Positions 1-53,816 of a stretch of 53,816 bases of DNA are shown in pieces. This stretch comes from a virus (taxonomy: Duplodnaviria; Caudoviricetes), in the IMG/VR virus record IMGVR_UViG_3300032050_000179, positions 1 through 53,816 of that record. One strand, given 5' to 3'. Positions within the stretch are counted from its first letter, which is position 1; every line of letters begins with the position of its first letter. The notes under the pieces are model-generated. The model searched no databases, was not told where the DNA came from, and saw nothing but the letters and a program-made list of their open reading frames with translations. Both the position numbers and the translations under genes were made by a program.

Positions 1-1243
1 AAACGTTAAAATTGCTAGCAGACAGCCTAGGAGCATCAGGGACTTCACCATAAACAGAAGGAATAGAACCTTCTTTTACTAAAGAAAGTATAGCTGAACC
101 AAAGTCCATAACTTCTTGTTTATAAAAAGAGTCTAGATTATACTGATCCCCATTAATATTAATAAGAAGTTCATTGCTATAAAAAGCTACGCCAGGTGAA
201 TAATTTCTAGTTGTTAAATTAGTGCTTCTATCTATAGCTTTTATGAATATAACTTGTCTTTCATCAAAGCCTACATTTATTTGCACTTCTTTTAATGAAA
301 ATGCATCTACTCCTACACTGATAACTTCTACACCAATTGGAATAGTTTCAGTACCAGAAGTTTTCTTCACTGTTATAGAATTAGTAGTAGCATCCACTGT
401 AACAACTTCGTAACGTGTAGATTGGCCAACATCTAATTTATCTCCAGGTTTTAATATTTGAGTATTTTTGTAATTCTGTAAATTATCAGAATAGTTTAAA
501 GTATTTAATTTATACTTTCTAACTTTAGTCTGAAGAGAAGTTCCATTAGGTTGAACTACAGCTACAGTTTCATCTTTGTATGAAATAACATCAAATTTTC
601 CACTGTATCTAGCAATGGAAACTGGAAGATTAGCAATATCTTCATCTATAAAATAAGTTATTCTATTGGAAGCAAGATCTTTCGCTAAAATATCGTAATT
701 AATATCGTTTTTTCCTTTGATGGAATTATCAAAATACTGTTTCTTTTCATCAGTATCACAGTTAACTATGATTCTCTTATAAGAAACTTGTTGAGTGTCG
801 TATTCAACATAATTTGTTATATCAAATGACACGTAAAGTAAAGGATTCAAGAAACTTTCAAAGAACCAGTTATTTTTTCTATTGAATGTAGAAGGAACTA
901 ATAGCGTTCCTATTTCTTTAGGCTCTTTAAATAAGGTAGTTTGAATTATTTTCTTGAAAGAACCATCAGGCATCCTAACAGTAACATCTTTTCCGTCTTG
1001 TCCAACTAATGAGTTAAAGTTAGAATCGATACGTGAAATTTCATTCTTAATATACCCTATTCCCGGAACATTATACTTAGTAGTAGTCCCGTCTTGGTTT
1101 TCAATATCTATTGAAATTGATTCAGCTCCGCTACTTGTCACTAGAGATAATTTGCCAATTATCTCCATAGAGTTTTTTTGTGCTTTAACAAGCTGCGCTA
1201 AGAATTGAGTTAAGCTGTTATTGGTACTTGGTAATTCTGGCAT
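1..1243 (-). CDS. Large putative virion structural protein (partial; runs off window start)
   Basis: ATG at 1243 (MPELPSTNNSLTQFLAQ...), open frame continuing towards the window edge, 10 nt downstream of the 731-aa gene; not in ORF track because truncated. Confidence 0.75.
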   Translation of the reverse strand, partial: MPELPSTNNSLTQFLAQLVKAQKNSMEIIGKLSLVTSSGAESISIDIENQDGTTTKYNVPGIGYIKNEISRIDSNFNSLVGQDGKDVTVRMPDGSFKKIIQTTLFKEPKEIGTLLVPSTFNRKNNWFFESFLNPLLYVSFDITNYVEYDTQQVSYKRIIVNCDTDEKKQYFDNSIKGKNDINYDILAKDLASNRITYFIDEDIANLPVSIARYSGKFDVISYKDETVAVVQPNGTSLQTKVRKYKLNTLNYSDNLQNYKNTQILKPGDKLDVGQSTRYEVVTVDATTNSITVKKTSGTETIPIGVEVISVGVDAFSLKEVQINVGFDERQVIFIKAIDRSTNLTTRNYSPGVAFYSNELLININGDQYNLDSFYKQEVMDFGSAILSLVKEGSIPSVYGEVPDAPRLSASNFNV

Positions 1244-1253
1244 AGTTTTTTTC

Positions 1254-3449
1254 TTAAATTATATCGTATGTGAAATCGTATGTGTCACTATTCAAACATA
1301 TCATTTCAATCTGTGGTGATCCTTCTTTTTTATAGAAGTCATTAGAAGAAATTCTACCAATTTCTTTAGAATATGATTGTCCAACATTTAATCGGTCTTT
1401 AGCGTCTGTGTAAATTACTAAATCAAAAGATCCTTGAGTATACATATCCATCGGGTAGAGATAATCAACTACTACTTTATAAGTCTGTCCTGTGCTCCAT
1501 CTAAATTGCGAATCGTCAATATAAACATAAATATCTCTATCTACTGTCAATGTTGATCCGTTGCTAATTTTCAAATAATTAGCAAATCTTTTTAGAGGTA
1601 TTATTTTAGTCCAAGCTGAAGGCGTAGTAGTGAAATTTGTCAATAAATTGCAAATAGGAGAAGAATCGACAGTGTAAGACTGTTCTACATTTTTTATGAC
1701 TAACATGTTAGGAGTGCTCTTATCTATAAGTATTCCGTCACCTTGTTGAAGAAGATCTGTGTTATAAGAAACTGAAACTGAAGTTTGATTCTTATAAATG
1801 TTCATCACTTCATCATAGTTACGTTGAATAAGATCCATTAACGTATCAGAATTAGACAATGCTGCTTGAGAATTTTGCAATTGAGATTCTACACTATCTA
1901 ATCTAGCATCAAGCTCTTGAAGATCTGATCCGTTATAAATCAAATCTTTAAGAGATTCTACTTCTAATCTTAAACTTTCTATTAATGAGTTTTGATTATT
2001 AAGAGTATCTGCAGCTCCTTGTAATTGATTAATAGCATCTACAAAAAGTTGCATTGAGAATGGAGCATACTCATTGACTGCAGCTACTATAGCAGCATCT
2101 TCAGTATTTATGTCAAATTTCAAATTAATCTTAAATCCATAAGAGTTACCGTTTAGACCAGTTACTCTGTTAGGTTTGTATTTCTTAAGTCTAGGAATAT
2201 AACCTCCTCCTGATGGGTTATCTTCTACATTGTCAAGAAAAAGAACACCAAACAAGTTGGTAGCTCTAGCGTTAGTAGAAACATCGTAAATATCGTAGTA
2301 AACAAGAACTGCATTAAAATCAAAAGAAACTGATTCTGAAAGAGAATTAAAATCTGAAAAACTTTTAATAGCTGGATTAGAAGCTATCGGTAAATAGCTA
2401 GCAGTATTAAATTCTAATTGAATACCATCAAGTCTAGATCTTTGAAAGAAAACATCTGTTGAAACATTAGTCCCCTCTTTAACACCTCTTATCATAAAAG
2501 AATCATTTCTAGGATCGTCAAAAGAACCTGTAGATGCAGCAGGTTGTGACCAATAGGAATTTGCTTCTGGGTAAGAAAACCACCAACCTACTATAAAATC
2601 ATTGACTGATGCGTCATATTTCAAAAGTTGATACTCTCCTGGTAAAGTAATAACAGGTAAGCTACCAGTGCTAGTCCCTAAAGTAGCTCCATAAGTTTGT
2701 GAATCAGAGTCAAAAAACGCATGAGTATCTAACCCTGCAGGATTAGTTTGATTGTAATTTCTTCCATAGATAAATTCTGTATTCAGAGGATCTGAAGGCG
2801 TGTTAACTAAATTTTCTCCAGGGAAATAGTTAGTATCTTTAACAGATTTAAAAAGTACTAAAGGTGTTGCACCATCTTTAGTTGGTACATGAACATATAA
2901 TTCAGAAAAAGCATCAGCTTTACTCTTTACAGAGTTTACAACATCAATTTCTCCTATATACTGGACTACTTTATTGTATTTTTCTGAGTTATGTTCTTCA
3001 GTAAAATGTAATCCTGCAGTAAGAGGGCTTTCAGATGAAGAAGCTTCTTTAAATCTTAAAGCTCCTAATTCTTTTAACCACTTAAAAAAGACTCTCTCAG
3101 AAACTGTTTGCAATTTACTGGCATCGTATGTAGGATAACTAGTAAGCATAGTTTCCATATTCATGGCGTAATTCTGTAGAGATTCAGCTAACATCATGTT
3201 GTTAGTTTTAGAATTTACTACATACTGAAAAGCTCCAGGTATTGTATCAAACTGAATATAATTTTCATAGTTCAATGGACCTAAAGCTGGTCTTTTTACA
3301 TCAGGAATATTTAACAGTGCATACTTAGAAAATTTAAACTGTTTTCCGTCATTGTTAAATGTAAAAGACAAATCTTCTGATGCAGAACTAAAAGTGTAAA
3401 AAGTTCCACCTTGAACCTGTATAGGCCTTATAAATGGTGATATTGTCAT
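1254..3449 (-). CDS. Hypothetical protein, probably virion structural (coiled-coil segment ~aa 470-550)
   Basis: 731-aa ORF in an operon with other structural-like genes downstream of a GATATATA motif. Confidence 0.7.
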   Translation of the reverse strand: MTISPFIRPIQVQGGTFYTFSSASEDLSFTFNNDGKQFKFSKYALLNIPDVKRPALGPLNYENYIQFDTIPGAFQYVVNSKTNNMMLAESLQNYAMNMETMLTSYPTYDASKLQTVSERVFFKWLKELGALRFKEASSSESPLTAGLHFTEEHNSEKYNKVVQYIGEIDVVNSVKSKADAFSELYVHVPTKDGATPLVLFKSVKDTNYFPGENLVNTPSDPLNTEFIYGRNYNQTNPAGLDTHAFFDSDSQTYGATLGTSTGSLPVITLPGEYQLLKYDASVNDFIVGWWFSYPEANSYWSQPAASTGSFDDPRNDSFMIRGVKEGTNVSTDVFFQRSRLDGIQLEFNTASYLPIASNPAIKSFSDFNSLSESVSFDFNAVLVYYDIYDVSTNARATNLFGVLFLDNVEDNPSGGGYIPRLKKYKPNRVTGLNGNSYGFKINLKFDINTEDAAIVAAVNEYAPFSMQLFVDAINQLQGAADTLNNQNSLIESLRLEVESLKDLIYNGSDLQELDARLDSVESQLQNSQAALSNSDTLMDLIQRNYDEVMNIYKNQTSVSVSYNTDLLQQGDGILIDKSTPNMLVIKNVEQSYTVDSSPICNLLTNFTTTPSAWTKIIPLKRFANYLKISNGSTLTVDRDIYVYIDDSQFRWSTGQTYKVVVDYLYPMDMYTQGSFDLVIYTDAKDRLNVGQSYSKEIGRISSNDFYKKEGSPQIEMICLNSDTYDFTYDII

Positions 3450-3464
3450 CCTAGTTTAAAAATT

Positions 3465-4229
3465 TTAAATAAGTGTAAAAGTGATACTAGAAGTAGCACC
3501 TCCTGTTGCAAATGATGACGGAGAATGATTCATCAAGTACCATTTTGTACCATCATATACACATTTTAATGTATCAGCCGTATTATGCATAGTAATAGAG
3601 CCAGTTAAACCTTGAAAGTTTAAAGCGCTAATATTAACAGGGAAACCTGGTGTTCCTGCTTTGTGATAAATTTCTAAAACTTGGCCATTAGTTCCTGCTG
3701 ATAATGTAGCTGTTTGAGCTCCTGTTGTACTAACATTACTAATTACTAGATATTTCATTGTAGCTACATTTATAGTAGTAGAGCCAGTTAATCCAGTCAT
3801 TGAACTAAAAGCTGTAGCTAATCCAGGAAGTCTCAATTCTTTAGAAACACTAACATTTCCAGAAAAATTTGCTAAACTAGTAGAACTAGATAAGTTTAAA
3901 TTACCGTTAGTTAACGTAACTGAAGATTGGTCTACTGTAACTCCTCCTGTTCCGTTAATTAATACGCTAGTGCTTGCTCCTACTGTCCCTAGAATAGTAT
4001 TACCTAGCAAAGAAGAACCTTTCCCTACTTGAAAAATGCTAGTAGAAAACGGTACCGCATTGTCATTGATAGTAGCGGATTTAACTCCTGATAAAATAGA
4101 AGTTGATGGATTCAATAAAACTTGAACAGAATCTATTCCAGCTTTCAGAGAAGCGAAATTAGAGTTCAACGTTAATCTTGAAGAAGCTAATGAATCCTGT
4201 GGTTGAATTGTTGTTATGGTTACTGCCAT
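3465..4229 (-). CDS. Ser/Thr/Gly-rich beta-structured virion (fibre-like) protein
   Basis: 254 aa, S/T/G-rich composition, C-terminal YDGTKWY typical of fibre modules; GATATATA upstream. Confidence 0.6.
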   Translation of the reverse strand: MAVTITTIQPQDSLASSRLTLNSNFASLKAGIDSVQVLLNPSTSILSGVKSATINDNAVPFSTSIFQVGKGSSLLGNTILGTVGASTSVLINGTGGVTVDQSSVTLTNGNLNLSSSTSLANFSGNVSVSKELRLPGLATAFSSMTGLTGSTTINVATMKYLVISNVSTTGAQTATLSAGTNGQVLEIYHKAGTPGFPVNISALNFQGLTGSITMHNTADTLKCVYDGTKWYLMNHSPSSFATGGATSSITFTLI

Positions 4230-5122
4230 CTTTTTTGTTTATTTTTACTATATATCTTTTTTAAAAGGGTTGGGTCAAGTATGTCATTCTCACCTACCCA
4301 TTCTGCATATTCTTCATCCCATCTTTTAATGAACCAGAATTTAGCACCTTTAGTATCTTTGATGAAATATGCTTTTCTTGGTTTGTTATAAGCTCTTACC
4401 CATTTATTAAATGCCAAATCTTTTTTTCCAAAAGGATTTATCCAATGTTTAAATTGAAATCCTCCAAATCTGTGAATTTGATTTAATACATCTTTTGTTG
4501 TCTGGAAAAAATCATTTCGTAAGATCTCATCGGATAATATTTCATGAAGTGTTGTAAAAGGAGAAAACCTTGTTCTAGCTAAAATTTCTGACCTTGAAAA
4601 ATTTCCTATTCCATTGAAAAATCTTTGATCTGTGAGAAGTTGAAATATTGGTCTTTTAAAATATTCAATTTTTCTTTTTTCGTGCATTAAATCTCTCCAT
4701 TCGTTATGTTGAGTTGCAACATCTGGACTTCTATTAGTATCCCACTCTGAAGACCATCTAGTTATTAGAAATCTTGTAAAATCAGATATGCAATAAATTT
4801 TGCCTTCCGAATAAAATCTCACCATAGCTCTACGGTCAAAAAACTCATCATCTTCTGGAGTATTGTATGTGAGCATAGATCCAATTTTAGCAAAATTGAT
4901 TTTCAAATAATGAATTTCTTCAGCATCATCGTAATTAGTGAATTCGATTATCATCTCTTTTCCTCTAGCAAAAGACTTCATTTTCCAATTTTTATTCTCT
5001 AAGACTGAAAAGTCACATTTAGTCTTAAACATTGGGCTTTTTTCAACTCTGTCTACGCGTCGATGTCCGATCTCAGTATTAATGAAATCGGACATGATTC
5101 TTACTTCTGGTCCCTCTGGCAA
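4220..5122 (-). CDS. nei: Fpg/Nei-family DNA glycosylase/AP lyase (NEIL1-like, no zinc finger)
   Basis: N-terminal (M)PEGPEV catalytic motif from a TTG start, RGKE, H2TH motif LLTDQRFFNGIGN; no C4 zinc finger. Confidence 0.9.
   Translation of the reverse strand: MPEGPEVRIMSDFINTEIGHRRVDRVEKSPMFKTKCDFSVLENKNWKMKSFARGKEMIIEFTNYDDAEEIHYLKINFAKIGSMLTYNTPEDDEFFDRRAMVRFYSEGKIYCISDFTRFLITRWSSEWDTNRSPDVATQHNEWRDLMHEKRKIEYFKRPIFQLLTDQRFFNGIGNFSRSEILARTRFSPFTTLHEILSDEILRNDFFQTTKDVLNQIHRFGGFQFKHWINPFGKKDLAFNKWVRAYNKPRKAYFIKDTKGAKFWFIKRWDEEYAEWVGENDILDPTLLKKIYSKNKQKRWQ
4249..4256 (-). promoter_or_regulatory. Putative late promoter GATATATA
   Basis: Same 8-mer 15-40 nt upstream of starts at 4229, 12630, 17085, 29104, 32429, 44017; resembles T4 late TATAAATA. 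Confidence 0.55.
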
Positions 5123-5140
5123 CTTTCTTATAAGTAATTT

Positions 5141-5902
5141 TTAGAACTGTATTGGAAGAGTAGATGATGTTAATCGGTGACAAATTCTACCTACACATTT
5201 AACATCTTCTTCACAATAGTTCTTTATCTTTTCGTAGTCTTTTTCGACCCAAAAAGTTTTTCCAACGTATTCTCCGCTCATAGTAGCTTTTGGCGAAGGA
5301 ACGCCAAGCGAGCAAGATAAAACGTCAAGTGAAACGTAACCGTCCCAGTTTCCTAGGCTCCAAAGTTCTCCTGTGTCTAAGTGAGTAACTTCCCATGGTT
5401 TTTTACCCCATGTTTGAAGCTGTACTGGAACATTAACATTATTCATCACCATTCTTTTCACTAACCAAGGAATATCAAATTTCTTGATGTTGTGACCACA
5501 TAGTCTCATGCTTTTTCCAGCACGATCAATGTTATAAAGTAACTCAGAAATAGGTTTTAATACTTGTTCTACTTCTGAAGTTTCAGATCTTTCAGTATCA
5601 TAGAAACTTTTCATTTTTCCTAACCAAACCATTTTTCCACTATTGACAGAGGAAGTAGTTAAGTAGCAAAAAGAACCGCAAACTATTCTACCAAATTCTG
5701 CGTACAAAGGAGACTGGTCTAAATAAGCTTGTCTATAGTCTTCCCATTTTTCAGGTTCTTTAGATGCAGATTTAATACACTTTGTTCTCCAAAGTTCAGC
5801 TTTTCTAGGATTGTTCTCGTAAAGCTCATCGTAAGATCCGAATTCAGATGAAGTTTCTAAATCGAAAAATAACAATGTTGAAAGTTCTGTTTCTTGTATC
5901 AT
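5141..5902 (-). CDS. DEDD-family 3'-5' exonuclease (PolB-exo2-like)
   Basis: FFDLET (ExoI), GHNIKKFDIP (ExoII), YCEEDV (ExoIII). Confidence 0.85.
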   Translation of the reverse strand: MIQETELSTLLFFDLETSSEFGSYDELYENNPRKAELWRTKCIKSASKEPEKWEDYRQAYLDQSPLYAEFGRIVCGSFCYLTTSSVNSGKMVWLGKMKSFYDTERSETSEVEQVLKPISELLYNIDRAGKSMRLCGHNIKKFDIPWLVKRMVMNNVNVPVQLQTWGKKPWEVTHLDTGELWSLGNWDGYVSLDVLSCSLGVPSPKATMSGEYVGKTFWVEKDYEKIKNYCEEDVKCVGRICHRLTSSTLPIQF

Positions 5903-6047
5903 ATTGATAATATGATAAATTTAATTTAGTTCAGACATTTATATCTTACTGAAATTTTTTTCAGTGGTCAAAACTTTCGCTCTAAAGTTGAATATAACCA
6001 ATACTAAGTTGTTGGAGTGGAAAAAGACAGTTATCTTATCTAAGACC

Positions 6048-7169
6048 TTAAGGTAGCGGAGGGAACGAAACTGCAAACTGCATATCTTCTTGGTAACGAA
6101 GTTTTCGAATCTTAAGCAAAAGCTGATTGACAAAGTCTCTATCTACATGTTCTGGTAACGTAGAAATTTCTAACAGATCATCGATTTTTTGAATCTTAGT
6201 TACAGCTTCTTCTATCAGAGAATTGTAATCATATTCTCCTCTTCGTATAGCTAATAGCTGTTCTCTATTCTCTCGCTTAACATTAATACCTTTCCCTTCG
6301 AAAATTTCCAGAGCTGTATCTAAAAGCCTGTGACAGTGAGCCAAATTCTTTCCATCGTATCCTTTATTATGAACCATGTTATCGGTAAATCTTTCTTGGT
6401 TCCTATTTTCTACCCAATCCCAATACTCTTTATAATCTTTGCAATAAGTAGAGTATCCATCCTTATTAAAATACATTACGAAAGCATGTTCTATTCCTTT
6501 AGGAATTTCTGACAATGAAATGTCATTAGATAGAATTTCATCTTGGACAATTCCCTTGACATGTTTTCCTGTTACAGATTTACCTTGTGTCAAGTAAGCT
6601 CCATAAGTATATCTCATGTGTGGTATACTCACAAGGCTCACATGTTCTTGACTCCATCCTGGATGCACTTTTATTAAATACTCTTTAACAGGAAGTGATC
6701 CTTGTTTGTACGAGACATGACAGAAATCTAAAACTCCTTTGCGCTCTTTTTCCATAGGTCTAACTATTTTCTTATTTAAACCTCTAGCCTTTTTGATCTG
6801 ATCGATAGCATATCCTCCAAAAGAATTTCTACATTTCTTGGTTATAAACTTAGTCTTCTCTCGCAGTACCATATCAAAAATAGGATCTTTGAAAAGAATA
6901 CATTCTTCGGGTAAGTTCAAAACTTCTAACATCGTTGGATTATTAGATTCTAAAAGTTGTAAAAATCTTCTAAGCTCGTAGAAGACAGTATCATTTTTGC
7001 TATCTGAAACTTGCTCAACATAGTTGAAATCTAAAATATTATCAAAAGGAATCATGAAAACACCTTTTATATCCACATCAGATGTTGGAGTAGAAATTCC
7101 ATAGGCTTGACTTCCGACTATGCCTTCGAATATAATTAAATTTTGATCTCTAAGTTCTTGTATTGTCAT
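6048..7169 (-). CDS. Pol-beta superfamily nucleotidyltransferase (YcgL/RlaP-like)
   Basis: GSQAYGISTPTSDVDIKGVF motif, NPTMLE, YDGKNLAHCHRLL; ATG at 7169 (track extends to TTG 7178). Confidence 0.85.
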   Translation of the reverse strand: MTIQELRDQNLIIFEGIVGSQAYGISTPTSDVDIKGVFMIPFDNILDFNYVEQVSDSKNDTVFYELRRFLQLLESNNPTMLEVLNLPEECILFKDPIFDMVLREKTKFITKKCRNSFGGYAIDQIKKARGLNKKIVRPMEKERKGVLDFCHVSYKQGSLPVKEYLIKVHPGWSQEHVSLVSIPHMRYTYGAYLTQGKSVTGKHVKGIVQDEILSNDISLSEIPKGIEHAFVMYFNKDGYSTYCKDYKEYWDWVENRNQERFTDNMVHNKGYDGKNLAHCHRLLDTALEIFEGKGINVKRENREQLLAIRRGEYDYNSLIEEAVTKIQKIDDLLEISTLPEHVDRDFVNQLLLKIRKLRYQEDMQFAVSFPPLP

Positions 7170-7201
7170 CTTTTGCAATTTTTAAAGTTTCTTTAAATTC
7201 A

Positions 7202-7543
7202 TTAAAGATTAAATTTAGTAAGAATTACCCATTTTTGGTTGACTTTTTTATCAATCTCTATAAATTCTAATTTATTGTTAGAATATTTGTATTTTCCAAT
7301 ATACTCATAGCCAGGTAAAAGAAAAGATCCTACCCATTTTTCGAGATAATACATAGGAGCATATTTCACTGGATCATTGTCATCAAAACAGTACATCGTA
7401 AAATGAGATTCACCATCTTTATCATGTACACAAAAAATAATTGGGCTTTTTTCCAACAAGCCATGATTTCCAGAATTAATATCGAAAGATTTTTTTCTAG
7501 TATTACGAGCAAAAATATGGAAATAATTATTCTGATTTATCAT
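7202..7543 (-). CDS. Hypothetical protein
   Basis: 113-aa ORF overlapping neighbour in operon. Confidence 0.6.
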   Translation of the reverse strand: MINQNNYFHIFARNTRKKSFDINSGNHGLLEKSPIIFCVHDKDGESHFTMYCFDDNDPVKYAPMYYLEKWVGSFLLPGYEYIGKYKYSNNKLEFIEIDKKVNQKWVILTKFNL

Positions 7544-7811
7544 AAGTCTTTTTTAAAGTGTACGTACTATTTTTAGTCCTAAACTTGATAACGTCTTCAG
7601 AATTCTCTAGTATTTCTGTTACTAGTGTAGTTTGCCAAGTAAAGAACTCGTTAAAAGGACTCATGAGAAGAGATCTTCCAACTCCAATCTCAGAATGTTG
7701 TTCTTTGAATCGATTATCATCGCCATATTCTATCCATATAACGTCTTTAGCAGCTTTTAATAAGCCATCTTCTCTTTCAAGTACCCAAGTAAGTCTAGTT
7801 TCTTCTTTCAT
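7527..7811 (-). CDS. Hypothetical protein
   Basis: 94-aa ORF, ATGA overlap with HNH gene. Confidence 0.7.
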   Translation of the reverse strand: MKEETRLTWVLEREDGLLKAAKDVIWIEYGDDNRFKEQHSEIGVGRSLLMSPFNEFFTWQTTLVTEILENSEDVIKFRTKNSTYTLKKTYDKSE

Positions 7812-8152
7812 ATTTTTCTATTTCTTTTTAAATTCTCTGCTCGACTTATAGCTTCTAAATTCTCCGGAGAGTCATTGTATCTATTCCCATCTTTGTGAAT
7901 AATAACGTAACCTTCAGGTATGGGCCCAATAAAGTCTTCGTAGATTTTTCGAGGTCTCCTTACTCTAGAATTATTTCCAGTCCAGACGTAAGCACAATCG
8001 TTGGAAATTACCTGAACTCCTCCTTTCCATGAAGGGTGGTTATCTCCGACGTATTGTCCTTTCTTAAAATGAGTTTTAGGTGAGGGATCAAAGTATTTAT
8101 CTTTGTTCCAAGGGATGTTACCTTTTTCAAATTGTCCTTTACTGTTTCTCAT
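7808..8152 (-). CDS. Small HNH endonuclease with N-terminal F(E/K)KG repeats
   Basis: GPIPEGYVIIHKDGNRYNDSPENLEAISRAEN HNH motif; GQFEKGNIPWNK / THFKKG repeats. Confidence 0.85.
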   Translation of the reverse strand: MRNSKGQFEKGNIPWNKDKYFDPSPKTHFKKGQYVGDNHPSWKGGVQVISNDCAYVWTGNNSRVRRPRKIYEDFIGPIPEGYVIIHKDGNRYNDSPENLEAISRAENLKRNRKI

Positions 8153-8182
8153 ATAATAAAATTAACAATAAAAAATGAAAAA

Positions 8183-8417
8183 AGGAAAGGTGTAGCCAAT
8201 CTACTGCAAAACAGAGCCAGCTACTACCCAAGTTTCGGTTGGTCCAATTTTTAACACTCGGCGCCAGTGGAAAGATCCAATTACTTCCTCGCGTAATACG
8301 AGTTTTCGATTGTCCTAACATCTTCCAACCCCACAACAGTCGTTATGCTTAAAACTAAAAGTTAAGCCTTCTACATGGGATACTGCCATTACGTCCTTCT
8401 GGACGATTTCCTTTCCT
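8183..8417 (-). ncRNA. Unclassified ~235-nt structured RNA
   Basis: GC-richer intergenic block closed by AGGAAAGG/CCTTTCCT stem with internal hairpins (CGTCC-AGAA-GGACG, GCTTAA/TTAAGC, CTCG/CGAG, CACT/AGTG, CCAA/TTGG). Confidence 0.55.
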
Positions 8418-8601
8418 AGTAAGAAATATCATCATTGAAATTTTCTTTTTTATAAGAAAATATCGAAATTTTGAACAAGAAAAATCCAAATTCAGTCATT
8501 CTACAAACCCCATATTCATCTTCTGCATGAGGTGTTGTCATAATCCCAATGAAGAAATCATCTAAATGTGTCATTGGTGTAAATTCAATTCTATGCTTCA
8601 T
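8416..8601 (-). CDS. Hypothetical protein
   Basis: 61-aa ORF, ATG start, TAG stop. Confidence 0.55.
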   Translation of the reverse strand: MKHRIEFTPMTHLDDFFIGIMTTPHAEDEYGVCRMTEFGFFLFKISIFSYKKENFNDDISY

Positions 8602-8614
8602 ATTTTTAGTTTGT

Positions 8615-9397
8615 TTAATAAGGATTATCGATAACCCATTGATTATTAGAAAAGTAATTTTTTATAATGTTCATTGAAAGTACCGTATTTTTATCCACGG
8701 TTATCCCGTCAGAGTTTTCAATGTTTCTATAGTCGATAAAAAATCTTTTTTCTAAAAACGGTGCAACTCTTCTTTCAATCTTTTTCATTTTAAAGAAATA
8801 TGAAAAAATATGATCATCATGCATGGCTATTAAATTCTGGCTCTTGTGCAAATCTATCATCTCCTGTATATAAGAGATGAACTCATCTTTTTCTATCAAA
8901 TTTACAGGGTACAGTACACCTCTATAGCCTCCTACAATATCTACTACAAAATAATCAAAAGCCGAAGAATCGATTCTCTCTTGATGTATATAACTTTCTT
9001 CTCTGTGACCCATTATAGAGTAAACAGCATTAGGATTTTTTTCCCATGCGCTTACTAAAGATTCAATTGCTCTATTAGTCAAGAGGGCGTCATCATCGAA
9101 AGTAAAAATTAAGTCACCATTTTTAGTATCTACATGATTAATTGGTGACAGTAATTTTTTACAAGAGCCTATGTCTACGTTATCTTTGACAATTTGAGAC
9201 GGTATAGGATAAGTTTCTATGAATTTTTCTATTCTAGCCAAGTCTTCTTTTGGAAAGTATTTTTCATTTCTAGGATAGAAATCAGAAACTGAAATTAATA
9301 AGGAGTTTGGAAGAACTGTCTGTTCTAGTAAAGAACCTAAAACTTTAAATAAAGATTCCGCTCTTCCGGGTATTGTACATACTGAAGCAATTATCAT
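8615..9397 (-). CDS. GT-A fold glycosyltransferase
   Basis: IIASVCTIPGR N-terminus, FTFDDD (DxD), GGYRGVLYP, HDDH; likely start ATG 9397. Confidence 0.75.
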   Translation of the reverse strand: MIIASVCTIPGRAESLFKVLGSLLEQTVLPNSLLISVSDFYPRNEKYFPKEDLARIEKFIETYPIPSQIVKDNVDIGSCKKLLSPINHVDTKNGDLIFTFDDDALLTNRAIESLVSAWEKNPNAVYSIMGHREESYIHQERIDSSAFDYFVVDIVGGYRGVLYPVNLIEKDEFISYIQEMIDLHKSQNLIAMHDDHIFSYFFKMKKIERRVAPFLEKRFFIDYRNIENSDGITVDKNTVLSMNIIKNYFSNNQWVIDNPY

Positions 9398-9502
9398 AGC
9401 TAAATTTAAAAAATAGAACATTCAGGAGCTTCACCTGCCTTCTAGTATACATGGAACCTCTGTTAAAACAGTCAGAACCGAGCTTTCTTACTTTGTTCTA
9501 TT

Positions 9503-9587
9503 TGGTACTCTCGAAGGGACTCGAACCCTTACGCCTTTCGGCACTGGTTCCTAAGACCAGAGTGTCTACCTATTCCACCACGAGAGC
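9503..9587 (-). tRNA. trnL: tRNA-Leu(UAG)
   Basis: Cloverleaf, anticodon arm CTGGT-CTTAGGA-ACCAG, long variable arm, encoded CCA. Confidence 0.95.
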
Positions 9588-9592
9588 AAATT

Positions 9593-9787
9593 TTATTCTT
9601 CGAAAATTATTCCTTCATTCTCGACTAAAATATCATCAGCTATGTCTGAAAGAACTTCCGGTGCTTCTATTAAAGCATCATCGTTTTGCATTATCATTTC
9701 ACCTACGCCATATTTTTCAAAGTATTTAGTAAGTTTTTCTATAGCTTGTTCTTTTTTCTTCTCAGACCAAATTATTTTACAATGCAT
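9593..9787 (-). CDS. Small acidic hypothetical protein within tRNA operon
   Basis: 64-aa ORF between tRNA genes. Confidence 0.6.
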   Translation of the reverse strand: MHCKIIWSEKKKEQAIEKLTKYFEKYGVGEMIMQNDDALIEAPEVLSDIADDILVENEGIIFEE

Positions 9788-9803
9788 ATCATTTTTTTAG
9801 TAG

Positions 9804-9920
9804 TAGTCAGGGCAGGGCTCGAACCTGCAATCCTACCTGTTAGCTCGGATTTATCATCACTCGGTACGTTACTAACACATATACCAATCACTGAACGTCT
9901 ACCAATTCCGCCACCTGACT
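9804..9920 (-). ncRNA. tRNA-like RNA with anticodon region replaced by ~60-nt insert
   Basis: Perfect acceptor AGTCAGG/CCTGACT, D arm TGGCGGAATTGGTAGACG, T arm GCAGG-TTCGAGC-CCTGC; no canonical anticodon arm. Confidence 0.7.
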
Positions 9921-10062
9921 ATAAAAAACGGATAGAAAAAAGAACTCCTTAACAGTAAGACGTCTCTACTTCAAGAATCAGATTCAGTATTTAGATTACC
10001 GCGAATCTTCTAAATTACTTATTCTGCCATATACGATCTTTTTTCAGTTTAGTACTTTTATT

Positions 10063-10130
10063 TAAAGAATAAGGGACTCGAACCCTTGACCTCCGGACGC
10101 CGGTGCTCTCACCATCTGAGCTAAAACTTT
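10063..10130 (-). pseudogene. tRNA pseudogene / mimic with collapsed anticodon loop
   Basis: Canonical D and T arms; anticodon arm CCGG-CGT-CCGG; acceptor stem has two T-T mismatches. Confidence 0.65.
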
Positions 10131-10163
10131 GTTTTATTTTTTACTAAACTTTTTTCTCCGTCG

Positions 10164-10245
10164 TGACCTTGATGAGATTCGAACTCATACACCGTCTGGC
10201 ACAAGACCCTCAATCTTGCTTGTCTACCAATTTCAACACAAGGTC
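10164..10245 (-). tRNA. trnL: tRNA-Leu(GAG)
   Basis: CAAGA-TTGAGGG-TCTTG anticodon arm, long variable arm, acceptor GACCTTG/CAAGGTC. Confidence 0.9.
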
Positions 10246-10250
10246 AAATT

Positions 10251-10332
10251 GAGGTTGAGAACCTCTGTGTTGTTTAAAACTATTGTTCATTTTAACCTTA
10301 TTAGCAAATTCCTTTCTCAAGGGAACAACACA
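10251..10332 (-). ncRNA. Small structured RNA with kissing-loop potential
   Basis: TGTGTTGTT/AACAACACA stem; loop TTGAGAA complementary to loop TTCTCAA of GAGG/CCTC hairpin. Confidence 0.5.
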
Positions 10333-10338
10333 TAACTT

Positions 10339-10413
10339 GTCAGAGAATAATAAAAAGAGTGTTTGTAAGCAAATTCCAATATCAGCGATGTAACTCTTTT
10401 TTCCGCTTCTGAC
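10339..10413 (-). ncRNA. Y RNA-like element 1 (short, no tRNA domain)
   Basis: GTCAGAAGCGG..GAGTTACATC ... ACTC..ATTCTCTGAC; same bulged terminal stem as five other copies. Confidence 0.65.
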
Positions 10414-10419
10414 TTTCAG

Positions 10420-10493
10420 TGATCCCGGATGGATTCAAACCATCGACCTTAGCATTAGAAGTGCCACGCTCTATTCAACTGAGCTACGGAACC
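10420..10493 (-). tRNA. trnR: tRNA-Arg(UCU)
   Basis: Anticodon loop CTTCTAA; acceptor GGTTCCG/CGGGATC. Confidence 0.9.
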
Positions 10494-10545
10494 ATATCAA
10501 AGAACTTATATTTTAAAATAACAAACTAGTGTCTTTCTGAGAAAA

Positions 10546-10677
10546 TTATTTTTTCTTTTTTACTAATTTTTTAATGAATTTGTAAAACTTGTCATTTTTA
10601 TGTTCAGGTATTCTTAAGTATTTTCTCGATCCTTCAAATTGCCCTGTCATTACTGTTTTGATTTTGATTTCTTTCAT
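10546..10677 (-). CDS. Possible small basic protein (43 aa, MKEIKIKTVMTGQFEGSRKY...)
   Basis: Open frame with ATG between tRNA-Thr and tRNA-Arg; below ORF-track cutoff. Confidence 0.35.
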   Translation of the reverse strand: MKEIKIKTVMTGQFEGSRKYLRIPEHKNDKFYKFIKKLVKKKK

Positions 10678-10731
10678 ATATAAATTTAATACTATTATTA
10701 GAATTTTGAAATTGTATGACAAAATTCTTTG

Positions 10732-10804
10732 AGCCTTTGACAGGAGTCGAACCTGCGACCACGAAATTACAAAGTTCGCGCTCTACCAACTGAGCTACAA
10801 AGGC
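10732..10804 (-). tRNA. trnT: tRNA-Thr(UGU)
   Basis: Anticodon loop TTTGTAA; acceptor GCCTTTG/CAAAGGC. Confidence 0.9.
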
Positions 10805-10809
10805 AGTTC

Positions 10810-10947
10810 ATCTAGAGAATTTTTAGTACGAAGATTTTTCCGCGTCTACCAATTCCGCCATCTGGATAACCAGAGAGGGATTCGAACCCTCACGCTTTTA
10901 AAGCAGCCATTTTTCAGATGATGTAATCGTACTTACCGCTTCTAGAT
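10810..10947 (-). ncRNA. Y RNA-like element 2 (YrlA-like, permuted tRNA-Leu-like domain)
   Basis: TCTAGAAGCGG..CGATTACATC stem enclosing variable arm, T arm GAGGG-TTCGAAT-CCCTC, closed acceptor TCTGG-TTAT-CCAGA, then D arm. Confidence 0.75.
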
Positions 10948-10951
10948 TTAG

Positions 10952-11022
10952 TTACCGGGGAAGGATTCGAACCTCCGTTAAGTGGACCAAAACCACTTGT
11001 CCTGCCTCTAGACGACCCGGTA
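10952..11022 (-). tRNA. trnQ: tRNA-Gln(UUG)
   Basis: AGTGG-TTTTGGT-CCACT; acceptor TACCGGG/CCCGGTA. Confidence 0.92.
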
Positions 11023-11026
11023 TTAT

Positions 11027-11115
11027 TGGCGGAAAATAGTGGGATCGAACCACATACCAGTTAAGGTACGCATTACTTAGCAGGTAAGCCTTATCGCCGT
11101 TTAAGTTTACTTTCC
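11027..11115 (-). tRNA. trnS: tRNA-Ser(GCU)
   Basis: Anticodon loop CTGCTAA, long variable arm, G73-CCA. Confidence 0.88.
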
Positions 11116-11124
11116 ATTTCAAAA

Positions 11125-11234
11125 ATCAGTCAATGATAGAATCTTTCCTAGTTTCTTCGGTATAGGTACCATCATGGGCTCCGTTAACTGATTCTTTCTT
11201 TTATAACCCATACGGAACAAGCAGGGTAACTGAT
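11125..11234 (-). ncRNA. Small pseudoknot-containing structured RNA
   Basis: Terminal ATCAGTTA/TGACTGAT; interleaved TCCGT/ACGGA and ATGGG/CCCAT; ATGATGG/CTATCAT hairpin. Confidence 0.45.
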
Positions 11235-11240
11235 GTAAAG

Positions 11241-11314
11241 TCTGATAGGGAGGATTCGAACCTCCGAGTTCTCCACATCCCAAATGTGGCGGGGTACCAC
11301 TCCCCAACTACCAG
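11241..11314 (-). tRNA. trnP: tRNA-Pro(UGG)
   Basis: CCACA-TTTGGGA-TGTGG; acceptor CTGGTAG/CTATCAG. Confidence 0.9.
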
Positions 11315-11373
11315 AAATTTATTTCTATGCTACTCACTAAAAAGAGTCTATGAAATAATAACAGTCTTCTGTG

Positions 11374-11447
11374 GGTGACTAGCGGAAGTTGAATCCGCGA
11401 CCTCCAAGACCACAACTTGGCGCTCTAACCAACTGAGCTATAGTCAC
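11374..11447 (-). tRNA. trnH: tRNA-His(GUG)
   Basis: CCAAG-TTGTGGT-CTTGG; acceptor GTGACTA/TAGTCAC, C73. Confidence 0.92.
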
Positions 11448-11449
11448 AG

Positions 11450-11522
11450 AGTACCTGAAGGGATTCGAACCCCTGTTATAACGCTTTGCAGGCGTTTGCC
11501 TAAACCACTCGACCACAGGCAC
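11450..11522 (-). tRNA. trnC: tRNA-Cys(GCA)
   Basis: AACGC-CTGCAAA-GCGTT; U73. Confidence 0.92.
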
Positions 11523-11548
11523 TTATTAGACATACAAAACTGTCTCGG

Positions 11549-11635
11549 CGGAGAATGTAGGATTCGAACCTACGGAACCCTTTCAGGTTCGCTGCTTTTC
11601 AAGAGCAGTGCCATAAACCACTCGGCCAATTCTCC
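11549..11635 (-). tRNA. trnS: tRNA-Ser(UGA)
   Basis: CTGCT-CTTGAAA-AGCAG; long variable arm; G73. Confidence 0.95.
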
Positions 11636-11653
11636 ATTTATATTTCCATTATG

Positions 11654-11662
11654 TCAAAGAAC
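11654..11662 (-). promoter_or_regulatory. boxA-like antitermination element GTTCTTTGA
   Basis: Directly after attenuator A; same 9-mer at 10497-10505, 14285-14293, 16342-16350, variant at 14979-14987. Confidence 0.55.
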
Positions 11663-11668
11663 TTACAT

Positions 11669-11699
11669 AAAAAAACCGGATCTTTTTGAGATCCGGTTT
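11669..11699 (-). terminator. Attenuator terminator of tRNA operon A
   Basis: AAACCGGATCT-CAAAA-AGATCCGGTTT followed by T-run; 5' arm also complementary to AGATCCGGTT at 11736-11745 inside the leader ORF. Confidence 0.85.
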
Positions 11700-11720
11700 C
11701 TTAGTAAAATATGTAATTCG

Positions 11721-11837
11721 TTATTCACATACTTTAACCGGATCTACAATACTATGTCTAGGACTTTGCGAAAGCGTAGTCGGACATGAGCTTTGAAGAA
11801 GCTGTGTGGATAAAGATATGTGAGTAATATTTTTCAT
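11721..11837 (-). CDS. Leader peptide A (38 aa, MKNITHISLSTQLLQSSCPTTLSQSPRHSIVDPVKVCE)
   Basis: ATG just after promoter; codons 5-29 are almost only S,T,L,Q,H,C,P,R, the amino acids of the downstream tRNAs; contains antiterminator. Confidence 0.8.
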   Translation of the reverse strand: MKNITHISLSTQLLQSSCPTTLSQSPRHSIVDPVKVCE

Positions 11838-11847
11838 TGTTTATTAT

Positions 11848-11894
11848 TGTATTGCAAATATAACAAAAGTTCTTAACATGGAAAAACTTTTTGA
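11848..11894 (-). promoter_or_regulatory. Bacteroidota-type promoter (TATATTTG, -7 box) of tRNA operon A
   Basis: TAnnTTTG at 11855-11862; 47-nt block identical at 44/47 positions to 16661-16707. Confidence 0.75.
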
Positions 11895-11909
11895 AACTTT
11901 TTTATTTTT

Positions 11910-12419
11910 TTAAATTCTTCCTGATATAGCTTCTCTAAAAATTTCAGGAATTGTGAAAGTAGAAAGCTCTACCAGATCACATTTACTATTTACTAAAATG
12001 AACATTTCAAAATCTTGTCTCTTTTCAGTGCTATATTCCATTTTGAATTCCTTAGCAATTTTTCTTGAGAAATTACCGTAAAATTTCTTTCTTCCAGAAG
12101 AAGAATCGTTAGCGCAGAAAATAAAAGCTTCAGGATTAATTTCTGTTATGAAATCTATAGCAGCTTTTTCCACTGTAGGTATCACACTAAAAGCTTTCTT
12201 TAAATCATTTTTTAATTCGTAAGATCCGTCTACGTCAAATTTGAAAAGAAAATGTTTCTGTTTACTAGAAAAATTAACAGCTTTTATAGAGTAATTTGCG
12301 TCATCTATTAAAAAATTTCCTCTCCAAGAAGATTTCGACTTTTGCCATTGAACTTCTATTGGTTCATTCAAACCTTCAAAAGTTTTTGATAGAAAAGATC
12401 TGAAATTATCAATGTTCAT
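11910..12419 (-). CDS. Hypothetical protein
   Basis: ORF; likely start MNIDNFRSF at 12419 right after upstream stop. Confidence 0.7.
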   Translation of the reverse strand: MNIDNFRSFLSKTFEGLNEPIEVQWQKSKSSWRGNFLIDDANYSIKAVNFSSKQKHFLFKFDVDGSYELKNDLKKAFSVIPTVEKAAIDFITEINPEAFIFCANDSSSGRKKFYGNFSRKIAKEFKMEYSTEKRQDFEMFILVNSKCDLVELSTFTIPEIFREAISGRI

Positions 12420-12420
12420 G

Positions 12421-12630
12421 TTATTTTTCTTCGTTGGCATTCTTAGGATCGCCTAAATCATCTGCTTTAACATGTTCAGTATGCTCTGCTTTACCGTTCC
12501 CTTTTTCTACTGCATCTTTAGGATCAGAAAGATCCTCAGCTTTTGTTGTAGATCCTGAATAATGTTTCTTGACTAATGCAGAAGTTCCCATTTTACAAAA
12601 CTCTTCAAACGTTGCTATATTCTTTTTCAT
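12421..12630 (-). CDS. Small protein with T4 internal-protein-like N-terminus (MKKNIATFEEF)
   Basis: 69 aa, internal KAEDLSDPK/KADDLGDPK repeat; GATATATA at 12647-12654. Confidence 0.65.
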   Translation of the reverse strand: MKKNIATFEEFCKMGTSALVKKHYSGSTTKAEDLSDPKDAVEKGNGKAEHTEHVKADDLGDPKNANEEK

Positions 12631-12657
12631 AGTTTCTAATTTTAGGTATATATCAAA

Positions 12658-13053
12658 TCAGAGACCGAATTTTCTTCCTATTAAGGTGTATTTATTCTCT
12701 TCAATGTACTTAAGAAAAGCATTATAAAAAATTCTAGCAACCCGAATATTTCCGCCATATTTTTTTACATAAAATGTCGGAGCTGGTCCAAATGATGAAT
12801 CTCCGCATGTCCCGTATATGGCATACTTAGTTACTAATCGATCTCCTACATGAACTTTATATGCATAAGCATTCAAAGACCATGCATATCCTTTTATGCC
12901 CATTTTAGTGCATTTATCTTTTCCGACGTATATATTTGCGCTACGATGCTCGAAAAGGGAAGATATATTAGAAAACGCAGCCTCTGTTACATAAAGACCT
13001 AATGTCTTTTTTCTATTATCAATATTGATTTCTTTAAGTTCAAATCCATTCAT
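12658..13053 (-). CDS. Hypothetical protein (C-terminal GRKFGL)
   Basis: 131-aa ORF, ATGA overlap with upstream gene. Confidence 0.7.
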   Translation of the reverse strand: MNGFELKEINIDNRKKTLGLYVTEAAFSNISSLFEHRSANIYVGKDKCTKMGIKGYAWSLNAYAYKVHVGDRLVTKYAIYGTCGDSSFGPAPTFYVKKYGGNIRVARIFYNAFLKYIEENKYTLIGRKFGL

Positions 13054-13340
13054 AATTTTTCTAGTAAAGAAAAAGGATATTCTCTATGCGGTTCTAATTT
13101 ATGTACTATTGATTTGATATATTCAGCGTCAAGATAGCCGAAATTTTCAAGTAGACTAACTACAGTATCTATGCAAAAATCGGCAATTCCTAGAGAATTG
13201 GATTTATAAATTTTTTGAATAGAACAAAAAATATCTCCGTTTTTTAAATCACCTTTTTCGCTAAATAAATCTATCCTTAAATATTCACTATGAAGATCCA
13301 TAGTACAAATTCTTACACTGAAAATTTCAATTCTATTCAT
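13050..13340 (-). CDS. Hypothetical protein
   Basis: 96-aa ORF. Confidence 0.65.
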   Translation of the reverse strand: MNRIEIFSVRICTMDLHSEYLRIDLFSEKGDLKNGDIFCSIQKIYKSNSLGIADFCIDTVVSLLENFGYLDAEYIKSIVHKLEPHREYPFSLLEKL

Positions 13341-13382
13341 TTAATATTCATTTAATTAATGAGGGAATATGAAAGGTGTAAC

Positions 13383-13406
13383 AAAAGGAGGTTTAAACCT
13401 CCTTTT
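13383..13406. terminator. Intrinsic terminator ending tRNA operon B (bidirectional shape)
   Basis: AAAAGGAGGTTT/AAACCTCCTTTT perfect inverted repeat with A/T tails. Confidence 0.75.
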
Positions 13407-13415
13407 AATTCTTGT

Positions 13416-13645
13416 TTATTCATTGGGAATTCTCTTACTTTTATGATCTCTTTTATACTTATCATAAGTACACATGTAACAATTACAAGGTCTTCCTGTA
13501 GTCCTCAACCAATTGGAGTTTTACCTTCAATAGCTGATTGTAAATTGTAAGTTTCATGTGTATTGTTGGAGAACCAATTTTTTGCACGTCTAATAAATTT
13601 GACGAATTTTTTGTGCCTTCTAAAGGCTCGGCGATAGTTTTTCAT
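13416..13645 (-). pseudogene. Frameshifted small basic Cys-motif protein
   Basis: MKNYRRAFRRHKKF...GKTPIG* in frame 0; -1 frame continues NSNWLRTTGRPCNCYMCTYDKYKRD...NE*. Confidence 0.55.
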
Positions 13646-13672
13646 TTGCTCATACTTATGTTATAGCTAGTA

Positions 13673-13705
13673 ACTGTTGCCCCAGATACTGTTGCCCCAG
13701 ATACT
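13673..13705. repeat. 15-nt tandem duplication ACTGTTGCCCCAGAT x2
   Basis: Direct observation; lies in loop of AGCTAGTA/TACTAGCT hairpin. Confidence 0.85.
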
Positions 13706-13759
13706 AGCTTAGTGTATGAGCTTTCTAATAAATATCATCGTCTTTAATTTTTTTAAGTG

Positions 13760-13833
13760 TGGTCCATCCTGGACTCGAACCAGGGACCTTCGCATTATGA
13801 GTGCGCTGCTCTAACCGACTGAGCTAAAGGACC
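13760..13833 (-). tRNA. trnI: tRNA-Ile2(CAU) (lysidine-type; Met possible)
   Basis: Loop CTCATAA; GGTCCTTTAGCTCAGTCGGTTAGAGCA start resembles bacterial Ile2. Confidence 0.8.
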
Positions 13834-13836
13834 ATA

Positions 13837-13974
13837 AACTAGAGAATAATACTTCGAGCGTGTTTCTAGTGCTATCCGCTACACCACATCCGGATTACCC
13901 GAATGCCAGGATTCGAACCTGGGCCTTTTTTGTTACAGAAAAAATTGAAGTAACTCGTTGTTCCGCTTCTAGTT
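13837..13974 (-). ncRNA. Y RNA-like element 3 (YrlA-like)
   Basis: AACTAGAAGCGG..GAGTTACTTC; T arm CCAGG-TTCGAAT-CCTGG; closed acceptor CATTCGG-GTAAT-CCGGATG; D arm; ..ATTCTCTAGTT. Confidence 0.78.
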
Positions 13975-13980
13975 AATGTC

Positions 13981-14119
13981 TTGCAGAGAATGATTTCAAG
14001 AGTCTTTTTAGGACAAATGCTCTACCACCTGAGCTATACGCTTTCCATCAAGGTATACGTAGTAGGATTCGAACCTACGACCCATTGTTTTGAAGTAACT
14101 CTTCGAACCGCTTCTGCAA
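13981..14119 (-). ncRNA. Y RNA-like element 4 (YrlA-like)
   Basis: TTGCAGAAGCGG..GAGTTACTTC; T arm GTAGG-TTCGAAT-CCTAC; closed acceptor; D arm TAGCTCAGGTGGTAGAGCA; ..ATTCTCTGCAA. Confidence 0.78.
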
Positions 14120-14127
14120 TAAAATTT

Positions 14128-14275
14128 TTTCAGAGAATATTTGCTAGAGTGTAGTACGTGCTCTACCACTGAGCTAACTCGGTATTAAATGTGGAAGAAA
14201 TGTACCGAGTGAGGGAATCGAACCCCCGACCACGAGCTTAAGAGGCTGAAGTAACTCTTGCGACCGCTTCTGAAA
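14128..14275 (-). ncRNA. Y RNA-like element 5 (YrlA-like)
   Basis: TTTCAGAAGCGG..GAGTTACTTC; T arm; closed acceptor ACTCGGTA/TACCGAGT; D arm TAGCTCAGTGGTAGAGCA; ..ATTCTCTGAAA. Confidence 0.78.
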
Positions 14276-14298
14276 TATATTTTTTCAAAGAACAATTT

Positions 14299-14388
14299 GT
14301 CAGGCAATATGGAATCGAACCCTAATCCTGCGTCCCCTTTCCAGTTTAATGTACTCCGTTCTGCTGTGCACCATTACACCATGCCTAA
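14299..14388 (-). pseudogene. tRNA-like RNA without recognisable anticodon arm
   Basis: Acceptor TTAGGCA/TGCCTGA, D arm TGGTGTAATGGTGCAC, T loop GGTTCGATTCC; middle region non-canonical. Confidence 0.55.
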
Positions 14389-14437
14389 TCGAATGTTTCG
14401 AACCATTCGGGCGTAAGTTAATTAGACTTACGCTTTG

Positions 14438-14616
14438 CGATCCTAGACGGAATCGAACCGTCAGTGTAAATTACATGAAATATGCTTTGACTATGTACAT
14501 TTAAACTCCGATCCTAGTATTAAGGAGTGTCAAACCATATTTCCATCATCTACCCAATTTCACAATACATAATGACAGTTTCTAATGTTTTCGCCCATTG
14601 CTGTTGCTATAGGATC
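14438..14616 (-). ncRNA. 179-nt RNA with tRNA-like acceptor/T arm and long internal hairpin
   Basis: GATCCTA/TAGGATC acceptor; GACGG-TTCGATT-CCGTC T arm; internal GAAATATG/CATATTTC, TTTGAC/GTCAAA, ACTCC/GGAGT helices. Confidence 0.65.
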
Positions 14617-14622
14617 AATTTC

Positions 14623-14703
14623 AAACTGAGAATAATAACAAGAGCGTTGTTTCGGTTACAAAGTAAAAGTTTGTTGAAGTAACTCTCGTTTCCGCTTCAG
14701 TTT
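14623..14703 (-). ncRNA. Y RNA-like element 6 (short, no tRNA domain)
   Basis: AAACTGAAGCGG..GAGTTACTTC ... GCTC..ATTCTCAGTTT. Confidence 0.65.
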
Positions 14704-14752
14704 TAAAAAGTTCGTTTCTGTTAACCAACGTTATGATTACTAGAAACTAGCG

Positions 14753-14824
14753 TAGCGGGGGCCGGACTCGAACCGACGACCTCCAGGTTATGAGCCTGGC
14801 GAGCTACCACTGCTCTACCCCGCA
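14753..14824 (-). tRNA. trnM: tRNA-fMet(CAU), initiator-type
   Basis: CCAGG-CTCATAA-CCTGG; T1:T72 mismatch; TGCGGGGTAGAGCAG start. Confidence 0.88.
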
Positions 14825-14830
14825 ATATAG

Positions 14831-14913
<83 letters not shown>

Positions 14914-15043
14914 ATTTAACCAATACTCAATTTCTTTTTCAAATATTGTATTGGTTAGATAGTTAATTTTAAATTATTTCAAAGAATTATATTTCAAAAT
15001 AACAAAAGTTATTATGTTTGAGAAACATTTTTTACATTTTTTG

Positions 15044-15120
15044 TGGAGCGGAAGAAGGGATTCGAACCCTCGACCCCCTGCTTGGAAGGCAGGTGCTCTA
15101 ACCAGCTGAGCTACTTCCGC
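15044..15120 (-). tRNA. trnG: tRNA-Gly(UCC)
   Basis: CCTGC-CTTCCAA-GCAGG; U73-CCA. Confidence 0.95.
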
Positions 15121-15125
15121 TTGTG

Positions 15126-15199
15126 TGATCCCGGTGGGGCTCGAACCCACGACTCCCGCATTAAAAGTGCGATGCTCTAGCCAGCTGAGCTACGAGATC
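15126..15199 (-). tRNA. trnK: tRNA-Lys(UUU)
   Basis: Loop CTTTTAA; acceptor GATCTCG/CGGGATC. Confidence 0.92.
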
Positions 15200-15273
15200 A
15201 AGATGTAATGTTGTTTAGGTGCCATTACATTCAATCTCGAATGTAATGGCTAAAGCTTAGAGTTTTTCATTGA

Positions 15274-15468
15274 TCAGTTTTTGTATTTTGTTTTTCTGTT
15301 GTGTTTCCACGTTTTGTATTCTCTCCATTTATGATTAGGAAGATCTCCATGATTCCATGTCCATCCTTCTTCATAATATGGAGGGTAATACCATTTCAAG
15401 ATTATCTTACGATACTCTTTGTTGTTATGAGCTTTGTTAAATTTAGCTCTGTTGTAATTTTTACTCAT
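15274..15468 (-). CDS. Small basic Trp/Tyr-rich protein
   Basis: 64 aa, ends REYKTWKHNRKTKYKN; preceded by uORF MKKEFDNL* and hairpin. Confidence 0.7.
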   Translation of the reverse strand: MSKNYNRAKFNKAHNNKEYRKIILKWYYPPYYEEGWTWNHGDLPNHKWREYKTWKHNRKTKYKN

Positions 15469-15531
15469 TGTTGTAGGTTTTAGTTAACCTACAAGTTATC
15501 AAATTCTTTTTTCATATTAATAGTTTTGTAG

Positions 15532-15603
15532 TTACGAAGAGGAATTTCGAAATCCTGGCCTTCCGGATATGAGCCGGATGCTCTGCCTCTGAGCTACTTC
15601 GTA
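15532..15603 (-). tRNA. trnM: tRNA-Met(CAU), elongator-type
   Basis: TCCGG-CTCATAT-CCGGA; acceptor TACGAAG/CTTCGTA. Confidence 0.85.
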
Positions 15604-15609
15604 ATTAGA

Positions 15610-15810
15610 TTAAGCTATCCACCTGATAAGCAATTTTCCTTCCATACTGTTCAAGAAATCTGCATCTCCCATATCTTCAACAGGAATTTGAAAATGAACT
15701 CTCGTTTCTTCAAGATCTGCATAATAATACGCTACTCCTTTTCGTATAAATTGAATACGTGCTTCCGGGTTTTGCTTGTAGAGAGCTTTTTTGATTTCGT
15801 TCTTTTCCAT
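15610..15810 (-). CDS. Hypothetical protein within tRNA operon
   Basis: 66-aa ORF with ATG and A-rich leader. Confidence 0.7.
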   Translation of the reverse strand: MEKNEIKKALYKQNPEARIQFIRKGVAYYYADLEETRVHFQIPVEDMGDADFLNSMEGKLLIRWIA

Positions 15811-15829
15811 TATACGTTTATTTAGTTAG

Positions 15830-15903
15830 TTGAAACAGTAAGACTCGAACTTACGACCTCCTCGGTATCAGCGAGGTGCTCTAACCAACTGAGCTATATT
15901 TCA
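15830..15903 (-). tRNA. trnI: tRNA-Ile(GAU)
   Basis: CCTCG-CTGATAC-CGAGG. Confidence 0.92.
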
Positions 15904-15908
15904 ATTTG

Positions 15909-15983
15909 CGACGGTGGTAGGACTCGAACCTACTATCCTCGACTTAACAGGCCGTAGCTATATACCACTTAAGCTTCACCGTC
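15909..15983 (-). tRNA. trnN: tRNA-Asn(GUU)
   Basis: Loop CTGTTAA; acceptor GACGGTG/CACCGTC; G73. Confidence 0.9.
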
Positions 15984-15991
15984 ATTTTTTG

Positions 15992-16064
15992 CACAGGAGG
16001 CAGGAATCGAACCTGCAACCACCGGTTTTGGAGACCGGTACTCTACCAATTGAGCTACTCCTGT
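15992..16064 (-). tRNA. trnW: tRNA-Trp(CCA)
   Basis: CCGGT-CTCCAAA-ACCGG. Confidence 0.93.
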
Positions 16065-16070
16065 GTATAG

Positions 16071-16144
16071 TGGATCCTAGGGGACTCGAACCCCTGACCC
16101 CCTGCGTGCAAGGCAGGTGCTCTAGCCATCTGAGCTAAGGACCC
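16071..16144 (-). tRNA. trnA: tRNA-Ala(UGC)
   Basis: CCTGC-CTTGCAC-GCAGG; G3:U70 identity pair. Confidence 0.95.
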
Positions 16145-16151
16145 AATTTAG

Positions 16152-16224
16152 CGGTCCTGAAGGGATTCGAACCCTCGATCTCCTCCGTGACAGGGAGGCG
16201 TCCACTCCACTGGACTGCAGGACC
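16152..16224 (-). tRNA. trnD: tRNA-Asp(GUC)
   Basis: CCTCC-CTGTCAC-GGAGG; G73. Confidence 0.93.
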
Positions 16225-16251
16225 TTGATGACAGTACAAAAACTGTCTCGG

Positions 16252-16325
16252 TCACCCGTATGGGATTCGAACCCATGATCTTCTCCGTGAAAGGGAGACG
16301 ACTTAAACCTCTTGTCCAACGGGCG
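16252..16325 (-). tRNA. trnE: tRNA-Glu(UUC)
   Basis: TCTCC-CTTTCAC-GGAGA. Confidence 0.93.
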
Positions 16326-16362
16326 TTGGAATTATAATATGTCAAAGAACGTTTTCTTTTTG

Positions 16363-16435
16363 TGGTACCGACTGGAATCGAACCAGTGACACAAGGATTT
16401 TCAGTCCTTTGCTCTACCGACTGAGCTACGGTACC
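16363..16435 (-). tRNA. trnF: tRNA-Phe(GAA)
   Basis: AAGGA-CTGAAAA-TCCTT; acceptor GGTACCG/CGGTACC. Confidence 0.95.
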
Positions 16436-16445
16436 AAGTTAATGC

Positions 16446-16481
16446 AAAAGAAAAGCCTCGGTTTTTGACCGAGGCTTTTCT
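16446..16481 (-). terminator. Attenuator terminator of tRNA operon B
   Basis: AGAAAAGCCTCGGT-CAAAA-ACCGAGGCTTTTCTTTT; 5' arm also complementary to ACCGAGG at 16523-16529 in leader ORF. Confidence 0.85.
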
Positions 16482-16498
16482 GAATTTTAATTTCTATA

Positions 16499-16636
16499 TT
16501 ATAGTGTCGTTAAATCCATTTTCCTCGGTTGAAATTTCTCAATATCAAACTCAAACCCTTTCGCAGCATAGCCATAATTGTCGGCCATCTTATTGGCTTT
16601 CCAATTATTATTTTCTATGTTGTTAATGTTGTACAT
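16499..16636 (-). CDS. Leader peptide B (45 aa, MYNINNIENNNWKANKMADNYGYAAKGFEFDIEKFQPRKMDLTTL)
   Basis: ATG after promoter; first 35 codons use only M,Y,N,I,E,W,K,A,D,G,F, the amino acids of the downstream tRNAs; contains antiterminator. Confidence 0.82.
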   Translation of the reverse strand: MYNINNIENNNWKANKMADNYGYAAKGFEFDIEKFQPRKMDLTTL

Positions 16637-16660
16637 TTGAAAGTGTATTTGTTTTATTTT

Positions 16661-16707
16661 TGTATTGCAAATATAACAATAGTTTTTAACGTGGAAAAAC
16701 TTTTTGA
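16661..16707 (-). promoter_or_regulatory. Bacteroidota-type promoter (TATATTTG) of tRNA operon B
   Basis: TAnnTTTG at 16668-16675; near-identical to 11848-11894. Confidence 0.75.
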
Positions 16708-16728
16708 TTATTTTCTAAAAATTTTTTT

Positions 16729-17085
16729 CTAGTAACCAATTTCTTCTACTAGATCAAGGAATTTGACCCATTTTTCACCATCTGGTCTTTCTTCAAGAAC
16801 ATTAGCTACAAATCCAAATCCTTCTCGTTCTGTCCTTTCATAGTAATCACCAAGATCTGCATCTTCTTCACCAGAAGCAACATTTGGTTCAACAACACAA
16901 GCAGCTGCTTGGTTGTAAATCTTCATCAAGTTTTCATCGTTCAAGATAGCATCCGCATCTTTAGCCAATAATTGATCAAGACCTCTAGGATTTGATCTTT
17001 CAAAATCTGAACATGCACTCATTACCATGTCAGCCCAAGAATCTGATTCATTTAACCAGTTTTCAAAAAGTTTAATATGTTTCAT
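16729..17085 (-). CDS. Acidic protein with MKHIKLFENWLNES N-terminus (putative internal head protein)
   Basis: 118 aa; GATATATA at 17101-17108; N-terminus resembles T4 capsid-targeting sequence. Confidence 0.7.
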   Translation of the reverse strand: MKHIKLFENWLNESDSWADMVMSACSDFERSNPRGLDQLLAKDADAILNDENLMKIYNQAAACVVEPNVASGEEDADLGDYYERTEREGFGFVANVLEERPDGEKWVKFLDLVEEIGY

Positions 17086-17099
17086 ATTTTGGATTTTTC

Positions 17100-18290
17100 T
17101 TATATATCTTTAAGAATAAAATTTTTTCTCAAAACTGGATTATCAAACATTTCCATAGTTTCCGTTGATAAATTCTTTTGAAGAACTTCTCTCTGCACAT
17201 CTAAGTGATCTTGATAGTTTTCTTTTATCCATTCAAATTTTTCTTTGAGTTCTTTTTCGTCATTAAACACATAATCAGAAAGTTCTCTATAGATATTCTC
17301 AGAATCTATTTTACCATAAATGAGAAAAACTGTTCTAGCTATACTTGCGTCATACAGAGTCTTGTTGAAATAGTAGCTGCTATCTTCACCCTTTCCAACA
17401 AAAAGATAAGCTATGTAACTGTTCAATTCTTTGTACATCTCATCTTTGACAATAGGTTCTTCTATCATTTCAATAGAAGAAATTTTTCTTAAACTTCCGT
17501 TGATAGTTCTCTCCGCTGTTCTTAAAAAGAGAGGAACTTCTGAAGATTTCATTATCTCTTTAATCTTTCTAACTTTACCTGGGTTTAAGTTACCTACATG
17601 ATAGAGTAAATTCTTTTTCTCTTCTATTCCTAAATTAGAATTGTTCTCGTAACATTCCTCGTACCTAAAAAGAATATCGTCGGAAATGTAACAAGATCTA
17701 TTCTGAACATTTTCTTTTTCTAAGAAAGGCATAGTCTTAGTCAAAGTTATCCATGACCAATCGCAAACTTCTCTATTTCCATTGCATAAGAAATAAACAT
17801 TGTCGTAATTAGTCATTTTAACATTATCTAGAGAATGAAGATGTTTGGGATTTCTTTCTACGAATTTTATACCGCTTTCCGTGGTGTTTATTCTATCTTG
17901 GATCATCTTTTTATAATCTCTCATTTCATGCTTAAAGTCGCATATCCTGAAATAAACTTTCAAGTCTTGTTCATTGGTGATATGAGAAAGAATTTTGTAA
18001 AGATCCACAGCTTTAGGGCTAATAACTCCTCCGAAGAAATCTTGGTACCAATCCCAAGTGAATAACAAATCTACTTTAGTGAATTTTTCTACATCAGCAA
18101 AACCGTTTACATGCACTCTAGTGAATTCAAAATCGAATTCATCTAACATGTGTGAGTATTTGCCTTTATAATCAAAAATGTATACCTTTTCAATATTAGG
18201 ATGATTAAATAGTGTGTTATAACATCTCAGCTCGTTGAAGAGCATTCCGTTCATTGTAAAATCAAAATGTAGAAAAAAACCTACTTTCAT
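17100..18290 (-). CDS. T4 beta-glucosyltransferase-like GT-B enzyme (putative DNA glycosyltransferase)
   Basis: DFFGG...KVYFRICD and YIAYLFVG...TLYDASIARTVFLIYGKID resemble recalled T4 BGT motifs; similar size. Confidence 0.6.
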   Translation of the reverse strand: MKVGFFLHFDFTMNGMLFNELRCYNTLFNHPNIEKVYIFDYKGKYSHMLDEFDFEFTRVHVNGFADVEKFTKVDLLFTWDWYQDFFGGVISPKAVDLYKILSHITNEQDLKVYFRICDFKHEMRDYKKMIQDRINTTESGIKFVERNPKHLHSLDNVKMTNYDNVYFLCNGNREVCDWSWITLTKTMPFLEKENVQNRSCYISDDILFRYEECYENNSNLGIEEKKNLLYHVGNLNPGKVRKIKEIMKSSEVPLFLRTAERTINGSLRKISSIEMIEEPIVKDEMYKELNSYIAYLFVGKGEDSSYYFNKTLYDASIARTVFLIYGKIDSENIYRELSDYVFNDEKELKEKFEWIKENYQDHLDVQREVLQKNLSTETMEMFDNPVLRKNFILKDI

Positions 18291-18322
18291 CGCGCGTCGT
18301 GTTTCGAATTTTTAGAAAAAAT

Positions 18323-18811
18323 TTATAAATTGTTCTGATTTTGTTTTTCTCTTTTCTTCTTGATGCAATTGTAAACTATTAGTACATGAGCATGGTACAA
18401 GCAAAGAATAGATATTCCAATTATTTCTGCTGCTAAAATACTGTGAAAAAGAAACAGGATAGAACATGCGTAAAGTTTCAAGTAAAACTGTAATCTTTTA
18501 GCGTAGAAAAAAGGGATCGCACTCGTAGCGAAAAAGGCTACTGAAGAGACATTATGTATCACTGGATACATTTCTATAGAAAAAGCTGTTAAAATCAACA
18601 AGAACAATGAGGGTATTTCCCATCTTCTTGTGTTAAATAAGTGATAAGAAATAGCGGCGTTCACAAAAATGAACGCCGGTTGCATTTTAGACATCCAATA
18701 AGTAGAAATTGATGGCAAAGGTCCTTCCACTGACAATAGTACCCAGGGAAGAGCTAATGCAGCAATCACAACAAAAAGTTTGACAAAAAAATTGTTGATA
18801 AAATTTTGCAT
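18323..18811 (-). CDS. Multi-pass membrane protein
   Basis: 162 aa, ~5 hydrophobic segments. Confidence 0.75.
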   Translation of the reverse strand: MQNFINNFFVKLFVVIAALALPWVLLSVEGPLPSISTYWMSKMQPAFIFVNAAISYHLFNTRRWEIPSLFLLILTAFSIEMYPVIHNVSSVAFFATSAIPFFYAKRLQFYLKLYACSILFLFHSILAAEIIGISILCLYHAHVLIVYNCIKKKREKQNQNNL

Positions 18812-18823
18812 GTATAGATTTTA

Positions 18824-19540
18824 TTATTTATCTATACCGTTTTCCTCTTTGTATTTTTCATAATTGTCTGTCAATTCTATAAGTATAGGGTTTCTAACTA
18901 TGTCTGCTCTAGTGAATTCAAAAGTAGAACAGCTATTAACACCTTTGGAGATTTTTTCTCCGAATACTAGCAGATCTTTTCTCCTGTTTTTGATGTCCCA
19001 TTGAGTAACGTCTCCACATATAATGATTCTAGAATTTCTACCCATCCTTGTCACTACTAGCATCAACTGCCTTAAATCTGCATTTTGTGCTTCATCTAGT
19101 ATTAAGATAGTATCGTCAAAAGTTTCACTTCTCATGAAAGCTAGAGGTTCCATAGTTATAAGATCTGCAGCCATGATAGCTTTTAACTTATCGTTATCTA
19201 TGATTTTTTTCATGTTAGAAACATATCCTTTCATGTAAGGAGCTATCTTTTCTTCTATAGTCCCGGGTAAGAAACCTAGATTTTCTCCAGATTCCACAGC
19301 AGGTCTAGCTAAAATGATTTTTTTATGTGCACCTTCTCTCAACAAGTCTAACGCTGCGTAACAAGCAACAAATGTTTTTGCTGTACCAGCAGGTCCTGTG
19401 CAGACTGTTAAGAAATTATCTTTAATAGTCTTGAAAAAAGTCAACTGCGAATGTGAAAATTTTATCGTGTTGAAATCTGCTTTGTGGAGTTGTAACACAT
19501 TAGCTTGTTCTTCCTCCTTTTTTGGTTTTCTTTTTTGCAT
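18824..19540 (-). CDS. phoH: PhoH-family ATPase
   Basis: GPAGTAKT Walker A, RPAVE, LGFLPG, LDEAQN, TRMG, GDVTQ, DIVRNP. Confidence 0.95.
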   Translation of the reverse strand: MQKRKPKKEEEQANVLQLHKADFNTIKFSHSQLTFFKTIKDNFLTVCTGPAGTAKTFVACYAALDLLREGAHKKIILARPAVESGENLGFLPGTIEEKIAPYMKGYVSNMKKIIDNDKLKAIMAADLITMEPLAFMRSETFDDTILILDEAQNADLRQLMLVVTRMGRNSRIIICGDVTQWDIKNRRKDLLVFGEKISKGVNSCSTFEFTRADIVRNPILIELTDNYEKYKEENGIDK

Positions 19541-20069
19541 TTACTACATGTATGATTTTAATTTTAACTTCAGGCGTTGAAAGCTCTAACACAGCTAACA
19601 AATTGTCTAAGTTATCATCATAGAAAATAATGTTGTTATAACCTTTTTCTATAATGTTTTTAACGGCTTGTTTTTTTCTTTCAGGGATATTTCCACTAAA
19701 ATTTGTAATAGGATCGCACACAGCGTATATTAAAGGCTCTTTGATAGAGACATTTTTCTTCTTAAAGAAATCTACTACGATATTTTTGTCTCCTCTTGCA
19801 GTAACGATAGAAGTTTCTACACCTCTTTTTATGTACCCTTTCAACGAGTCAAAATAACGTTTGTTGAGTTTAGATTTTCCGAGTATCTTTTCGCACCAGA
19901 ATTCGCTAAAACTAGCATGGTGATTATGGTCGATTTTATGCGCAGTAAACTGAGAAGGTGTAAGCGAAACTATCACATCATTAGTTATTGAATCATGAAT
20001 ATTTATCTTTGCGTCAGAGAAAATAAGAGTGTCATCTAAATCAAAGATAGCTATTTTCTTCCCATTCAT
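19500..20069 (-). CDS. HAD-superfamily phosphatase (RNA-repair/PNK-phosphatase-like)
   Basis: FDLDDTL motif I, VTAR motif II, FYDDNLDN motif IV. Confidence 0.8.
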   Translation of the reverse strand: MNGKKIAIFDLDDTLIFSDAKINIHDSITNDVIVSLTPSQFTAHKIDHNHHASFSEFWCEKILGKSKLNKRYFDSLKGYIKRGVETSIVTARGDKNIVVDFFKKKNVSIKEPLIYAVCDPITNFSGNIPERKKQAVKNIIEKGYNNIIFYDDNLDNLLAVLELSTPEVKIKIIHVVNAKKKTKKGGRTS

Positions 20070-21536
20070 TTATTTAGTGTATTGAAAAGTGAGTGAATCG
20101 CTATAACTTATGTTTCCTCTAAAGAACTCCTCAGAGGATGTTAATATTTGTATCTCGTAAGGTACATTAGTTTTAAAGCCAGATAGACTTTTTTGTTTTT
20201 CTTCATAAATAGCATTTTCATAAACCCATTCAGAATAAAGATCTATATTTGCTTTCACAGATGCGCCAGTACCACTTGGTCCTGCCGGAATTATAGAAAC
20301 AGAAGCTCCAGTGTATCCTGTTCCACCATCAAGAACTTTTATGTATTTTATTACTCCATTTTCTATGATGGCTTCAGCTGATGCTCCAGCTCCGCTTGGA
20401 CCTATTGGAATTACAGAAACAGAAGCTCCAGTGTATCCTGTTCCGCCGTCAAGAACTCTTACGTAATCGATTTCTCCTTCATTTTGAAGATACAGAGTAG
20501 ACTGGACTGACCCAGGTGTTATAGCGTAAGTATCATCTAATACTACTGTGGGTGAAGTTAGATAACCTCCTCCTTGATCAACAACACTGACCGTGTCTAT
20601 TAGTAAATCTACTCCAGACACATTAGCTCCTATCCCGTCTCCTGATATTGTTATTTCTGGTTGAGAAGTGTATCCGTATCCTGGATTTACTATAGAAAAA
20701 CCTGTAATTGTATTACTACCTGAAATGTTTGGTGTTATATCTGCGCCAGTACCTCCTCCACCAGAAACTTGTGCAGTTGCGATAGTGTATCCTGCTCCAG
20801 GTGATCCTACATGCACATTATCTATACTTCCTGAAAGAGATATTTTTGCTGATCTACCAGTATCACTTATAACTTCCGCGGAAGGAGCTTGGGTATATAA
20901 TCCAATATTAAGAACTATAAAATCTAAATAACTAGTATTTTTTACTCTGGGTATAGATCTCCATCTTAACTTAGTAGCTTTAATTTTTGGATCTATATCC
21001 CAAGAAACATTGACAGTGAAAAAATCTTCTAGCGTAGGGACCATTTCAACATCAAAACTTCTCAATAATTTTTCTCTTTGGTTAGGATTTTCTACAGATT
21101 TATTAAAAAGGACAAAGACATCGTTTGCTGCTGAAGGGTAGCCTACACCAGAAAGATAGCAGTCAAAACTTACATTATCTTCTCTTAAGTCAAAACTTAT
21201 AATACTTTTTAATGACACTGTATCAAAAACAGTCTTCTTTACAACATACGAATTTTTTATAGCACCTCTTTTTATGATAACTGGAACGCCCGGTTTGATA
21301 GGATTACTCCAATCTCCATCTACTTTAATAGAAAAATTAGCATAAACTTCTTCTACTGGAATGTAAACATGAAGAGTAGGGTTGTTATTAAGTTGCCCTG
21401 AGATAACATTTGATATGTTTACAGGATATTTTGAATCTCCTGCAGTGACTCCTGCAGGAATAGAACCTGTCTGAATAGAACCTCTAACATCTCTTGAAAT
21501 TTGTAACGGTTCGCTATTAGTGTTTTTTTCTATCAT
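20070..21536 (-). CDS. Virion structural protein with GxGYT repeats (baseplate/fibre)
   Basis: Repeated V..GxGYT..P.V units. Confidence 0.7.
   Translation of the reverse strand: MIEKNTNSEPLQISRDVRGSIQTGSIPAGVTAGDSKYPVNISNVISGQLNNNPTLHVYIPVEEVYANFSIKVDGDWSNPIKPGVPVIIKRGAIKNSYVVKKTVFDTVSLKSIISFDLREDNVSFDCYLSGVGYPSAANDVFVLFNKSVENPNQREKLLRSFDVEMVPTLEDFFTVNVSWDIDPKIKATKLRWRSIPRVKNTSYLDFIVLNIGLYTQAPSAEVISDTGRSAKISLSGSIDNVHVGSPGAGYTIATAQVSGGGGTGADITPNISGSNTITGFSIVNPGYGYTSQPEITISGDGIGANVSGVDLLIDTVSVVDQGGGYLTSPTVVLDDTYAITPGSVQSTLYLQNEGEIDYVRVLDGGTGYTGASVSVIPIGPSGAGASAEAIIENGVIKYIKVLDGGTGYTGASVSIIPAGPSGTGASVKANIDLYSEWVYENAIYEEKQKSLSGFKTNVPYEIQILTSSEEFFRGNISYSDSLTFQYTK
20287..20457. repeat. Intragenic direct repeat (51-nt core, 120-nt period)
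   Basis: 20287-20337 vs 20407-20457 differ at 3 positions; encodes VLDGGTGYTGASVS twice. Confidence 0.8.
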
Positions 21537-24500
21537 TTTTTAACAAATTCTTTTACTACTACAAATGATGTTTTACTGATAGCAGATTGATTTCCATTAG
21601 CATCCTTTAAGCTTAAAGATACTGTAAAATTTCCTGTCTTTGTAAAGTTCCACATTAATTTTTCAGAATTACTTATAACTTGTATGTCTCCGCCTTCTTC
21701 CTTGACAGTCCACACTGGACTATTTTTTCCAGGAATGACACAATTATCATAATGAAAAACTACCGGAGTATATTGTAAAACATCTTTCTGTTTATCAAAT
21801 ACTACTGTATCAATATAAGAAAAAGGAGATTGCAAGTCTCCCGCGTAAGCTACTCTACTAGAAAGACTTAGTTTATCAGAAGTGAAATCTGTATAGATAT
21901 TTAATGGAGGGTAATCAGATCCTTCTGATTTCCATTTATTGTTCAGGTATTCTTCACCCATTTGATTATATTGCGGAACACTTGAGAATAGTATAGAATT
22001 TTCTAAAGGATAAGTGTAAGTTCTATCAGGATGAGCTAACCATTCGCTTTCTACTCCATTCGTCATAGTGACATAAGAAAGCATTTCATCACTAGGATTT
22101 TTAGCTTCTGCATGTATAAAGTAATAAAATTGTTGAAATATAGAAGGATTCAAATATAATTGTTTATGGTAATCATAAGCTGTTAACAATTCTACATTTG
22201 AAGCTAATACATCACTCAAAGGAGTTCCTAATGTTAAAGATGGGCCATTTATTGAAACAACTTCTATCCATTCTTTACCTGTCCAAATATAATTATCAAA
22301 AGGTTCATAGCCTTCTGGTACACTAACTGTTACAACGGGTGTACTAGTATATCCGGATCCGCCTGTATATGTGTAACTAGTGACTTTTCCGTCTATTATA
22401 GATAGAGTTATTGTTGCTCCAACACCGCCACATGGTGTTTCTATAGTGACTGTTGGAGTGTTTACATATCCTGCTCCAGGATTAAGTATTGATACTGCGC
22501 TTATACTACCACTTGTTATAGAAACGGAAATTTTTGCAGGTATTCCAAAATTTCTAGGAGTACCATTTAATACTACTACATTGTTACCTGCTGGTGTAGC
22601 TCCTGAAGTTTTAAGTTTATTTCCTGCAATATCTCTAAGAAATCTTTCAACATCAGGAAGAACTTCATACGTATATTTTATAATACCTGGATTTTGTGAA
22701 TTGTTCAATTCTTGTGCTGCAAGGTGGAGTCCGTTGTTAGTGCTTTCAATATTTGAATTTCCAGAGAAAAAGAATGTAGGTTCTTCGTCTATAGTTATTC
22801 CTCCACCATGATGTACAAACGGTATAATGAATCCACAAAGAGAACCTCCTCGGTAACTTAATCCTCCCCATGTAATAGTAGGATTTTCGTTCCATGTTAG
22901 CTCATTAGAATGTTCATAAGTTAAAGATCCTGGTCCTATTCTAGTTTCTGCATAATCTACATCGTAATCAGAAAGATTTAAGGAGAAGTTACCGTCTATG
23001 TAATATAATTCTTTGTTAGGATCTGTAACTCTAAAATAAGTTTTACCATTCTTATAAGAAATATTTGAGATTTCAATAGCATAGGTTCCTGAAAATACTC
23101 CCCATGATGCGTATAATGTCTTATTGCCACTTATACTAGAGTTAGCTAATACTATATTTCTTATAATTTCTTCATTTTCTGTAAAAGAAATAGTTGATCC
23201 AGAACTTGACAAGCTATCTACGTATCGATAAAAATTAATATTAGGATTTATTGATGAATAATCGCAATTGTCAGAAATGATTATTCTACTATAAGTTTTT
23301 AATTCAGTAAAAGATCCTGTATAAGATGTGCTTATTATTTTATCTGATCTGTAATAAAGAGCTGGTGCCGAAGTAAATGATGATAGTAAAGTCTCTAAGA
23401 TTTTCACCTCCGTTGAAGTCACGCTACTCACTGTATACCAATTATCATTTACCCATATACTGTCTCCGCTAAATAATGTCGTTGTCAAGTCACACATTGA
23501 CGTAGAAATAACTGTTTCTCCAATATTTCCAATTAGCGTAGCATTAACAGTAGATCCAGCTTGGATCCCTTTTAGTCTGGAATTTATTTGATCAGGAAGT
23601 ATTTTAAGATTTGTTACAATTGGATCTGATTTTTCTCTCATAAAGAATAAAGAGTCACCCACATTTAATGTAAATGCAGAAGAAAGTTTTCCAGATAAAT
23701 TACCATCTATGCAGATAATATTATTTGTTCTATCTATAGAAACTAAATTGTTTGTCATAGGATATTCATAGAGAGACTGATCTTTAAAAGAAGTAAAATC
23801 TAAACTATCCCATGATAATCTAGCATCTTCCCATCTAGAAACCACATGAGTAGGGTAATACCAAGGTCCAGTAACTTTCTCCCAAGGAATAGTTTCAAAC
23901 TCTTCCCATATCCTTTCTGGAGTTTCCATACGTGATACTCCTAAGAAATCAGCTTTCTTATTTTTCACATAGCATTTTTGAAACTCTACTGTGTAATTAT
24001 TTGTAATGTCATAGTTATACAAAGCTATGTCGTATTCTCCTTCATAAGGTAAAGCTACAGCATGTAAGATTTTATTTTCATTTTCATAAGTCACTGGAGG
24101 AGGTGAAACTGTTGCATAAGGAGTATATGAATATCCTGCGCCACCAGACCAAGTTGCACCTGAAATATATCCGTCGCTAACTGTTAACGTTACGCTAGCT
24201 GTAACTCCAATGCCTTGAATATTTGCATCAAGTAGGGGGGCGATAGGCGCAGTGCTGACTGTAAAACTTGTAAGTCCATTAACACTAGTAACAGTAGTAC
24301 CTGGAGCAAATCCACCAATTCCACCTGTTACGTCCAATATCATACCTGGACCTAATCCAACTGTACTAGTTACAGTAATAATGTTTCCGGATGAATAAGC
24401 GTTTCCTGTAGTATAAGTTCCAGGACCTGGGACAAATACTGTAGGAGAAGCTGTGTAACCATACCCTTGTAAGATATCAATATTGACAATTGAACCATTG

Positions 24501-26827
24501 ACAACATTTAATGAAATTCTACCTTCTAAAGAAAAAGCTGTAGCGCCTCTAGTGCTTTCAATAAAAGACTCTATAGGTCTTCTTCCAGAATCATAAGAAA
24601 AACCTTTAGATCCACGTTTCTGGACAGTCCATCTCATATCAATATATTCACCTCTACCTATATTCTCCCATGTCCAAATGTTAGTATTGATATGATTTCC
24701 ACTTCCAGTGAGTATGCTTAACTGTTTCCAGTTAAATAATGATTCTTCCCATGATATATTAAAGAAAGATTCTAGTAAAATAGGAGCTCCTGATGTTATA
24801 TTTTTTTCATCAGGAAGAGGTTGCATTCTAGATATTAAAAGATTGAAATCAGGGTCTGTGATTGAAGGAGGCATGTACTGCCAGCTAGGGTCTACTGGTG
24901 GTAAAAGATTTCCATTCTCATCATAAATCTTGTCTATAAAATTAGCATAAGAATCTAGATATGTTCCGTATAATGAAGATATTGGATTAGTGTAATTCAA
25001 AGCATTTATTAACGGGTCGGATGCACTGGCACCTACAAATCCTTTTAAACCTTGTTCTGTAAATTTATCTATATAGAACTTATCCATTCTGCGAATGTCA
25101 GAAATATAAGGTTCTTTTGGTAAAATTTGAAATTCAGGATGTTTACCTATATCGATTACTAAATGATGAAGATTATCTGCCCATGCATCTAATCTTATTC
25201 TTTCAAAGTAAATACCTTCACCTGTAATGTCAAATATTCTTGCGTTTAGTGGAAGATATTCTTTCTTGAGAAGTTCTTTTAATCCAAATAGTTTAATTAG
25301 TACTTCTTCAGGAGAATAATCAAAAGCATCAACTACTTCAGGTATTCCGTAAATATCTTCGTTATCTGTCGTTCTGTTTAAGTCGTAAAAAAGCCCAAAC
25401 AAAGAAGTTTTTTTGTAAACTTTAGAAGGGACAATTTTCCAAGCTTCTTTTACTTCCTCTCTTTGTATAGCATCTTTGGGAACTAGCACATGCATGTAGT
25501 TACCGAAGTTAGTAGAATTCTGATCTACGTTTAAAAAATATTCTTTAATTCGGACATCGTAATATCCAAAGTAATTTATGATATTTATAAGTGCTCTATA
25601 AGAACCTAAATAAGGGTAGATGTTATCTCCTTCAAGGAGCAGCTCTTTTCTCTTCTTATTAAGTAATCTATAATCTGTGAGTTCTTCTTTTATGTCAGAG
25701 TCTCTAAAGATATATTCATTATCATAATCTATCTTTTTACCAAAATTCTGAAGAACTGTCTTGAGCCTTTCATCTTCACCTTCAACTTCTCCATAGAGTG
25801 AAATTTCAGCTAAATTTAACTTATTTACACACTTTACTTTAAAAGTAGAGAAATTAGTACTATTAACAGGCACGTCACTTTTTTGTGCTTTAATAAATGT
25901 ATCAGATCCATTTACGCCGACTCCTAGCACCTTGATTAAAGTTTCTGATCCAGAACCTGTGAGATAAAACTCTGTTATATCATAAAAAGGCTTATCAGTG
26001 TCAGAAACATAATAGTAAATAAAATCTCCAGATACTAAAGGAGCTTGAGACAATACAAATTCATATTGTTTTTCTTGTTTCAGTAATAATACATCTTCGT
26101 AAATGTACTCATATTCTGACTGAATACCAACATTTATTTGAAGAGGAACTGTATTAATTGAAGTAAGATGAACTCTCCCTGTTAAAGGATCTATAGAGTC
26201 TGAAGATCCATCTACTAAATCGTAATTAGCCAGTATACCTTTTTCTATAAAAGGCACATCTTCAGAGTAATTTACATCATAAACAAAGAAAGGTTTAACT
26301 ACAAAAGACGTAGTAGTATCTATTACCTTTTCAGGAATTTCTGCTACTATTTTTTCTTTAAATGTTCCAGGAGAACTTCTTAACTCATTATAACTTATGT
26401 AATCATAATAATAGACATCTGTTGTCGTCAATGAAAGTGGAGGTGTTGGAGTAACCTGCATAGAAGTGTAACCACCTATAGAAGTGATAACATAGTCTGT
26501 ATCTACTATCTTTATAGTATCACCTGGGGAAAGTGTAGTTAAATCTGAATCAATAGCATTTATCGTAGGATTTCCGCCAATTATAGTGAAAGTTCCATGA
26601 ACTCTTTTCAAGTCATATTTAGAAGTAGGACCTGTAACTTCTTGCAGAAGATATAAATTTTGAGATTCAATAAGACCTGTTGAGATTCTAGGGAAGAATA
26701 ATTTCCCTGAAAAACTCTCATACGTAGTTTTAGAACCATTATACAGGGAAGTTATAGAATTATCTACTGACGCTAAATTTAAGTCAGAGCCTGTTTTATC
26801 AAAAAATCTTATAAAACTAGATATCAT
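21533..26827 (-). CDS. Large baseplate wedge-like structural protein
   Basis: 1764 aa; YLGSYRALINIINYFGY wedge-type motif, GxGY repeats, C-terminal PKD-like segment; next to gp6/gp25-like genes. Confidence 0.7.
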   Translation of the reverse strand: MISSFIRFFDKTGSDLNLASVDNSITSLYNGSKTTYESFSGKLFFPRISTGLIESQNLYLLQEVTGPTSKYDLKRVHGTFTIIGGNPTINAIDSDLTTLSPGDTIKIVDTDYVITSIGGYTSMQVTPTPPLSLTTTDVYYYDYISYNELRSSPGTFKEKIVAEIPEKVIDTTTSFVVKPFFVYDVNYSEDVPFIEKGILANYDLVDGSSDSIDPLTGRVHLTSINTVPLQINVGIQSEYEYIYEDVLLLKQEKQYEFVLSQAPLVSGDFIYYYVSDTDKPFYDITEFYLTGSGSETLIKVLGVGVNGSDTFIKAQKSDVPVNSTNFSTFKVKCVNKLNLAEISLYGEVEGEDERLKTVLQNFGKKIDYDNEYIFRDSDIKEELTDYRLLNKKRKELLLEGDNIYPYLGSYRALINIINYFGYYDVRIKEYFLNVDQNSTNFGNYMHVLVPKDAIQREEVKEAWKIVPSKVYKKTSLFGLFYDLNRTTDNEDIYGIPEVVDAFDYSPEEVLIKLFGLKELLKKEYLPLNARIFDITGEGIYFERIRLDAWADNLHHLVIDIGKHPEFQILPKEPYISDIRRMDKFYIDKFTEQGLKGFVGASASDPLINALNYTNPISSLYGTYLDSYANFIDKIYDENGNLLPPVDPSWQYMPPSITDPDFNLLISRMQPLPDEKNITSGAPILLESFFNISWEESLFNWKQLSILTGSGNHINTNIWTWENIGRGEYIDMRWTVQKRGSKGFSYDSGRRPIESFIESTRGATAFSLEGRISLNVVNGSIVNIDILQGYGYTASPTVFVPGPGTYTTGNAYSSGNIITVTSTVGLGPGMILDVTGGIGGFAPGTTVTSVNGLTSFTVSTAPIAPLLDANIQGIGVTASVTLTVSDGYISGATWSGGAGYSYTPYATVSPPPVTYENENKILHAVALPYEGEYDIALYNYDITNNYTVEFQKCYVKNKKADFLGVSRMETPERIWEEFETIPWEKVTGPWYYPTHVVSRWEDARLSWDSLDFTSFKDQSLYEYPMTNNLVSIDRTNNIICIDGNLSGKLSSAFTLNVGDSLFFMREKSDPIVTNLKILPDQINSRLKGIQAGSTVNATLIGNIGETVISTSMCDLTTTLFSGDSIWVNDNWYTVSSVTSTEVKILETLLSSFTSAPALYYRSDKIISTSYTGSFTELKTYSRIIISDNCDYSSINPNINFYRYVDSLSSSGSTISFTENEEIIRNIVLANSSISGNKTLYASWGVFSGTYAIEISNISYKNGKTYFRVTDPNKELYYIDGNFSLNLSDYDVDYAETRIGPGSLTYEHSNELTWNENPTITWGGLSYRGGSLCGFIIPFVHHGGGITIDEEPTFFFSGNSNIESTNNGLHLAAQELNNSQNPGIIKYTYEVLPDVERFLRDIAGNKLKTSGATPAGNNVVVLNGTPRNFGIPAKISVSITSGSISAVSILNPGAGYVNTPTVTIETPCGGVGATITLSIIDGKVTSYTYTGGSGYTSTPVVTVSVPEGYEPFDNYIWTGKEWIEVVSINGPSLTLGTPLSDVLASNVELLTAYDYHKQLYLNPSIFQQFYYFIHAEAKNPSDEMLSYVTMTNGVESEWLAHPDRTYTYPLENSILFSSVPQYNQMGEEYLNNKWKSEGSDYPPLNIYTDFTSDKLSLSSRVAYAGDLQSPFSYIDTVVFDKQKDVLQYTPVVFHYDNCVIPGKNSPVWTVKEEGGDIQVISNSEKLMWNFTKTGNFTVSLSLKDANGNQSAISKTSFVVVKEFVKK

Positions 26828-27063
26828 TAGTTTAGTTTTTTATAGTCTTTGTCTACTGTATAATTATAAAACGTTTTTATAACTTTTACTTTTTCTATCA
26901 TGAAAAATACCATCTTTTCTATCTCTTCTAAAATACTCTTCCTAGTTGGATCAGCAAACATAAGCGGAGACATTGATTTTTCAAAAATTCTACCTTCATA
27001 GTCAAAACCTGTATCTTCCAACCTGTTTAATCTGCTTTCAGTTTTTTTATATAGACTTTCCAT
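26827..27063 (-). CDS. Small hypothetical baseplate-operon protein
   Basis: 78 aa, TAATG coupling on both sides. Confidence 0.7.
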   Translation of the reverse strand: MESLYKKTESRLNRLEDTGFDYEGRIFEKSMSPLMFADPTRKSILEEIEKMVFFMIEKVKVIKTFYNYTVDKDYKKLN

Positions 27064-28745
27064 TATTTATTCATGATTTTATTCATATTCTCTTGGAACA
27101 ATAAAGTATTAGTAGTCTGTTTAGTAACTCTCTTGATAGAAATATTAACTGAGCCAGGCCTATCATCAAAAATTCCATCCTCGTACGCAATACCGTTTCT
27201 GTCTTTCCAACCTCCTCTAATCAACGGTAATTCATTTTTACCTATGACAATATCTCCCATGTCATCTATGCCTATCAGCGGAGCAGAAGGGTTTCCTTTT
27301 TTAGAGGTTTCATTTAATTCAGAAATAAATGAAACATTTACTGAATCTACCCCTTCTACATTTTCTATTATTCTCACAAGGTCCGAAGAAGGTATCAAAT
27401 CTCTTCTTCTTACATTTAAAAAATAATCAGATAAATTAGAAATTATATTACTTTTTATCACATCTTGAGAATAACCTTCAAATACTACTAAAGATATATT
27501 TAGAACATATTTTACTATTTCAGGTTCTACTATTTTGACTAAAGTAGTCACTACCTTTGAACCGGAATCTTCAATCGTGTTTAGAACTTTCGATTCTTCT
27601 TGATCAGTTAATGTGAAAAATTTCTGGGGAACTGAAAAATAGTTTTCGTTATTCTTTAGTCTTTTCTTTATGTCAGGTATTAAAAACAGATAAATGATAT
27701 TATCATCATCTAAATATTGATCATCAAATGTTGTGTACGCATCTACTACTGAGAAATAGTTGAATTTTTCTAAGAATATTATGTAATTGTCAGGATTAGC
27801 TAGCACAAACGATCTAGAAGTCTTTGGTGCTATTAATCTAGTAAGAGCAGTAGGTTCAGGGTTAGAACCAAACGTTATAAGTTTGGACATTTTAGTAGTC
27901 AATGCAGTATTAAGATCAACTTCTTCGCCGTCTAAAGAATATCCGCTATCTATCCATTTAAAATTAACATCTTCACCTTCTCTAACATTCCCTCCTTCAC
28001 CGGAAGTTTGCATATATTCAATTCTTATTTCTGAACCTAATGGAGGAGTTTTACCAAAATACTTATTTCCGAAATATAGATCTAAACCTCCAGTTATACC
28101 AGTTTTAACTAAATAACCTTTTCCTTCGTAGGGAATATCGTATATAGAATCGTATTTTTTCCACAATTCCCCGTTTACGTAAACTTTGACAAAAAAGTTA
28201 TCTAGTAAAACATTACCTCTAGAAGTTGCAGTATAACTCTGGAGTACTTCTCCATCACCTGTAAAAACTTGAGAAAAGATTTCTCCTTGAACGACTTGAG
28301 CATAGACCGGTTTTTTATCATTTACCTGAACTCTTATCTGATCATCTATTAAATTCAATGTGTAAATTTTACTATTATTCAAACATTGTATTCTAGTAAA
28401 ATTGGGAATTATAATCTGGTTACCTTGGATATCTGGTATAGTAGTAACAGTGAAAGAAATTTCTCCAGTAGAAGCAATAGCTCTAGTAGCATTATGACCT
28501 GCTAATCTAGCTAAACCATGTACACTATCTACCCTCGAAGCAGTCTGGATATTCATTTCGGTAACGCTATCTTCGATGAAGAATAGCACCATTTCAGTAA
28601 GTTTAGATAGCACTAGTATGATCTGGCCATAAGCACTCGCTACGCTAAATACTTTACCAGATTGTTGAAATTTCTCGTTAACGAATTTAAAAACTTGTTG
28701 GTACAAGTCTTGTGCTTGTATCCTTGCTTTATCAAAAATTTTCAT
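27063..28745 (-). CDS. Baseplate wedge protein (T4 gp6 / baseplate J-like)
   Basis: TASRVDSVHGLARLAGHN, LYFGNKYFGKTPP, EYMQTSGEGGN, IENVEGVDSV. Confidence 0.85.
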   Translation of the reverse strand: MKIFDKARIQAQDLYQQVFKFVNEKFQQSGKVFSVASAYGQIILVLSKLTEMVLFFIEDSVTEMNIQTASRVDSVHGLARLAGHNATRAIASTGEISFTVTTIPDIQGNQIIIPNFTRIQCLNNSKIYTLNLIDDQIRVQVNDKKPVYAQVVQGEIFSQVFTGDGEVLQSYTATSRGNVLLDNFFVKVYVNGELWKKYDSIYDIPYEGKGYLVKTGITGGLDLYFGNKYFGKTPPLGSEIRIEYMQTSGEGGNVREGEDVNFKWIDSGYSLDGEEVDLNTALTTKMSKLITFGSNPEPTALTRLIAPKTSRSFVLANPDNYIIFLEKFNYFSVVDAYTTFDDQYLDDDNIIYLFLIPDIKKRLKNNENYFSVPQKFFTLTDQEESKVLNTIEDSGSKVVTTLVKIVEPEIVKYVLNISLVVFEGYSQDVIKSNIISNLSDYFLNVRRRDLIPSSDLVRIIENVEGVDSVNVSFISELNETSKKGNPSAPLIGIDDMGDIVIGKNELPLIRGGWKDRNGIAYEDGIFDDRPGSVNISIKRVTKQTTNTLLFQENMNKIMNK

Positions 28746-29104
28746 GTTACTAATATTCCTAATGATTTTGTACCGTCAATATAAATATCTAAAAGACAAG
28801 CATCTCTAATAGAACCTTTAAAGAACTGAGCTTTTACTTCTACACCATATTTTGATGCATCAGGACAGTAATAATAGATAGCTTCGACTAATTTAGTCTG
28901 GAGTTCTTCAGTAGAAACATCAAATAAATACAAATTATCTTCCAAATTATATCCGAAATCAAACGCACCAATAACGTCACCAGGTTTGGTGAACATTACC
29001 ATACGTATCTGCCCTAGTAAATTTTCAATTTCACTAGATTGCTCTAATACTCCAGGTGTGTAAAGAGGATCGTTAGGATCTCTCATATAAATCTCTTTTA
29101 GCAT
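28742..29104 (-). CDS. Baseplate gp25-like protein
   Basis: 120 aa; FTKPGDVIGAFDFGYNLEDNLY; adjacent to gp6-like gene. Confidence 0.75.
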   Translation of the reverse strand: MLKEIYMRDPNDPLYTPGVLEQSSEIENLLGQIRMVMFTKPGDVIGAFDFGYNLEDNLYLFDVSTEELQTKLVEAIYYYCPDASKYGVEVKAQFFKGSIRDACLLDIYIDGTKSLGILVT

Positions 29105-29150
29105 CTTCTATCTTTTTCTATATATCCAGAAAGATTGTAGAGATTACGAG

Positions 29151-29882
29151 TTAATAGAATATGCTAAAATAGTCCGCAGAATCTTGATCTTTGATTTCAG
29201 TTTCTATTTTTTCAACTTCGGCTTCACCTTCAGCTTTAATTTCAGATGCGTTTATTTTAATTCCTCCCATTAAGTTATAATCGAAAAAACTAAGCATTCT
29301 ACCCAAAGCTATTTTGGCTTTAGCTGTAACATATCTCATGAAGTAATAATCTTCATACAATTTATCTTCAGGAATCTTAACATAAGTATTAAAAAATACA
29401 TCTCTAGCAGGATCTCTTCCTAGTATCTTACATTTTTTAGTTCTTCTATTATAATCATATCTTATCCATTCTAAGAAAAATGCTCTAGTCAAATCGAAAA
29501 ACTGGTACTGTGCAGTTCTAAATACTAAACTGTCTCCAGTGAAAGGAGATAAATAGATCTCAGAAGCTATCAACTTATTGTCAGCAAAATCTCTATCTAA
29601 AGTACCTAACAAACCTGCACCAGTTATCTCTTTACATTCAAATACTGAAACTACGCAATCCGGCATAGTAACTGTTCGGCTTCTATGCCATTCAGGTTTT
29701 TTAAACTCTTCAACTTTCATGATATAGTATTGAGTTTCTACAGCTTCTCGGTAATTTTCATAAAACCAAACTGAAGTCTGGTCTATTATCCTCTCTATTT
29801 CCGTGGGTTGAAGTTGAGAAGGGAGAGCAAACGACACGTCAAGTTCCCTTTGCACCATATCTACTAATTCCGCTTTAGTCAT
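29151..29882 (-). CDS. Neck/head-tail adaptor protein (T4 gp13-like)
   Basis: YVTAKAKIALGRMLSFFDYNLMGGIKINASEIKAEG resembles gp13 C-terminus. Confidence 0.7.
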   Translation of the reverse strand: MTKAELVDMVQRELDVSFALPSQLQPTEIERIIDQTSVWFYENYREAVETQYYIMKVEEFKKPEWHRSRTVTMPDCVVSVFECKEITGAGLLGTLDRDFADNKLIASEIYLSPFTGDSLVFRTAQYQFFDLTRAFFLEWIRYDYNRRTKKCKILGRDPARDVFFNTYVKIPEDKLYEDYYFMRYVTAKAKIALGRMLSFFDYNLMGGIKINASEIKAEGEAEVEKIETEIKDQDSADYFSIFY

Positions 29883-29887
29883 GGATA

Positions 29888-31285
29888 TTATTGTTTTGTT
29901 CCGTATGCGGTTTGTAAAGAATTTCCATCTTTTCCGCCATCTTTGTCTTCATATCCGCTAACATCTACTATCAATGTTTCTTTAGATATGTCAACATCTC
30001 TTCCTAAAATACCTTTTCTAATCACACCTCCCTGTATTCTACCTTCTACAGTTTCATTAGGATTATCTATGTAACAGTCAGTCAATAGATTAGTAGGCAT
30101 GATAGTAGTTTTAGTAACTTTACTTCCTGTAACTTCATTAAATTCCATAATTTTAGAAAGCTCTATTCTGGAACTTTTTATCTTACATCTGTATAAAACG
30201 CAATGAGTAATAGTACCACTAATTTCACAGTCAAAAAGCTCCATATTTTCCACATGATTAGCTTTTTTCATTACGCCACTTCTTAACTGGAACATTGAAA
30301 CATCTGTGTCTAAGTTAAAATGACCTTTTCTTAGACCAGAATCTACTACTAAAGAAAATAATTTTTCTCTTAATACAGTCCAATAAGACTTTAAAATTTC
30401 AATATTTCCTTGCATGTCAACTGTAACCTTTATATCCGGATAAGAATGTAAAAACTTCTCTGCATTAGAGAAAGATTGTACAGCCTTTTTCTGTTCAGTT
30501 AACGTTTTATGCAACTTTTCTTTTTCTGAAGGAGTATACGTGTCATTGGCTTGTAAAGTAGAGTAAAGTCTAGTCACAAAATAATCTAAAATCTCAAGGA
30601 TTTTAAAAGTTTTATTTTCATAACCTTCTCCTCCTAAATATCTCAATTCGAGATAATTTTTAGGAAGTTTTGTAAAGTTGACACCGTAATATTTTTCATG
30701 CGGAACCACGTAATCAGTTTTATCTATATCTTCCGGCTTATCAAAAAATATAAATCTGCTTAAAGGATAATAGTTATTTATAGATTTAGCATATACACTA
30801 TCTTTCCTGTTAGGAAATCTAGAATAGATAAAATCTTCATCAAAGCCTAAGATAAATTTAAGAATGTTCAAACTCATTAAAGGAGTTCTAAGCTTAGCCT
30901 TAAATTCATTAAAACTGCAATTCAAGTGAATAGCACATTTAGAATCAGTCCACCCATGCTCTTTAATCCATTGCAACATTTTGATAATAATGATTCTAGC
31001 CTCCTCATAAACAAGAGGACCTGTTATCATCTCAAACATATCTTTACCACCACTAAAATCTCTTTCAAGTTTAAACATGGTAGAGGTGGGTTCCATATCA
31101 GAATGGTACCCACCTTTAGATTCTTCTCCCATCCCTACGATAACCATAGGGATAACTACCTTTTTACCTAGAGCTTTAGTAAGTTCTTTAGCTACATCTT
31201 TTTGGTTAAGTTCCGAAAAAAATTCAAATTCTATTCCGCATTTTGACGAAGAAAGTATCTCATACCTCTGTTGTAATATGTTCAT
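29888..31285 (-). CDS. Putative amidoligase (COOH-NH2 ligase) with C-terminal beta-helix-like repeats
   Basis: GIEFEF, EMITGPL, CAIHLN, KYYGVN, LELRYLG. Confidence 0.75.
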   Translation of the reverse strand: MNILQQRYEILSSSKCGIEFEFFSELNQKDVAKELTKALGKKVVIPMVIVGMGEESKGGYHSDMEPTSTMFKLERDFSGGKDMFEMITGPLVYEEARIIIIKMLQWIKEHGWTDSKCAIHLNCSFNEFKAKLRTPLMSLNILKFILGFDEDFIYSRFPNRKDSVYAKSINNYYPLSRFIFFDKPEDIDKTDYVVPHEKYYGVNFTKLPKNYLELRYLGGEGYENKTFKILEILDYFVTRLYSTLQANDTYTPSEKEKLHKTLTEQKKAVQSFSNAEKFLHSYPDIKVTVDMQGNIEILKSYWTVLREKLFSLVVDSGLRKGHFNLDTDVSMFQLRSGVMKKANHVENMELFDCEISGTITHCVLYRCKIKSSRIELSKIMEFNEVTGSKVTKTTIMPTNLLTDCYIDNPNETVEGRIQGGVIRKGILGRDVDISKETLIVDVSGYEDKDGGKDGNSLQTAYGTKQ

Positions 31286-32429
31286 CGTTCATTGTAAGGT
31301 AAATTTTACCAGTGGAAGTATCCACTTTCTTGATGAAAACATCAACTTTCTCTCCAACAGAAAGACGTTTTTTGTATTTTTTCATCTCTTTTATAGGTAG
31401 CAAACCTAGTATCCCCTTTTCAATTTCCATTAATGCTCCATGAGCTTTAATGGAAACTACAGTAGTTTCTTTCATATTGCCCTCGATCTTTTCTCTGAAA
31501 AGTTCATATTCATTTTGCTTAATACTAGGATCGATCTCAGTAAGGATTAACTTATTATCTCTAATGTCTTTTAACCACGTTTCAAGTTCTTGTCCAGGTT
31601 TAAATTCTCTTGCGTTGAATTTTTCCAACGTTTCTGGATTCATTTCTGCTGTATGTAAAAGTCCAGTAAACATATCATCAAATTCAACAAATATACCAAA
31701 TTTAGATGTACCTGTTACATATCCCTTCATTATCTGATTTCTCTCTAATTCACCAAGCTTGCCTGGTAAAATATAATCTAGATATTTTTTATAAGAAACT
31801 ACAAAAATATCTGACGATTTCAAATAATCTTCAATCATTACTAGCACTTCTTTTCCTATGTAACTTTCAAAGTCTGCTATTTTATTAGCAGCTGCTAAAG
31901 AACCTGGTAAGAAAGCTTTTATACCTTGTACTTCTACTATGAAACCTCCTTGATTCTTATCGATAATCTTAGCTACATAAGCTGAAGTAGGTTTAACTAT
32001 TTGCTCTCTAAACTCTCTTATTATTGTTTTCAAGTGAGCTTGGTGCAGAGATCCTTTAGCTACTTCGATATTTTCAACCTGAATGTAAATCTTGTTTTCT
32101 TGTAAATAAGATACATGAGCCGGTGAAGATACCCAGTCTATAAAAGATTCCTCATCAAATCCTAAGATTTGAAAGTACTTTTTCTCTTTAGCAAAGTTAA
32201 AATAAAGTGTAGTAAAGTTATCGCAAATAGCAGTAATCTCTTTTCCGGGTGTAGAAGCTTTAAATTCTACTACTCTTAAGATTGTGCCATTAGATACATC
32301 TTTAAAAATAACTTCAGTTCCATACATTTTGTCATAAAGTTCTTGTGCATAGTCCTCTTGACAGTAAATTTTTGATGTGTCCCCTGGTCTTTTGATTACA
32401 GAGGTGTTTTCTTTTCTTTTTGTTGCCAT
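31260..32429 (-). CDS. rpsA: Ribosomal protein bS1-like protein (tandem S1 domains)
   Basis: GGFIVEVQGIKAFLPGS, GYVTGTSKFGIFVEF..GLLH, HGALMEI..GLLP. Confidence 0.8.
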   Translation of the reverse strand: MATKRKENTSVIKRPGDTSKIYCQEDYAQELYDKMYGTEVIFKDVSNGTILRVVEFKASTPGKEITAICDNFTTLYFNFAKEKKYFQILGFDEESFIDWVSSPAHVSYLQENKIYIQVENIEVAKGSLHQAHLKTIIREFREQIVKPTSAYVAKIIDKNQGGFIVEVQGIKAFLPGSLAAANKIADFESYIGKEVLVMIEDYLKSSDIFVVSYKKYLDYILPGKLGELERNQIMKGYVTGTSKFGIFVEFDDMFTGLLHTAEMNPETLEKFNAREFKPGQELETWLKDIRDNKLILTEIDPSIKQNEYELFREKIEGNMKETTVVSIKAHGALMEIEKGILGLLPIKEMKKYKKRLSVGEKVDVFIKKVDTSTGKIYLTMNDEHITTEV

Positions 32430-32492
32430 ATTTTTTTTAGAAAATAAATGAAAAAATTCTGATTTTCTTATATATCTTTTACAAAAAAGATT

Positions 32493-35400
32493 TTATACAG
32501 GAAGATCTGGTAAATAATAAGGAATAACGTAATCGCTTACTAATCCTCCTTGTCTTTGAGCAGTTGCTACTAATTGGTCTAAAAATATCACCCATGGAAT
32601 ATTTTTAAGGCTTAACATTTCCCATGAAGGTAATATCTGTTTAGGACTAAAAGGATGTAACTTTGTCAATGTTATTCTAGTAGGAGTGAGAGCACATCCT
32701 AATAAAATCACTGGAAACGGAAGATTAAGCTTCTGTAGAATATCTAGCATCGGTTTAGTCACATCTAACATTAAAGCTGTGTTAACTTCTAAGAAAGGTC
32801 CTTCTCTTAGAATTTTCAAAGGTTTTTTCTTTAAAGATTCTGATATCGCAGGAGGAAAAAATGTTTCTTTCAAAGATTTAAAATCTACTTTTGGAATAGA
32901 GATTAAAAGATTTTTAATTTCTTCTAATTTTTCATCTACTAGATCTAAAGAAGAAGTCAAAAAAGCTTTTATATCATTCCCCGTAATGCTTCCCAGATCT
33001 GTACTAAAAATAGCTTTTATTATCAAGGCAACTGCCAAGACTTTAGCAACATCTTCAGCATTTACAGCTTTCATCAATTCTCCCATGATAATAGTCACGA
33101 CTGCTGCAAATGCTGATTTGATAGCAGTTTTTATTAGATTTTTTATTAAGCTCTCTGGTATAGTTATCTGCATAGCACCCGGATGCGGTGGTCTTATCTT
33201 GAACTTAAAGAAATTTTGGATAGAAGCTTTGATAGTATTTTTTATAACTGTCCCTGATTGAGTATCTGGAAAAGAAAGTTCTGGTACAAAAATTAACATA
33301 GCGTCAATTATAAAGGTCATCATATCATCTATCCTAGGTAGTCTAGATTTTAGATCTATTCTAAGCGCATTCGCAAATGCACTATCAGGTATTCCCATTA
33401 TAAGATCTCCTAGAGTTTTAATAGCTAATATGATCACTGCTATGTAAGGCGGAATAGGAGGAATAGTAACATTATCATAACATGGAAATGGTAAAGGGAT
33501 AGGAATAGCTAGCGCTGCTACAAAACCTAGCATTTCAGGTGTTATAATTTTAGCTGCTTTATCGGCAACTTTTTTAATAGCTTCTTTAATCTTTTTAACT
33601 CTAGCTTTTACTTTATCGGCATCTAATCCTCCTTGTATAGCTAAATTTACTTCAAGTTCTTCTATTTCTTTGTTAATATTAGCAAATGATGCTTTTATAT
33701 CAGGATCTGATAATAATCTATCAAATATTTTTTTAATTTCATTTTTTAATGAAATTGTCTTGATAGGAAGTCCTAAATCAATTTTAGTATCTAGTAATTT
33801 GTTTATATCTTCTAAAAATTCAGCAAATCCTAAACTAGGGATTGCTAATCTTTTAGGATCTTTTGGAAATTTTATAGAAGAAATTTTCATACCATCGATA
33901 GCTCTGTCAATAGTATTTCCTATAGAAGCCAATGTATCTTGAATAGCTTCTATATCTGGTGGAAAATTTTTAAAAGCATCTTTAGCTCTTTTTAATTTTT
34001 CTTTGTCTATATCTAACGTTAAATCTGCAGCATCTATAGAATCAGTAGCACTCTTTATCTTAGTCCTGATATTATCTATTACTACAGTTGGATGATCCGG
34101 GTCATTTTTTAGAAAACTTCCAGGTATCTTTTTCTTTCCTAACATCAAACTATTAAAAGGCTCTATAAAAGGAATTTTAAAAGAAAGATCAAGCGGCTTT
34201 AACATTTCTATTAAAGACTTGTCTTCAATATCTTGAGTCTTTAATGAATTGGCTGGTATCTGTATAGGGCCTTTAGGCGAGACTAAGAACATGGGATTCA
34301 TCTGCTCATCTATATACATAATGTATGGACCTGGAATAGGACCACATAACCCAATCCATATAACAAACATTCCAACTGGAAGTGTTAATGTTATTATATG
34401 CTTCCATATTATAGGCAGAGGTATGCTTATTAGTGGGTCTGGAATACCGCTAGCTAATGTAGGTAGAACTACTGGAGCTGGTACTGGTACAGGAATTTGA
34501 ATAGCTACTGGATAATATCTAAAAAGTCTCTTGTACAAAGCTTCAATATCAGGTATTGGCATTAAACTTACCAACTGCATCTTCTTTGTATATTCTTCCC
34601 AGTAGCAATTTTTAACAGGACCTGGGCAATTTCCTATACCTTTGAGTCCAAAAGGATCAGAGCCTAATTTTTTCTTGCAGTCATCTGCTGTAAAGGATAT
34701 CTTGTTCCCTCCACTTACGTTTTTACTAGTATCTTTATTGGCATTAGGTGCAGAAGTTGCAGCCTCTTCATCCGTATCTATACTGTCTCCGTCTTTTTCT
34801 TTTTTCTTATTAAGAGTGTTTTTCTTATTACTTAGATTAATAGCTTTTTCTTCTATTTCTTTTTCTCCCTCAGCTATACATTTTTTCTTCAGTTCCATAA
34901 AAGCGTTAATAGAATCTATTTTAGATTCAATACTTTTTTGAAATTGTTTAACTGACTCATAAGACATTGTATACAAGTCTTTAAAACTGTCGGATAGTTT
35001 GCTTGTTCCAGCGTTTACTTTAAGAGAACTGTTTGTTATAGATTGGTTAAATTTAAAGGAATTAGTTAGAGAGTCAAATGATCTCACCAAAAATGAATTT
35101 TCTTGATATATTAAGTTAACTGAAAACGCATATTTAGCTTCATTCTCAGCAGCAGTTCTTATAGATTTGATATAACTTGTATATTTACTAGAAGCTTTCC
35201 ATTGTTTTAATAACAATAACATCTTGTCATTAGTCTTAGATTCTAAATTTCTCCAGAAATCTAAAGCTATCTCTTCATTGATGTCTAGTTTAGTTACAGA
35301 TTCTGCAACTTTCATTTTTTCTGAACCTCCTAGAGGATTCTGTATAGTGATAGTAGTTTTAGGGCCTAAAGGATTACCTGTTTCATCATATTGGGGTTTA

Positions 35401-37568
35401 GGATTAGTATATCCTTGTTCTTTATATGTGAATAAAAGATCTATCCTGTTTGGACTATAATAATTGTTCCAGATTTCTCCAAATGTTTTTTCCCTAGTTT
35501 CAATTTTCTTGATATAATCAGTAACATCTCCTTGTTCAGGAGAACCCATCGCAAATAATGTTTTTGCTTCATCGTATATTGACGAATCTATAAAAAGATT
35601 TAATTCTGATCCAGGAAAACTGCTACCAGTAATGACTTGATTAGTAACTTTACTATTTCCTATAGTGTTAGTGACAGTTGTAACACTAAGCGGTCTAAAA
35701 TCGAATCCTACCTGATTAGAGATAGCAGAAGCTGCTATATTAAAAGATTTTCTAAATTCTTTAGTCTTTATTTTTAATGTAGACTTTTCATCTTTTAAAT
35801 CTATTGTTCTTAAGTTTTCAAGATCGTTATTAGAAAAAACAGGAAGTTTATAGTTCTTTTTACTATCTTCAATTTGTGTAGTCAGGCTCTGTATTACAGT
35901 TTCATTTTTTTTAAATTCTTCTCGAATAGCTGAAACCGCAGCCTTGAATGTCAAATCTTTTTCTATTGAATCTACTTGAATTTTTTTAATTTCTACATCT
36001 CCTAACTTTAAAGCTGGTTTTTCTGTACTAACTACTGTACTTGTAAGATTAGTATCTTTAAACCCTAGCCTTTTATACGTGTCTAATATTAATTTATTTT
36101 CTTGATTTTTTAAAGAGATATTTTTTTCTATCTTTTCATTTCTAGTTTTTTCTAGTGATGCAAAAGAACCGTTTAATTTATCTAGCATATTAGCTCTAGC
36201 TTCTGTATATTCTAATACTATTTCATTCAAGTAAGCTGCTTCCTGGTACCACCAATAATTATTTAACGCATTCTGTTTTTCTTTAGCACACTGAGTCATT
36301 TTATCATTTACAGCTTCTATGTCTTTGATAAAATTTTGAATATCTTCTACTTCTTTAGCTTCATCTTCTGGTGTGTACCCATTGTTAGGAGGATTATTTT
36401 TAACAATTTGAGCTAAAATGTCTTGTGTGTTCTTAAAATCTATATTTGTGTCAACTACAGGCGGTTTTTCATCGCTACAACAATCTTCTTGTATAGCTTT
36501 AATATCTTCCGCTGAAAATGGAGCTACAACTACATCTGGAGTTCCACAGTCTTCATCCTCGAAATCAGGGGTAATCTTTAATAGTTTTTCATTGTCTAGA
36601 ATAGCTTTCATTTCATCTTGAATATTCACTTCTTGATAAAGAACTATTCCTAGTGCAGATAGTACATTTATTAGATCCTCTTTAGTTGTTGAATTGTTTA
36701 TAGCTTTTGTTACATCTTTTGAACTAGAGTAATTTTTTAAAGCCATAGTTTTCATGTCACTTAAAGTTAGAGGGACTTTAACTGTGAGTTTTATAGTTTT
36801 AGAAGGATCTTTCGGATCTGGTTTTTCTATTGTCGTTGTTTTAGTCGAAGAAGCTGTCACTAGTTGTGTAGTTTTCACATCCTTTAACGCGGCCAAAGCT
36901 TGAGCATTGTCAGCTTCTTTTTGAATAGCAATGTTCTTTTTTAAATCTTCTACTGTTTCTGGTTTCGGAAGATTCAGTTTTTTCTTTTTACTATCTGGTA
37001 TGGATTTATCTACACCGACAATAGGAAACCATGCTATTTCAGTAAGAGATATGATAAATTTAAACCCTAATGAAACTGGACCTACATTTAAAGTTTTTTC
37101 AGCAGTCATAGACAGTGTAGAAATAGAAAATGTGAGCTTGTCTAACATGCTTAAATCAATTTTAGACAAATCTATCAGTTTAGTTATGTCTAATCCTGGA
37201 ACATCAGAGAGATCAGCTACGTTAAATTTCCCTATTTTTTTGTTGACATCGTCCAATTGCAGCTGCTCAACAGGAACTTCTGTGACAGGAGTACTTAGGA
37301 AAATTTTAGCTATCTCGACAATATCATCTATATTAGAATTACCTGGAGCACTGACATAAGGGCCCATGCCTGCAGCTAAACGTTGTTTATTAGCTTCAGA
37401 TAAATCAGCCTTCTTAAAAAGATCACTAACTTCTTTTAAAGCTTCTACCGCTCCAAATGACGGTTCAGTAGAAGTTCCTAAAATCTGCTGTATCTTCTCT
37501 AGTATAAGAGAAACTCCTTCTGATTTAGGTTCGCAACAGTGACAATTTATTTCGTGAATTACGGGCAT
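32493..37568 (-). CDS. Very large hypothetical protein (Pro-rich/hydrophobic C-terminus; likely virion-associated)
   Basis: 1691-aa ORF coupled to gp5-like gene. Confidence 0.7.
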   Translation of the reverse strand: MPVIHEINCHCCEPKSEGVSLILEKIQQILGTSTEPSFGAVEALKEVSDLFKKADLSEANKQRLAAGMGPYVSAPGNSNIDDIVEIAKIFLSTPVTEVPVEQLQLDDVNKKIGKFNVADLSDVPGLDITKLIDLSKIDLSMLDKLTFSISTLSMTAEKTLNVGPVSLGFKFIISLTEIAWFPIVGVDKSIPDSKKKKLNLPKPETVEDLKKNIAIQKEADNAQALAALKDVKTTQLVTASSTKTTTIEKPDPKDPSKTIKLTVKVPLTLSDMKTMALKNYSSSKDVTKAINNSTTKEDLINVLSALGIVLYQEVNIQDEMKAILDNEKLLKITPDFEDEDCGTPDVVVAPFSAEDIKAIQEDCCSDEKPPVVDTNIDFKNTQDILAQIVKNNPPNNGYTPEDEAKEVEDIQNFIKDIEAVNDKMTQCAKEKQNALNNYWWYQEAAYLNEIVLEYTEARANMLDKLNGSFASLEKTRNEKIEKNISLKNQENKLILDTYKRLGFKDTNLTSTVVSTEKPALKLGDVEIKKIQVDSIEKDLTFKAAVSAIREEFKKNETVIQSLTTQIEDSKKNYKLPVFSNNDLENLRTIDLKDEKSTLKIKTKEFRKSFNIAASAISNQVGFDFRPLSVTTVTNTIGNSKVTNQVITGSSFPGSELNLFIDSSIYDEAKTLFAMGSPEQGDVTDYIKKIETREKTFGEIWNNYYSPNRIDLLFTYKEQGYTNPKPQYDETGNPLGPKTTITIQNPLGGSEKMKVAESVTKLDINEEIALDFWRNLESKTNDKMLLLLKQWKASSKYTSYIKSIRTAAENEAKYAFSVNLIYQENSFLVRSFDSLTNSFKFNQSITNSSLKVNAGTSKLSDSFKDLYTMSYESVKQFQKSIESKIDSINAFMELKKKCIAEGEKEIEEKAINLSNKKNTLNKKKEKDGDSIDTDEEAATSAPNANKDTSKNVSGGNKISFTADDCKKKLGSDPFGLKGIGNCPGPVKNCYWEEYTKKMQLVSLMPIPDIEALYKRLFRYYPVAIQIPVPVPAPVVLPTLASGIPDPLISIPLPIIWKHIITLTLPVGMFVIWIGLCGPIPGPYIMYIDEQMNPMFLVSPKGPIQIPANSLKTQDIEDKSLIEMLKPLDLSFKIPFIEPFNSLMLGKKKIPGSFLKNDPDHPTVVIDNIRTKIKSATDSIDAADLTLDIDKEKLKRAKDAFKNFPPDIEAIQDTLASIGNTIDRAIDGMKISSIKFPKDPKRLAIPSLGFAEFLEDINKLLDTKIDLGLPIKTISLKNEIKKIFDRLLSDPDIKASFANINKEIEELEVNLAIQGGLDADKVKARVKKIKEAIKKVADKAAKIITPEMLGFVAALAIPIPLPFPCYDNVTIPPIPPYIAVIILAIKTLGDLIMGIPDSAFANALRIDLKSRLPRIDDMMTFIIDAMLIFVPELSFPDTQSGTVIKNTIKASIQNFFKFKIRPPHPGAMQITIPESLIKNLIKTAIKSAFAAVVTIIMGELMKAVNAEDVAKVLAVALIIKAIFSTDLGSITGNDIKAFLTSSLDLVDEKLEEIKNLLISIPKVDFKSLKETFFPPAISESLKKKPLKILREGPFLEVNTALMLDVTKPMLDILQKLNLPFPVILLGCALTPTRITLTKLHPFSPKQILPSWEMLSLKNIPWVIFLDQLVATAQRQGGLVSDYVIPYYLPDLPV

Positions 37569-38395
37569 TATGAAGATACTTTAACATTTTTGGAAGTAGA
37601 TAATTGCTCAAAACTTGCAGCTTGTGAAGATAATACTCCAGGCGAACTTGGAAGTTTAGCATCTATAGCAGACGCCATCATCTTTAAAAAAGTCCATAGA
37701 GGTTCAGCTAAAACTGCTGAATAACCGGGAGCTGGGCCTAGTTTAGTAACACTTTGGCCATTCAGAACACATTCAGAAGCTTGTGACTGTACTTTTGAAT
37801 TAGCAGTTATATTTACAGAAGAATTAGATGTTATATTAATATTAGATCCTACTAATTCTATTATAGAAGATGTGCCTTTATGCTCTATAGTTATACTAGA
37901 ATCAGGATTAATTACTATATGAGAGTCTTTATGAAAAAATTCAAGTCCTTTCGACTGCGTGTAAAGTATTTTAGTTTTTTCATCTTCATCTATATATAAA
38001 ACAGTCGCATTTTCATAAGAATCTTTTATCTCATCTATTAATGACTGATTAAGATCTTGAACACTAAAATATTCAGGCGCATAAAGATTTCCACTGTTAA
38101 ATTTAATTTTAACTTTAGTTCCAATTTTAGGAATAGAAAGAGAACCAGCGCCTTTAGATTCTCCACCGCCGTAAACATTGCTATTCCCGGGGTAGGCCCA
38201 CGGGATTTGATCATCTGGTATAAGGTAGCCAGAATCAGGGTCATCTATCTTGTTAGTTCCATCAAATTTTCCATAAACTCTAACTCTACATCTTCCTGAG
38301 AATTCAGGATCTTTATTATCTACAACTTCTCCTACCCATTCAGTTCCATTTAAACTATCTTGAGTTAAAGTTTTTATAAAATCAGTATACGCCAT
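37568..38395 (-). CDS. Baseplate spike/hub protein (T4 gp5 / VgrG OB-fold)
   Basis: WVGEVVDNKDPEFSGRCRVRVYG, IPWAYP, IPKIGTKV; beta-helix repeats; no lysozyme domain. Confidence 0.85.
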   Translation of the reverse strand: MAYTDFIKTLTQDSLNGTEWVGEVVDNKDPEFSGRCRVRVYGKFDGTNKIDDPDSGYLIPDDQIPWAYPGNSNVYGGGESKGAGSLSIPKIGTKVKIKFNSGNLYAPEYFSVQDLNQSLIDEIKDSYENATVLYIDEDEKTKILYTQSKGLEFFHKDSHIVINPDSSITIEHKGTSSIIELVGSNINITSNSSVNITANSKVQSQASECVLNGQSVTKLGPAPGYSAVLAEPLWTFLKMMASAIDAKLPSSPGVLSSQAASFEQLSTSKNVKVSS

Positions 38396-40026
38396 TATAC
38401 AGTAGTGTTATTTGGATCTTGTTGAGTACCATTAGTACTTTCAAGACCTCCATAATTAAAGACATTTTTCTTCCTAAGTGTTCTATCTATTTTAGCTGGC
38501 TCTAAAGTATCTTTAGGGAGTGTTTCTTGAGTTTCAGGTGCTCCAGTTAAAATACTTTTATTAAGTGTTTGATTAACTACTCCAGCAGATTGATTGTTTG
38601 ATATCTGATTGCCAGGTGTGAGAAAATCGTTCAATTGTGTAGCAGCATTTTGTATAAAAGATCTTTGTCCATAAACATTTCCTAAAGGAGCTGTTCCTAA
38701 AATACCTCCAGTAGTTTTTCCTAACCAATTATTCATTTCTTGATTGAGATAAGGGGCTGAATTCTTCAATAAACTACCTAATGCATTCTCTAAGGGCTTA
38801 TTTCGAAGTCTATCTGCAGATTTTTCAGCTTCTTGATGTGCTTCGCTTTGTGTTCTCCATTGCGGAAAAATAGATTCTCTATATGCACTAAATGTTGTGA
38901 ATGAAGGAGTACCTTCTCCTCTTTCTATAGGTTTTTTATCGTAAGGTTCAAAATAAGGTTGACTATAAATACCTGTGTCTAACTTAATACTAGAAGGTGT
39001 TCTAACATTTTTTGTCCATTCTGAGATTACATAATCGTAAAATGAATAGTAGCCTACCTTCTCTATCTTTCCAACATTTATCTTAAATTTATAAGTGGCT
39101 TCTGTCGAATCTTTAACTGAAACTGTGTCAAGATATGCTGGAGCTTCAGAAAAGAAGTCAAACTCACAATCTTTTAATTTAAAGGTTTGAACACTTATTG
39201 CTTCAAATGTAGGTTTCATGGTATTCATTTCATCATTCCCAGCATTGTCTCCTAGGTTAGTGAAAAGACCTCCTAATGATGAATTCACAGACCCCATCAT
39301 GTTCTGGACATTCGAAAATGCTCCAGAAAATAACGCAGTTGATCCATATACATTCTTTTTTGCTGCTTTTTCAGATTCTTTTTGACGATCTTCTCCGTCA
39401 AATGGTCTAGGACCATTTGCTAAAGCATCTGCAATGATTCCGTATGTAGTGTTAAAATTTCTCATTTCTAGCACATGGATCTCCATGTTAAAAGTTCTAA
39501 GATTAGCAGGTAAAACTTCTCTCCAGTTTTGGAAATCAAAAGCTACTAAACGATACAAATCTCCTAACATAGTCATTCTCATATCTATAGTTTCTAGACA
39601 GTCAATAGTTAAAGTTTTATCTTTTCCGCGGTAATTTATAGCTTTATCTATTTTATAGAGTTCAGCAAGGCCTGATACTTGTTGAAAATACCAAGGGGCT
39701 TTTTCTTGAATATCATATAAAAGATCTTGAAATTTTTGCAAAGCTGCTTGCCGAGTTGGCGCTCCAATTTTTGCTAAATAAGTAGCAGCGCTGTCTCCAA
39801 AAGCATAATCTGTAATTTTTTCACTTTTTTCTACAGCAGGTCTAAACAATCCACCTGAAGAATAAGCGTCAGTCGGAAGACTCAAACCACCGTCTGGGAA
39901 AAAATCTAATTTAAAAGATAAGAATGTAGGATCTTGTAAATCTGCAAAATGGTCAAATTTAGTATAAGGATTTGAAGATCCTGATATGAAATCTCTAACT
40001 AATGTATCTAAATGTCTTGAAGCCAT
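38395..40026 (-). CDS. Putative tail/baseplate structural protein
   Basis: 543 aa in baseplate operon; tube-fold-like PWYFQQVSGL / LTIDCLETIDMR. Confidence 0.55.
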   Translation of the reverse strand: MASRHLDTLVRDFISGSSNPYTKFDHFADLQDPTFLSFKLDFFPDGGLSLPTDAYSSGGLFRPAVEKSEKITDYAFGDSAATYLAKIGAPTRQAALQKFQDLLYDIQEKAPWYFQQVSGLAELYKIDKAINYRGKDKTLTIDCLETIDMRMTMLGDLYRLVAFDFQNWREVLPANLRTFNMEIHVLEMRNFNTTYGIIADALANGPRPFDGEDRQKESEKAAKKNVYGSTALFSGAFSNVQNMMGSVNSSLGGLFTNLGDNAGNDEMNTMKPTFEAISVQTFKLKDCEFDFFSEAPAYLDTVSVKDSTEATYKFKINVGKIEKVGYYSFYDYVISEWTKNVRTPSSIKLDTGIYSQPYFEPYDKKPIERGEGTPSFTTFSAYRESIFPQWRTQSEAHQEAEKSADRLRNKPLENALGSLLKNSAPYLNQEMNNWLGKTTGGILGTAPLGNVYGQRSFIQNAATQLNDFLTPGNQISNNQSAGVVNQTLNKSILTGAPETQETLPKDTLEPAKIDRTLRKKNVFNYGGLESTNGTQQDPNNTTV

Positions 40027-40038
40027 GTAAAATTATTT

Positions 40039-41514
40039 TTATTTTTTACCAGTAGGGGGTAAAGGTCCGCCTATCACAGGAGGAGTAGGCCATTCTCTTC
40101 TCACTAAATTTAATTCATGTCTAAATTCTCCTTCTCTGTATACATACCTCATACTCCATATAACATAGTTTCCTGTGATAGTTTTGTCTATGACCATAGG
40201 AGCTTCCATAGGTTCTACTTGTTCATTACCATTCTCATCTATTGGAGTATTTGCAATTTTTCTAGAGGCGTCTGTTCTAATAACAATAACTAGAGGTATG
40301 GATTGCATCATTCTTAAATTGGGATTCAGTGACTGTAAAACTACTTCAACACCCATTTTTTCTAAGTGGACAAGATTCTGATAATTTTGCACTTTTGCAA
40401 TATTGTACTTTTCATGACAATTTTCTCCTCCTTCTCCATATTGCACACCAAACCAATTACGTTGTATTTGTTCTAAATAGACATTTTCATTAGGTCTACC
40501 TTTTAATAACATCTTATCTTTTTCTGCTCCATCTGTAGTTTTCGGATCAACAAATAAAAATTGAGGCTCTTTTATCAAAGCATCATAATAAGATATGTAT
40601 CGTTTATACCCGTTAGCTAGGTTAACACTTGCTGCGTTATTAAATAATTTATATTTCTTTATGAAAAAAGGTGTTGACGAATGATCTTCCCAGTTAGATA
40701 TAACAGTTTTACCCAATTGTTTAGCTTGTACATTATCATTACCATAATCATTGGAGATCAAATCGTTCATCAAAGAGTCTTCTATTTCAGTATCTTCACT
40801 GAATAGAGGTTCAACGTTTACAAAATTCAAATAATAATAAACATCAACAAAGCTATAGAAAAAAGAATTTTCATCTTTCCATGCTGAATTAGTAACATCT
40901 TTAATAAAATCTACTGTCCTATCAAATGCACATATCCAAGATTGTTCATCGTCTGTATCAACTTCATTACTAGCAAATCCCAATTTAAGATCTGTGGCAA
41001 CTTGCATTAATGCTTTATATGAAGTTGCTTTTTTCGAAAAACATTTAACAGCTTTATACCCTGGAACATATAATTCTCCCGATATTGTCATGGATTCATA
41101 AGCGCTTTCATATACAGTCTCATCATTACTTATACTGACGCCTGTGATCAAGTAATCATTTCTAATAGGTTTGAATACATCATCTTTAGACCTAATAAAA
41201 ACGCTCATCACATCACCATCTTTCGGATAAGATCTAGAGTAAATACTTTTATCCATGATTAATAATCTAACTGAACATGTGGGCAATCCTTGTCCAACAT
41301 CTATAGAAAAAGACTCAATTTCATCTCCAGTAAAAATTTTAGTCAATACTTGAACAACAGGAGTGACGCCTCCCATCTGTTTCACAGTTTTAACCGGGGA
41401 AACAGTATTTGGTGCATTTTCATCAGCAGTCTGTTCATCGGTAAAAGCTTGTATCTCATCTAAAATAATAGTCGGCTCTGTAATAGCCCTGATTAACTGT
41501 TTCTCGTTAGCCAT
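40039..41514 (-). CDS. Putative baseplate hub (gp27-like)
   Basis: 491 aa; ITGNYVIWSMRYVY...HELNLVRR C-terminus; position between gp53-like and gp5-like genes. Confidence 0.6.
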   Translation of the reverse strand: MANEKQLIRAITEPTIILDEIQAFTDEQTADENAPNTVSPVKTVKQMGGVTPVVQVLTKIFTGDEIESFSIDVGQGLPTCSVRLLIMDKSIYSRSYPKDGDVMSVFIRSKDDVFKPIRNDYLITGVSISNDETVYESAYESMTISGELYVPGYKAVKCFSKKATSYKALMQVATDLKLGFASNEVDTDDEQSWICAFDRTVDFIKDVTNSAWKDENSFFYSFVDVYYYLNFVNVEPLFSEDTEIEDSLMNDLISNDYGNDNVQAKQLGKTVISNWEDHSSTPFFIKKYKLFNNAASVNLANGYKRYISYYDALIKEPQFLFVDPKTTDGAEKDKMLLKGRPNENVYLEQIQRNWFGVQYGEGGENCHEKYNIAKVQNYQNLVHLEKMGVEVVLQSLNPNLRMMQSIPLVIVIRTDASRKIANTPIDENGNEQVEPMEAPMVIDKTITGNYVIWSMRYVYREGEFRHELNLVRREWPTPPVIGGPLPPTGKK

Positions 41515-42121
41515 TCAATTTGTTTTTTATAAGTTTAGCTAAAAATTCACTTTTACTTAAAGGCACTTCGCATTCAGCTTTGCCTTTTGCAATATTTGGT
41601 CCAAACTGAACTTTCCCTCCTTTAATGATAATTTCTCTATCTCCTTCTTCAGCAATGTTTGGTGGTAAATTATTAGTAGAAGCGACTCCAATTTTTTCAG
41701 CTTTCTTTTTCTGGGCTTCTCTTCTCTTCATTTCTAATTTAGCTAATTTAGGATCTTGCTTAGCTTTCTTAGAAACATCTATATATTGGCTTCTTATTGC
41801 CGCAGCATTAACATTCCTTTCACCATTGGATGCTAGATTATCTCTCATATCATCTAGTGAAGGAATTAATAATCTATCTTTTTTACAAAGAGAAAATGGA
41901 TTAGATATAGAATTAAATTTTAGCAATAAATCCCAAAAAGTATCAGATCCATACACACTTTGTGAAACAACATCTGGTCTCATTTCAGTATGTTCATTAA
42001 CTGCGTAAATTCCTATAATATAAGGATCATAGTTATACCTAATACTGGGGTAAGTTAAATCTATGATCACTTCATTATCGCCACCTTTTAGTATAAACGG
42101 TTTTATGTCAAAAATTGTCAT
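41507..42121 (-). CDS. Baseplate wedge gp53/LysM-like protein
   Basis: RPDVVSQSVYGSDTFWDLLLKFNSISNPF..LLIP. Confidence 0.75.
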   Translation of the reverse strand: MTIFDIKPFILKGGDNEVIIDLTYPSIRYNYDPYIIGIYAVNEHTEMRPDVVSQSVYGSDTFWDLLLKFNSISNPFSLCKKDRLLIPSLDDMRDNLASNGERNVNAAAIRSQYIDVSKKAKQDPKLAKLEMKRREAQKKKAEKIGVASTNNLPPNIAEEGDREIIIKGGKVQFGPNIAKGKAECEVPLSKSEFLAKLIKNKLNG

Positions 42122-42130
42122 TGTTAACTA

Positions 42131-44017
42131 TTACTTTTGATAAGATCCTGTTCTCAAGAACATTTTATCTGCTGTTATATGTGCTTGCTTTCCTGTGCCT
42201 TTTGCAGATTCTCCTACAGATTTGAATTCACCTACAATTTGATCAAATGCAGATTGACCTGTAAGTGTTCCGAATCCTCTAGTACTTCTTCCATATCTTT
42301 TAGCATTACTTTCTCCACCAGCACCTTTACCTCCACTTCCAGCTCCTCTTCCCCATGAAGTATCATTTTTAGAATTTTGTGTAGCTGAAGAATTATTCAA
42401 AAAGTCTATAGTATCTTTAGGCGGATAATATATTCTACCTTGACCTCGGTTAAACATAGATTGTATATCACCTGCATCCCTAGGTCTTCCATGATCTAAT
42501 GCTATAGTAACTTTAAGTTCAGTAGGAAAATTGTCAGCACCTATAACATCGTTAAATTGAAATTTAGATTCTGTGCATATTAAATTACCTACTGCTAAGA
42601 TAGGATCATAGGGATTTCCTACTACCATATGCCATTCTCCTACAGGGTCACCCGTTAAAAGAGATTTCATAGATACCACAGCAGGAGCTTTACCTTTACC
42701 CATTTCGATCATACCTAATTTAGCTGCACCAGTCGCCAATTTTTTCAAAGTTCCAATGGGATCTTCTGCTAGTTGTGATAACGTATTAGATATAGTATCA
42801 AATGCTGCGGAAACTTGAGATCCTACAGCTTTTGCAAAACCTACAGGATCTCCTCTGTACCAAGCATTCATACCAGCCCTGCCTCCTAAAAAAGGATAAG
42901 TTGGAGCTTGTGGAAAATATCTATTAGCACCTCCCCAGAAACCTGCATTATTATATGTCAAAGCTAACATGTTAGACATTAAATCTAGCATAGCCGCTTT
43001 AGGGTTTATGTTTCCTATAGATTTTAGACTATAGTGAAAATTAAGAGTTAATTGATTTTTAAAATCTAAACCTCTATCTCTCTTATAAGTCTTCGAAATA
43101 GTATTAACTGGACCATATACTCTGTGTGCTAATGGCCCATTATTATAAGGGTCATACTGAGAGTTTGCAGTAGCAGCAGGAGTATTAACTTGACCAGTCA
43201 AAATACCCAATACTTTAGCTACACCTGGCAATGGAGAATCTTCACTGCCTTGTTCATTACCAGAAACGGTATTAACTTCAGCATCCACACTTTTCCAATT
43301 CATAGTAACAGTAAAGTTCAAAATATCAGAAAGCTTATTTTCGGTATGTTCACCGAACCAGGTAACAGCCTGTGCAATAGGATAAAATTCATCTTGCTTG
43401 GAAACTCCAGGAAAGCCTTTGATTTCGTCACCAGCTGTATCAGCTAATTGGATTGTAGTATTTTTAACTTCTGTAACTTTACCAGTTTTAGGATCTACGT
43501 ATGTCTTTTTGATTGGATCTATAGGTGAGTCATTTCTAGATGGCACAGCTAAGTTATCAAATGTTGGAGCAGGATATCTCCTGAGAGTTATTAACTGATT
43601 CAAAGGAATTTCACCGACATATTTACAGTACAAAAAATCTGTATAATAATACGGTGTTTTCTTAGCCAGTTCTGGATCATTAACTAGTTTGGATATAGTA
43701 GGAGTTGCGATTTCAGCTTTAGGTGAAAATAAATTGCCTTCGTATCCTCTTTGCTCATCCGGAGCATTGCTTTTTCCATCTCCGCCATCTATAATTTTAT
43801 TAAGGAGTGAACCGCTATTTCTAAAAGCCGTTCCTGAAGCATTTGGAAAAACTACAACTGCATAAGGGTTGAATAAGGAAGGCGTTCCTGTTTCTAAGTC
43901 AGGAACACTTCCTGCTACTGAGTTCTTTTTATCTCCAGGAGAAAACTCTATCTCAAGAGTTTCTCTAAAAGGAATCATACCTTTAGGAGAAGAATTAGGT
44001 CCTATTATAATAGCCAT
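42131..44017 (-). CDS. Putative tail-tube initiator/baseplate protein (gp48/54-like)
   Basis: 628 aa, first gene of baseplate operon after GATATATA (44037-44044); FPTELKVTIAL C-terminal motif. Confidence 0.5.
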   Translation of the reverse strand: MAIIIGPNSSPKGMIPFRETLEIEFSPGDKKNSVAGSVPDLETGTPSLFNPYAVVVFPNASGTAFRNSGSLLNKIIDGGDGKSNAPDEQRGYEGNLFSPKAEIATPTISKLVNDPELAKKTPYYYTDFLYCKYVGEIPLNQLITLRRYPAPTFDNLAVPSRNDSPIDPIKKTYVDPKTGKVTEVKNTTIQLADTAGDEIKGFPGVSKQDEFYPIAQAVTWFGEHTENKLSDILNFTVTMNWKSVDAEVNTVSGNEQGSEDSPLPGVAKVLGILTGQVNTPAATANSQYDPYNNGPLAHRVYGPVNTISKTYKRDRGLDFKNQLTLNFHYSLKSIGNINPKAAMLDLMSNMLALTYNNAGFWGGANRYFPQAPTYPFLGGRAGMNAWYRGDPVGFAKAVGSQVSAAFDTISNTLSQLAEDPIGTLKKLATGAAKLGMIEMGKGKAPAVVSMKSLLTGDPVGEWHMVVGNPYDPILAVGNLICTESKFQFNDVIGADNFPTELKVTIALDHGRPRDAGDIQSMFNRGQGRIYYPPKDTIDFLNNSSATQNSKNDTSWGRGAGSGGKGAGGESNAKRYGRSTRGFGTLTGQSAFDQIVGEFKSVGESAKGTGKQAHITADKMFLRTGSYQK

Positions 44018-44071
44018 TTACTGATGTTCTTTTTTCTATATATCATAAAAAGAAAATCTGCCAACCTGTAA

Positions 44072-44419
44072 TTAATAAGACTTACATACAACTTGAAATT
44101 CAGTTTCTTTTTTCATGTAGACTACTTCATACTTGAAATTACAATTTATTGAATAATTAAGAATGTCGTGAGCTAGTTGTTCACGACATTCTTCAACTAA
44201 AAATAATACTCTGTAAAATCTTCTACTATTATTAAAAGCTTCAAGTCTTTTAACAATCTCATTATTCACTATAAACGAAGAATGATCATCAAGACCTATA
44301 GATGACTCGTAGCCTAATGAAGAAGTAATTTCTTTAATATCTATAACACCAAAATCTCTAAGGAAAGGGTGTTCTTTCTTTAGTTCTTTTCTATTACCTT
44401 TAGCTATCCAAAGCTCCAT
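44072..44419 (-). CDS. Hypothetical protein
   Basis: ORF; likely start near MELWIAKG. Confidence 0.6.
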   Translation of the reverse strand: MELWIAKGNRKELKKEHPFLRDFGVIDIKEITSSLGYESSIGLDDHSSFIVNNEIVKRLEAFNNSRRFYRVLFLVEECREQLAHDILNYSINCNFKYEVVYMKKETEFQVVCKSY

Positions 44420-44708
44420 CATTTTCATCATTTTTCTTGGATAACAGAGACATTGCGTCTTCCGCTGAGTAACCTTGAGAAATGAGTGCATTTAATTCTT
44501 CTTCGTCTCGTCGCTTATCACGCTCCTCTTTTAATTTAGCATCTCTTTCTAAGTTTCTCTCTACGTTCCTTAGATGTATCTGTTTACCAGCTTCTAGAGC
44601 TCTCCTATTTATTTCCATCTGTTGTTGGATAGGAAGTTTACTCTTTTCTTTCAGAAGGCCCATCTCTTTTGCCCACAATCTTCGTTGTTTTCTATTTGGA
44701 AGTTCCAT
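44400..44708 (-). CDS. Hypothetical charged protein (PNRKQRR)
   Basis: ORF; likely start MELPNRKQRR. Confidence 0.65.
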   Translation of the reverse strand: MELPNRKQRRLWAKEMGLLKEKSKLPIQQQMEINRRALEAGKQIHLRNVERNLERDAKLKEERDKRRDEEELNALISQGYSAEDAMSLLSKKNDENDGALDS

Positions 44709-45213
44709 AATTCGTAAATTCTTCTTTATAAAGATTAGTAAAAAGCTTAAAGAAGCAGGATTGAAGAATAGAATCATTAATCTTCTTAGCTTCGTTTAGC
44801 GTGATCAATTTAAACTTTAGAGCAGTCTCATGTTCAGATCCATCACCCTCAACCTTTCCTTGTTCAAGACCTGTCACATCTGCACTGTAACAATAAATAG
44901 GATCTGTAAAAATTTTAGAAGTGTATAGCTCTCCTATAAAATCCCATCTTTCAGATTCTATCACATTGTACCCTGACTCTTCTCTAGTTTCTATTTTTGC
45001 TCGTTGTAATAAAGATCTATCTTCATTCTCAACCTTTCCCATTACTAAATTAGTATATGTTCCTGATTGAAAATGAGGATTGTCTTCAGTCACTACACCT
45101 ATTTTATCCAATAAACCTTCATCATCTAATGTATAGATAATTACTGCAACTACAGAATGACTATTTTTTATAGCATAGTATTCATCCTTCTCGATTATTT
45201 CAAAAGGTTTCAT
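44692..45213 (-). CDS. NUDIX hydrolase-like protein
   Basis: GKVENEDRSLLQRAKIETREESGY Nudix box. Confidence 0.75.
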   Translation of the reverse strand: MKPFEIIEKDEYYAIKNSHSVVAVIIYTLDDEGLLDKIGVVTEDNPHFQSGTYTNLVMGKVENEDRSLLQRAKIETREESGYNVIESERWDFIGELYTSKIFTDPIYCYSADVTGLEQGKVEGDGSEHETALKFKLITLNEAKKINDSILQSCFFKLFTNLYKEEFTNYGTSK

Positions 45214-45845
45214 TGATTTTTTCTTCTTTTTTGATAGATTGTCTGCAGTTCTTTTCTTAAACAATCTCTTAAAAGGCTATCATGAATCTGATTCATTGCA
45301 GCTTGCAATAAAACATCGTCTACATTCTCAAAATTATCTTTAATCACATGGTATAAATCTGGTGGTAGAATCTTAAGAGGTATAGTTAATGTAATCTTTT
45401 CAGTCTTCTTTTTAGATTTTTCAAAGATTTCTTTTACTGGATCTATTTGACTAACATAAGACTTTTCTGTAACTATATTTTCAGTAAAAGGTCTATATTC
45501 AGTTTTTACATGATTGAGTATGTCATCAGATTGATAAATAGGATTCTCTGATTCAAGAGGCAAAATTTCTTCAGGATATTGATGCATAAGAACTACATCT
45601 CCTATTAAGTCGGCACGTACTCTTGTATCATCCTGGAAAACTACATATTCAATATCATTCTCGAGTAAAAAACACCTGAATTTACTAACATCACCTTGCC
45701 GTTCAGTCTTGATCCATTGAAAGTGAGATTCTGAATAAATTTCTTGTCTTGTTTTTTGTATTTTTTCCATTCCTATTTCATTGTAAATATTTTCTGGGAA
45801 CATTTGGTCACCCCTGACATGTTGATCTATTTCATTATTACTCAT
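45210..45845 (-). CDS. Hypothetical protein
   Basis: ORF; likely start MSNNEIDQ with ATGA overlap. Confidence 0.65.
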   Translation of the reverse strand: MSNNEIDQHVRGDQMFPENIYNEIGMEKIQKTRQEIYSESHFQWIKTERQGDVSKFRCFLLENDIEYVVFQDDTRVRADLIGDVVLMHQYPEEILPLESENPIYQSDDILNHVKTEYRPFTENIVTEKSYVSQIDPVKEIFEKSKKKTEKITLTIPLKILPPDLYHVIKDNFENVDDVLLQAAMNQIHDSLLRDCLRKELQTIYQKRRKNQ

Positions 45846-46168
45846 CGAATTATAAGATTGTGAAACATGGTCTGATATCTTTTCATCCAATCTTCCGGGA
45901 ATTCTTGTTTTTCCCAGTCTAAGTAATCTTCTCGAAACTTTTTCAAAGTTAAAGAAAAATGTTCGGAATAATTCAGACCATGATTTTCGTAGACTATTGA
46001 AGCCTGAATCCTGAATACTTGATCGGTTCCCGCTATCTTCCAACATAGATAAGATAATCCAGCATATACATCAACACTGTAATTTATTTTCAATTTTCCT
46101 ACCCAACCTTCTACTTCAAGTTCTTCACTCTTTCGGAGTGAAGGCTGTATCGAAAAAACTGTTTCCAT
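45842..46168 (-). CDS. Hypothetical protein
   Basis: 108-aa ORF. Confidence 0.65.
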   Translation of the reverse strand: METVFSIQPSLRKSEELEVEGWVGKLKINYSVDVYAGLSYLCWKIAGTDQVFRIQASIVYENHGLNYSEHFSLTLKKFREDYLDWEKQEFPEDWMKRYQTMFHNLIIR

Positions 46169-46171
46169 AGC

Positions 46172-46402
46172 TTATGCTTGTGAAGGAACTGGACCAGATG
46201 GTGGTAAAAAAGCTCTAATAGCTTTATTAACTAACTCTGCGTCATCTAAAGTAAAGATGCCTTTACCTTGAGCTACTCTAGCAGCATCTACAAGTACTTG
46301 CAACGCTTGCTGTTGATTTAAAGTTTCAGGAATGTTAGTGTTTACTGCTGCTGATGCAGCATTTTCATTCACTTCATTTGCTGTGATTTCTTTTGCTTCC
46401 AT
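46172..46402 (-). CDS. Hypothetical protein
   Basis: 76-aa ORF, A-rich leader. Confidence 0.7.
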   Translation of the reverse strand: MEAKEITANEVNENAASAAVNTNIPETLNQQQALQVLVDAARVAQGKGIFTLDDAELVNKAIRAFLPPSGPVPSQA

Positions 46403-46450
46403 TTGTTTTTTTATTTAATTGAAATTATTTTATCAGTTTTTTTAAAAAGT

Positions 46451-46903
46451 TTAAACTTTTCTTAAAGGTTTTTTCGGATCATGGCCCCATATAAGCAAAG
46501 ACTTGTACCATCTAGTCATTTTTCCATCTCTTTCAAAAGGATTACCAACCATTCGTTTTCTCATGCCTTTCATTCTGGAATTAAATGAAACTTGTTTTCT
46601 GCACCATCTCCACATAGTAGGAGTCCATTTTTCTTCAGCTTCCTTATATGAATTTCCATCTGGAATCATTTTCATTAACATTCTAGCCGATTCTCTGCCA
46701 CTGTCTATTCCAGCTTTATCAGCTTCTCCCTGTTTCATTCCAGCATCTTTCCCTTCCTCAGAATCGTAAAAAGCTTTCAACTCTTTAGTTGTCATGTTTA
46801 TAAGCTTTCGCCAAGATTTCCAGACATTTTCATCTGGAGTATTCTCAACAGACTCTTTTAGAACTTCTTCAGTCAAATTTTTATATTCGGAAAAAGACTT
46901 CAT
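46451..46903 (-). CDS. DUF3140-like protein with MKSFSEY N-terminus
   Basis: INMTTKELKAF, SGRESAR, SLLIWGHDP. Confidence 0.7.
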   Translation of the reverse strand: MKSFSEYKNLTEEVLKESVENTPDENVWKSWRKLINMTTKELKAFYDSEEGKDAGMKQGEADKAGIDSGRESARMLMKMIPDGNSYKEAEEKWTPTMWRWCRKQVSFNSRMKGMRKRMVGNPFERDGKMTRWYKSLLIWGHDPKKPLRKV

Positions 46904-46912
46904 AGGTTAATT

Positions 46913-47068
46913 TTATTTTTTTTCTGATCCTCCGCCGGTGACAGCTTTATGAACTGCTTCGCCAATTTTTTTAGCAGAATCTATTGGAACTTTTCCAGCT
47001 TCAACCATTATAGTAATCATTAAATTCACTAATGCGGACATTATCTTGATATAGCCTTGTCTATTCAT
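46913..47068 (-). CDS. Small hydrophobic protein (51 aa, MNRQGYIKIMSALVNLMITIMVEAG...)
   Basis: Fills gap between genes; AATATATA variant motif upstream at 47081-47088. Confidence 0.55.
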   Translation of the reverse strand: MNRQGYIKIMSALVNLMITIMVEAGKVPIDSAKKIGEAVHKAVTGGGSEKK

Positions 47069-47087
47069 ATGATGTTTTTCTATATAT

Positions 47088-47903
47088 TCAAGCTAAAACA
47101 AAGCCGTCGTTGTAATGAAGCCATGCATACATAGATTCTGGATTAACATCAGCTGGGATAGATTTAAAAATTTCATTTCTCCATTTAGAACCATATTTCT
47201 TAACAAAGCCCTCATTCATATTTACACGAGCCGCGTTTACAAATTGACCCACTTCTAATTTTTCTTCTGTTTTTTCTTTTTCGCGGTAAGATGTGAACGC
47301 CTGATGAAAAACTCCAACTTCATCGCTTATATAAAGTCTCCAATTATTAGTATGTAATTTATGTGGCATATCATAATCTAACCCCCAGCCATAAAAAAAG
47401 ATATTATCTAATAAATCTGGTACAGAATTCCAAGCTTCTGCTTTTATCATAGGACAGATTATTTCACAGAATGACTCTTTCCTGGCTCCTGATTCATTAA
47501 CTTTATTTTGTCTCCAATGAGGCCCTGACAAGTTAACCTGATAAGGATTTATTTGACCACAATCTTCTAGACTTGTCATTTGATTGTATAAGATAGTTGT
47601 CATATCTTTGTCATCTATAAACTTGGCATCATTCACAAAAAGATGATAAGCATTATAAGAATATCCTTTTTGTTTAGCTGTAAAATCTGCATAGTCTTTT
47701 AACAAATTAAACCCTCTAGTCATTCTAATTCCTTCATTGACCCATAATGTCATATACTTAGAAACTTTACTCAAATTAGAACCTGTTTCAATTACGTGTA
47801 AGTCATAATCTACACCTTTGGTTCTTGAAATAATTCCATTGCATAAAGAGTCCGTTAGTTCAGGATTATTATGAGAAACTACTAATATTGCAACTTTATT
47901 CAT
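47088..47903 (-). CDS. GT2-like glycosyltransferase
   Basis: VAILVVSHN, FVNDA, YGWGLDYD. Confidence 0.75.
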   Translation of the reverse strand: MNKVAILVVSHNNPELTDSLCNGIISRTKGVDYDLHVIETGSNLSKVSKYMTLWVNEGIRMTRGFNLLKDYADFTAKQKGYSYNAYHLFVNDAKFIDDKDMTTILYNQMTSLEDCGQINPYQVNLSGPHWRQNKVNESGARKESFCEIICPMIKAEAWNSVPDLLDNIFFYGWGLDYDMPHKLHTNNWRLYISDEVGVFHQAFTSYREKEKTEEKLEVGQFVNAARVNMNEGFVKKYGSKWRNEIFKSIPADVNPESMYAWLHYNDGFVLA

Positions 47904-47906
47904 AAT

Positions 47907-48692
47907 TTAGATTTTTTGTATTATGTTTCTCATCACTTGATGCATATACTCTACATCTCTTTGTATAATATCATCTTGATATTCACCTTTTCTTTTCTGT
48001 TCTGTTAATAGCTCTTCCCATTTAATATCAGTGAGTATAGAATTGCTCATGTTCATTGAATGATTTCTCCAATAGAATTTTGCTCCTGATACTTTTTTGC
48101 CATTCCCTTGTTTATTGCAAAAAACCATAAATAGATCTTCAAAAACTGGTGACCACATATTCTCAAATTCCATTATTCCTGAACTAAAAAAACTTTCTCT
48201 TTCAACAATCATAGAATGAGCTTGAGCAACTGATCTTCTACCAACAGTCTCTCTACTGAATTCTGAAAAAAATGAACAGTCTCCAGATGTTATTGAATCA
48301 GTATCATCTATAACATAAACTTCTGACCATGACGAGTTCAAATTTTCCTTTTCCATTATTTCAATTTGAACTTCCAATTTTTTAGAATCCCAAATATCAT
48401 CATAATGCATGAAAGCTAAATATTTTGTATCACTAGTTTTCCAAGTATCGGTAATCTTTTTCCAAATCCCACCTCTTCTGAAAAAAGACCCTGGTTCAAA
48501 CCATTTTACTTCTACATTTTTAGCTTGCAATAAAGCTTTACATTCATCGGAAACATTATTATCAGATGCTACTGTTAGTATAAAATCTTTGGAAGACTGA
48601 TTCTGTATACTTTCAATGGATTTTTCTAATAATTCTAACACAGGAGTTCCAGGTTGTGAAACTCCTATGGGTATGACTATATGTGTTTTCAT
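47907..48692 (-). CDS. GT2-like glycosyltransferase
   Basis: SIESIQNQS, YLAFMHYDDIW..KLEVQ, FED, YWRNH. Confidence 0.8.
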   Translation of the reverse strand: MKTHIVIPIGVSQPGTPVLELLEKSIESIQNQSSKDFILTVASDNNVSDECKALLQAKNVEVKWFEPGSFFRRGGIWKKITDTWKTSDTKYLAFMHYDDIWDSKKLEVQIEIMEKENLNSSWSEVYVIDDTDSITSGDCSFFSEFSRETVGRRSVAQAHSMIVERESFFSSGIMEFENMWSPVFEDLFMVFCNKQGNGKKVSGAKFYWRNHSMNMSNSILTDIKWEELLTEQKRKGEYQDDIIQRDVEYMHQVMRNIIQKI

Positions 48693-49402
48693 TTCTTTTT
48701 TATTAAAATCACTCCGTGTTTTACTATAGAGTTTTCAAGGTTTGAATCAACTTCTATGATTTCATTATTATCGCCGTAGATAATGACTTCATCTATCATT
48801 TCTTGAAGTTGCAGGTTAACTTCTTCTGATAAAAATGGAGAATGAAATTTTCCTGTACGTTGAAATTTCTTAAATACATTAATAGTAGAACTGCTCCTGT
48901 CTTCATTTATCATTATAGGTTGTCCGTAACAATAACCCGGAGAATTTGTAGGATGTATTTTAGGATCCCAATTTGATGTGTGTGTATCTTCTATGAAAAA
49001 CAATGATTCATTTTTCATTTTAGGAAAAAAGACACCAAATGTCAACTGTTGATGATCCATGCAGTGTCCTCCGTCATCTATAAAAAAATCTAATCCGTCT
49101 ACTTGTTCTGCGGCTATTTTAAGTTCTTCTATATTTGATTGATTGGCTTTAAAGTATGTAACTCTTGAGTTATTCAAATGCGAAAAATCAGTATAATCTA
49201 ACATGTAAATTTTAGCCTTTGTAAAATACTTGCTCCACCCTCTGACAGATTGACCAAAATCTACACCAACTTCCATAAAATTTACTTCTCTATCTCGATA
49301 TTCTTCAAACCAAGATTCATAAATTGGCGTATAATTATGAGCAGCTCCTACCATGTTTCCTTTATCAGAGCGTGATTCATTCATTATTTCATTAAGTTTC
49401 AT
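48689..49402 (-). CDS. Class I SAM-dependent (sugar O-)methyltransferase
   Basis: HNYTPIYE, FMEVGV, FFIDDGGH, FFIED. Confidence 0.8.
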   Translation of the reverse strand: MKLNEIMNESRSDKGNMVGAAHNYTPIYESWFEEYRDREVNFMEVGVDFGQSVRGWSKYFTKAKIYMLDYTDFSHLNNSRVTYFKANQSNIEELKIAAEQVDGLDFFIDDGGHCMDHQQLTFGVFFPKMKNESLFFIEDTHTSNWDPKIHPTNSPGYCYGQPIMINEDRSSSTINVFKKFQRTGKFHSPFLSEEVNLQLQEMIDEVIIYGDNNEIIEVDSNLENSIVKHGVILIKKK

Positions 49403-49403
49403 A

Positions 49404-50645
49404 TTATTCTATTATTTGAAAATGTGGTATAGGAATGATGAATTTTCCATCATAAAATCTTCTAAGTTTTTCTATAATTTCTTGTTTAAAATTCCAAGAA
49501 AGTATAACTATGTAATCGGGTGGATTTATTCTAAGTCTATCTATATGAACTATTGGAATTCCGGTGCCAGGTGAAAATTTTCCTATTTTTTCAGGTGTCT
49601 CATCTGCTATATAATCTATGATAGAACTATCAATTTCAGCTGAATTGAGCAGAGTATTGCCTTTTGCACTTGCTGCAAAACCTGCTATTTTATTCCCATT
49701 TGATTTTAAAGTTCTAACGCTTTCTGAAAACTCAGAAATTACAGAGTTTACAATTGAACTCCATCCCCTGTATCTTTCTGGAGTAGTAAATCCTTTTTCA
49801 ATTTCATCATTTAGGTATTTCTTTACAGAATCTTTAACTTCAATTTCAGAATTTTCATGCGTAATTTTAAGCCTAACTGTTCCACCGTGAATTGAAAATT
49901 TTTGAATATCATAAATTTTCAAACCTGTTTTCTGGCAAAGATAATTTACCGGATGAATTCCTAGATAAGACATGTGTTCAAAATAAACAGTATCAAACTC
50001 ATTCCTTTCTATAAGATCTACTAGATACGGAAATTCTAATACCCAAGTTCCATTATCTTTTAATACATTCTTTATCCCTTTAATAAATCCTTGTATATCA
50101 TCTACATGAGCAAATACATTAGTAGAAGTTATAACATCTGCTTTACCATAAGTTTCTTTGATCTGATTAGAGTTTTCATAGTTCCAGAAAACTGGAATAC
50201 TAGTTATCCCTGCATCTTCTGCAATTTTGCATAAATTAATAGCTGGATCGACATTTAAACTTTTGCAATTAGTCACATCATTAAATTCACGTAATAGAGC
50301 TCCATCATTTCCAGCTATATCTATCACAAATGATTTACCATTCAAAACATTTTCTTCTACTAGCGAAACAGCCATTTTTTTACAATGATCTCTATAACCT
50401 CCATTAATAGAAGATCTATAAGTATAGTATCTAAATAGGACTTCAGGATCTACTACATGCGTCAACTGCGATAATTTGCATGTTCCACAGAATTCAACTT
50501 CCAAAGGATATCTGTGCGCATTCTCCGCGTATCTAGAAGTGTCTTCTAAATTATTAGCTAATGGCATTAATCCTAAATCTAAATAAGTTTCAGTTTCAAC
50601 GTTTCCACAAACTCTACATTCACTTTTTCTGTAAGATTTATTCAT
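49404..50645 (-). CDS. NDP-hexose C-methyltransferase
   Basis: CRVCG Zn site, LDLGLMPLAN, DIAGNDG, NVFAH, FDTVYFEH, IHGG, AASAKGNTLL, LSWNF. Confidence 0.9.
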   Translation of the reverse strand: MNKSYRKSECRVCGNVETETYLDLGLMPLANNLEDTSRYAENAHRYPLEVEFCGTCKLSQLTHVVDPEVLFRYYTYRSSINGGYRDHCKKMAVSLVEENVLNGKSFVIDIAGNDGALLREFNDVTNCKSLNVDPAINLCKIAEDAGITSIPVFWNYENSNQIKETYGKADVITSTNVFAHVDDIQGFIKGIKNVLKDNGTWVLEFPYLVDLIERNEFDTVYFEHMSYLGIHPVNYLCQKTGLKIYDIQKFSIHGGTVRLKITHENSEIEVKDSVKKYLNDEIEKGFTTPERYRGWSSIVNSVISEFSESVRTLKSNGNKIAGFAASAKGNTLLNSAEIDSSIIDYIADETPEKIGKFSPGTGIPIVHIDRLRINPPDYIVILSWNFKQEIIEKLRRFYDGKFIIPIPHFQIIE

Positions 50646-51332
50646 TTATTTGTATTTTGCTTCTACTATTTTAATTTCTTCTTCCATTTTTTCTTTGGAA
50701 ATACTGTTTTGAGATTGTCCTTCCCATATACAAGAAACTGAAGTTATTTCTTTGTCAGTGTTAGGAAGACCGAATTTATCGTAAAGCTGTTTATAATAAT
50801 CACAATCAGTTAACATTAGCAAGCTTTCATCAAATAACGGAGCACCTTCTTTTTTCATAGTCAATAAACTAGGTGAGCCTATTGTATTTCCTCCTAAATA
50901 TATATTTTCACTATATTTCGGTATCAAATGCCAAAAAAATCTATTTTCTTCAGGTGAAAAATGTATAGTAGATGTGACTGACCAGTTTTTATCTCCTAAA
51001 ACATTTAATCTATGTTGCAAACTATAAGAATTAAAGTAATAATCATCTTGTAACATAAAATCTATTATTTCACAATTAGATTTTTCTATACAATTATTCA
51101 AGTTTGCAGAAATAGTTCCAACTTTATTTTTATTACGATAGTACTTTATGTTCAGAAACTTTTCCCATCTTTTTGCCACGTTTTCTATTATATCGTCATT
51201 GGAATGATCAGATATGATAACTTCATCAGGTACTCTAGACTGAAGAAAAATAGAAGATAAATTTTTTTGAAGATAAAAATCTCCAGACCCTTTCATTCCG
51301 TATGTAGGAATGCAGATAGAAACTGTACTCAT
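50646..51332 (-). CDS. GT2 glycosyltransferase
   Basis: VSICIPTY, EVIISD, MLQDD, IGSPS. Confidence 0.85.
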   Translation of the reverse strand: MSTVSICIPTYGMKGSGDFYLQKNLSSIFLQSRVPDEVIISDHSNDDIIENVAKRWEKFLNIKYYRNKNKVGTISANLNNCIEKSNCEIIDFMLQDDYYFNSYSLQHRLNVLGDKNWSVTSTIHFSPEENRFFWHLIPKYSENIYLGGNTIGSPSLLTMKKEGAPLFDESLLMLTDCDYYKQLYDKFGLPNTDKEITSVSCIWEGQSQNSISKEKMEEEIKIVEAKYK

Positions 51333-51778
51333 TATAGTTTGAATTTACTTATGTAATCTGAACAAATTCCTCCAGCATTCTCAATATTCCAATTTTCATC
51401 ATTCTCTGGCAAAACTGCAACAGCACCTTTGCATAAATACTTTCCGGGATATGTCCAAATGAAGCCTAAACTAGTCATGGTAATATCATCAGTTTGATGC
51501 CAAAACCAATGTATTCTGCGCAATCCTCTATTCCAATCTTTTAACAGTTCAACAGCTTCCATATTTTTAGCATGGACCCATAACTGTATATTAGAAAGAT
51601 ATTTTCTATCTACTTCTTCTTGAATTGAATCATGCCCTAAGAAAAGTTTTCCGTTTTCTCCACGAACGTCTATTTCTACATAAAAGCCTTGTATTGTAGC
51701 CTCCTCTATGTACTGTTTTGTGTTTTCTCTAGAAGGGTTAGGGCCTTCTAAATTTCCTCTATGAGATATTAAATACAT
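51332..51778 (-). CDS. GDPD/PI-PLC-like phosphodiesterase
   Basis: ISHRGN, VEIDV, LGHD, LWVHAKN, ICSD. Confidence 0.75.
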   Translation of the reverse strand: MYLISHRGNLEGPNPSRENTKQYIEEATIQGFYVEIDVRGENGKLFLGHDSIQEEVDRKYLSNIQLWVHAKNMEAVELLKDWNRGLRRIHWFWHQTDDITMTSLGFIWTYPGKYLCKGAVAVLPENDENWNIENAGGICSDYISKFKL

Positions 51779-53151
51779 CTTTTAGATATTTCATCATTTA
51801 TGAAAATATTCAAGTCTTCAGGAGTTCCTATTCCCCACATTCTTTTAACGTCAAAAGTTTTAACTTTTTTGCCATCTTTTATAGCTTCATTATAGACTGG
51901 TGCAACATAAAACTCATTATTAACTCTGATATCTTTTTCTATCATACGTTGAGCATATTTAACATAGTCAGCGCCTTTTGACCAATAGTATACTCCTACT
52001 GTAGCAATATCAGATATAGGTTCTTTCTCTGCAACTCTATTGACATATCCGTTTTCATCTAGTCCAGCAAATGACCATTTAGGATGAGTAGATCTAAAAG
52101 ATAGAATTCCACCGTCTATTGAATCAGCTCCCATAGAATACATAAATTCATTAGAATCCCATTCTATATACTGATCAGAATTTGCTATCAATAGAGGATA
52201 CTCATTGTCTATAAATTCTTTAGCTAACAAAGTAGTGCATGCAGCACCTTCGGTGATACCTTCAGTCTGTACAATAGTACAATTTGGCGAAATTAAGTTC
52301 AATAGAGTTTTAAGATGATATTTTTCATAATGTTCTTTTTGAACAATGAAAATATACTCTGCGTCGATATTTAAGTTTTCTATGACTACTTGAATCATAG
52401 GTTTTCCTTTGACATCAATTAAAGGTTTAGGAAAAGTATACCCCGCGTGTGAAAATCTAGATCCAGCTCCAGCCATTGGAATCAAAACTTTCATTTTTCC
52501 TCCTTGCCATTTTGGAAAAATATGTTTCTTTTCTTCATGTTTTTCTATATGTTCTTTGATTTTCTCGTAAGTGACATCAGTACTGTCTATCACTGGACAT
52601 AAAAAAGCTCCGCTTTCTTGAGCAGCTTTTCTACCAATATGCGAATCTTCAATTATGATGGTTTCTCTAGGCGAAACGTTTGCCTTTATCATACATCTCA
52701 GATATATCTCTGGGCTAGGTTTTGGAGATTTGACATCTTGATTAGAATAGAAAAAATCTACGTATTCCATAAATCCTTTTCTAATCAACATCATTTTTAC
52801 AGTATCTCTGATAGAATTAGATGCTACACATATAGTATATCCTTCTTCTTTCAATTTACTTAGTATACCACAAAGCCTTTCATCTCTTTTGTAATTAGAT
52901 ATGATTTTTATAGTAGAGTCTTGTTTTGCTTTCCATACTTGATCATGAAATTCTACTGGCAAACCTTTTCTATCTGATAGCATATTCAATTTTTTAGTAG
53001 TGTTCAAGCCATCATACGTACTAAGATGTTCATCTCTTTGGATGATATATTTTTCATCTATACTTTCTAAAGCTAGATTTAGAGCCTCATAATGAAGTTC
53101 TTTTGCGTCTACAAGAACTCCATCTAGATCAAAAATTACAAGTTTTATCAT
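51769..53151 (-). CDS. HAD phosphatase fused to sugar-nucleotidyltransferase
   Basis: N-term FDLDGVL, KPSPEIY, IEDS; C-term IPMAGAGSRF..PKPLI, VAEK, GIGTPEDL. Confidence 0.88.
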   Translation of the reverse strand: MIKLVIFDLDGVLVDAKELHYEALNLALESIDEKYIIQRDEHLSTYDGLNTTKKLNMLSDRKGLPVEFHDQVWKAKQDSTIKIISNYKRDERLCGILSKLKEEGYTICVASNSIRDTVKMMLIRKGFMEYVDFFYSNQDVKSPKPSPEIYLRCMIKANVSPRETIIIEDSHIGRKAAQESGAFLCPVIDSTDVTYEKIKEHIEKHEEKKHIFPKWQGGKMKVLIPMAGAGSRFSHAGYTFPKPLIDVKGKPMIQVVIENLNIDAEYIFIVQKEHYEKYHLKTLLNLISPNCTIVQTEGITEGAACTTLLAKEFIDNEYPLLIANSDQYIEWDSNEFMYSMGADSIDGGILSFRSTHPKWSFAGLDENGYVNRVAEKEPISDIATVGVYYWSKGADYVKYAQRMIEKDIRVNNEFYVAPVYNEAIKDGKKVKTFDVKRMWGIGTPEDLNIFINDEISKRCI

Positions 53152-53153
53152 TT

Positions 53154-53339
53154 CTAAAAATCATGTTTTTTAATGGGCAGATCAGATCCTTTTTCCACCT
53201 GTTTCAAGTATATGTAATCTTCCAATCCTTCTGATATAAAAAACAGTATACCTCCTGGTATAGCTATAATCAGTACAGGAAAAAGTAAAATAATAGAAAT
53301 TATTTTAATTACCCATTGTAAAATAGTTAACGTTTTCAT
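53154..53339 (-). CDS. Small membrane protein
   Basis: 61 aa with N-terminal hydrophobic segment. Confidence 0.6.
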   Translation of the reverse strand: MKTLTILQWVIKIISIILLFPVLIIAIPGGILFFISEGLEDYIYLKQVEKGSDLPIKKHDF

Positions 53340-53659
53340 AAGTTTTCGTATTTATCACCCTTCGCAGAAGGTGTTTTTATAACAACGATTTCAGTATCTG
53401 AAAGAAATTCGCAAATAGCAATTTCAAAAGGATCAAATATAAATATCTGACCAGGTTGAATCAGTTTACCGTTAGCATTTACCATGCCTTTTATCACATA
53501 ATTCACTTCGGTAGCAATTTTATGATAATGTGGAGCATGATATTCCCCTTTAGTATATTTTTTTATTGCTATTTCAAAATCTTTAGTCCTGAGAATTGAT
53601 GGCTCAAATTCTCCGATAAACCACCCGTCTTTAAATGATGAAATGTTTTCTATTTTCAT
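53336..53659 (-). CDS. Cupin-fold protein
   Basis: GWFIGEFEP, HYHKIATE, VVIKTPS. Confidence 0.8.
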   Translation of the reverse strand: MKIENISSFKDGWFIGEFEPSILRTKDFEIAIKKYTKGEYHAPHYHKIATEVNYVIKGMVNANGKLIQPGQIFIFDPFEIAICEFLSDTEIVVIKTPSAKGDKYENL

Positions 53660-53816
53660 ATTTCTACTAAAATCTTGAAATAACTACCACAGTCTGTTTT
53701 ATTCTTTAGTTTATACTCTAGACTAGATAAACCTTCAGTAAAAATAGAACCATTAAAACTGTCCATCATGTTTCTTAATAAATAGACATTTTTATTATAA
53801 AGTTCTTCTGTTATTA
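53656..53816 (-). CDS. 3' end of a gene entering from outside the window
   Basis: Open frame ...ITEELYNKNVYLL...ILVEI* with ATGA overlap to cupin gene. Confidence 0.55.
   Translation of the reverse strand, partial: ITEELYNKNVYLLRNMMDSFNGSIFTEGLSSLEYKLKNKTDCGSYFKILVEI

Follow-up and report, generated by a model that had tools for sequence, protein, structure and literature searches.

The window analysed here, the whole 53,816-nt stretch of viral DNA, contains two tRNA operons, each with its own promoter block, short leader ORF and intrinsic terminator. All features described are on the minus strand, which means that transcription of each operon runs towards lower coordinates. The features are, in reading order:

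16660..16707, minus strand: promoter block of operon B (45/48 identity to the operon A block)
16499..16636, minus strand: leader ORF B, from the ORF list (45 codons plus stop)
16532-16636, minus strand: putative sensor tract of leader B, codons 1-35 (in-set residue count)
16522..16530, minus strand: predicted antiterminator strand B (region 2), a copy of the terminator 3' arm in codons 36-39 (duplex prediction)
16441..16481, minus strand: intrinsic terminator B (terminator scan; 14-pair stem, 5-base loop, T-rich tail)
13759..16435, minus strand: tRNA operon B (ARAGORN, Rfam)
11847..11894, minus strand: promoter block of operon A (45/48 identity to the operon B block)
11721..11837, minus strand: leader ORF A, from the ORF list (38 codons plus stop)
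11751-11825, minus strand: putative sensor tract of leader A, codons 5-29 (in-set residue count)
11735..11746, minus strand: predicted antiterminator strand A (region 2), a copy of the terminator 3' arm in codons 31-35 (duplex prediction)
11669..11699, minus strand: intrinsic terminator A (10 to 12-pair stem, 5 to 7-base loop, T run)
9503..11635, minus strand: tRNA operon A (ARAGORN at default and relaxed settings, Rfam)

ARAGORN at default settings finds 22 tRNAs in the window. Operon A encodes Ser-tga, Cys, His, Pro, Gln, Thr, Arg-tct, Leu-gag and Leu-tag, with tRNA-like elements interspersed. Operon B reads Phe, Glu, Asp, Ala, Trp, Asn, Ile-gat, CAT, Lys, Gly, Tyr, CAT, tRNA-like modules and CAT, and includes three CAT tRNAs. 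An earlier note on this DNA had counted 23 tRNAs; default ARAGORN upholds 22 of them, and the other, a second Ser tRNA, is most likely the Ser-gct candidate at 11027-11115, a weak call made by relaxed ARAGORN only and lacking an Rfam match at E<=1. The earlier listing of Ile x2 and Met x2 takes one of the three CAT tRNAs as a putative Ile tRNA. Rfam's own 23rd match, at 10063-10130, has an anticodon loop of 3 bases and for that reason is regarded as tRNA-like rather than as a decoder. The eight amino acids of operon A and the eleven of operon B show zero overlap, and Val appears in neither set according to ARAGORN, both as the earlier note had described.

The composition of each leader peptide follows the tRNA set encoded downstream of it. 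In leader A, 24 of the 25 residues at codons 5-29 belong to set A, covering 8/8 amino acids with a longest unbroken run of 22 residues; the one exception is an Ile. In leader B, codons 1-35 are in set without interruption (35/35) and cover 11/11 amino acids. These recounts agree with the earlier figures, as does the absence of Val from both tracts: Val is found in leader A at codons 31, 34 and 36 only, all past the tract, and has zero occurrences in leader B. At the level of codons, leader A includes one TTA, yet a Leu-taa tRNA was undetected, and three AGY Ser codons that depend on the weak Ser-gct call. Trp, Cys and Arg have one codon each in leader A, as Trp has in leader B, so a weak response to mild starvation would be expected for these.

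One explanation to be weighed is compositional coincidence, sharpened by tract borders that the earlier reader had picked afterwards; Asn, Lys, Ile, Phe and Tyr, which tend to be common where a genome is AT-rich, all belong to set B. The background in-set fraction of residues, measured in 32 long ORFs, is 0.35 for set A and 0.59 for set B. In a six-frame set of 539 window ORFs (20 aa or longer), however, no in-set run other than those of the leaders, 22 and 35, exceeds 11 for set A or 17 for set B, and of the 75,582 possible 8/11 splits of the 19 amino acids, the real split alone reaches both runs. The rare residues Trp, Cys, His and Gln are matched as well. The match between leaders and tRNAs in the window is real and beyond chance.

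The two promoter blocks are nearly identical. The earlier note had given 44/47 identical bases; the shared block stands, and the best ungapped figure is 45/48, or 51/55 in an extended version. Its 42-base core has just two occurrences in the whole 53.8-kb record, and an 18-base part likewise has two, where 0.23 would be expected. A -7 box of the Bacteroidota type lies at about 16668-16675 for operon B, and the operon A block has its -7 box at 11855-11862.

Terminator A (hairpin -16.3 kcal) lies 20 nt past the leader stop codon and 36 nt before tRNA-Ser; for terminator B (-22.4 kcal) the distances are 17 nt from the stop codon and 13 nt to tRNA-Phe. In both leaders a copy of the terminator 3' arm begins immediately past the sensor tract, as the earlier note had described. 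The predicted duplex between copy A and the terminator 5' arm has -16.2 kcal, compared with -6.5+-2.0 for shuffled sequences, 1/300 of which were as good. Copy B is the best partner of its terminator 5' arm (-12.7 kcal against -7.8+-2.0; 9/300 shuffles as good).

Two homologous relatives of unit B, L012 and L023, retain the promoter, the open ORF, the terminator-arm copy, the terminator and an array that starts with tRNA-Phe; no relative of operon A was found. Residue replacements in the relatives' leaders remain in set. Both relatives encode a tRNA-Val, and the tract of each includes a single Val codon; operon B of the window has neither. In L023 the terminator stem and the copy within the ORF are altered together.

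The same design, without sequence homology, occurs in six further phages, two huge Bacteroidota-type phages among them. Cellulophaga phage phi4:1 and LR756500.1 have three units each, and a single unit occurs in jumbo contig L047. In LR745206.1 there are seven tRNA units and, in addition to them, one unit upstream of genes for a class II D/K/N synthetase and an ArgRS-like protein; a Gln-rich leader of this record stands upstream of three tRNA-Gln genes and a GlnRS-type gene. Vibrio phage D69 shows an in-set run of 24 with 11/11 amino acids, and the leader of Stenotrophomonas phage Moby covers 14/15. The Flavobacterium/Bacteroides-type setting envisaged in the earlier note is therefore too narrow, given the Vibrio and Stenotrophomonas phages. 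Many phage tRNAs have no such leader unit: 9/26 in LR756500.1, all 17 in Rhizobium phage RHph_TM30, the first 10 in D69 and the first 4 in Moby.

The leaders of LR756500.1 and LR745206.1 were picked by eye; a fixed-rule automatic screen is free of that choice. It misses one GTG-start unit and returns 17 units, in 15 of which the leader carries every amino acid of its own tRNA set. In a permutation test, tRNA sets were reassigned among leaders with leader composition fixed, a shuffled-null comparison across other phage arrays that the earlier note had suggested. For the 14 hand-assembled units the summed z was 48.4, whereas permuted sums averaged 0.09+-6.1 and reached 33.2 at most. Leaving out the window's two units gave 40.8 (permuted maximum 32.6), and the 17 automatic units gave 54.8 (permuted maximum 31.4). 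The real value was reached in 0/200,000 permutations in every case. The match persists with leader composition fixed and with the window's own units removed; coincidence is statistically refuted, and we give it practically no credence. Codon boxes fit the anticodons present for Leu in 17/18 codons and for Arg in 9/9 (two units pair CGN codons with Arg-acg and four pair AGA with Arg-tct), but for Ser in 9/16 overall by default ARAGORN.

The short ORFs might instead encode functional small peptides with terminators of their own, and the tRNAs would then arise through uncontrolled read-through or from promoters elsewhere. Some leader ORFs are indeed annotated as hypothetical proteins in public records, and in one LR756500.1 unit the stretch from terminator to tRNA includes a sequence resembling a promoter. 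Yet the leader B peptide is poorly conserved, with 51% and 36% identity to its two relatives, compared with 70-72% for a neighbouring 396-aa protein; leaders of unrelated phages share no homology, while their composition follows the tRNA set. In most units, moreover, the terminator lies 6-36 nt from the first tRNA, leaving no space for a second promoter. We consider such peptides very unlikely. Still less probable, in our judgement, is sensing by RNA alone, by which an untranslated leader RNA would bind tRNAs through codon-anticodon pairing in the manner of a T-box. The leader codons are complementary to anticodons encoded downstream, as this would require, but in 17/17 automatic units they stand in one continuous frame with start and stop, the frame is still open in the diverged relatives, and Rfam finds no T-box or other riboswitch family in the window at E<=1.

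The reading we prefer, and hold to be quite probable on these sequence features, is that the window encodes two ribosome-mediated (leader-peptide) transcription attenuators, each gating one phage tRNA sub-operon, with slow decoding of any sensor codon leading to read-through. The permutation results support, at the level of sequence, the earlier proposal of attenuators whose codons match their own operon's tRNAs. RNA polymerase would initiate at the host-type promoter and a ribosome on the short ORF, which comprises an A-rich start, the putative sensor tract of codons for the downstream tRNAs' amino acids, and a tail with the copy of the terminator 3' arm. A ribosome moving at full speed would cover the copy while the terminator is synthesised, so that the hairpin forms and transcription ends before the first tRNA. 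Slow decoding at any tract codon would make the ribosome lag, and the copy could then act as antiterminator by pairing with the terminator 5' arm, letting the polymerase continue into the tRNA genes. Newly made tRNAs would bring decoding speed back, closing the loop. That the leaders are translated, that the terminators work, in which direction control runs and what triggers it in nature (host tRNA depletion, uncharged tRNA or an anticodon nuclease) are inferences. The analysis also covered contigs from RNA libraries that match the region, a kind of data that does not report transcript starts, ends or levels.

Fold modelling supports the position of the copy as fitting this stall-to-read-through logic. 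The terminator 5' arm is predicted to be sequestered except when the ribosome footprint covers the copy. Predicted pairing in leader A drops from 0.83 to 0.26-0.53 with the A site at codons 29-38, and pairing in leader B is predicted to be lost with the A site at codons 34-41. The whole leader A fold has z = -7.85; in the full-length fold, the copy pairs with codons 5-10 instead. Hand sums over 14 units give 186/291 in-set residues before the copy versus 34/107 from the copy onward, and in 16/16 units examined the terminator lies 17-33 nt past the ORF stop.

Other modelled features could suit cis-acting leaders that do not sense tRNA shortage by stalling, such as leaders that time or dampen an early promoter in a fixed way, that couple translation to the processing or stability of the tRNA precursor, or that exert control of opposite sign. 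In 5/6 modelled units the antiterminator is predicted at equilibrium with no ribosome present, which would make the default state on, unlike that of the trp attenuator, and three-state behaviour is predicted for phi4:1 unit 1 only among the 6. For 3/16 units the antiterminator duplex does not stand out from shuffles (103, 83 and 63 of 300 as good), for four further ones it is moderate (22-35 of 300), and single sensor codons seem insensitive. Against this, a timer has no need for matching between codons and tRNAs, which is the strongest signal; in both window leaders the in-set codons end approximately where, in the fold model, a stalled ribosome would start masking the copy; and the same leaders stand before cognate synthetase genes in LR745206.1, a classical supply-sensing layout. 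We regard these alternatives as unlikely, though the least so of those considered, and favour the attenuator.

Leader-peptide attenuation of the trp, his, thr, leu and pheA type, whose general mechanism is summarised in PMC1183508, resembles the phage units, in which 17-33 nt separate the leader stop codon from the terminator. The phage units differ in regulating tRNAs rather than enzymes, in sampling up to 11 amino acids, mostly by scattered single codons and not tandem runs, and in being phage-borne, with a Bacteroidota-type promoter in the window; the fold models give no clear 1:2 protector hairpin. Known Rfam leader families have no match in the window. Multivalent attenuation operates in ilv operons, where Leu, Val and Ile codons occur within one leader. 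There too, one leader senses several amino acids, but these are three related ones of a single pathway, whereas the 8 and 11 of the window are set by the content of the tRNA array.

Leader peptides also control aminoacyl-tRNA synthetase genes, as in pheM-pheST. In bacilli a His leader peptide lies upstream of hisS paralogues, and that report gives leader peptide systems as then known only in Proteobacteria, Actinobacteria and its own Firmicutes case (PMC2965389). With both, the phage units would share attenuation by decoding speed of a component of the translation apparatus, and the LR745206.1 leaders likewise precede synthetase genes (GlnRS-type and class II D/K/N). In the window, by contrast, tRNA is both the product and the molecule that would be sensed, which would close the loop directly. 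T-box riboswitches similarly sense tRNA supply and control aminoacylation genes through a choice between terminator and antiterminator, but they bind uncharged tRNA directly and free of translation, whereas the phage leader codons form a translatable frame. Leader peptides of the erm/cat type respond to drug-stalled ribosomes and act mostly on translation; their leader ORFs, like those proposed here, report ribosome speed and not one metabolite, while the composition of the phage leaders is specific to each gene set. PMC2965389 mentions ermC as a sensor of global translation slowdown.

In the open-access PubMed Central and bioRxiv literature we found no earlier description of codon-matched leaders gating phage tRNA arrays, in agreement with the earlier note. 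If the proposed mechanism is true, the phage's own tRNAs would be switched on when decoding slows, and the leader would serve as the gauge.

ARAGORN places all tRNA genes of the window in two blocks on the minus strand. Default settings gave 22 of the 23 tRNAs counted in the earlier note; the 23rd, a second Ser tRNA, is probably the Ser-gct candidate at 11027-11115, which was called under relaxed settings only. The amino acid sets served by operon A (eight) and operon B (eleven) share no member, and Val is outside both. Read from high to low coordinates, each operon is preceded by a conserved promoter block, a short leader ORF and an intrinsic terminator, followed by the first tRNA. Downstream of the leaders, ARAGORN and Rfam find nothing but tRNA genes and tRNA-like RNAs.

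The two promoter blocks are identical at 45 of 48 bases, or 51 of 55 when extended, and a core of 42 bases occurs just twice in the whole record, both times here. By eye, both blocks match exactly the -7 box consensus of Bacteroidota housekeeping-sigma promoters, which is in use for Bacteroides and Flavobacterium. A scan of the window with the sigma-70 consensus is uninformative for this host type. The leader ORFs, with 38 (A) and 45 (B) codons from ATG to stop, begin 11 and about 25 nt past the predicted start regions.

Codons in each leader were scored as in set when they specify an amino acid served by the tRNAs of the operon downstream. Leader A (11721-11837, minus strand) has 24 of 25 codons in set from codon 5 to codon 29, with an uninterrupted run of 22, and covers all eight amino acids of its operon. 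Leader B (16499-16636, minus strand) has 35 of 35 in set from codon 1 to codon 35 and covers all eleven. Elsewhere among the window's 539 six-frame ORFs, in-set runs reach no more than 11 for set A and 17 for set B. Of the 75,582 ways to partition the 19 amino acids into groups of eight and eleven, the true one alone reaches both runs. The match of each leader to its own operon's tRNAs, pointed out in the earlier note, is thus confirmed far beyond chance.

Leader starts look alike across the window, the 634-kb phage LR745206.1 and the jumbo contig L047, reading Met-Lys-Thr/Asn-Ile/Leu-Asn in A-rich codons throughout. Such starts fit the way start codons are chosen in a phylum without Shine-Dalgarno sequences (PMC6847099). 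The A-rich start region explains why the first four codons of leader A are out of set.

Units of the same design, each with a short leader ORF, a terminator and a tRNA group, occur in unrelated phages. Cellulophaga phage phi4:1 repeats a promoter of its own ahead of two leaders. Its first leader has codons for Gln, Arg, Leu, His, Glu and Pro, and the downstream tRNAs serve exactly those six amino acids; CGT goes with Arg-acg in the array, and TTA and CTA with Leu-taa and Leu-tag. The second leader has AGA codons and its array has Arg-tct. A third leader, located by an automatic screen, lacks none of the five amino acids served by the last tRNA group (Tyr, Ser, Asn, Trp and Phe). LR756500.1, from a 462-kb phage, has three units, serving His-Glu-Val-Trp-Leu, Asn-Asp-Arg-tct-CAT and Ala-Leu-taa-Pro-Tyr-Gln-Gly-Thr. 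A leader in L047, a contig found by way of a gene related to the window's RlaP, has Trp, Pro, Tyr and Cys codons ahead of Tyr, Pro, Pro, Trp and Cys tRNAs. In Vibrio phage D69 a leader has an in-set run of 24 and covers 11 of 11 amino acids, and in Stenotrophomonas phage Moby a leader covers 14 of 15; these predicted units take the design outside Bacteroidota hosts. A hand search for a leader ahead of the first tRNA groups of D69 and Moby gave nothing convincing, and many tRNAs in the phages examined have no such leader.

LR745206.1 has seven tRNA units. A Gln-rich leader (L039:2039-2089, on one of the pieces of this genome) has three tRNA-Gln genes and a GlnRS-type gene (L041:55-1653) downstream of it, and a Ser/Arg leader precedes Arg-acg and four Ser tRNAs, the latter called by relaxed ARAGORN. 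Another leader, ahead of an operon of 19 tRNAs, has 24 of its first 25 residues in set and includes all seven amino acids served there. Asn and Arg codons abound in an eighth leader (L038:3776-3826), which stands before a class II D/K/N synthetase gene and an ArgRS-like gene (L042:223-2299). Leaders of the same design are predicted to gate synthetase genes as well.

Statistical support was obtained by permuting amino acid sets among the leaders of 14 non-homologous units. The true assignment gave a summed z score of 48.4, whereas the permutations averaged 0.09+-6.1 and peaked at 33.2, and the cognate leader ranked first of 14 for 11 sets; none of 200,000 permutations reached the true score, with or without the units of the window. 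These units were assembled by coordinates, and because some leaders had been picked by eye, a fixed-rule screen was written. The rule takes default ARAGORN tRNA calls, the best hairpin plus T run (energy no weaker than -8 kcal) in the 140 nt ahead of a tRNA, and the longest ATG ORF of 12-70 codons whose stop lies 5-45 nt ahead of the hairpin; the tRNA set ends where the next unit begins or where a gap exceeds 2.5 kb. It returned 17 units in seven of eight phages screened, and zero units for the 17 tRNAs of Rhizobium phage RHph_TM30. Every amino acid of its own set is present in 15 of the 17 leaders, and again 0 of 200,000 permutations reached the match. The covariation between leaders and tRNAs in other phages that the earlier note had proposed to look for against a shuffled null was thus found with both collections of units. 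At the level of codon boxes and anticodons, agreement is 17/18 for Leu and 9/9 for Arg, and under default tRNA calls just 9/16 for Ser.

Homologous relatives were found for the operon B locus. Two contigs, L012 (viral) and L023 (from a metagenome), encode the neighboring 396-aa protein at 70-72% identity, and both retain the promoter, a leader ORF with its frame open, the in-ORF copy of the terminator 3' arm, the terminator, and an array starting with tRNA-Phe. Their leader peptides are only 51% and 36% identical to leader B, and their tract residues are still in set. tRNA-Val is present in both arrays, as is a single Val codon in each leader tract; operon B of the window has neither. The L023 terminator stem is unlike those of the other two homologs, and its in-ORF copy is altered in a matching way, as read from the sequences and from duplex scores, the alignment of the three homologs having placed the copies out of register. 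In L012 (2315-6889) ORFs of about 200-213 aa break up the tRNA array; two are near-duplicates and are probably homing endonucleases, judging from their sequences.

Searches through the flanking 176-aa and 268-aa proteins found no relatives of operon A, so that homologous comparison supports operon B only. In metagenomes the 396-aa protein was found at four loci, only one of them with an array. Promoter-word matches in viral contigs other than L012 lack matching arrays and were set aside as chance. A nucleotide search of INPHARED with the window gave similarity at the tRNA level only, and Flavobacterium phage MaF61 and Tenacibaculum phage PTm1, related by their baseplate gene, gave no tRNA matches.

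The predicted terminator hairpins of the window, -16.3 (A) and -22.4 kcal (B) with T runs, lie 20 and 17 nt past the leader stop codons and end 36 and 13 nt ahead of the first tRNA. In each unit the best upstream partner for the terminator 5' arm is the copy of the 3' arm in the final ORF codons, 31-35 in A and 36-39 in B, a candidate antiterminator. Shuffled sequences gave a duplex as good in 1 of 300 (A) and 9 of 300 (B) cases. Over 16 units this signal is uneven, three being no better than shuffles. Residues in set number 186 of 291 ahead of the copy versus 34 of 107 from the copy onward, summed by hand over 14 units.

Folding was modeled for the transcript as far as the terminator loop, with the ribosome footprint kept single-stranded. 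The 5' arm is sequestered with a value of 0.83 in A and 0.56 in B, falling to 0.26-0.53 once the A site reaches about codon 29 of leader A and to 0.16-0.44 once it reaches about codon 34 of leader B. The sensor tracts, the in-set stretches of the leaders, finish at codons 29 (A) and 35 (B), so in the model the tract ends coincide with the point where a stalled ribosome would begin masking the antiterminator. The truncated-transcript model predicts the antiterminator without any ribosome in five of six units, which differs from the trp attenuator paradigm. Leader-peptide attenuators terminate in the untranslated state through an upstream 1:2 hairpin; in the full-length fold of leader A, codons 5-10 are paired with the copy.

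Judged from sequence, the most economical reading of these units is that tRNA genes have come under classical ribosome-mediated attenuation. The leader would gauge the decoding speed of the codons that the downstream tRNAs serve; slow decoding would let polymerase pass, and the new tRNAs would make decoding faster again. Since many amino acids are present only once or twice per leader, the strongest response is expected when a tRNA species is severely depleted, as host-pool decay or nuclease attack would bring about. The units of the window have in common with leader-peptide attenuators a translatable ORF between promoter and predicted terminator, codons cognate to the controlled function, a predicted intrinsic terminator right ahead of the regulated genes and, in the fold model, a candidate antiterminator for the 5' arm that a ribosome at the ORF end would mask. 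Classical attenuators, however, control amino acid biosynthesis or synthetase genes, whereas the units of the window precede tRNA genes, with only these and tRNA-like RNAs downstream, which makes them a variant.

Among known systems the nearest are biosynthetic leader peptides, multivalent ilv attenuation, T-boxes, and leader peptides before synthetase genes (PMC2965389). Within 9000-17500, Rfam leader families (Trp, His, Thr, Leu and the like) gave no match at E<=1, nor did the T-box riboswitch with its specifier loop and T-box motif; in the leader regions Rfam returned merely sub-threshold chance matches on the terminator B hairpin. Searches of the open-access literature (PubMed Central, bioRxiv) found no description of leader peptides ahead of tRNA genes.

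Six metatranscriptome runs contain small shares of the region; the four examined provide contigs only and are uninformative on transcription, transcript ends or levels. Some contigs from RNA libraries are near-identical to non-tRNA parts of the region, e.g. 16631-16783 and 13823-14275, which is no proof of transcription.

The window is a 53.8-kb fragment with an estimated completeness of 19%. For the baseplate wedge protein, identity is 41.7% with an uncultured phage of 462 kb and about 32% with the Prevotella Lak phages, which places the window's phage among huge phages of Bacteroidota-type hosts. Features in and around the tRNA region are as follows.

Genes and tRNA-like modules in and near the tRNA operons of the window
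4220-5122: weak Fpg/Nei-like glycosylase match
5141-5902: PolB-type 3'-5' exonuclease domain
6048-7178: RlaP RNA-repair nucleotidyltransferase gene
10330-10415, minus: permuted tRNA-like module
10830-10950, minus: permuted tRNA-like module
13900-14300, minus: permuted tRNA-like modules
15610-15810, minus: ORF for a 66-aa protein, between tRNA genes
18824-19540: PhoH-like ATPase

The PhoH-like ATPase (1e-58), the exonuclease domain and the glycosylase match, a weak one under Pfam's cut-off, flank the tRNA region. The 66-aa protein is 49% identical to a 76-aa protein encoded between tRNA genes of LR745206.1 (L038:3427-3657). Several RNAs in the operons depart from ordinary tRNAs. An Rfam tRNA match in operon A (10063-10130, minus strand) scores 49 bits as tRNA and has an anticodon loop of three bases, which makes it unable to decode. 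A tRNA-like gene at 9803-9920 (minus strand, operon A) has a type II D arm with about 30 additional bases, and its sole ARAGORN reading is Arg-tcg with a 22-base intron. The permuted modules, with a T arm followed by acceptor and D arm, occur in both operons and have a repeated short motif in common; two match the Y RNA-like family YrlA below threshold, with 32.2 and 31.5 bits where the Rfam gathering score is 69. A TROVE (Ro60-type) gene lies inside the tRNA array of RHph_TM30. The tRNA-like modules and the RlaP gene may represent a phage Ro/Y-RNA-like module for RNA quality control or repair. In other phages, ARAGORN called a tRNA of the amber-reading type, anticodon cta, near 110720 of LR756500.1, and, between the Asp and Pro tRNAs of LR745206.1 (L039:1765-1838), one that it reads with a four-base anticodon; these two tRNAs may hint at recoding.

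Phage tRNA genes are usually seen as constitutive codon-usage helpers or as decoys against tRNA-cutting defenses, and to our knowledge little is known of their regulation. On balance we lean slightly toward a view in which tRNA supply in large phages, infecting at least two bacterial phyla, would be organized as closed-loop modules, each tRNA sub-operon and some synthetase genes having a "codon sampler" leader that gauges its own codons and opens transcription only on demand. If so, operon structure could be mapped straight from the leader sequences, and phage tRNA arrays would be inducible spares that answer decay of the host tRNA pool or defense nucleases that cut tRNA. Cellulophaga baltica and phi4:1, with its three units, are a cultured pair and offer a direct test bed, and the leaders would offer synthetic biology ready-made multiplex sensors of decoding capacity. 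If the leaders work as proposed, signals for as many as 11 amino acids would be combined in one leader, tRNA arrays could be divided into transcription units by a rule based on sequence alone, phage tRNA expression would be modular and driven by demand, and attenuation would reach from metabolism to the decoding machinery itself.

Follow-up and report, generated by a model that had tools for sequence, protein, structure and literature searches.

A probable leader-peptide transcription attenuator before a phage tRNA operon, and units of the same architecture in related phages

The tRNA region of the phage fragment

The window, that is, the whole stretch of DNA analysed here, corresponds to an IMG/VR viral record 53,816 bases long with a completeness estimate of 19%, and is therefore regarded as a fragment of a jumbo phage genome. 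Its GC content lies at 31-40% (2-kb windows), and the minus strand carries nearly all its long ORFs, including those for baseplate proteins and a nucleotidyltransferase. The tRNA genes, 22 according to ARAGORN or 23 according to Rfam, are found on this same strand from 9503 to 16435, in two operons, A and B, each preceded by a promoter, a short leader ORF and a terminator. Only five strong sense-strand terminators are present in the 53.8-kb window, and the strongest two are those of units A and B. At the gathering threshold, neither a T-box nor any other cis-regulatory Rfam family was detected in the window, all 23 of the 23 hits being tRNAs.

In unit A (11894-11669, minus strand) the order is promoter, 38-codon ORF, a 10-nt copy of a terminator arm within this ORF, terminator and, downstream, nine tRNA genes. 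The features of both units are the following:

11840-11894, minus: promoter region of unit A, with a -7 box TATATTTG at 11862-11855, 17 nt 5' of the ATG
11721-11837, minus: leader ORF A, 38 codons plus stop, product MKNITHISLSTQLLQSSCPTTLSQSPRHSIVDPVKVCE
11751-11825, minus: putative regulatory codon tract of leader A (codons 5-29), 24 of its 25 residues being amino acids of the downstream tRNAs
11735-11746, minus: predicted antiterminator 5' half of unit A, core AGATCCGGTT at 11745-11736, in codons 31-34, 12 nt before the stop
11669-11702, minus: terminator of unit A, with 5' arm 11702-11689, loop 11688-11684, 3' arm 11683-11670 and a T run to 11669
9503-11635, minus: tRNA operon A, with Ser(UGA), Cys, His, Pro, Gln, Thr, Arg(UCU), Leu(GAG) and Leu(UAG)
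11027-11115, minus: weak Ser(GCU) candidate in operon A, called by ARAGORN at the 85% threshold, without Rfam support
10063-10130, minus: tRNA-like gene with a truncated anticodon loop, in operon A
16653-16707, minus: promoter region of unit B, with a -7 box at 16675-16668
16499-16636, minus: leader ORF B, MYNINNIENNNWKANKMADNYGYAAKGFEFDIEKFQPRKMDLTTL, 45 codons
16522-16530, minus: predicted antiterminator 5' half of unit B, AACCGAGGA, matching the terminator 3' arm (duplex -12.7 kcal/mol, reached by 6/300 shuffles)
16449-16481, minus: terminator of unit B, hairpin -22.4 kcal/mol, 15 nt from tRNA-Phe
13759-16435, minus: tRNA operon B, with Phe, Glu, Asp, Ala, Trp, Asn, Ile, Met, Lys, Gly, Tyr, Met and Met

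Two further copies of the 55-nt promoter region of unit A occur in the window, one at 16707-16653 (93% identity) and one at 15042-14986 (78%). Its TAnnTTTG box, TATATTTG in unit A, is what we take to be the -7 element of Bacteroidota promoters and, judging from this promoter type, the host would belong to that phylum. Small ORFs, a promoter copy (copy C) and tRNA-like modules lie between the tRNAs of operon B.

Leader ORFs and their codons

Translation of 11837-11721 gave MKNITHISLSTQLLQSSCPTTLSQSPRHSIVDPVKVCE, the very peptide proposed in the initial annotation, and the codon list bore out the synonymous sampling described there: all six Ser codons, Thr ACT/ACA/ACG, Gln CAG/CAA, His CAC/CAT and Pro CCG/CCT are used, while the sole Arg codon, AGA, fits the sole Arg tRNA of the cluster (UCU, as called by ARAGORN). 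The eight amino acids S, C, H, P, Q, T, R and L make up 26 of the 37 residues after Met1, their share in the window proteome being 0.35 (binomial P 1.3e-5), and this in-set fraction is reached by 2 of the 174 small ORFs of 25-80 aa which served as the comparison set in the window. Under wobble rules, 23/25 tract codons can be decoded by the tRNAs of the cluster if the weak Ser(GCU) call is counted and 20/25 if it is left out, since AGC, AGT and AGT are not read by tRNA-Ser(UGA) and have that call as their sole candidate reader. The tract codons ATA and TTA (the latter being codon 9, next to Leu tRNAs with GAG and UAG anticodons) are unread by the tRNAs of operon A. The presence of six Ser codon types among the 7 Ser of leader A has P = 0.006 under window codon usage, in a test chosen post hoc; the number of distinct codons is only marginally raised both in leader A (27, with 24.1 expected, sd 1.9, P = 0.098) and in leader B (27, with 23.7 expected, sd 1.6, P = 0.041). 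Amino acids are mostly represented in the leaders by 1-4 codons each, and it is assumed here that the units respond to one scarce tRNA.

The paralogous unit B has the same design. Codons 1-35 of its leader all fall within the amino-acid set of the downstream cluster, the next-best run among the 174 small ORFs being 11. Moreover, leaders A and B partition the amino acids as the clusters partition the tRNAs (contingency table with rows 26, 8 and 7, 37; Fisher p = 1.3e-7). Metatranscriptome contigs from four RNA runs, considered over 9400-17400, consisted mostly of tRNAs from other organisms and left leader A and its terminator unspanned.

Terminator, antiterminator and ribosome position

The terminator hairpin of unit A has a folding energy of -17.8 kcal/mol and ends 36 nt before tRNA-Ser. 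Its stem comprises up to 14 pairs (13 in the strict hairpin scan), the outer ones using the 7-T run. The sequence AGATCCGGTT occurs twice in the unit, at 11745-11736 and in the terminator 3' arm, so that the in-ORF copy could pair with the 5' arm, as the initial annotation had pointed out. The duplex between this segment and the 5' arm was computed at -16.2 kcal/mol; dinucleotide shuffles gave -6.7 kcal/mol (sd 1.8), with 0/300 as strong. The extended antiterminator would reach 21 bp and -23.9 kcal/mol (z = -5.9).

The effect of ribosome position was modelled by removing the RNA up to 13 nt past the first base of the A-site codon, together with the 3' arm, and folding the remainder. In this thermodynamic description, in which the footprint size is assumed, the predicted probability of the 5' arm being sequestered is 0.8 with the A site at codons 2-26 (0.75 for stalls at codons of the own set) and 0.03 at the stop codon. 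The proposal that a stalled ribosome would leave the segment free, and that one at the end of the ORF would mask it, is thus reproduced by the model, and the predicted switch recurs as the same profile in 28/28 units from 7 phage records. For the leader without translation the antiterminator is also predicted (P 0.83); therefore, the default state of unit A may be ON, complete translation of the leader turning the operon OFF. The full-length minimum free energy fold shows a leader-internal hairpin together with the terminator, from which it follows that kinetics would decide the outcome. A refolding measure of "stabilisation" was dropped as inconsistent, because some antiterminator 5' halves sit in a leader-internal hairpin when the ribosome is absent; duplex energy and the ribosome-mask profile were used instead.

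Units of the same architecture in related phages

In all, 28 units with the architecture of unit A were identified; they come from 7 phage records, GenBank LR756502.1 and LR745206.1 among them. With the nucleotidyltransferase (6048-7178) as a query, 14 viral loci were obtained, and four records with about 50% identity and tRNA clusters were fetched; the first 14 units come from five related IMG/VR records. The scan required a terminator no farther than 600 nt upstream of a tRNA, itself preceded within 90 nt by the end of an ATG-initiated ORF. In the IMG/VR relatives it yielded 11 sites, of which 10 were kept, the one dropped (L023) being a 6-bp hairpin after a 78-aa ORF. A further 4 sites, with larger loops in their terminators, were added by eye to complete the first 14 units, and the choice of units was not fully blind. 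Where two ORFs ended near one terminator the longer was taken, and for G1-3 the ATG that follows the promoter was adopted as the start codon. Orthologous units cannot count as statistically independent.

The second set comes from LR756502.1 (642 kb) and LR745206.1 (635 kb), two unannotated GenBank genomes identified by tblastn of phage records (46-48% identity), with 46 and 53 tRNA hits, respectively. The same scan of their clusters gave 19 terminators, 14 of which, having a short ORF and downstream tRNAs, were used, with exactly one candidate ORF at each. The five set aside were one without a following tRNA, three that lacked an ORF or lay where a long ORF ends, and one before synthetase genes. 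Examples of leaders from both sets are:

MNTMVNIIKSIKHISVKNWAGLVLPNLC: before Lys, Val, Ile, Ser, His
MKRVINTTNRFFGRGEDSSTGFLLV: before Phe, Thr, Asn, Asp, Arg, Glu, Met, Met, Gly, Gly, Ile
MKQFKHIQSFIMCSKWADERDICMFRVVDIDLG: before 17 tRNAs covering 13 amino acids
MKNLNKNIVAWPYSCPAAPAYPAGTGLLLSFS: before Tyr, Pro, Pro, Trp, Cys
MTTSFQQQQQQQINRTD: with seven Gln codons in a row, four tRNA-Gln genes following 8 nt after the end of its terminator
MTTTQQIQQQQINQTD: three tRNA-Gln genes downstream
MKTTIKNTSSRSRSSKSGEVRLYS: before Arg, Ser, Arg
MKTMNLNMNLNTLTVVNNTLCIRPCEGFDLFNDL: before Asn, Asn, Leu, Val, Ile, Thr and further tRNAs

Added up over the first 14 units, the share of each leader's residues that falls within its own tRNA set came to 7.98, the average under permutation being 4.77 (sd 0.45), and the match at codon level, with wobble, was 7.70, with a mean of 4.19 (sd 0.49); in neither case did any of 200,000 permutations reach the observed value. 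The best match to a tRNA set was its own leader in 10/14 cases by amino acid and in 11/14 by codon, the others ranking 2-3. In LR756502.1 and LR745206.1, the own leader took rank 1 for 7/7 tRNA sets in each genome. The permutation z was 7.5 for the second 14 units and 11 for all 28, again with 0/200,000 permutations reaching the observed match in both.

Orthologous units differ in line with their clusters: G3-2 has Ile in the leader and a tRNA-Ile in its cluster, and G1-2 is without either. The leader peptides are conserved only in composition and in the segment that pairs with the terminator. Nested units exist inside operons (H1-6/H1-7 and H1-3/H1-4). For instance, a leader that precedes Pro, Pro, Asp, Asp and Asp also has Gln codons, and a second attenuator, promoter-less and with a Gln-run leader, precedes the Gln tRNAs located later in this Pro/Asp operon.

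Outside these records the searches were negative. In two more distant IMG/VR relatives, G004 and G009 (35% identity), tRNAs are present and no leader-terminator units were seen, and Tenacibaculum phage PTm1, whose nucleotidyltransferase is 37% identical, gave no tRNA hits. When the tRNA region was compared with phage records by megablast, only tRNA-sized hits came back; the upstream 176-aa ORF, used as a probe for close relatives, gave 43 pattern matches, 0 of them confirmed; and the exact promoter pattern had 0 matches in the viral contigs searched.

Codon-level match, pairing and spacing

The broad synonymous sampling of leader A had been read in the initial annotation as a sign of isoacceptor-level sensing, a suggestion which stood in part. 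Where the Arg tRNAs of a unit read CGN only, the leaders contain 11 CGN and 3 AGR codons, and where they read AGR only, 1 CGN and 11 AGR (p = 4.8e-4). Similarly, units with tRNA-Ile(UAU) only contain 7 ATA and 2 ATY codons, and those with tRNA-Ile(GAU) only, 4 ATA and 17 ATY (p = 0.004). Codon families of Arg and Ile therefore do follow the anticodons, but the codon-level match is no stronger than that at the amino-acid level (z 7.2 and 7.0, respectively), and in unit A the reader of the AGY Ser codons is a weak call.

As regards pairing, the segment that pairs best with the terminator 5' arm is located, throughout the first 14 units, past the tract in the 3' portion of the ORF, at 7-50 nt from the stop. 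Out of 300 shuffles per unit, those that reached the observed duplex energy numbered 6, 0, 0, 4, 15, 0, 17, 43, 0, 7, 6, 2, 31 and 18. In the second 14 units the combined p was 2.8e-7, single units ranging from 0/200 to 102/200 shuffles; the duplex test is weak in some single units, where 43/300, 89/200 and 102/200 shuffles reach the observed energy. With the ribosome-mask model, the predicted probability of 5' arm sequestration in 28/28 units is 0.49-0.83 with the ribosome stalled at codons of the own set and 0.00-0.32 at the stop, and the drop comes where the in-set tract ends. When untranslated, the leader is predicted to form the antiterminator in 23/28 units (P at least 0.5).

A TAnnTTTG box is present within 200 nt upstream in 24/28 units, its background frequency being 0.58 per kb, and three of the four units without it are internal, nested ones. 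The distance from the terminator end to the first tRNA is 6-36 nt in most units, with exceptions at 65, 96, 100, 146, 235 and 479 nt (ARAGORN coordinates); so short a distance leaves no room for a separate promoter in most of them.

These data bear on an alternative according to which the hairpin would simply terminate, or insulate against, transcription coming from upstream, the ORF would be a chance or unrelated one, and the tRNAs would have their own promoter. Strong terminators do often end transcription units, and small ORFs are frequent in AT-rich DNA, as the 174 found in this window illustrate. Nevertheless, a chance ORF would not account for a leader-tRNA match that is beyond all 200,000 permutations in two independent sets, nor for peptides that are conserved just in composition and in the terminator-pairing segment; moreover, the gap between terminator and tRNA is only 36 nt in unit A (6-36 nt in most units), and the conserved promoter lies directly 5' of the ORF, not of the tRNAs. 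This reading is strongly disfavoured, and we regard it as hardly credible.

Leaders before aminoacyl-tRNA synthetase genes

A scan of the whole LR745206.1 genome gave 159 strong terminators, 55 of them preceded only by short ORFs. Of these 55, 7 lie before tRNAs and 18 have, no more than 300 nt downstream, an ORF of 80 aa or longer. Eight leader-like candidates upstream of protein genes were chosen before annotation, and 7/8 turned out to precede aminoacyl-tRNA synthetase or synthetase-like genes, the enzyme matching the repeated residue of the leader in 6/7:

MKTMTINNRNRLTDII (NNRNR), the unit set aside from the tRNA scan: before asparagine-tRNA ligase (NF003037 414.1 bits, TIGR00457 394.5 bits) and an ArgRS-like gene (PF00750; TIGR00456 E = 3e-10, below the family cut-off)
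NDD leader: non-discriminating AspRS, 474.6 bits
IIII leader: IleRS, 674.2 bits
FNFFF leader MNTNTTFNFFFSHKMV: terminator, then a PheS-related ligase, 423.4 bits
VVVNVSV leader: ValRS-like, 328 bits, below the cut-off
LLLPL leader: LeuRS-like, 390 bits, below the cut-off
Leader with a single His: HisRS-like fragment, a match which is not convincing

The 161-aa ORF downstream of the eighth candidate had no family hit, and 0/10 of the other short-ORF-plus-terminator sites in LR745206.1 precede a synthetase gene. Cognate leaders before synthetase genes therefore support the same reading of the leaders before tRNA operons.

Two further explanations can be weighed against these results. In the first, the attenuator would sense general translation capacity or the phase of infection, any loss of ribosome loading or general slowdown turning it ON and codon identity being secondary. 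The folding predictions lend this some substance, since an antiterminator in 23/28 untranslated leaders (with a probability of 0.83 for unit A) implies read-through without translation. However, such a sensor needs no correspondence between leader and tRNAs, yet the own leader ranks first for all seven sets in both huge phages, the match extends to codon families, and the leaders that precede single synthetase genes repeat the cognate residue in runs. We consider a general sensor of this kind unlikely. In the second explanation, translation of the leader would act post-transcriptionally, the hairpin being an element for the processing or stability of the tRNA precursor, or ribosome stalling leading to cleavage. 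It is true that tRNA precursors are processed near such hairpins; but these hairpins have GC-rich stems followed by T runs, the signature of intrinsic terminators, it is specifically the 5' arm that the conserved alternative pairing ties up, and units of the same kind stand before synthetase genes, which encode proteins and for which tRNA processing has no relevance. A role in processing thus appears very improbable.

Proposed mechanism

In unit A, a promoter followed by a short ORF, cognate codons, a terminator and a predicted, mutually exclusive antiterminator come together, which are the components of the attenuator class. Computation establishes this anatomy, the alternative pairings, the covariation of leaders and tRNAs in 28 units, and the same design before cognate synthetase genes. 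We conclude, with a probability of roughly 0.85, that unit A is a ribosome-mediated (leader-peptide) transcription attenuator gating a phage tRNA operon.

Transcription would start at the promoter with the -7 box at 11862-11855, and the 38-codon leader would be translated by a ribosome as RNA polymerase advances, which presupposes coupled transcription and translation in the host. Codons 5-29 would serve as the sensor; they specify the amino acids of the tRNAs encoded downstream and are largely the codons which these tRNAs read. With a scarce aminoacyl-tRNA, decoding of any tract codon would be slow and the ribosome would stall upstream of 11746-11735; this segment, left free, would pair with 11702-11689, the terminator would not form, and the polymerase would enter the nine tRNA genes. 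With fast decoding, the ribosome would arrive at the stop codon and cover 11746-11735, the terminator would form, and transcription would end 36 nt before the first tRNA. Termination would in this way be regulated in vivo, unit A behaving as an OR gate over eight amino acids. As the tRNA product would relieve the slow decoding, unit A would constitute a negative-feedback controller of tRNA supply, and the phage probably makes these tRNAs only when decoding of their codons slows.

Taking the leaders of these jumbo and huge phages together, a wider picture can be proposed, namely a "translation regulon" in which every tRNA operon and, in the 635-kb genome, at least seven synthetase genes would be gated each by its own codon-sampling leader, so that the phage would sense which codons are badly decoded and switch on the matching tRNAs and synthetases only. 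We lean towards this picture, with distinctly less assurance than for unit A itself. Decoding could be slowed by the decay of host tRNA, by anticodon nucleases of the host or by mismatched codon usage. If true, it would be the first known feedback regulation of tRNA genes via the decoding of their own codons, a logic which huge phages appear to extend to synthetase genes. If confirmed, phage tRNA arrays would be demand-regulated devices and not constitutive cargo, which bears on the question of why phages carry tRNAs, and each leader would state which codons the phage monitors.

Comparison with known systems

Arrays of tRNA genes in phages and bacteria are the subject of comparison in PMC8421152, PMC9723584 and PMC7162821, and large clusters in jumbo and huge phage genomes are a feature shared with the window. 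The main text of PMC9723584 presents jumbo phages of 293-331 kb with 31-34% GC and 5-25 tRNAs, which on that description resemble the clade of the window, and that of PMC7162821 presents complete phage genomes of 634 and 642 kb. The main texts of these three papers make no mention of attenuation or of a leader, and those of PMC8421152 and PMC7162821 none of terminators; the main text of PMC4833913 contains nothing on tRNA genes. Full-text searches of the literature outside subscription journals returned no report of leader-peptide attenuation of tRNA genes in phages or bacteria.

By its anatomy, the mechanism is classical ribosome-mediated attenuation, and what appears to be new is the target (tRNA operons, in phages), the breadth (up to 13 amino acids per leader) and the existence of nested units. 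Regulation of tRNA genes is, as far as we know, exerted at their promoters, through growth rate and stringent control, and we know of no tRNA gene regulated via a translated leader written in its own codons.

Among the nearest known counterparts are the amino-acid operon attenuators, which include multivalent leaders, such as ilvL (Ile/Leu/Val) and thrL (Thr/Ile), and leaders for a single amino acid, such as hisL, trpL, leuL and pheL. The phage units keep the same order of promoter, leader ORF, regulatory codons and antiterminator overlapping the terminator, with the stop codon placed so that a terminating ribosome would mask the antiterminator 5' half; moreover, the QQQQQQQ run in the phage leader before four tRNA-Gln genes is a homopolymer run of the kind seen in amino-acid operon leaders. 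They differ in that their output is tRNA and not biosynthetic enzymes, so that the loop would regulate decoding capacity and not amino-acid supply, and in that their leaders sample eight to 13 amino acids with 1-8 codons each. Furthermore, some are nested within an operon, and most lack a stable 1:2 "protector" hairpin, for which reason the untranslated state is predicted to be ON.

In Escherichia coli, the pheM-pheST attenuator controls phenylalanyl-tRNA synthetase through a leader peptide rich in Phe codons. It shares with the phage units a short ORF with cognate codons followed by a terminator with an alternative antiterminator, and LR745206.1 contains a direct counterpart, in which leader MNTNTTFNFFFSHKMV and a terminator precede the PheS-related gene. 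Unlike pheM-pheST, the phage units would regulate the tRNAs themselves and address up to 13 amino acids per leader rather than one.

The T-box riboswitch binds uncharged tRNA directly and needs no translation. Like it, the phage units would couple the expression of translation genes to the charging of specific tRNAs through the choice between terminator and antiterminator. T-boxes are, to our knowledge, rare in Bacteroidota, the presumed host phylum, where these units would represent a natural set of compact sensors, specific for amino acids or codons, and possible tools.

Leader-terminator units and promoter copies outside the tRNA operon leaders

Aminoacyl-tRNA synthetase genes were also found behind leader-terminator units at seven loci of LR745206.1, the 635-kb GenBank phage genome, and in six of these seven the leader contained a run of the cognate residue. 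The corresponding terminators were located as follows.

Terminators of the synthetase-gene units in LR745206.1
336611, locus L061
345154, locus L062
381984, locus L064
390453, locus L044
404639, locus L065
614956 (- strand), locus L075
35769 (- strand), locus L046

Within operon B, a third copy of the leader promoter (78% identical) lies at 14986-15042 on the - strand, between tRNA-Gly and tRNA-Tyr, where it is accompanied by neither a leader ORF nor a terminator, the sole structure being a 10-bp hairpin lacking a T run. This copy may be an unregulated internal promoter.

As regards the related IMG/VR records, a tRNA-Cys and a tRNA with anticodon CTA (1590-1662 of locus L021, record G003; labelled Pyl by ARAGORN) stand immediately downstream of a promoter, again without leader or terminator, and the latter is a possible amber suppressor. 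In the orthologous units G1-2 and G3-2, a structured-looking stretch of 90-200 nt separates the promoter from the leader ORF.

Structured-looking promoter-leader stretches
L018 6990-7166, unit G1-2
L020 11471-11731, unit G3-2

Small ORFs and tRNA-like elements within the operons

Three small ORFs of basic or aromatic-rich composition, spread over both operons, occupy spaces between tRNA genes.

Small ORFs between tRNA genes
15610-15810, - strand, ORF of 66 aa
15274-15468, - strand, ORF of 64 aa
10546-10677, - strand, ORF of 43 aa

In operon A, the stretch 10063-10130 (- strand) was recognized as a tRNA by Rfam (49 bits), with an anticodon-loop position of only 3 nt in the alignment, and may represent either a tRNA-like gene without anticodon or a decayed gene.

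In operon B, at 13946-14698 (- strand), the hairpin motif GAAGCGG-N(6)-GAGTTACTTCA occurs four times (chance expectation 0), interspersed with fragments resembling T arms and D arms. A single contig from an RNA library (run X16) skipped 88 nt of this region, at 14282-14371, a weak indication that could reflect splicing or a variant of another strain. The TROVE (Ro60) gene was absent from the window, which covers only about 19% of the genome. Two matches to the Rfam family YrlA, a Y RNA-like RNA with a tRNA-like domain, were obtained at 14275-14125 and 14104-13994 (- strand), scoring 32 bits, below the gathering score of 69. These stretches, placed inside a tRNA operon, could represent Y-RNA-like RNAs in tandem, or permuted tRNA-like RNAs.

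Follow-up and report, generated by a model that had tools for sequence, protein, structure and literature searches.

We describe a short open reading frame (ORF) ahead of 13 phage tRNA genes that, judging from its sequence and that of its relatives, likely forms part of a ribosome-mediated (leader-peptide) transcription attenuator gating the tRNA operon, which would open when the operon's own amino acids are decoded slowly. The phage probably makes these tRNAs only when decoding of the leader codons slows. The ORF, its restricted amino acid alphabet, the terminator, the complementarity between the two, the conservation of this unit and its co-variation with tRNA content can all be read directly from the DNA.

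Two tRNA operons and their leaders

The window analyzed here is an entire viral record of 53.8 kb with 33% G+C, estimated to represent ~19% of a genome. Nearly all of its long ORFs are carried by the minus strand. It contains 22 tRNA genes split into two blocks, B and A, each preceded by a unit composed of a promoter-like motif, a leader ORF and an intrinsic terminator (Table 1). The tRNAs of block B correspond to exactly 11 amino acids, and no tRNA-Val is present among the 22 tRNAs of the window. Three of the 22 carry the anticodon CAU and may be initiator, elongator or Ile2 tRNAs.

Table 1. Features of units B and A and of the tRNA blocks that follow them. Positions are those of the window.
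Feature	Position	Strand	Description
Promoter-like 39-nt motif, unit B	16660-16698	-	Putative promoter; contains TATATTTG at 16675-16668
A-rich stretch		-	23 nt between the 39-nt motif and leader B; no Shine-Dalgarno sequence
Leader ORF B	16499-16636	-	45 codons plus stop; MYNINNIENNNWKANKMADNYGYAAKGFEFDIEKFQPRKMDLTTL
Sensor codons, leader B	16532-16636	-	35 codons covering all 11 amino acids served by the tRNAs downstream, and no others
Antiterminator 5′ strand, unit B	16523-16529	-	ACCGAGG in the ORF tail, identical to 7 nt of the terminator 3′ arm
Spacer between leader B and hairpin		-	17 nt
Intrinsic terminator B	16449-16481	-	Arms 16481-16468 and 16462-16449; 14-bp stem (7 G-C), loop CAAAA (16467-16463), U-rich tail
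tRNA block B	16435-13759	-	13 tRNAs in the order F, E, D, A, W, N, I, M, K, G, Y, M, M; small ORFs interspersed
Possible end of operon B	13386-13403	-	Weak, short hairpin with 7-bp stem and T-run; putative function
Promoter-like 39-nt motif, unit A	11847-11885	-	Second copy
Leader ORF A	11721-11837	-	38 codons; MKNITHISLSTQLLQSSCPTTLSQSPRHSIVDPVKVCE
Antiterminator strand, unit A	11735-11749	-	In the ORF tail; duplex -16.9 kcal/mol; 0/300 shuffles as good
Terminator A	11672-11700	-	12-bp stem, loop CAAAA (11688-11684), T-run; tRNA-Ser follows
tRNA block A	11635-9503	-	S, C, H, P, Q, T, R, L, L

The 39-nt promoter-like motif has only two matches in the window (≤3 mismatches; 0 expected), one ahead of each leader, and a near-identical motif precedes the homologous leader in the viral contig L004 (see below). 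The sequence TATATTTG within the unit B copy resembles a Bacteroidota-type -7 box. Shine-Dalgarno-like 4-mers precede just 1 of 42 long ORFs, compared with 12% of random positions, and the upstream regions are 50% A. These properties and the TAnnTTTG-like box point to a Bacteroidota-type host. Terminator B ends 13 nt ahead of tRNA-Phe, which leaves no space for a promoter in between. The sole sigma-70-type match near unit A (TTGACA...GAGAAT, 11657-11629) was rejected as a promoter located between terminator A and the tRNA, as its transcript would start inside tRNA-Ser.

Translation of the minus strand from 16636 to 16499 confirms the original prediction that the first 35 residues of this ORF lack Leu, Ser, Thr, Val, Pro, Gln, Arg, His and Cys. 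A count of codons bears out the accompanying statements that both synonyms are used for Tyr, Asn, Glu, Lys and Asp, that Ala is encoded by GCC, GCT and GCG, and that Gly is encoded by GGC and GGG. For Ile, the codons ATT and ATA are both present as described. The further assertion, reading of ATA by an Ile2-type tRNA of the phage, is not established by the three CAU tRNAs, whose identities could not be assigned. The presence or absence of amino acids in leader B agrees with the tRNA set for 20 of 20 amino acids, a level of agreement reached by none of 20,000 random peptides. Given the B alphabet, the occurrence of all 11 amino acids is not unusual by itself (P = 0.35). Leader A has the same architecture as leader B, including the CAAAA terminator loop that had been reported for both, and its codons 8-29 (11816-11751) cover the whole set S, C, H, P, Q, T, R and L without any other amino acid.

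When all six frames of the window are scanned, the longest run confined to the B alphabet is leader B (35 residues; runner-up 17), and the longest run confined to the A alphabet is the core of leader A (22 residues; runner-up 12). Since the B alphabet makes up 0.586 of the residues in the long ORFs of the window, the probability that 34 further residues remain within it is 1.3e-8, and 8e-4 such runs are expected per window. The corresponding values for the A alphabet, which makes up 0.35 of the residues, are 9e-11 and ~1e-5 runs. The alphabet match of leader B is real and far beyond chance.

Other features are found in the vicinity of the arrays. Weak, sub-threshold tRNA-like and Y-RNA-like (YrlA) matches at 13906-14275 (minus strand) lie in inter-tRNA gaps of block B and may be degenerate or interrupted tRNAs. 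Directly downstream of the tRNA blocks (6048-7178, minus strand) is the gene for a 376-aa RlaP-domain protein (RNA-repair-pathway nucleotidyltransferase, E = 7.7e-17), which may have an RNA or tRNA repair function beside the arrays. A PhoH-like ATPase (phrog_170, E = 5.5e-62) is encoded at 18824-19540 (minus strand), 2.2 kb upstream of unit B, and is 75-77% identical to homologues in 208-434-kb relatives, where it lies away from tRNAs. The exact 12-mer GTTCTTTGACAT occurs on the minus strand after terminator A (11651-11662) and after the tRNA-Phe of block B (16339-16350), and also near position 2988 of L004. We rejected this 12-mer as a repeated signal, as its count at ≤2 mismatches equals the chance expectation.

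Co-variation of leaders and tRNA sets in other phages

Searches of a phage collection at the DNA level returned tRNA matches only, tblastn with the neighbouring 396-aa protein gave no match in this collection, and the 118-aa upstream protein led to three distant loci, all lacking tRNAs. Homologues of the 396-aa protein were found in L004 and in the metagenome contig L053, with 71% identity in each case, and a protein search with leader B identified P0002. The leader frame, whose conservation in related phages the original prediction had put at stake, is kept in L004, L053 and P0002. Identity to leader B is 80% for P0002 and 55% and 36% for L004 and L053, respectively, compared with the 71% identity of the neighbouring protein in the latter two, and the leaders thus diverge faster.

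Changes in the leaders largely stay within the expected amino acids. Among the substituted or inserted sensor residues of the three homologous leaders, 40 of 44 fall within alphabet B plus Val (P = 8e-5 against 0.65). Val is present in the L004 and L053 leaders, both belonging to contigs with tRNA-Val in their arrays, and is absent from the leader of the window, which has no such tRNA. The P0002 leader has three Val residues and is located on a contig too short to show the array. An insert of ~770 nt interrupts the L004 gene (2160-2985) that corresponds in position to tRNA-Phe of the window, and contains another tRNA-Phe and a 213-aa ORF that has a sub-threshold Phage_endo_I match. This insert resembles a mobile endonuclease cassette supplied with a tRNA to replace the interrupted one.

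More distant relatives partition their tRNAs differently. Homologues of the PhoH-like protein (75-77% identity) led to 208-434-kb records with 32-35 tRNAs, none of them close to the PhoH genes, and a search with the promoter-like motif added 343-373-kb records. The 373-434-kb relatives have the clusters Pro-Trp-Gln-Lys-Tyr-Asn-Phe-Gly-Met-Ala-Val and Ser-Thr-Cys-His-Leu-Met-Glu-Asp, both of which are preceded by a paralogous promoter-like motif, an ORF of 30-42 codons and a terminator located 22-32 nt before the first tRNA. Asp/Glu and Pro/Gln thus reside in a different operon than in the window, and the leader residues have switched likewise. Sensors ahead of the Pro/Trp cluster contain no D or E and two to three P, and those ahead of the Ser/Thr cluster contain one to two each of D and E and no P.

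For six complete units and 20 amino acids, we counted 57 cases in which leader residue and tRNA are both present and 45 in which both are absent, with 15 amino acids present in the leader only and 3 represented by a tRNA only. Sensor residues favor the unit's own set over the sister set of the same genome by 58 versus 4 of 62, 45 versus 12 of 56 and 47 versus 8 of 57. Each of the six units is significant singly (binomial P from 1.3e-8 to 1.8e-3), with at most 22 of 20,000 random peptides reaching the observed agreement. Leaders ahead of the Pro/Trp cluster have 4 off-set residues among 31-32. Run length was rejected as a criterion for these leaders because their runs are not exceptional within their own loci, and they are supported instead by in-set fraction and coverage.

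Some tRNA clusters in the relatives have a promoter-like motif but no leader. In a 430-kb relative, a promoter-like motif and a 57-aa basic ORF precede an Arg-Ile-Gln cluster (L046, 1118-1291), and a lipoprotein-like 59-aa ORF, a terminator and a promoter-like motif precede an Arg-Leu cluster (L045, 3324-3503), with no panel-type leader in either case. At ~6556 of L073 (oriented), an Arg-Ile-Gln cluster includes a tRNA with the anticodon UUA, which reads the stop codon UAA, where other clusters have tRNA-Ile.

A broader survey was made possible by a 64-aa protein encoded within block B (15274-15468, minus strand), a conserved basic protein that has homologues of 64-82 aa in tRNA arrays of many phages and no Pfam match. 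Its alignment retrieved 44 further viral loci. Units were defined by a fixed rule, namely a perfect-stem terminator ≤90 nt before a tRNA on the same strand, preceded by the longest ATG-initiated ORF of 18-75 codons that ends ≤110 nt before the terminator, with the tRNA set of each unit extending to the next such unit. This strict scan found units in 24 of the 44 loci and none in the other 20, yielding 41 units with an ORF; removal of near-duplicates and inclusion of five earlier units gave 32 non-redundant units. The set includes ordinary genes that the rule also caught, namely two lipoprotein-like ORFs and a 63-aa ORF in L119 (0/62 residues in-set).

The summed z-score for the fit of each leader to its own tRNA set is 67.6 for the 32 units, compared with 2.4 ± 8.3 (maximum 31.3) for shuffled pairings, none of 10,000 of which reach the observed value. 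Individual units match widely different sets. Three units in L083 split the 20 amino acids three ways (S/R/P/I/M/L, E/D/M/L and a 16-amino-acid set), and the third leader (8984-9091) has 28 consecutive in-set residues that use all 16 amino acids, with E, P and D confined to the last five residues. A 14-amino-acid unit in L096 has 29 of 30 residues in-set and uses all 14, the Cys/Val/Leu units of L108 and L111 have leaders with runs of those three amino acids only, and the leader of the single 19-amino-acid unit of L098 has used each of the 20 amino acids by about residue 31. One unit, in L088, has no fit (8/26 residues in-set versus 8.2 expected).

When the 17 tRNA-bearing loci that had yielded no unit, together with L080 and L088, were rescanned with relaxed hairpin criteria, further convincing units emerged in L085, L104 and L111. 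The L080 leader fits its own 15-amino-acid set if GTG is taken as the start codon, and is associated with a TATAAT-type box instead of the TAnnTTTG-like one. Neither scan revealed a convincing unit in 17 of the 44 loci, among which some arrays begin outside the DNA examined. In two unrelated tRNA-rich phages, XacN1 and a T5-like Klebsiella phage, the terminator-plus-leader arrangement is absent before tRNA clusters.

In most units, the first tRNA begins 6-40 nt after the terminator, leaving no space for a separate promoter. Loops of the leader terminators nearly always consist of a pyrimidine and a run of A (CAAAA, CTAAAA, TCAAAAA and similar), unlike those of other terminators in the same loci.

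A predicted switch and what it may sense

The segment ACCGAGG in the tail of leader B (16529-16523) is complementary to CCTCGGT in the 5′ arm of the terminator, as the original prediction had stated, and the predicted duplex has a free energy of -13.1 kcal/mol. A second candidate found by RNAduplex in unit B lies inside the sensor (nt 49-68, -14.1 kcal/mol). In the homologous L004 and L053 leaders, other segments score better than this candidate, and the ACCGAGG segment corresponds to the best segment of L004. When the RNA of the eight units studied first is folded as it would exist before the 3′ arm is made, the 5′ arm pairs with the last leader codons in all eight, and the resulting helix encloses the stop codon.

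The strength of this pairing varies among the eight units. The best energies, each followed by the number of 300 shuffled leaders that score as well, are -20.6 kcal/mol (0) for G001-P, -16.9 (0) for unit A of the window, -15.2 (6) for the L004 homologue of unit B, -14.1 (6) for unit B itself and -12.4 (7) for G001-S. Values for the L053 homologue of unit B (-10.7 kcal/mol, 35), G006-P (-9.6, 49) and G006-S (-8.7, 87) are not significant.

Among the automated non-redundant units, 20 of 27 have a tail segment complementary to the 5′ arm of their own terminator (≤10 of 200 shuffles as good), and these terminators comprise over a dozen distinct sequences. The segment is near the stop codon in 24 of 27. 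The other seven units do not reach significance, three of them being ordinary control ORFs (105, 156 and 74 of 200 shuffles as good). The tail sequence therefore co-varies with the terminator. All in silico expectations of a leader-peptide attenuator that could be evaluated are borne out, including those concerning frame, alphabet, co-variation with tRNAs, concerted change of tail and terminator, and the lack of room for a promoter. No 1:2 anti-antiterminator hairpin is evident. The folds place a hairpin immediately before the antiterminator strand, and the two share only ~4 nt.

We infer promoter use, leader translation, the kinetics of coupling and the physiological trigger from this arrangement, and propose that the switch would operate as follows. 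Transcription would begin from the promoter-like motif (16698-16660), and the 45-codon leader would be translated immediately. A ribosome that runs smoothly to the stop codon should cover the ORF tail and the loop that the antiterminator helix must enclose, such that ACCGAGG could not pair with the 5′ arm. With ACCGAGG masked, the 14-bp terminator would form and RNA polymerase would halt 13 nt before tRNA-Phe. A ribosome stalled within approximately the first 30 sensor codons, and thus at least ~15 nt upstream, would leave the tail free to capture the 5′ arm before the 3′ arm is made, thereby blocking the terminator and permitting transcription of the 13 tRNAs. This design would provide negative feedback, wherein a short tRNA pool leads to more phage tRNA, faster translation and resumed termination. 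If no ribosome is loaded, the default is predicted to be read-through.

Contigs from four RNA-library runs (Logan) that align to positions 9400-17100 are mostly partial tRNA matches from other organisms, together with a few low-depth pieces.

The leader matches its operon by amino acid, and the match is imperfect at the codon level. Synonymous codons, several of them otherwise rare, are more widely sampled in the leaders than in phage genes. Leader A has 18 distinct codons among 22 (simulated 14.3 ± 1.4, P = 0.010) and leader B has 20 among 35 (simulated 17.2 ± 1.5, P = 0.058). The operon's own tRNAs can read 29 of 34 codons in leader B by strict wobble and 33 of 34 by extended wobble, and 15 of 28 (strict) and 20 of 28 (extended) in leader A. 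In leader B, the codons GCC (twice), GCT and GGC require four-way wobble by U34, and ATA requires an unproven Ile2 tRNA. In leader A, TTA and three AGY codons are unreadable by the Leu and Ser tRNAs of block A, and this coverage rules out anticodon-level matching as the organizing rule for this leader. Because the record is only ~19% of a genome, the missing isoacceptors may be encoded elsewhere. In units that have Ser-UGA/GGA/GCU and Leu-UAA tRNAs, every in-set codon is covered by extended wobble, and strict wobble misses one ACT in G001-S.

Because the sensor codons specify exactly the amino acids for which the operon can supply tRNAs, the leader would act as an OR-gate over those species. 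We tentatively suggest, as one possibility, that the leaders are codon panels that measure, species by species, the decodability of the amino acids that their own operon can replace. Such a panel could serve as an inducible counter-measure, wherein cleavage or depletion of any tRNA, by host anticodon nucleases or through phage shut-off, would stall the leader ribosome and turn on the replacement set. The panel would then be rewritten whenever a tRNA gene enters, leaves or moves operon.

The same attenuator might instead report amino acid (charging) starvation or a general slowing of translation, with the operon being a general stress-induced unit. The fit by amino acid, the wide sampling of synonymous codons, the several leader codons that are unreadable by the operon's own tRNAs and the predicted default of read-through when no ribosome is present would all suit a sensor of this kind. 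However, a general sensor would not be expected to omit the sister operon's amino acids or to track the gain, loss and transfer of tRNAs between operons, and starvation for an amino acid is not relieved by extra tRNA, which makes this explanation unlikely.

We regard as very unlikely the proposal that the ORF is an independent gene for a small functional peptide, with a promoter and terminator serving that gene, while leaky read-through produces the tRNAs and the composition match has some other cause. The ORF does have a promoter-like motif and a strong terminator, and it is called as a protein in public data, with seven member sequences on six contigs, but its sequence is poorly conserved (36-55% identity) while the alphabet is kept. 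Moreover, unrelated-looking leaders in many phages match their own tRNA sets, and the complementarity between tail and terminator co-varies with the terminator. Finally, many amino acids of set B have A/T-rich codons, in a genome of 33% G+C, but we give almost no credence to chance or local base composition as the source of the match, given that 0 of 100,000 composition-preserving nucleotide shuffles stay in the alphabet for the leader B core (105 nt) and likewise for the leader A core, that the other two frames of the leader B DNA do not fit (18/36 and 9/35 residues in-set), that the C-rich set A exhibits the same effect, and that the match is replicated in other genomes with different sets at a level that no permutation reaches.

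Known attenuators and implications for phage tRNA arrays

Leader-peptide attenuators regulate amino acid biosynthesis operons such as trp, his, leu and pheA, and the thr and ilv leaders respond to two or three amino acids. The phage units resemble these in that the promoter is followed by a short leader with regulatory codons, here predicted to be translated, and then by an intrinsic terminator that precedes the genes under control. They also share an alternative pairing of the 3′ part of the leader with the 5′ arm of the terminator, such that stalling would lead to read-through. Unlike the biosynthetic attenuators, the phage element is viral and would regulate tRNAs rather than enzymes, its panel covers 3 to 19 amino acids (11 in unit B) instead of one to three and co-varies with the gene content of the operon, and no 1:2 hairpin is evident. 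None of the leader families in Rfam matches at gathering score (the best, Phe_leader, has 24.1 bits versus 55, E = 0.96), and no riboswitch family does so.

In E. coli, the pheST synthetase operon lies behind a Phe-rich leader, and there also a component of the decoding apparatus is controlled by the reading speed of its own kind of codon. However, the pheST leader senses one amino acid only, its target codes for protein, and the gene is cellular. T-box riboswitches share with the phage units a terminator/antiterminator switch, a response to a specific tRNA state and a link to genes of aminoacyl-tRNA supply, but they bind uncharged tRNA directly through one specifier codon and act independently of translation, whereas the phage unit is an ORF with many codons. 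No Rfam match to a T-box is found at E values up to 1.

Phage tRNA sets have been reported to compensate for, or evade, host defences that target tRNAs (PMC10264068, PMC11555353, PMC11464382). These papers provide a reason why phages would need tRNAs precisely when host tRNAs fail, and concern the role of the tRNAs rather than control of their synthesis. The terms ‘attenuat’, ‘leader’ and ‘terminator’ are absent from the searchable text of PMC10264068 and PMC12482277, and no description of leader-peptide control of tRNA genes was found in searches of the open full-text literature. The class of mechanism is textbook, while the tRNA target, the viral setting, the multi-amino-acid panel and the co-evolution with operon content appear, within that literature, to be undescribed.

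The purpose of phage-encoded tRNAs has been a matter of debate for decades, and the control of these genes has received hardly any attention. If our interpretation is correct, a large group of big phages would regulate tRNA supply by demand, putting the oldest known RNA switch to a new use. The leaders would represent many-amino-acid sensors whose vocabulary is kept in register with the genes they control, and this regulatory sequence, by co-evolving with operon content, would permit the prediction of co-transcribed tRNAs from sequence only. They may also offer a compact design for synthetic sensors of decoding capacity. For the phages themselves, such leaders would provide a testable link between tRNA arrays and the depletion of tRNAs by defence nucleases, host shut-off or codon mismatch.
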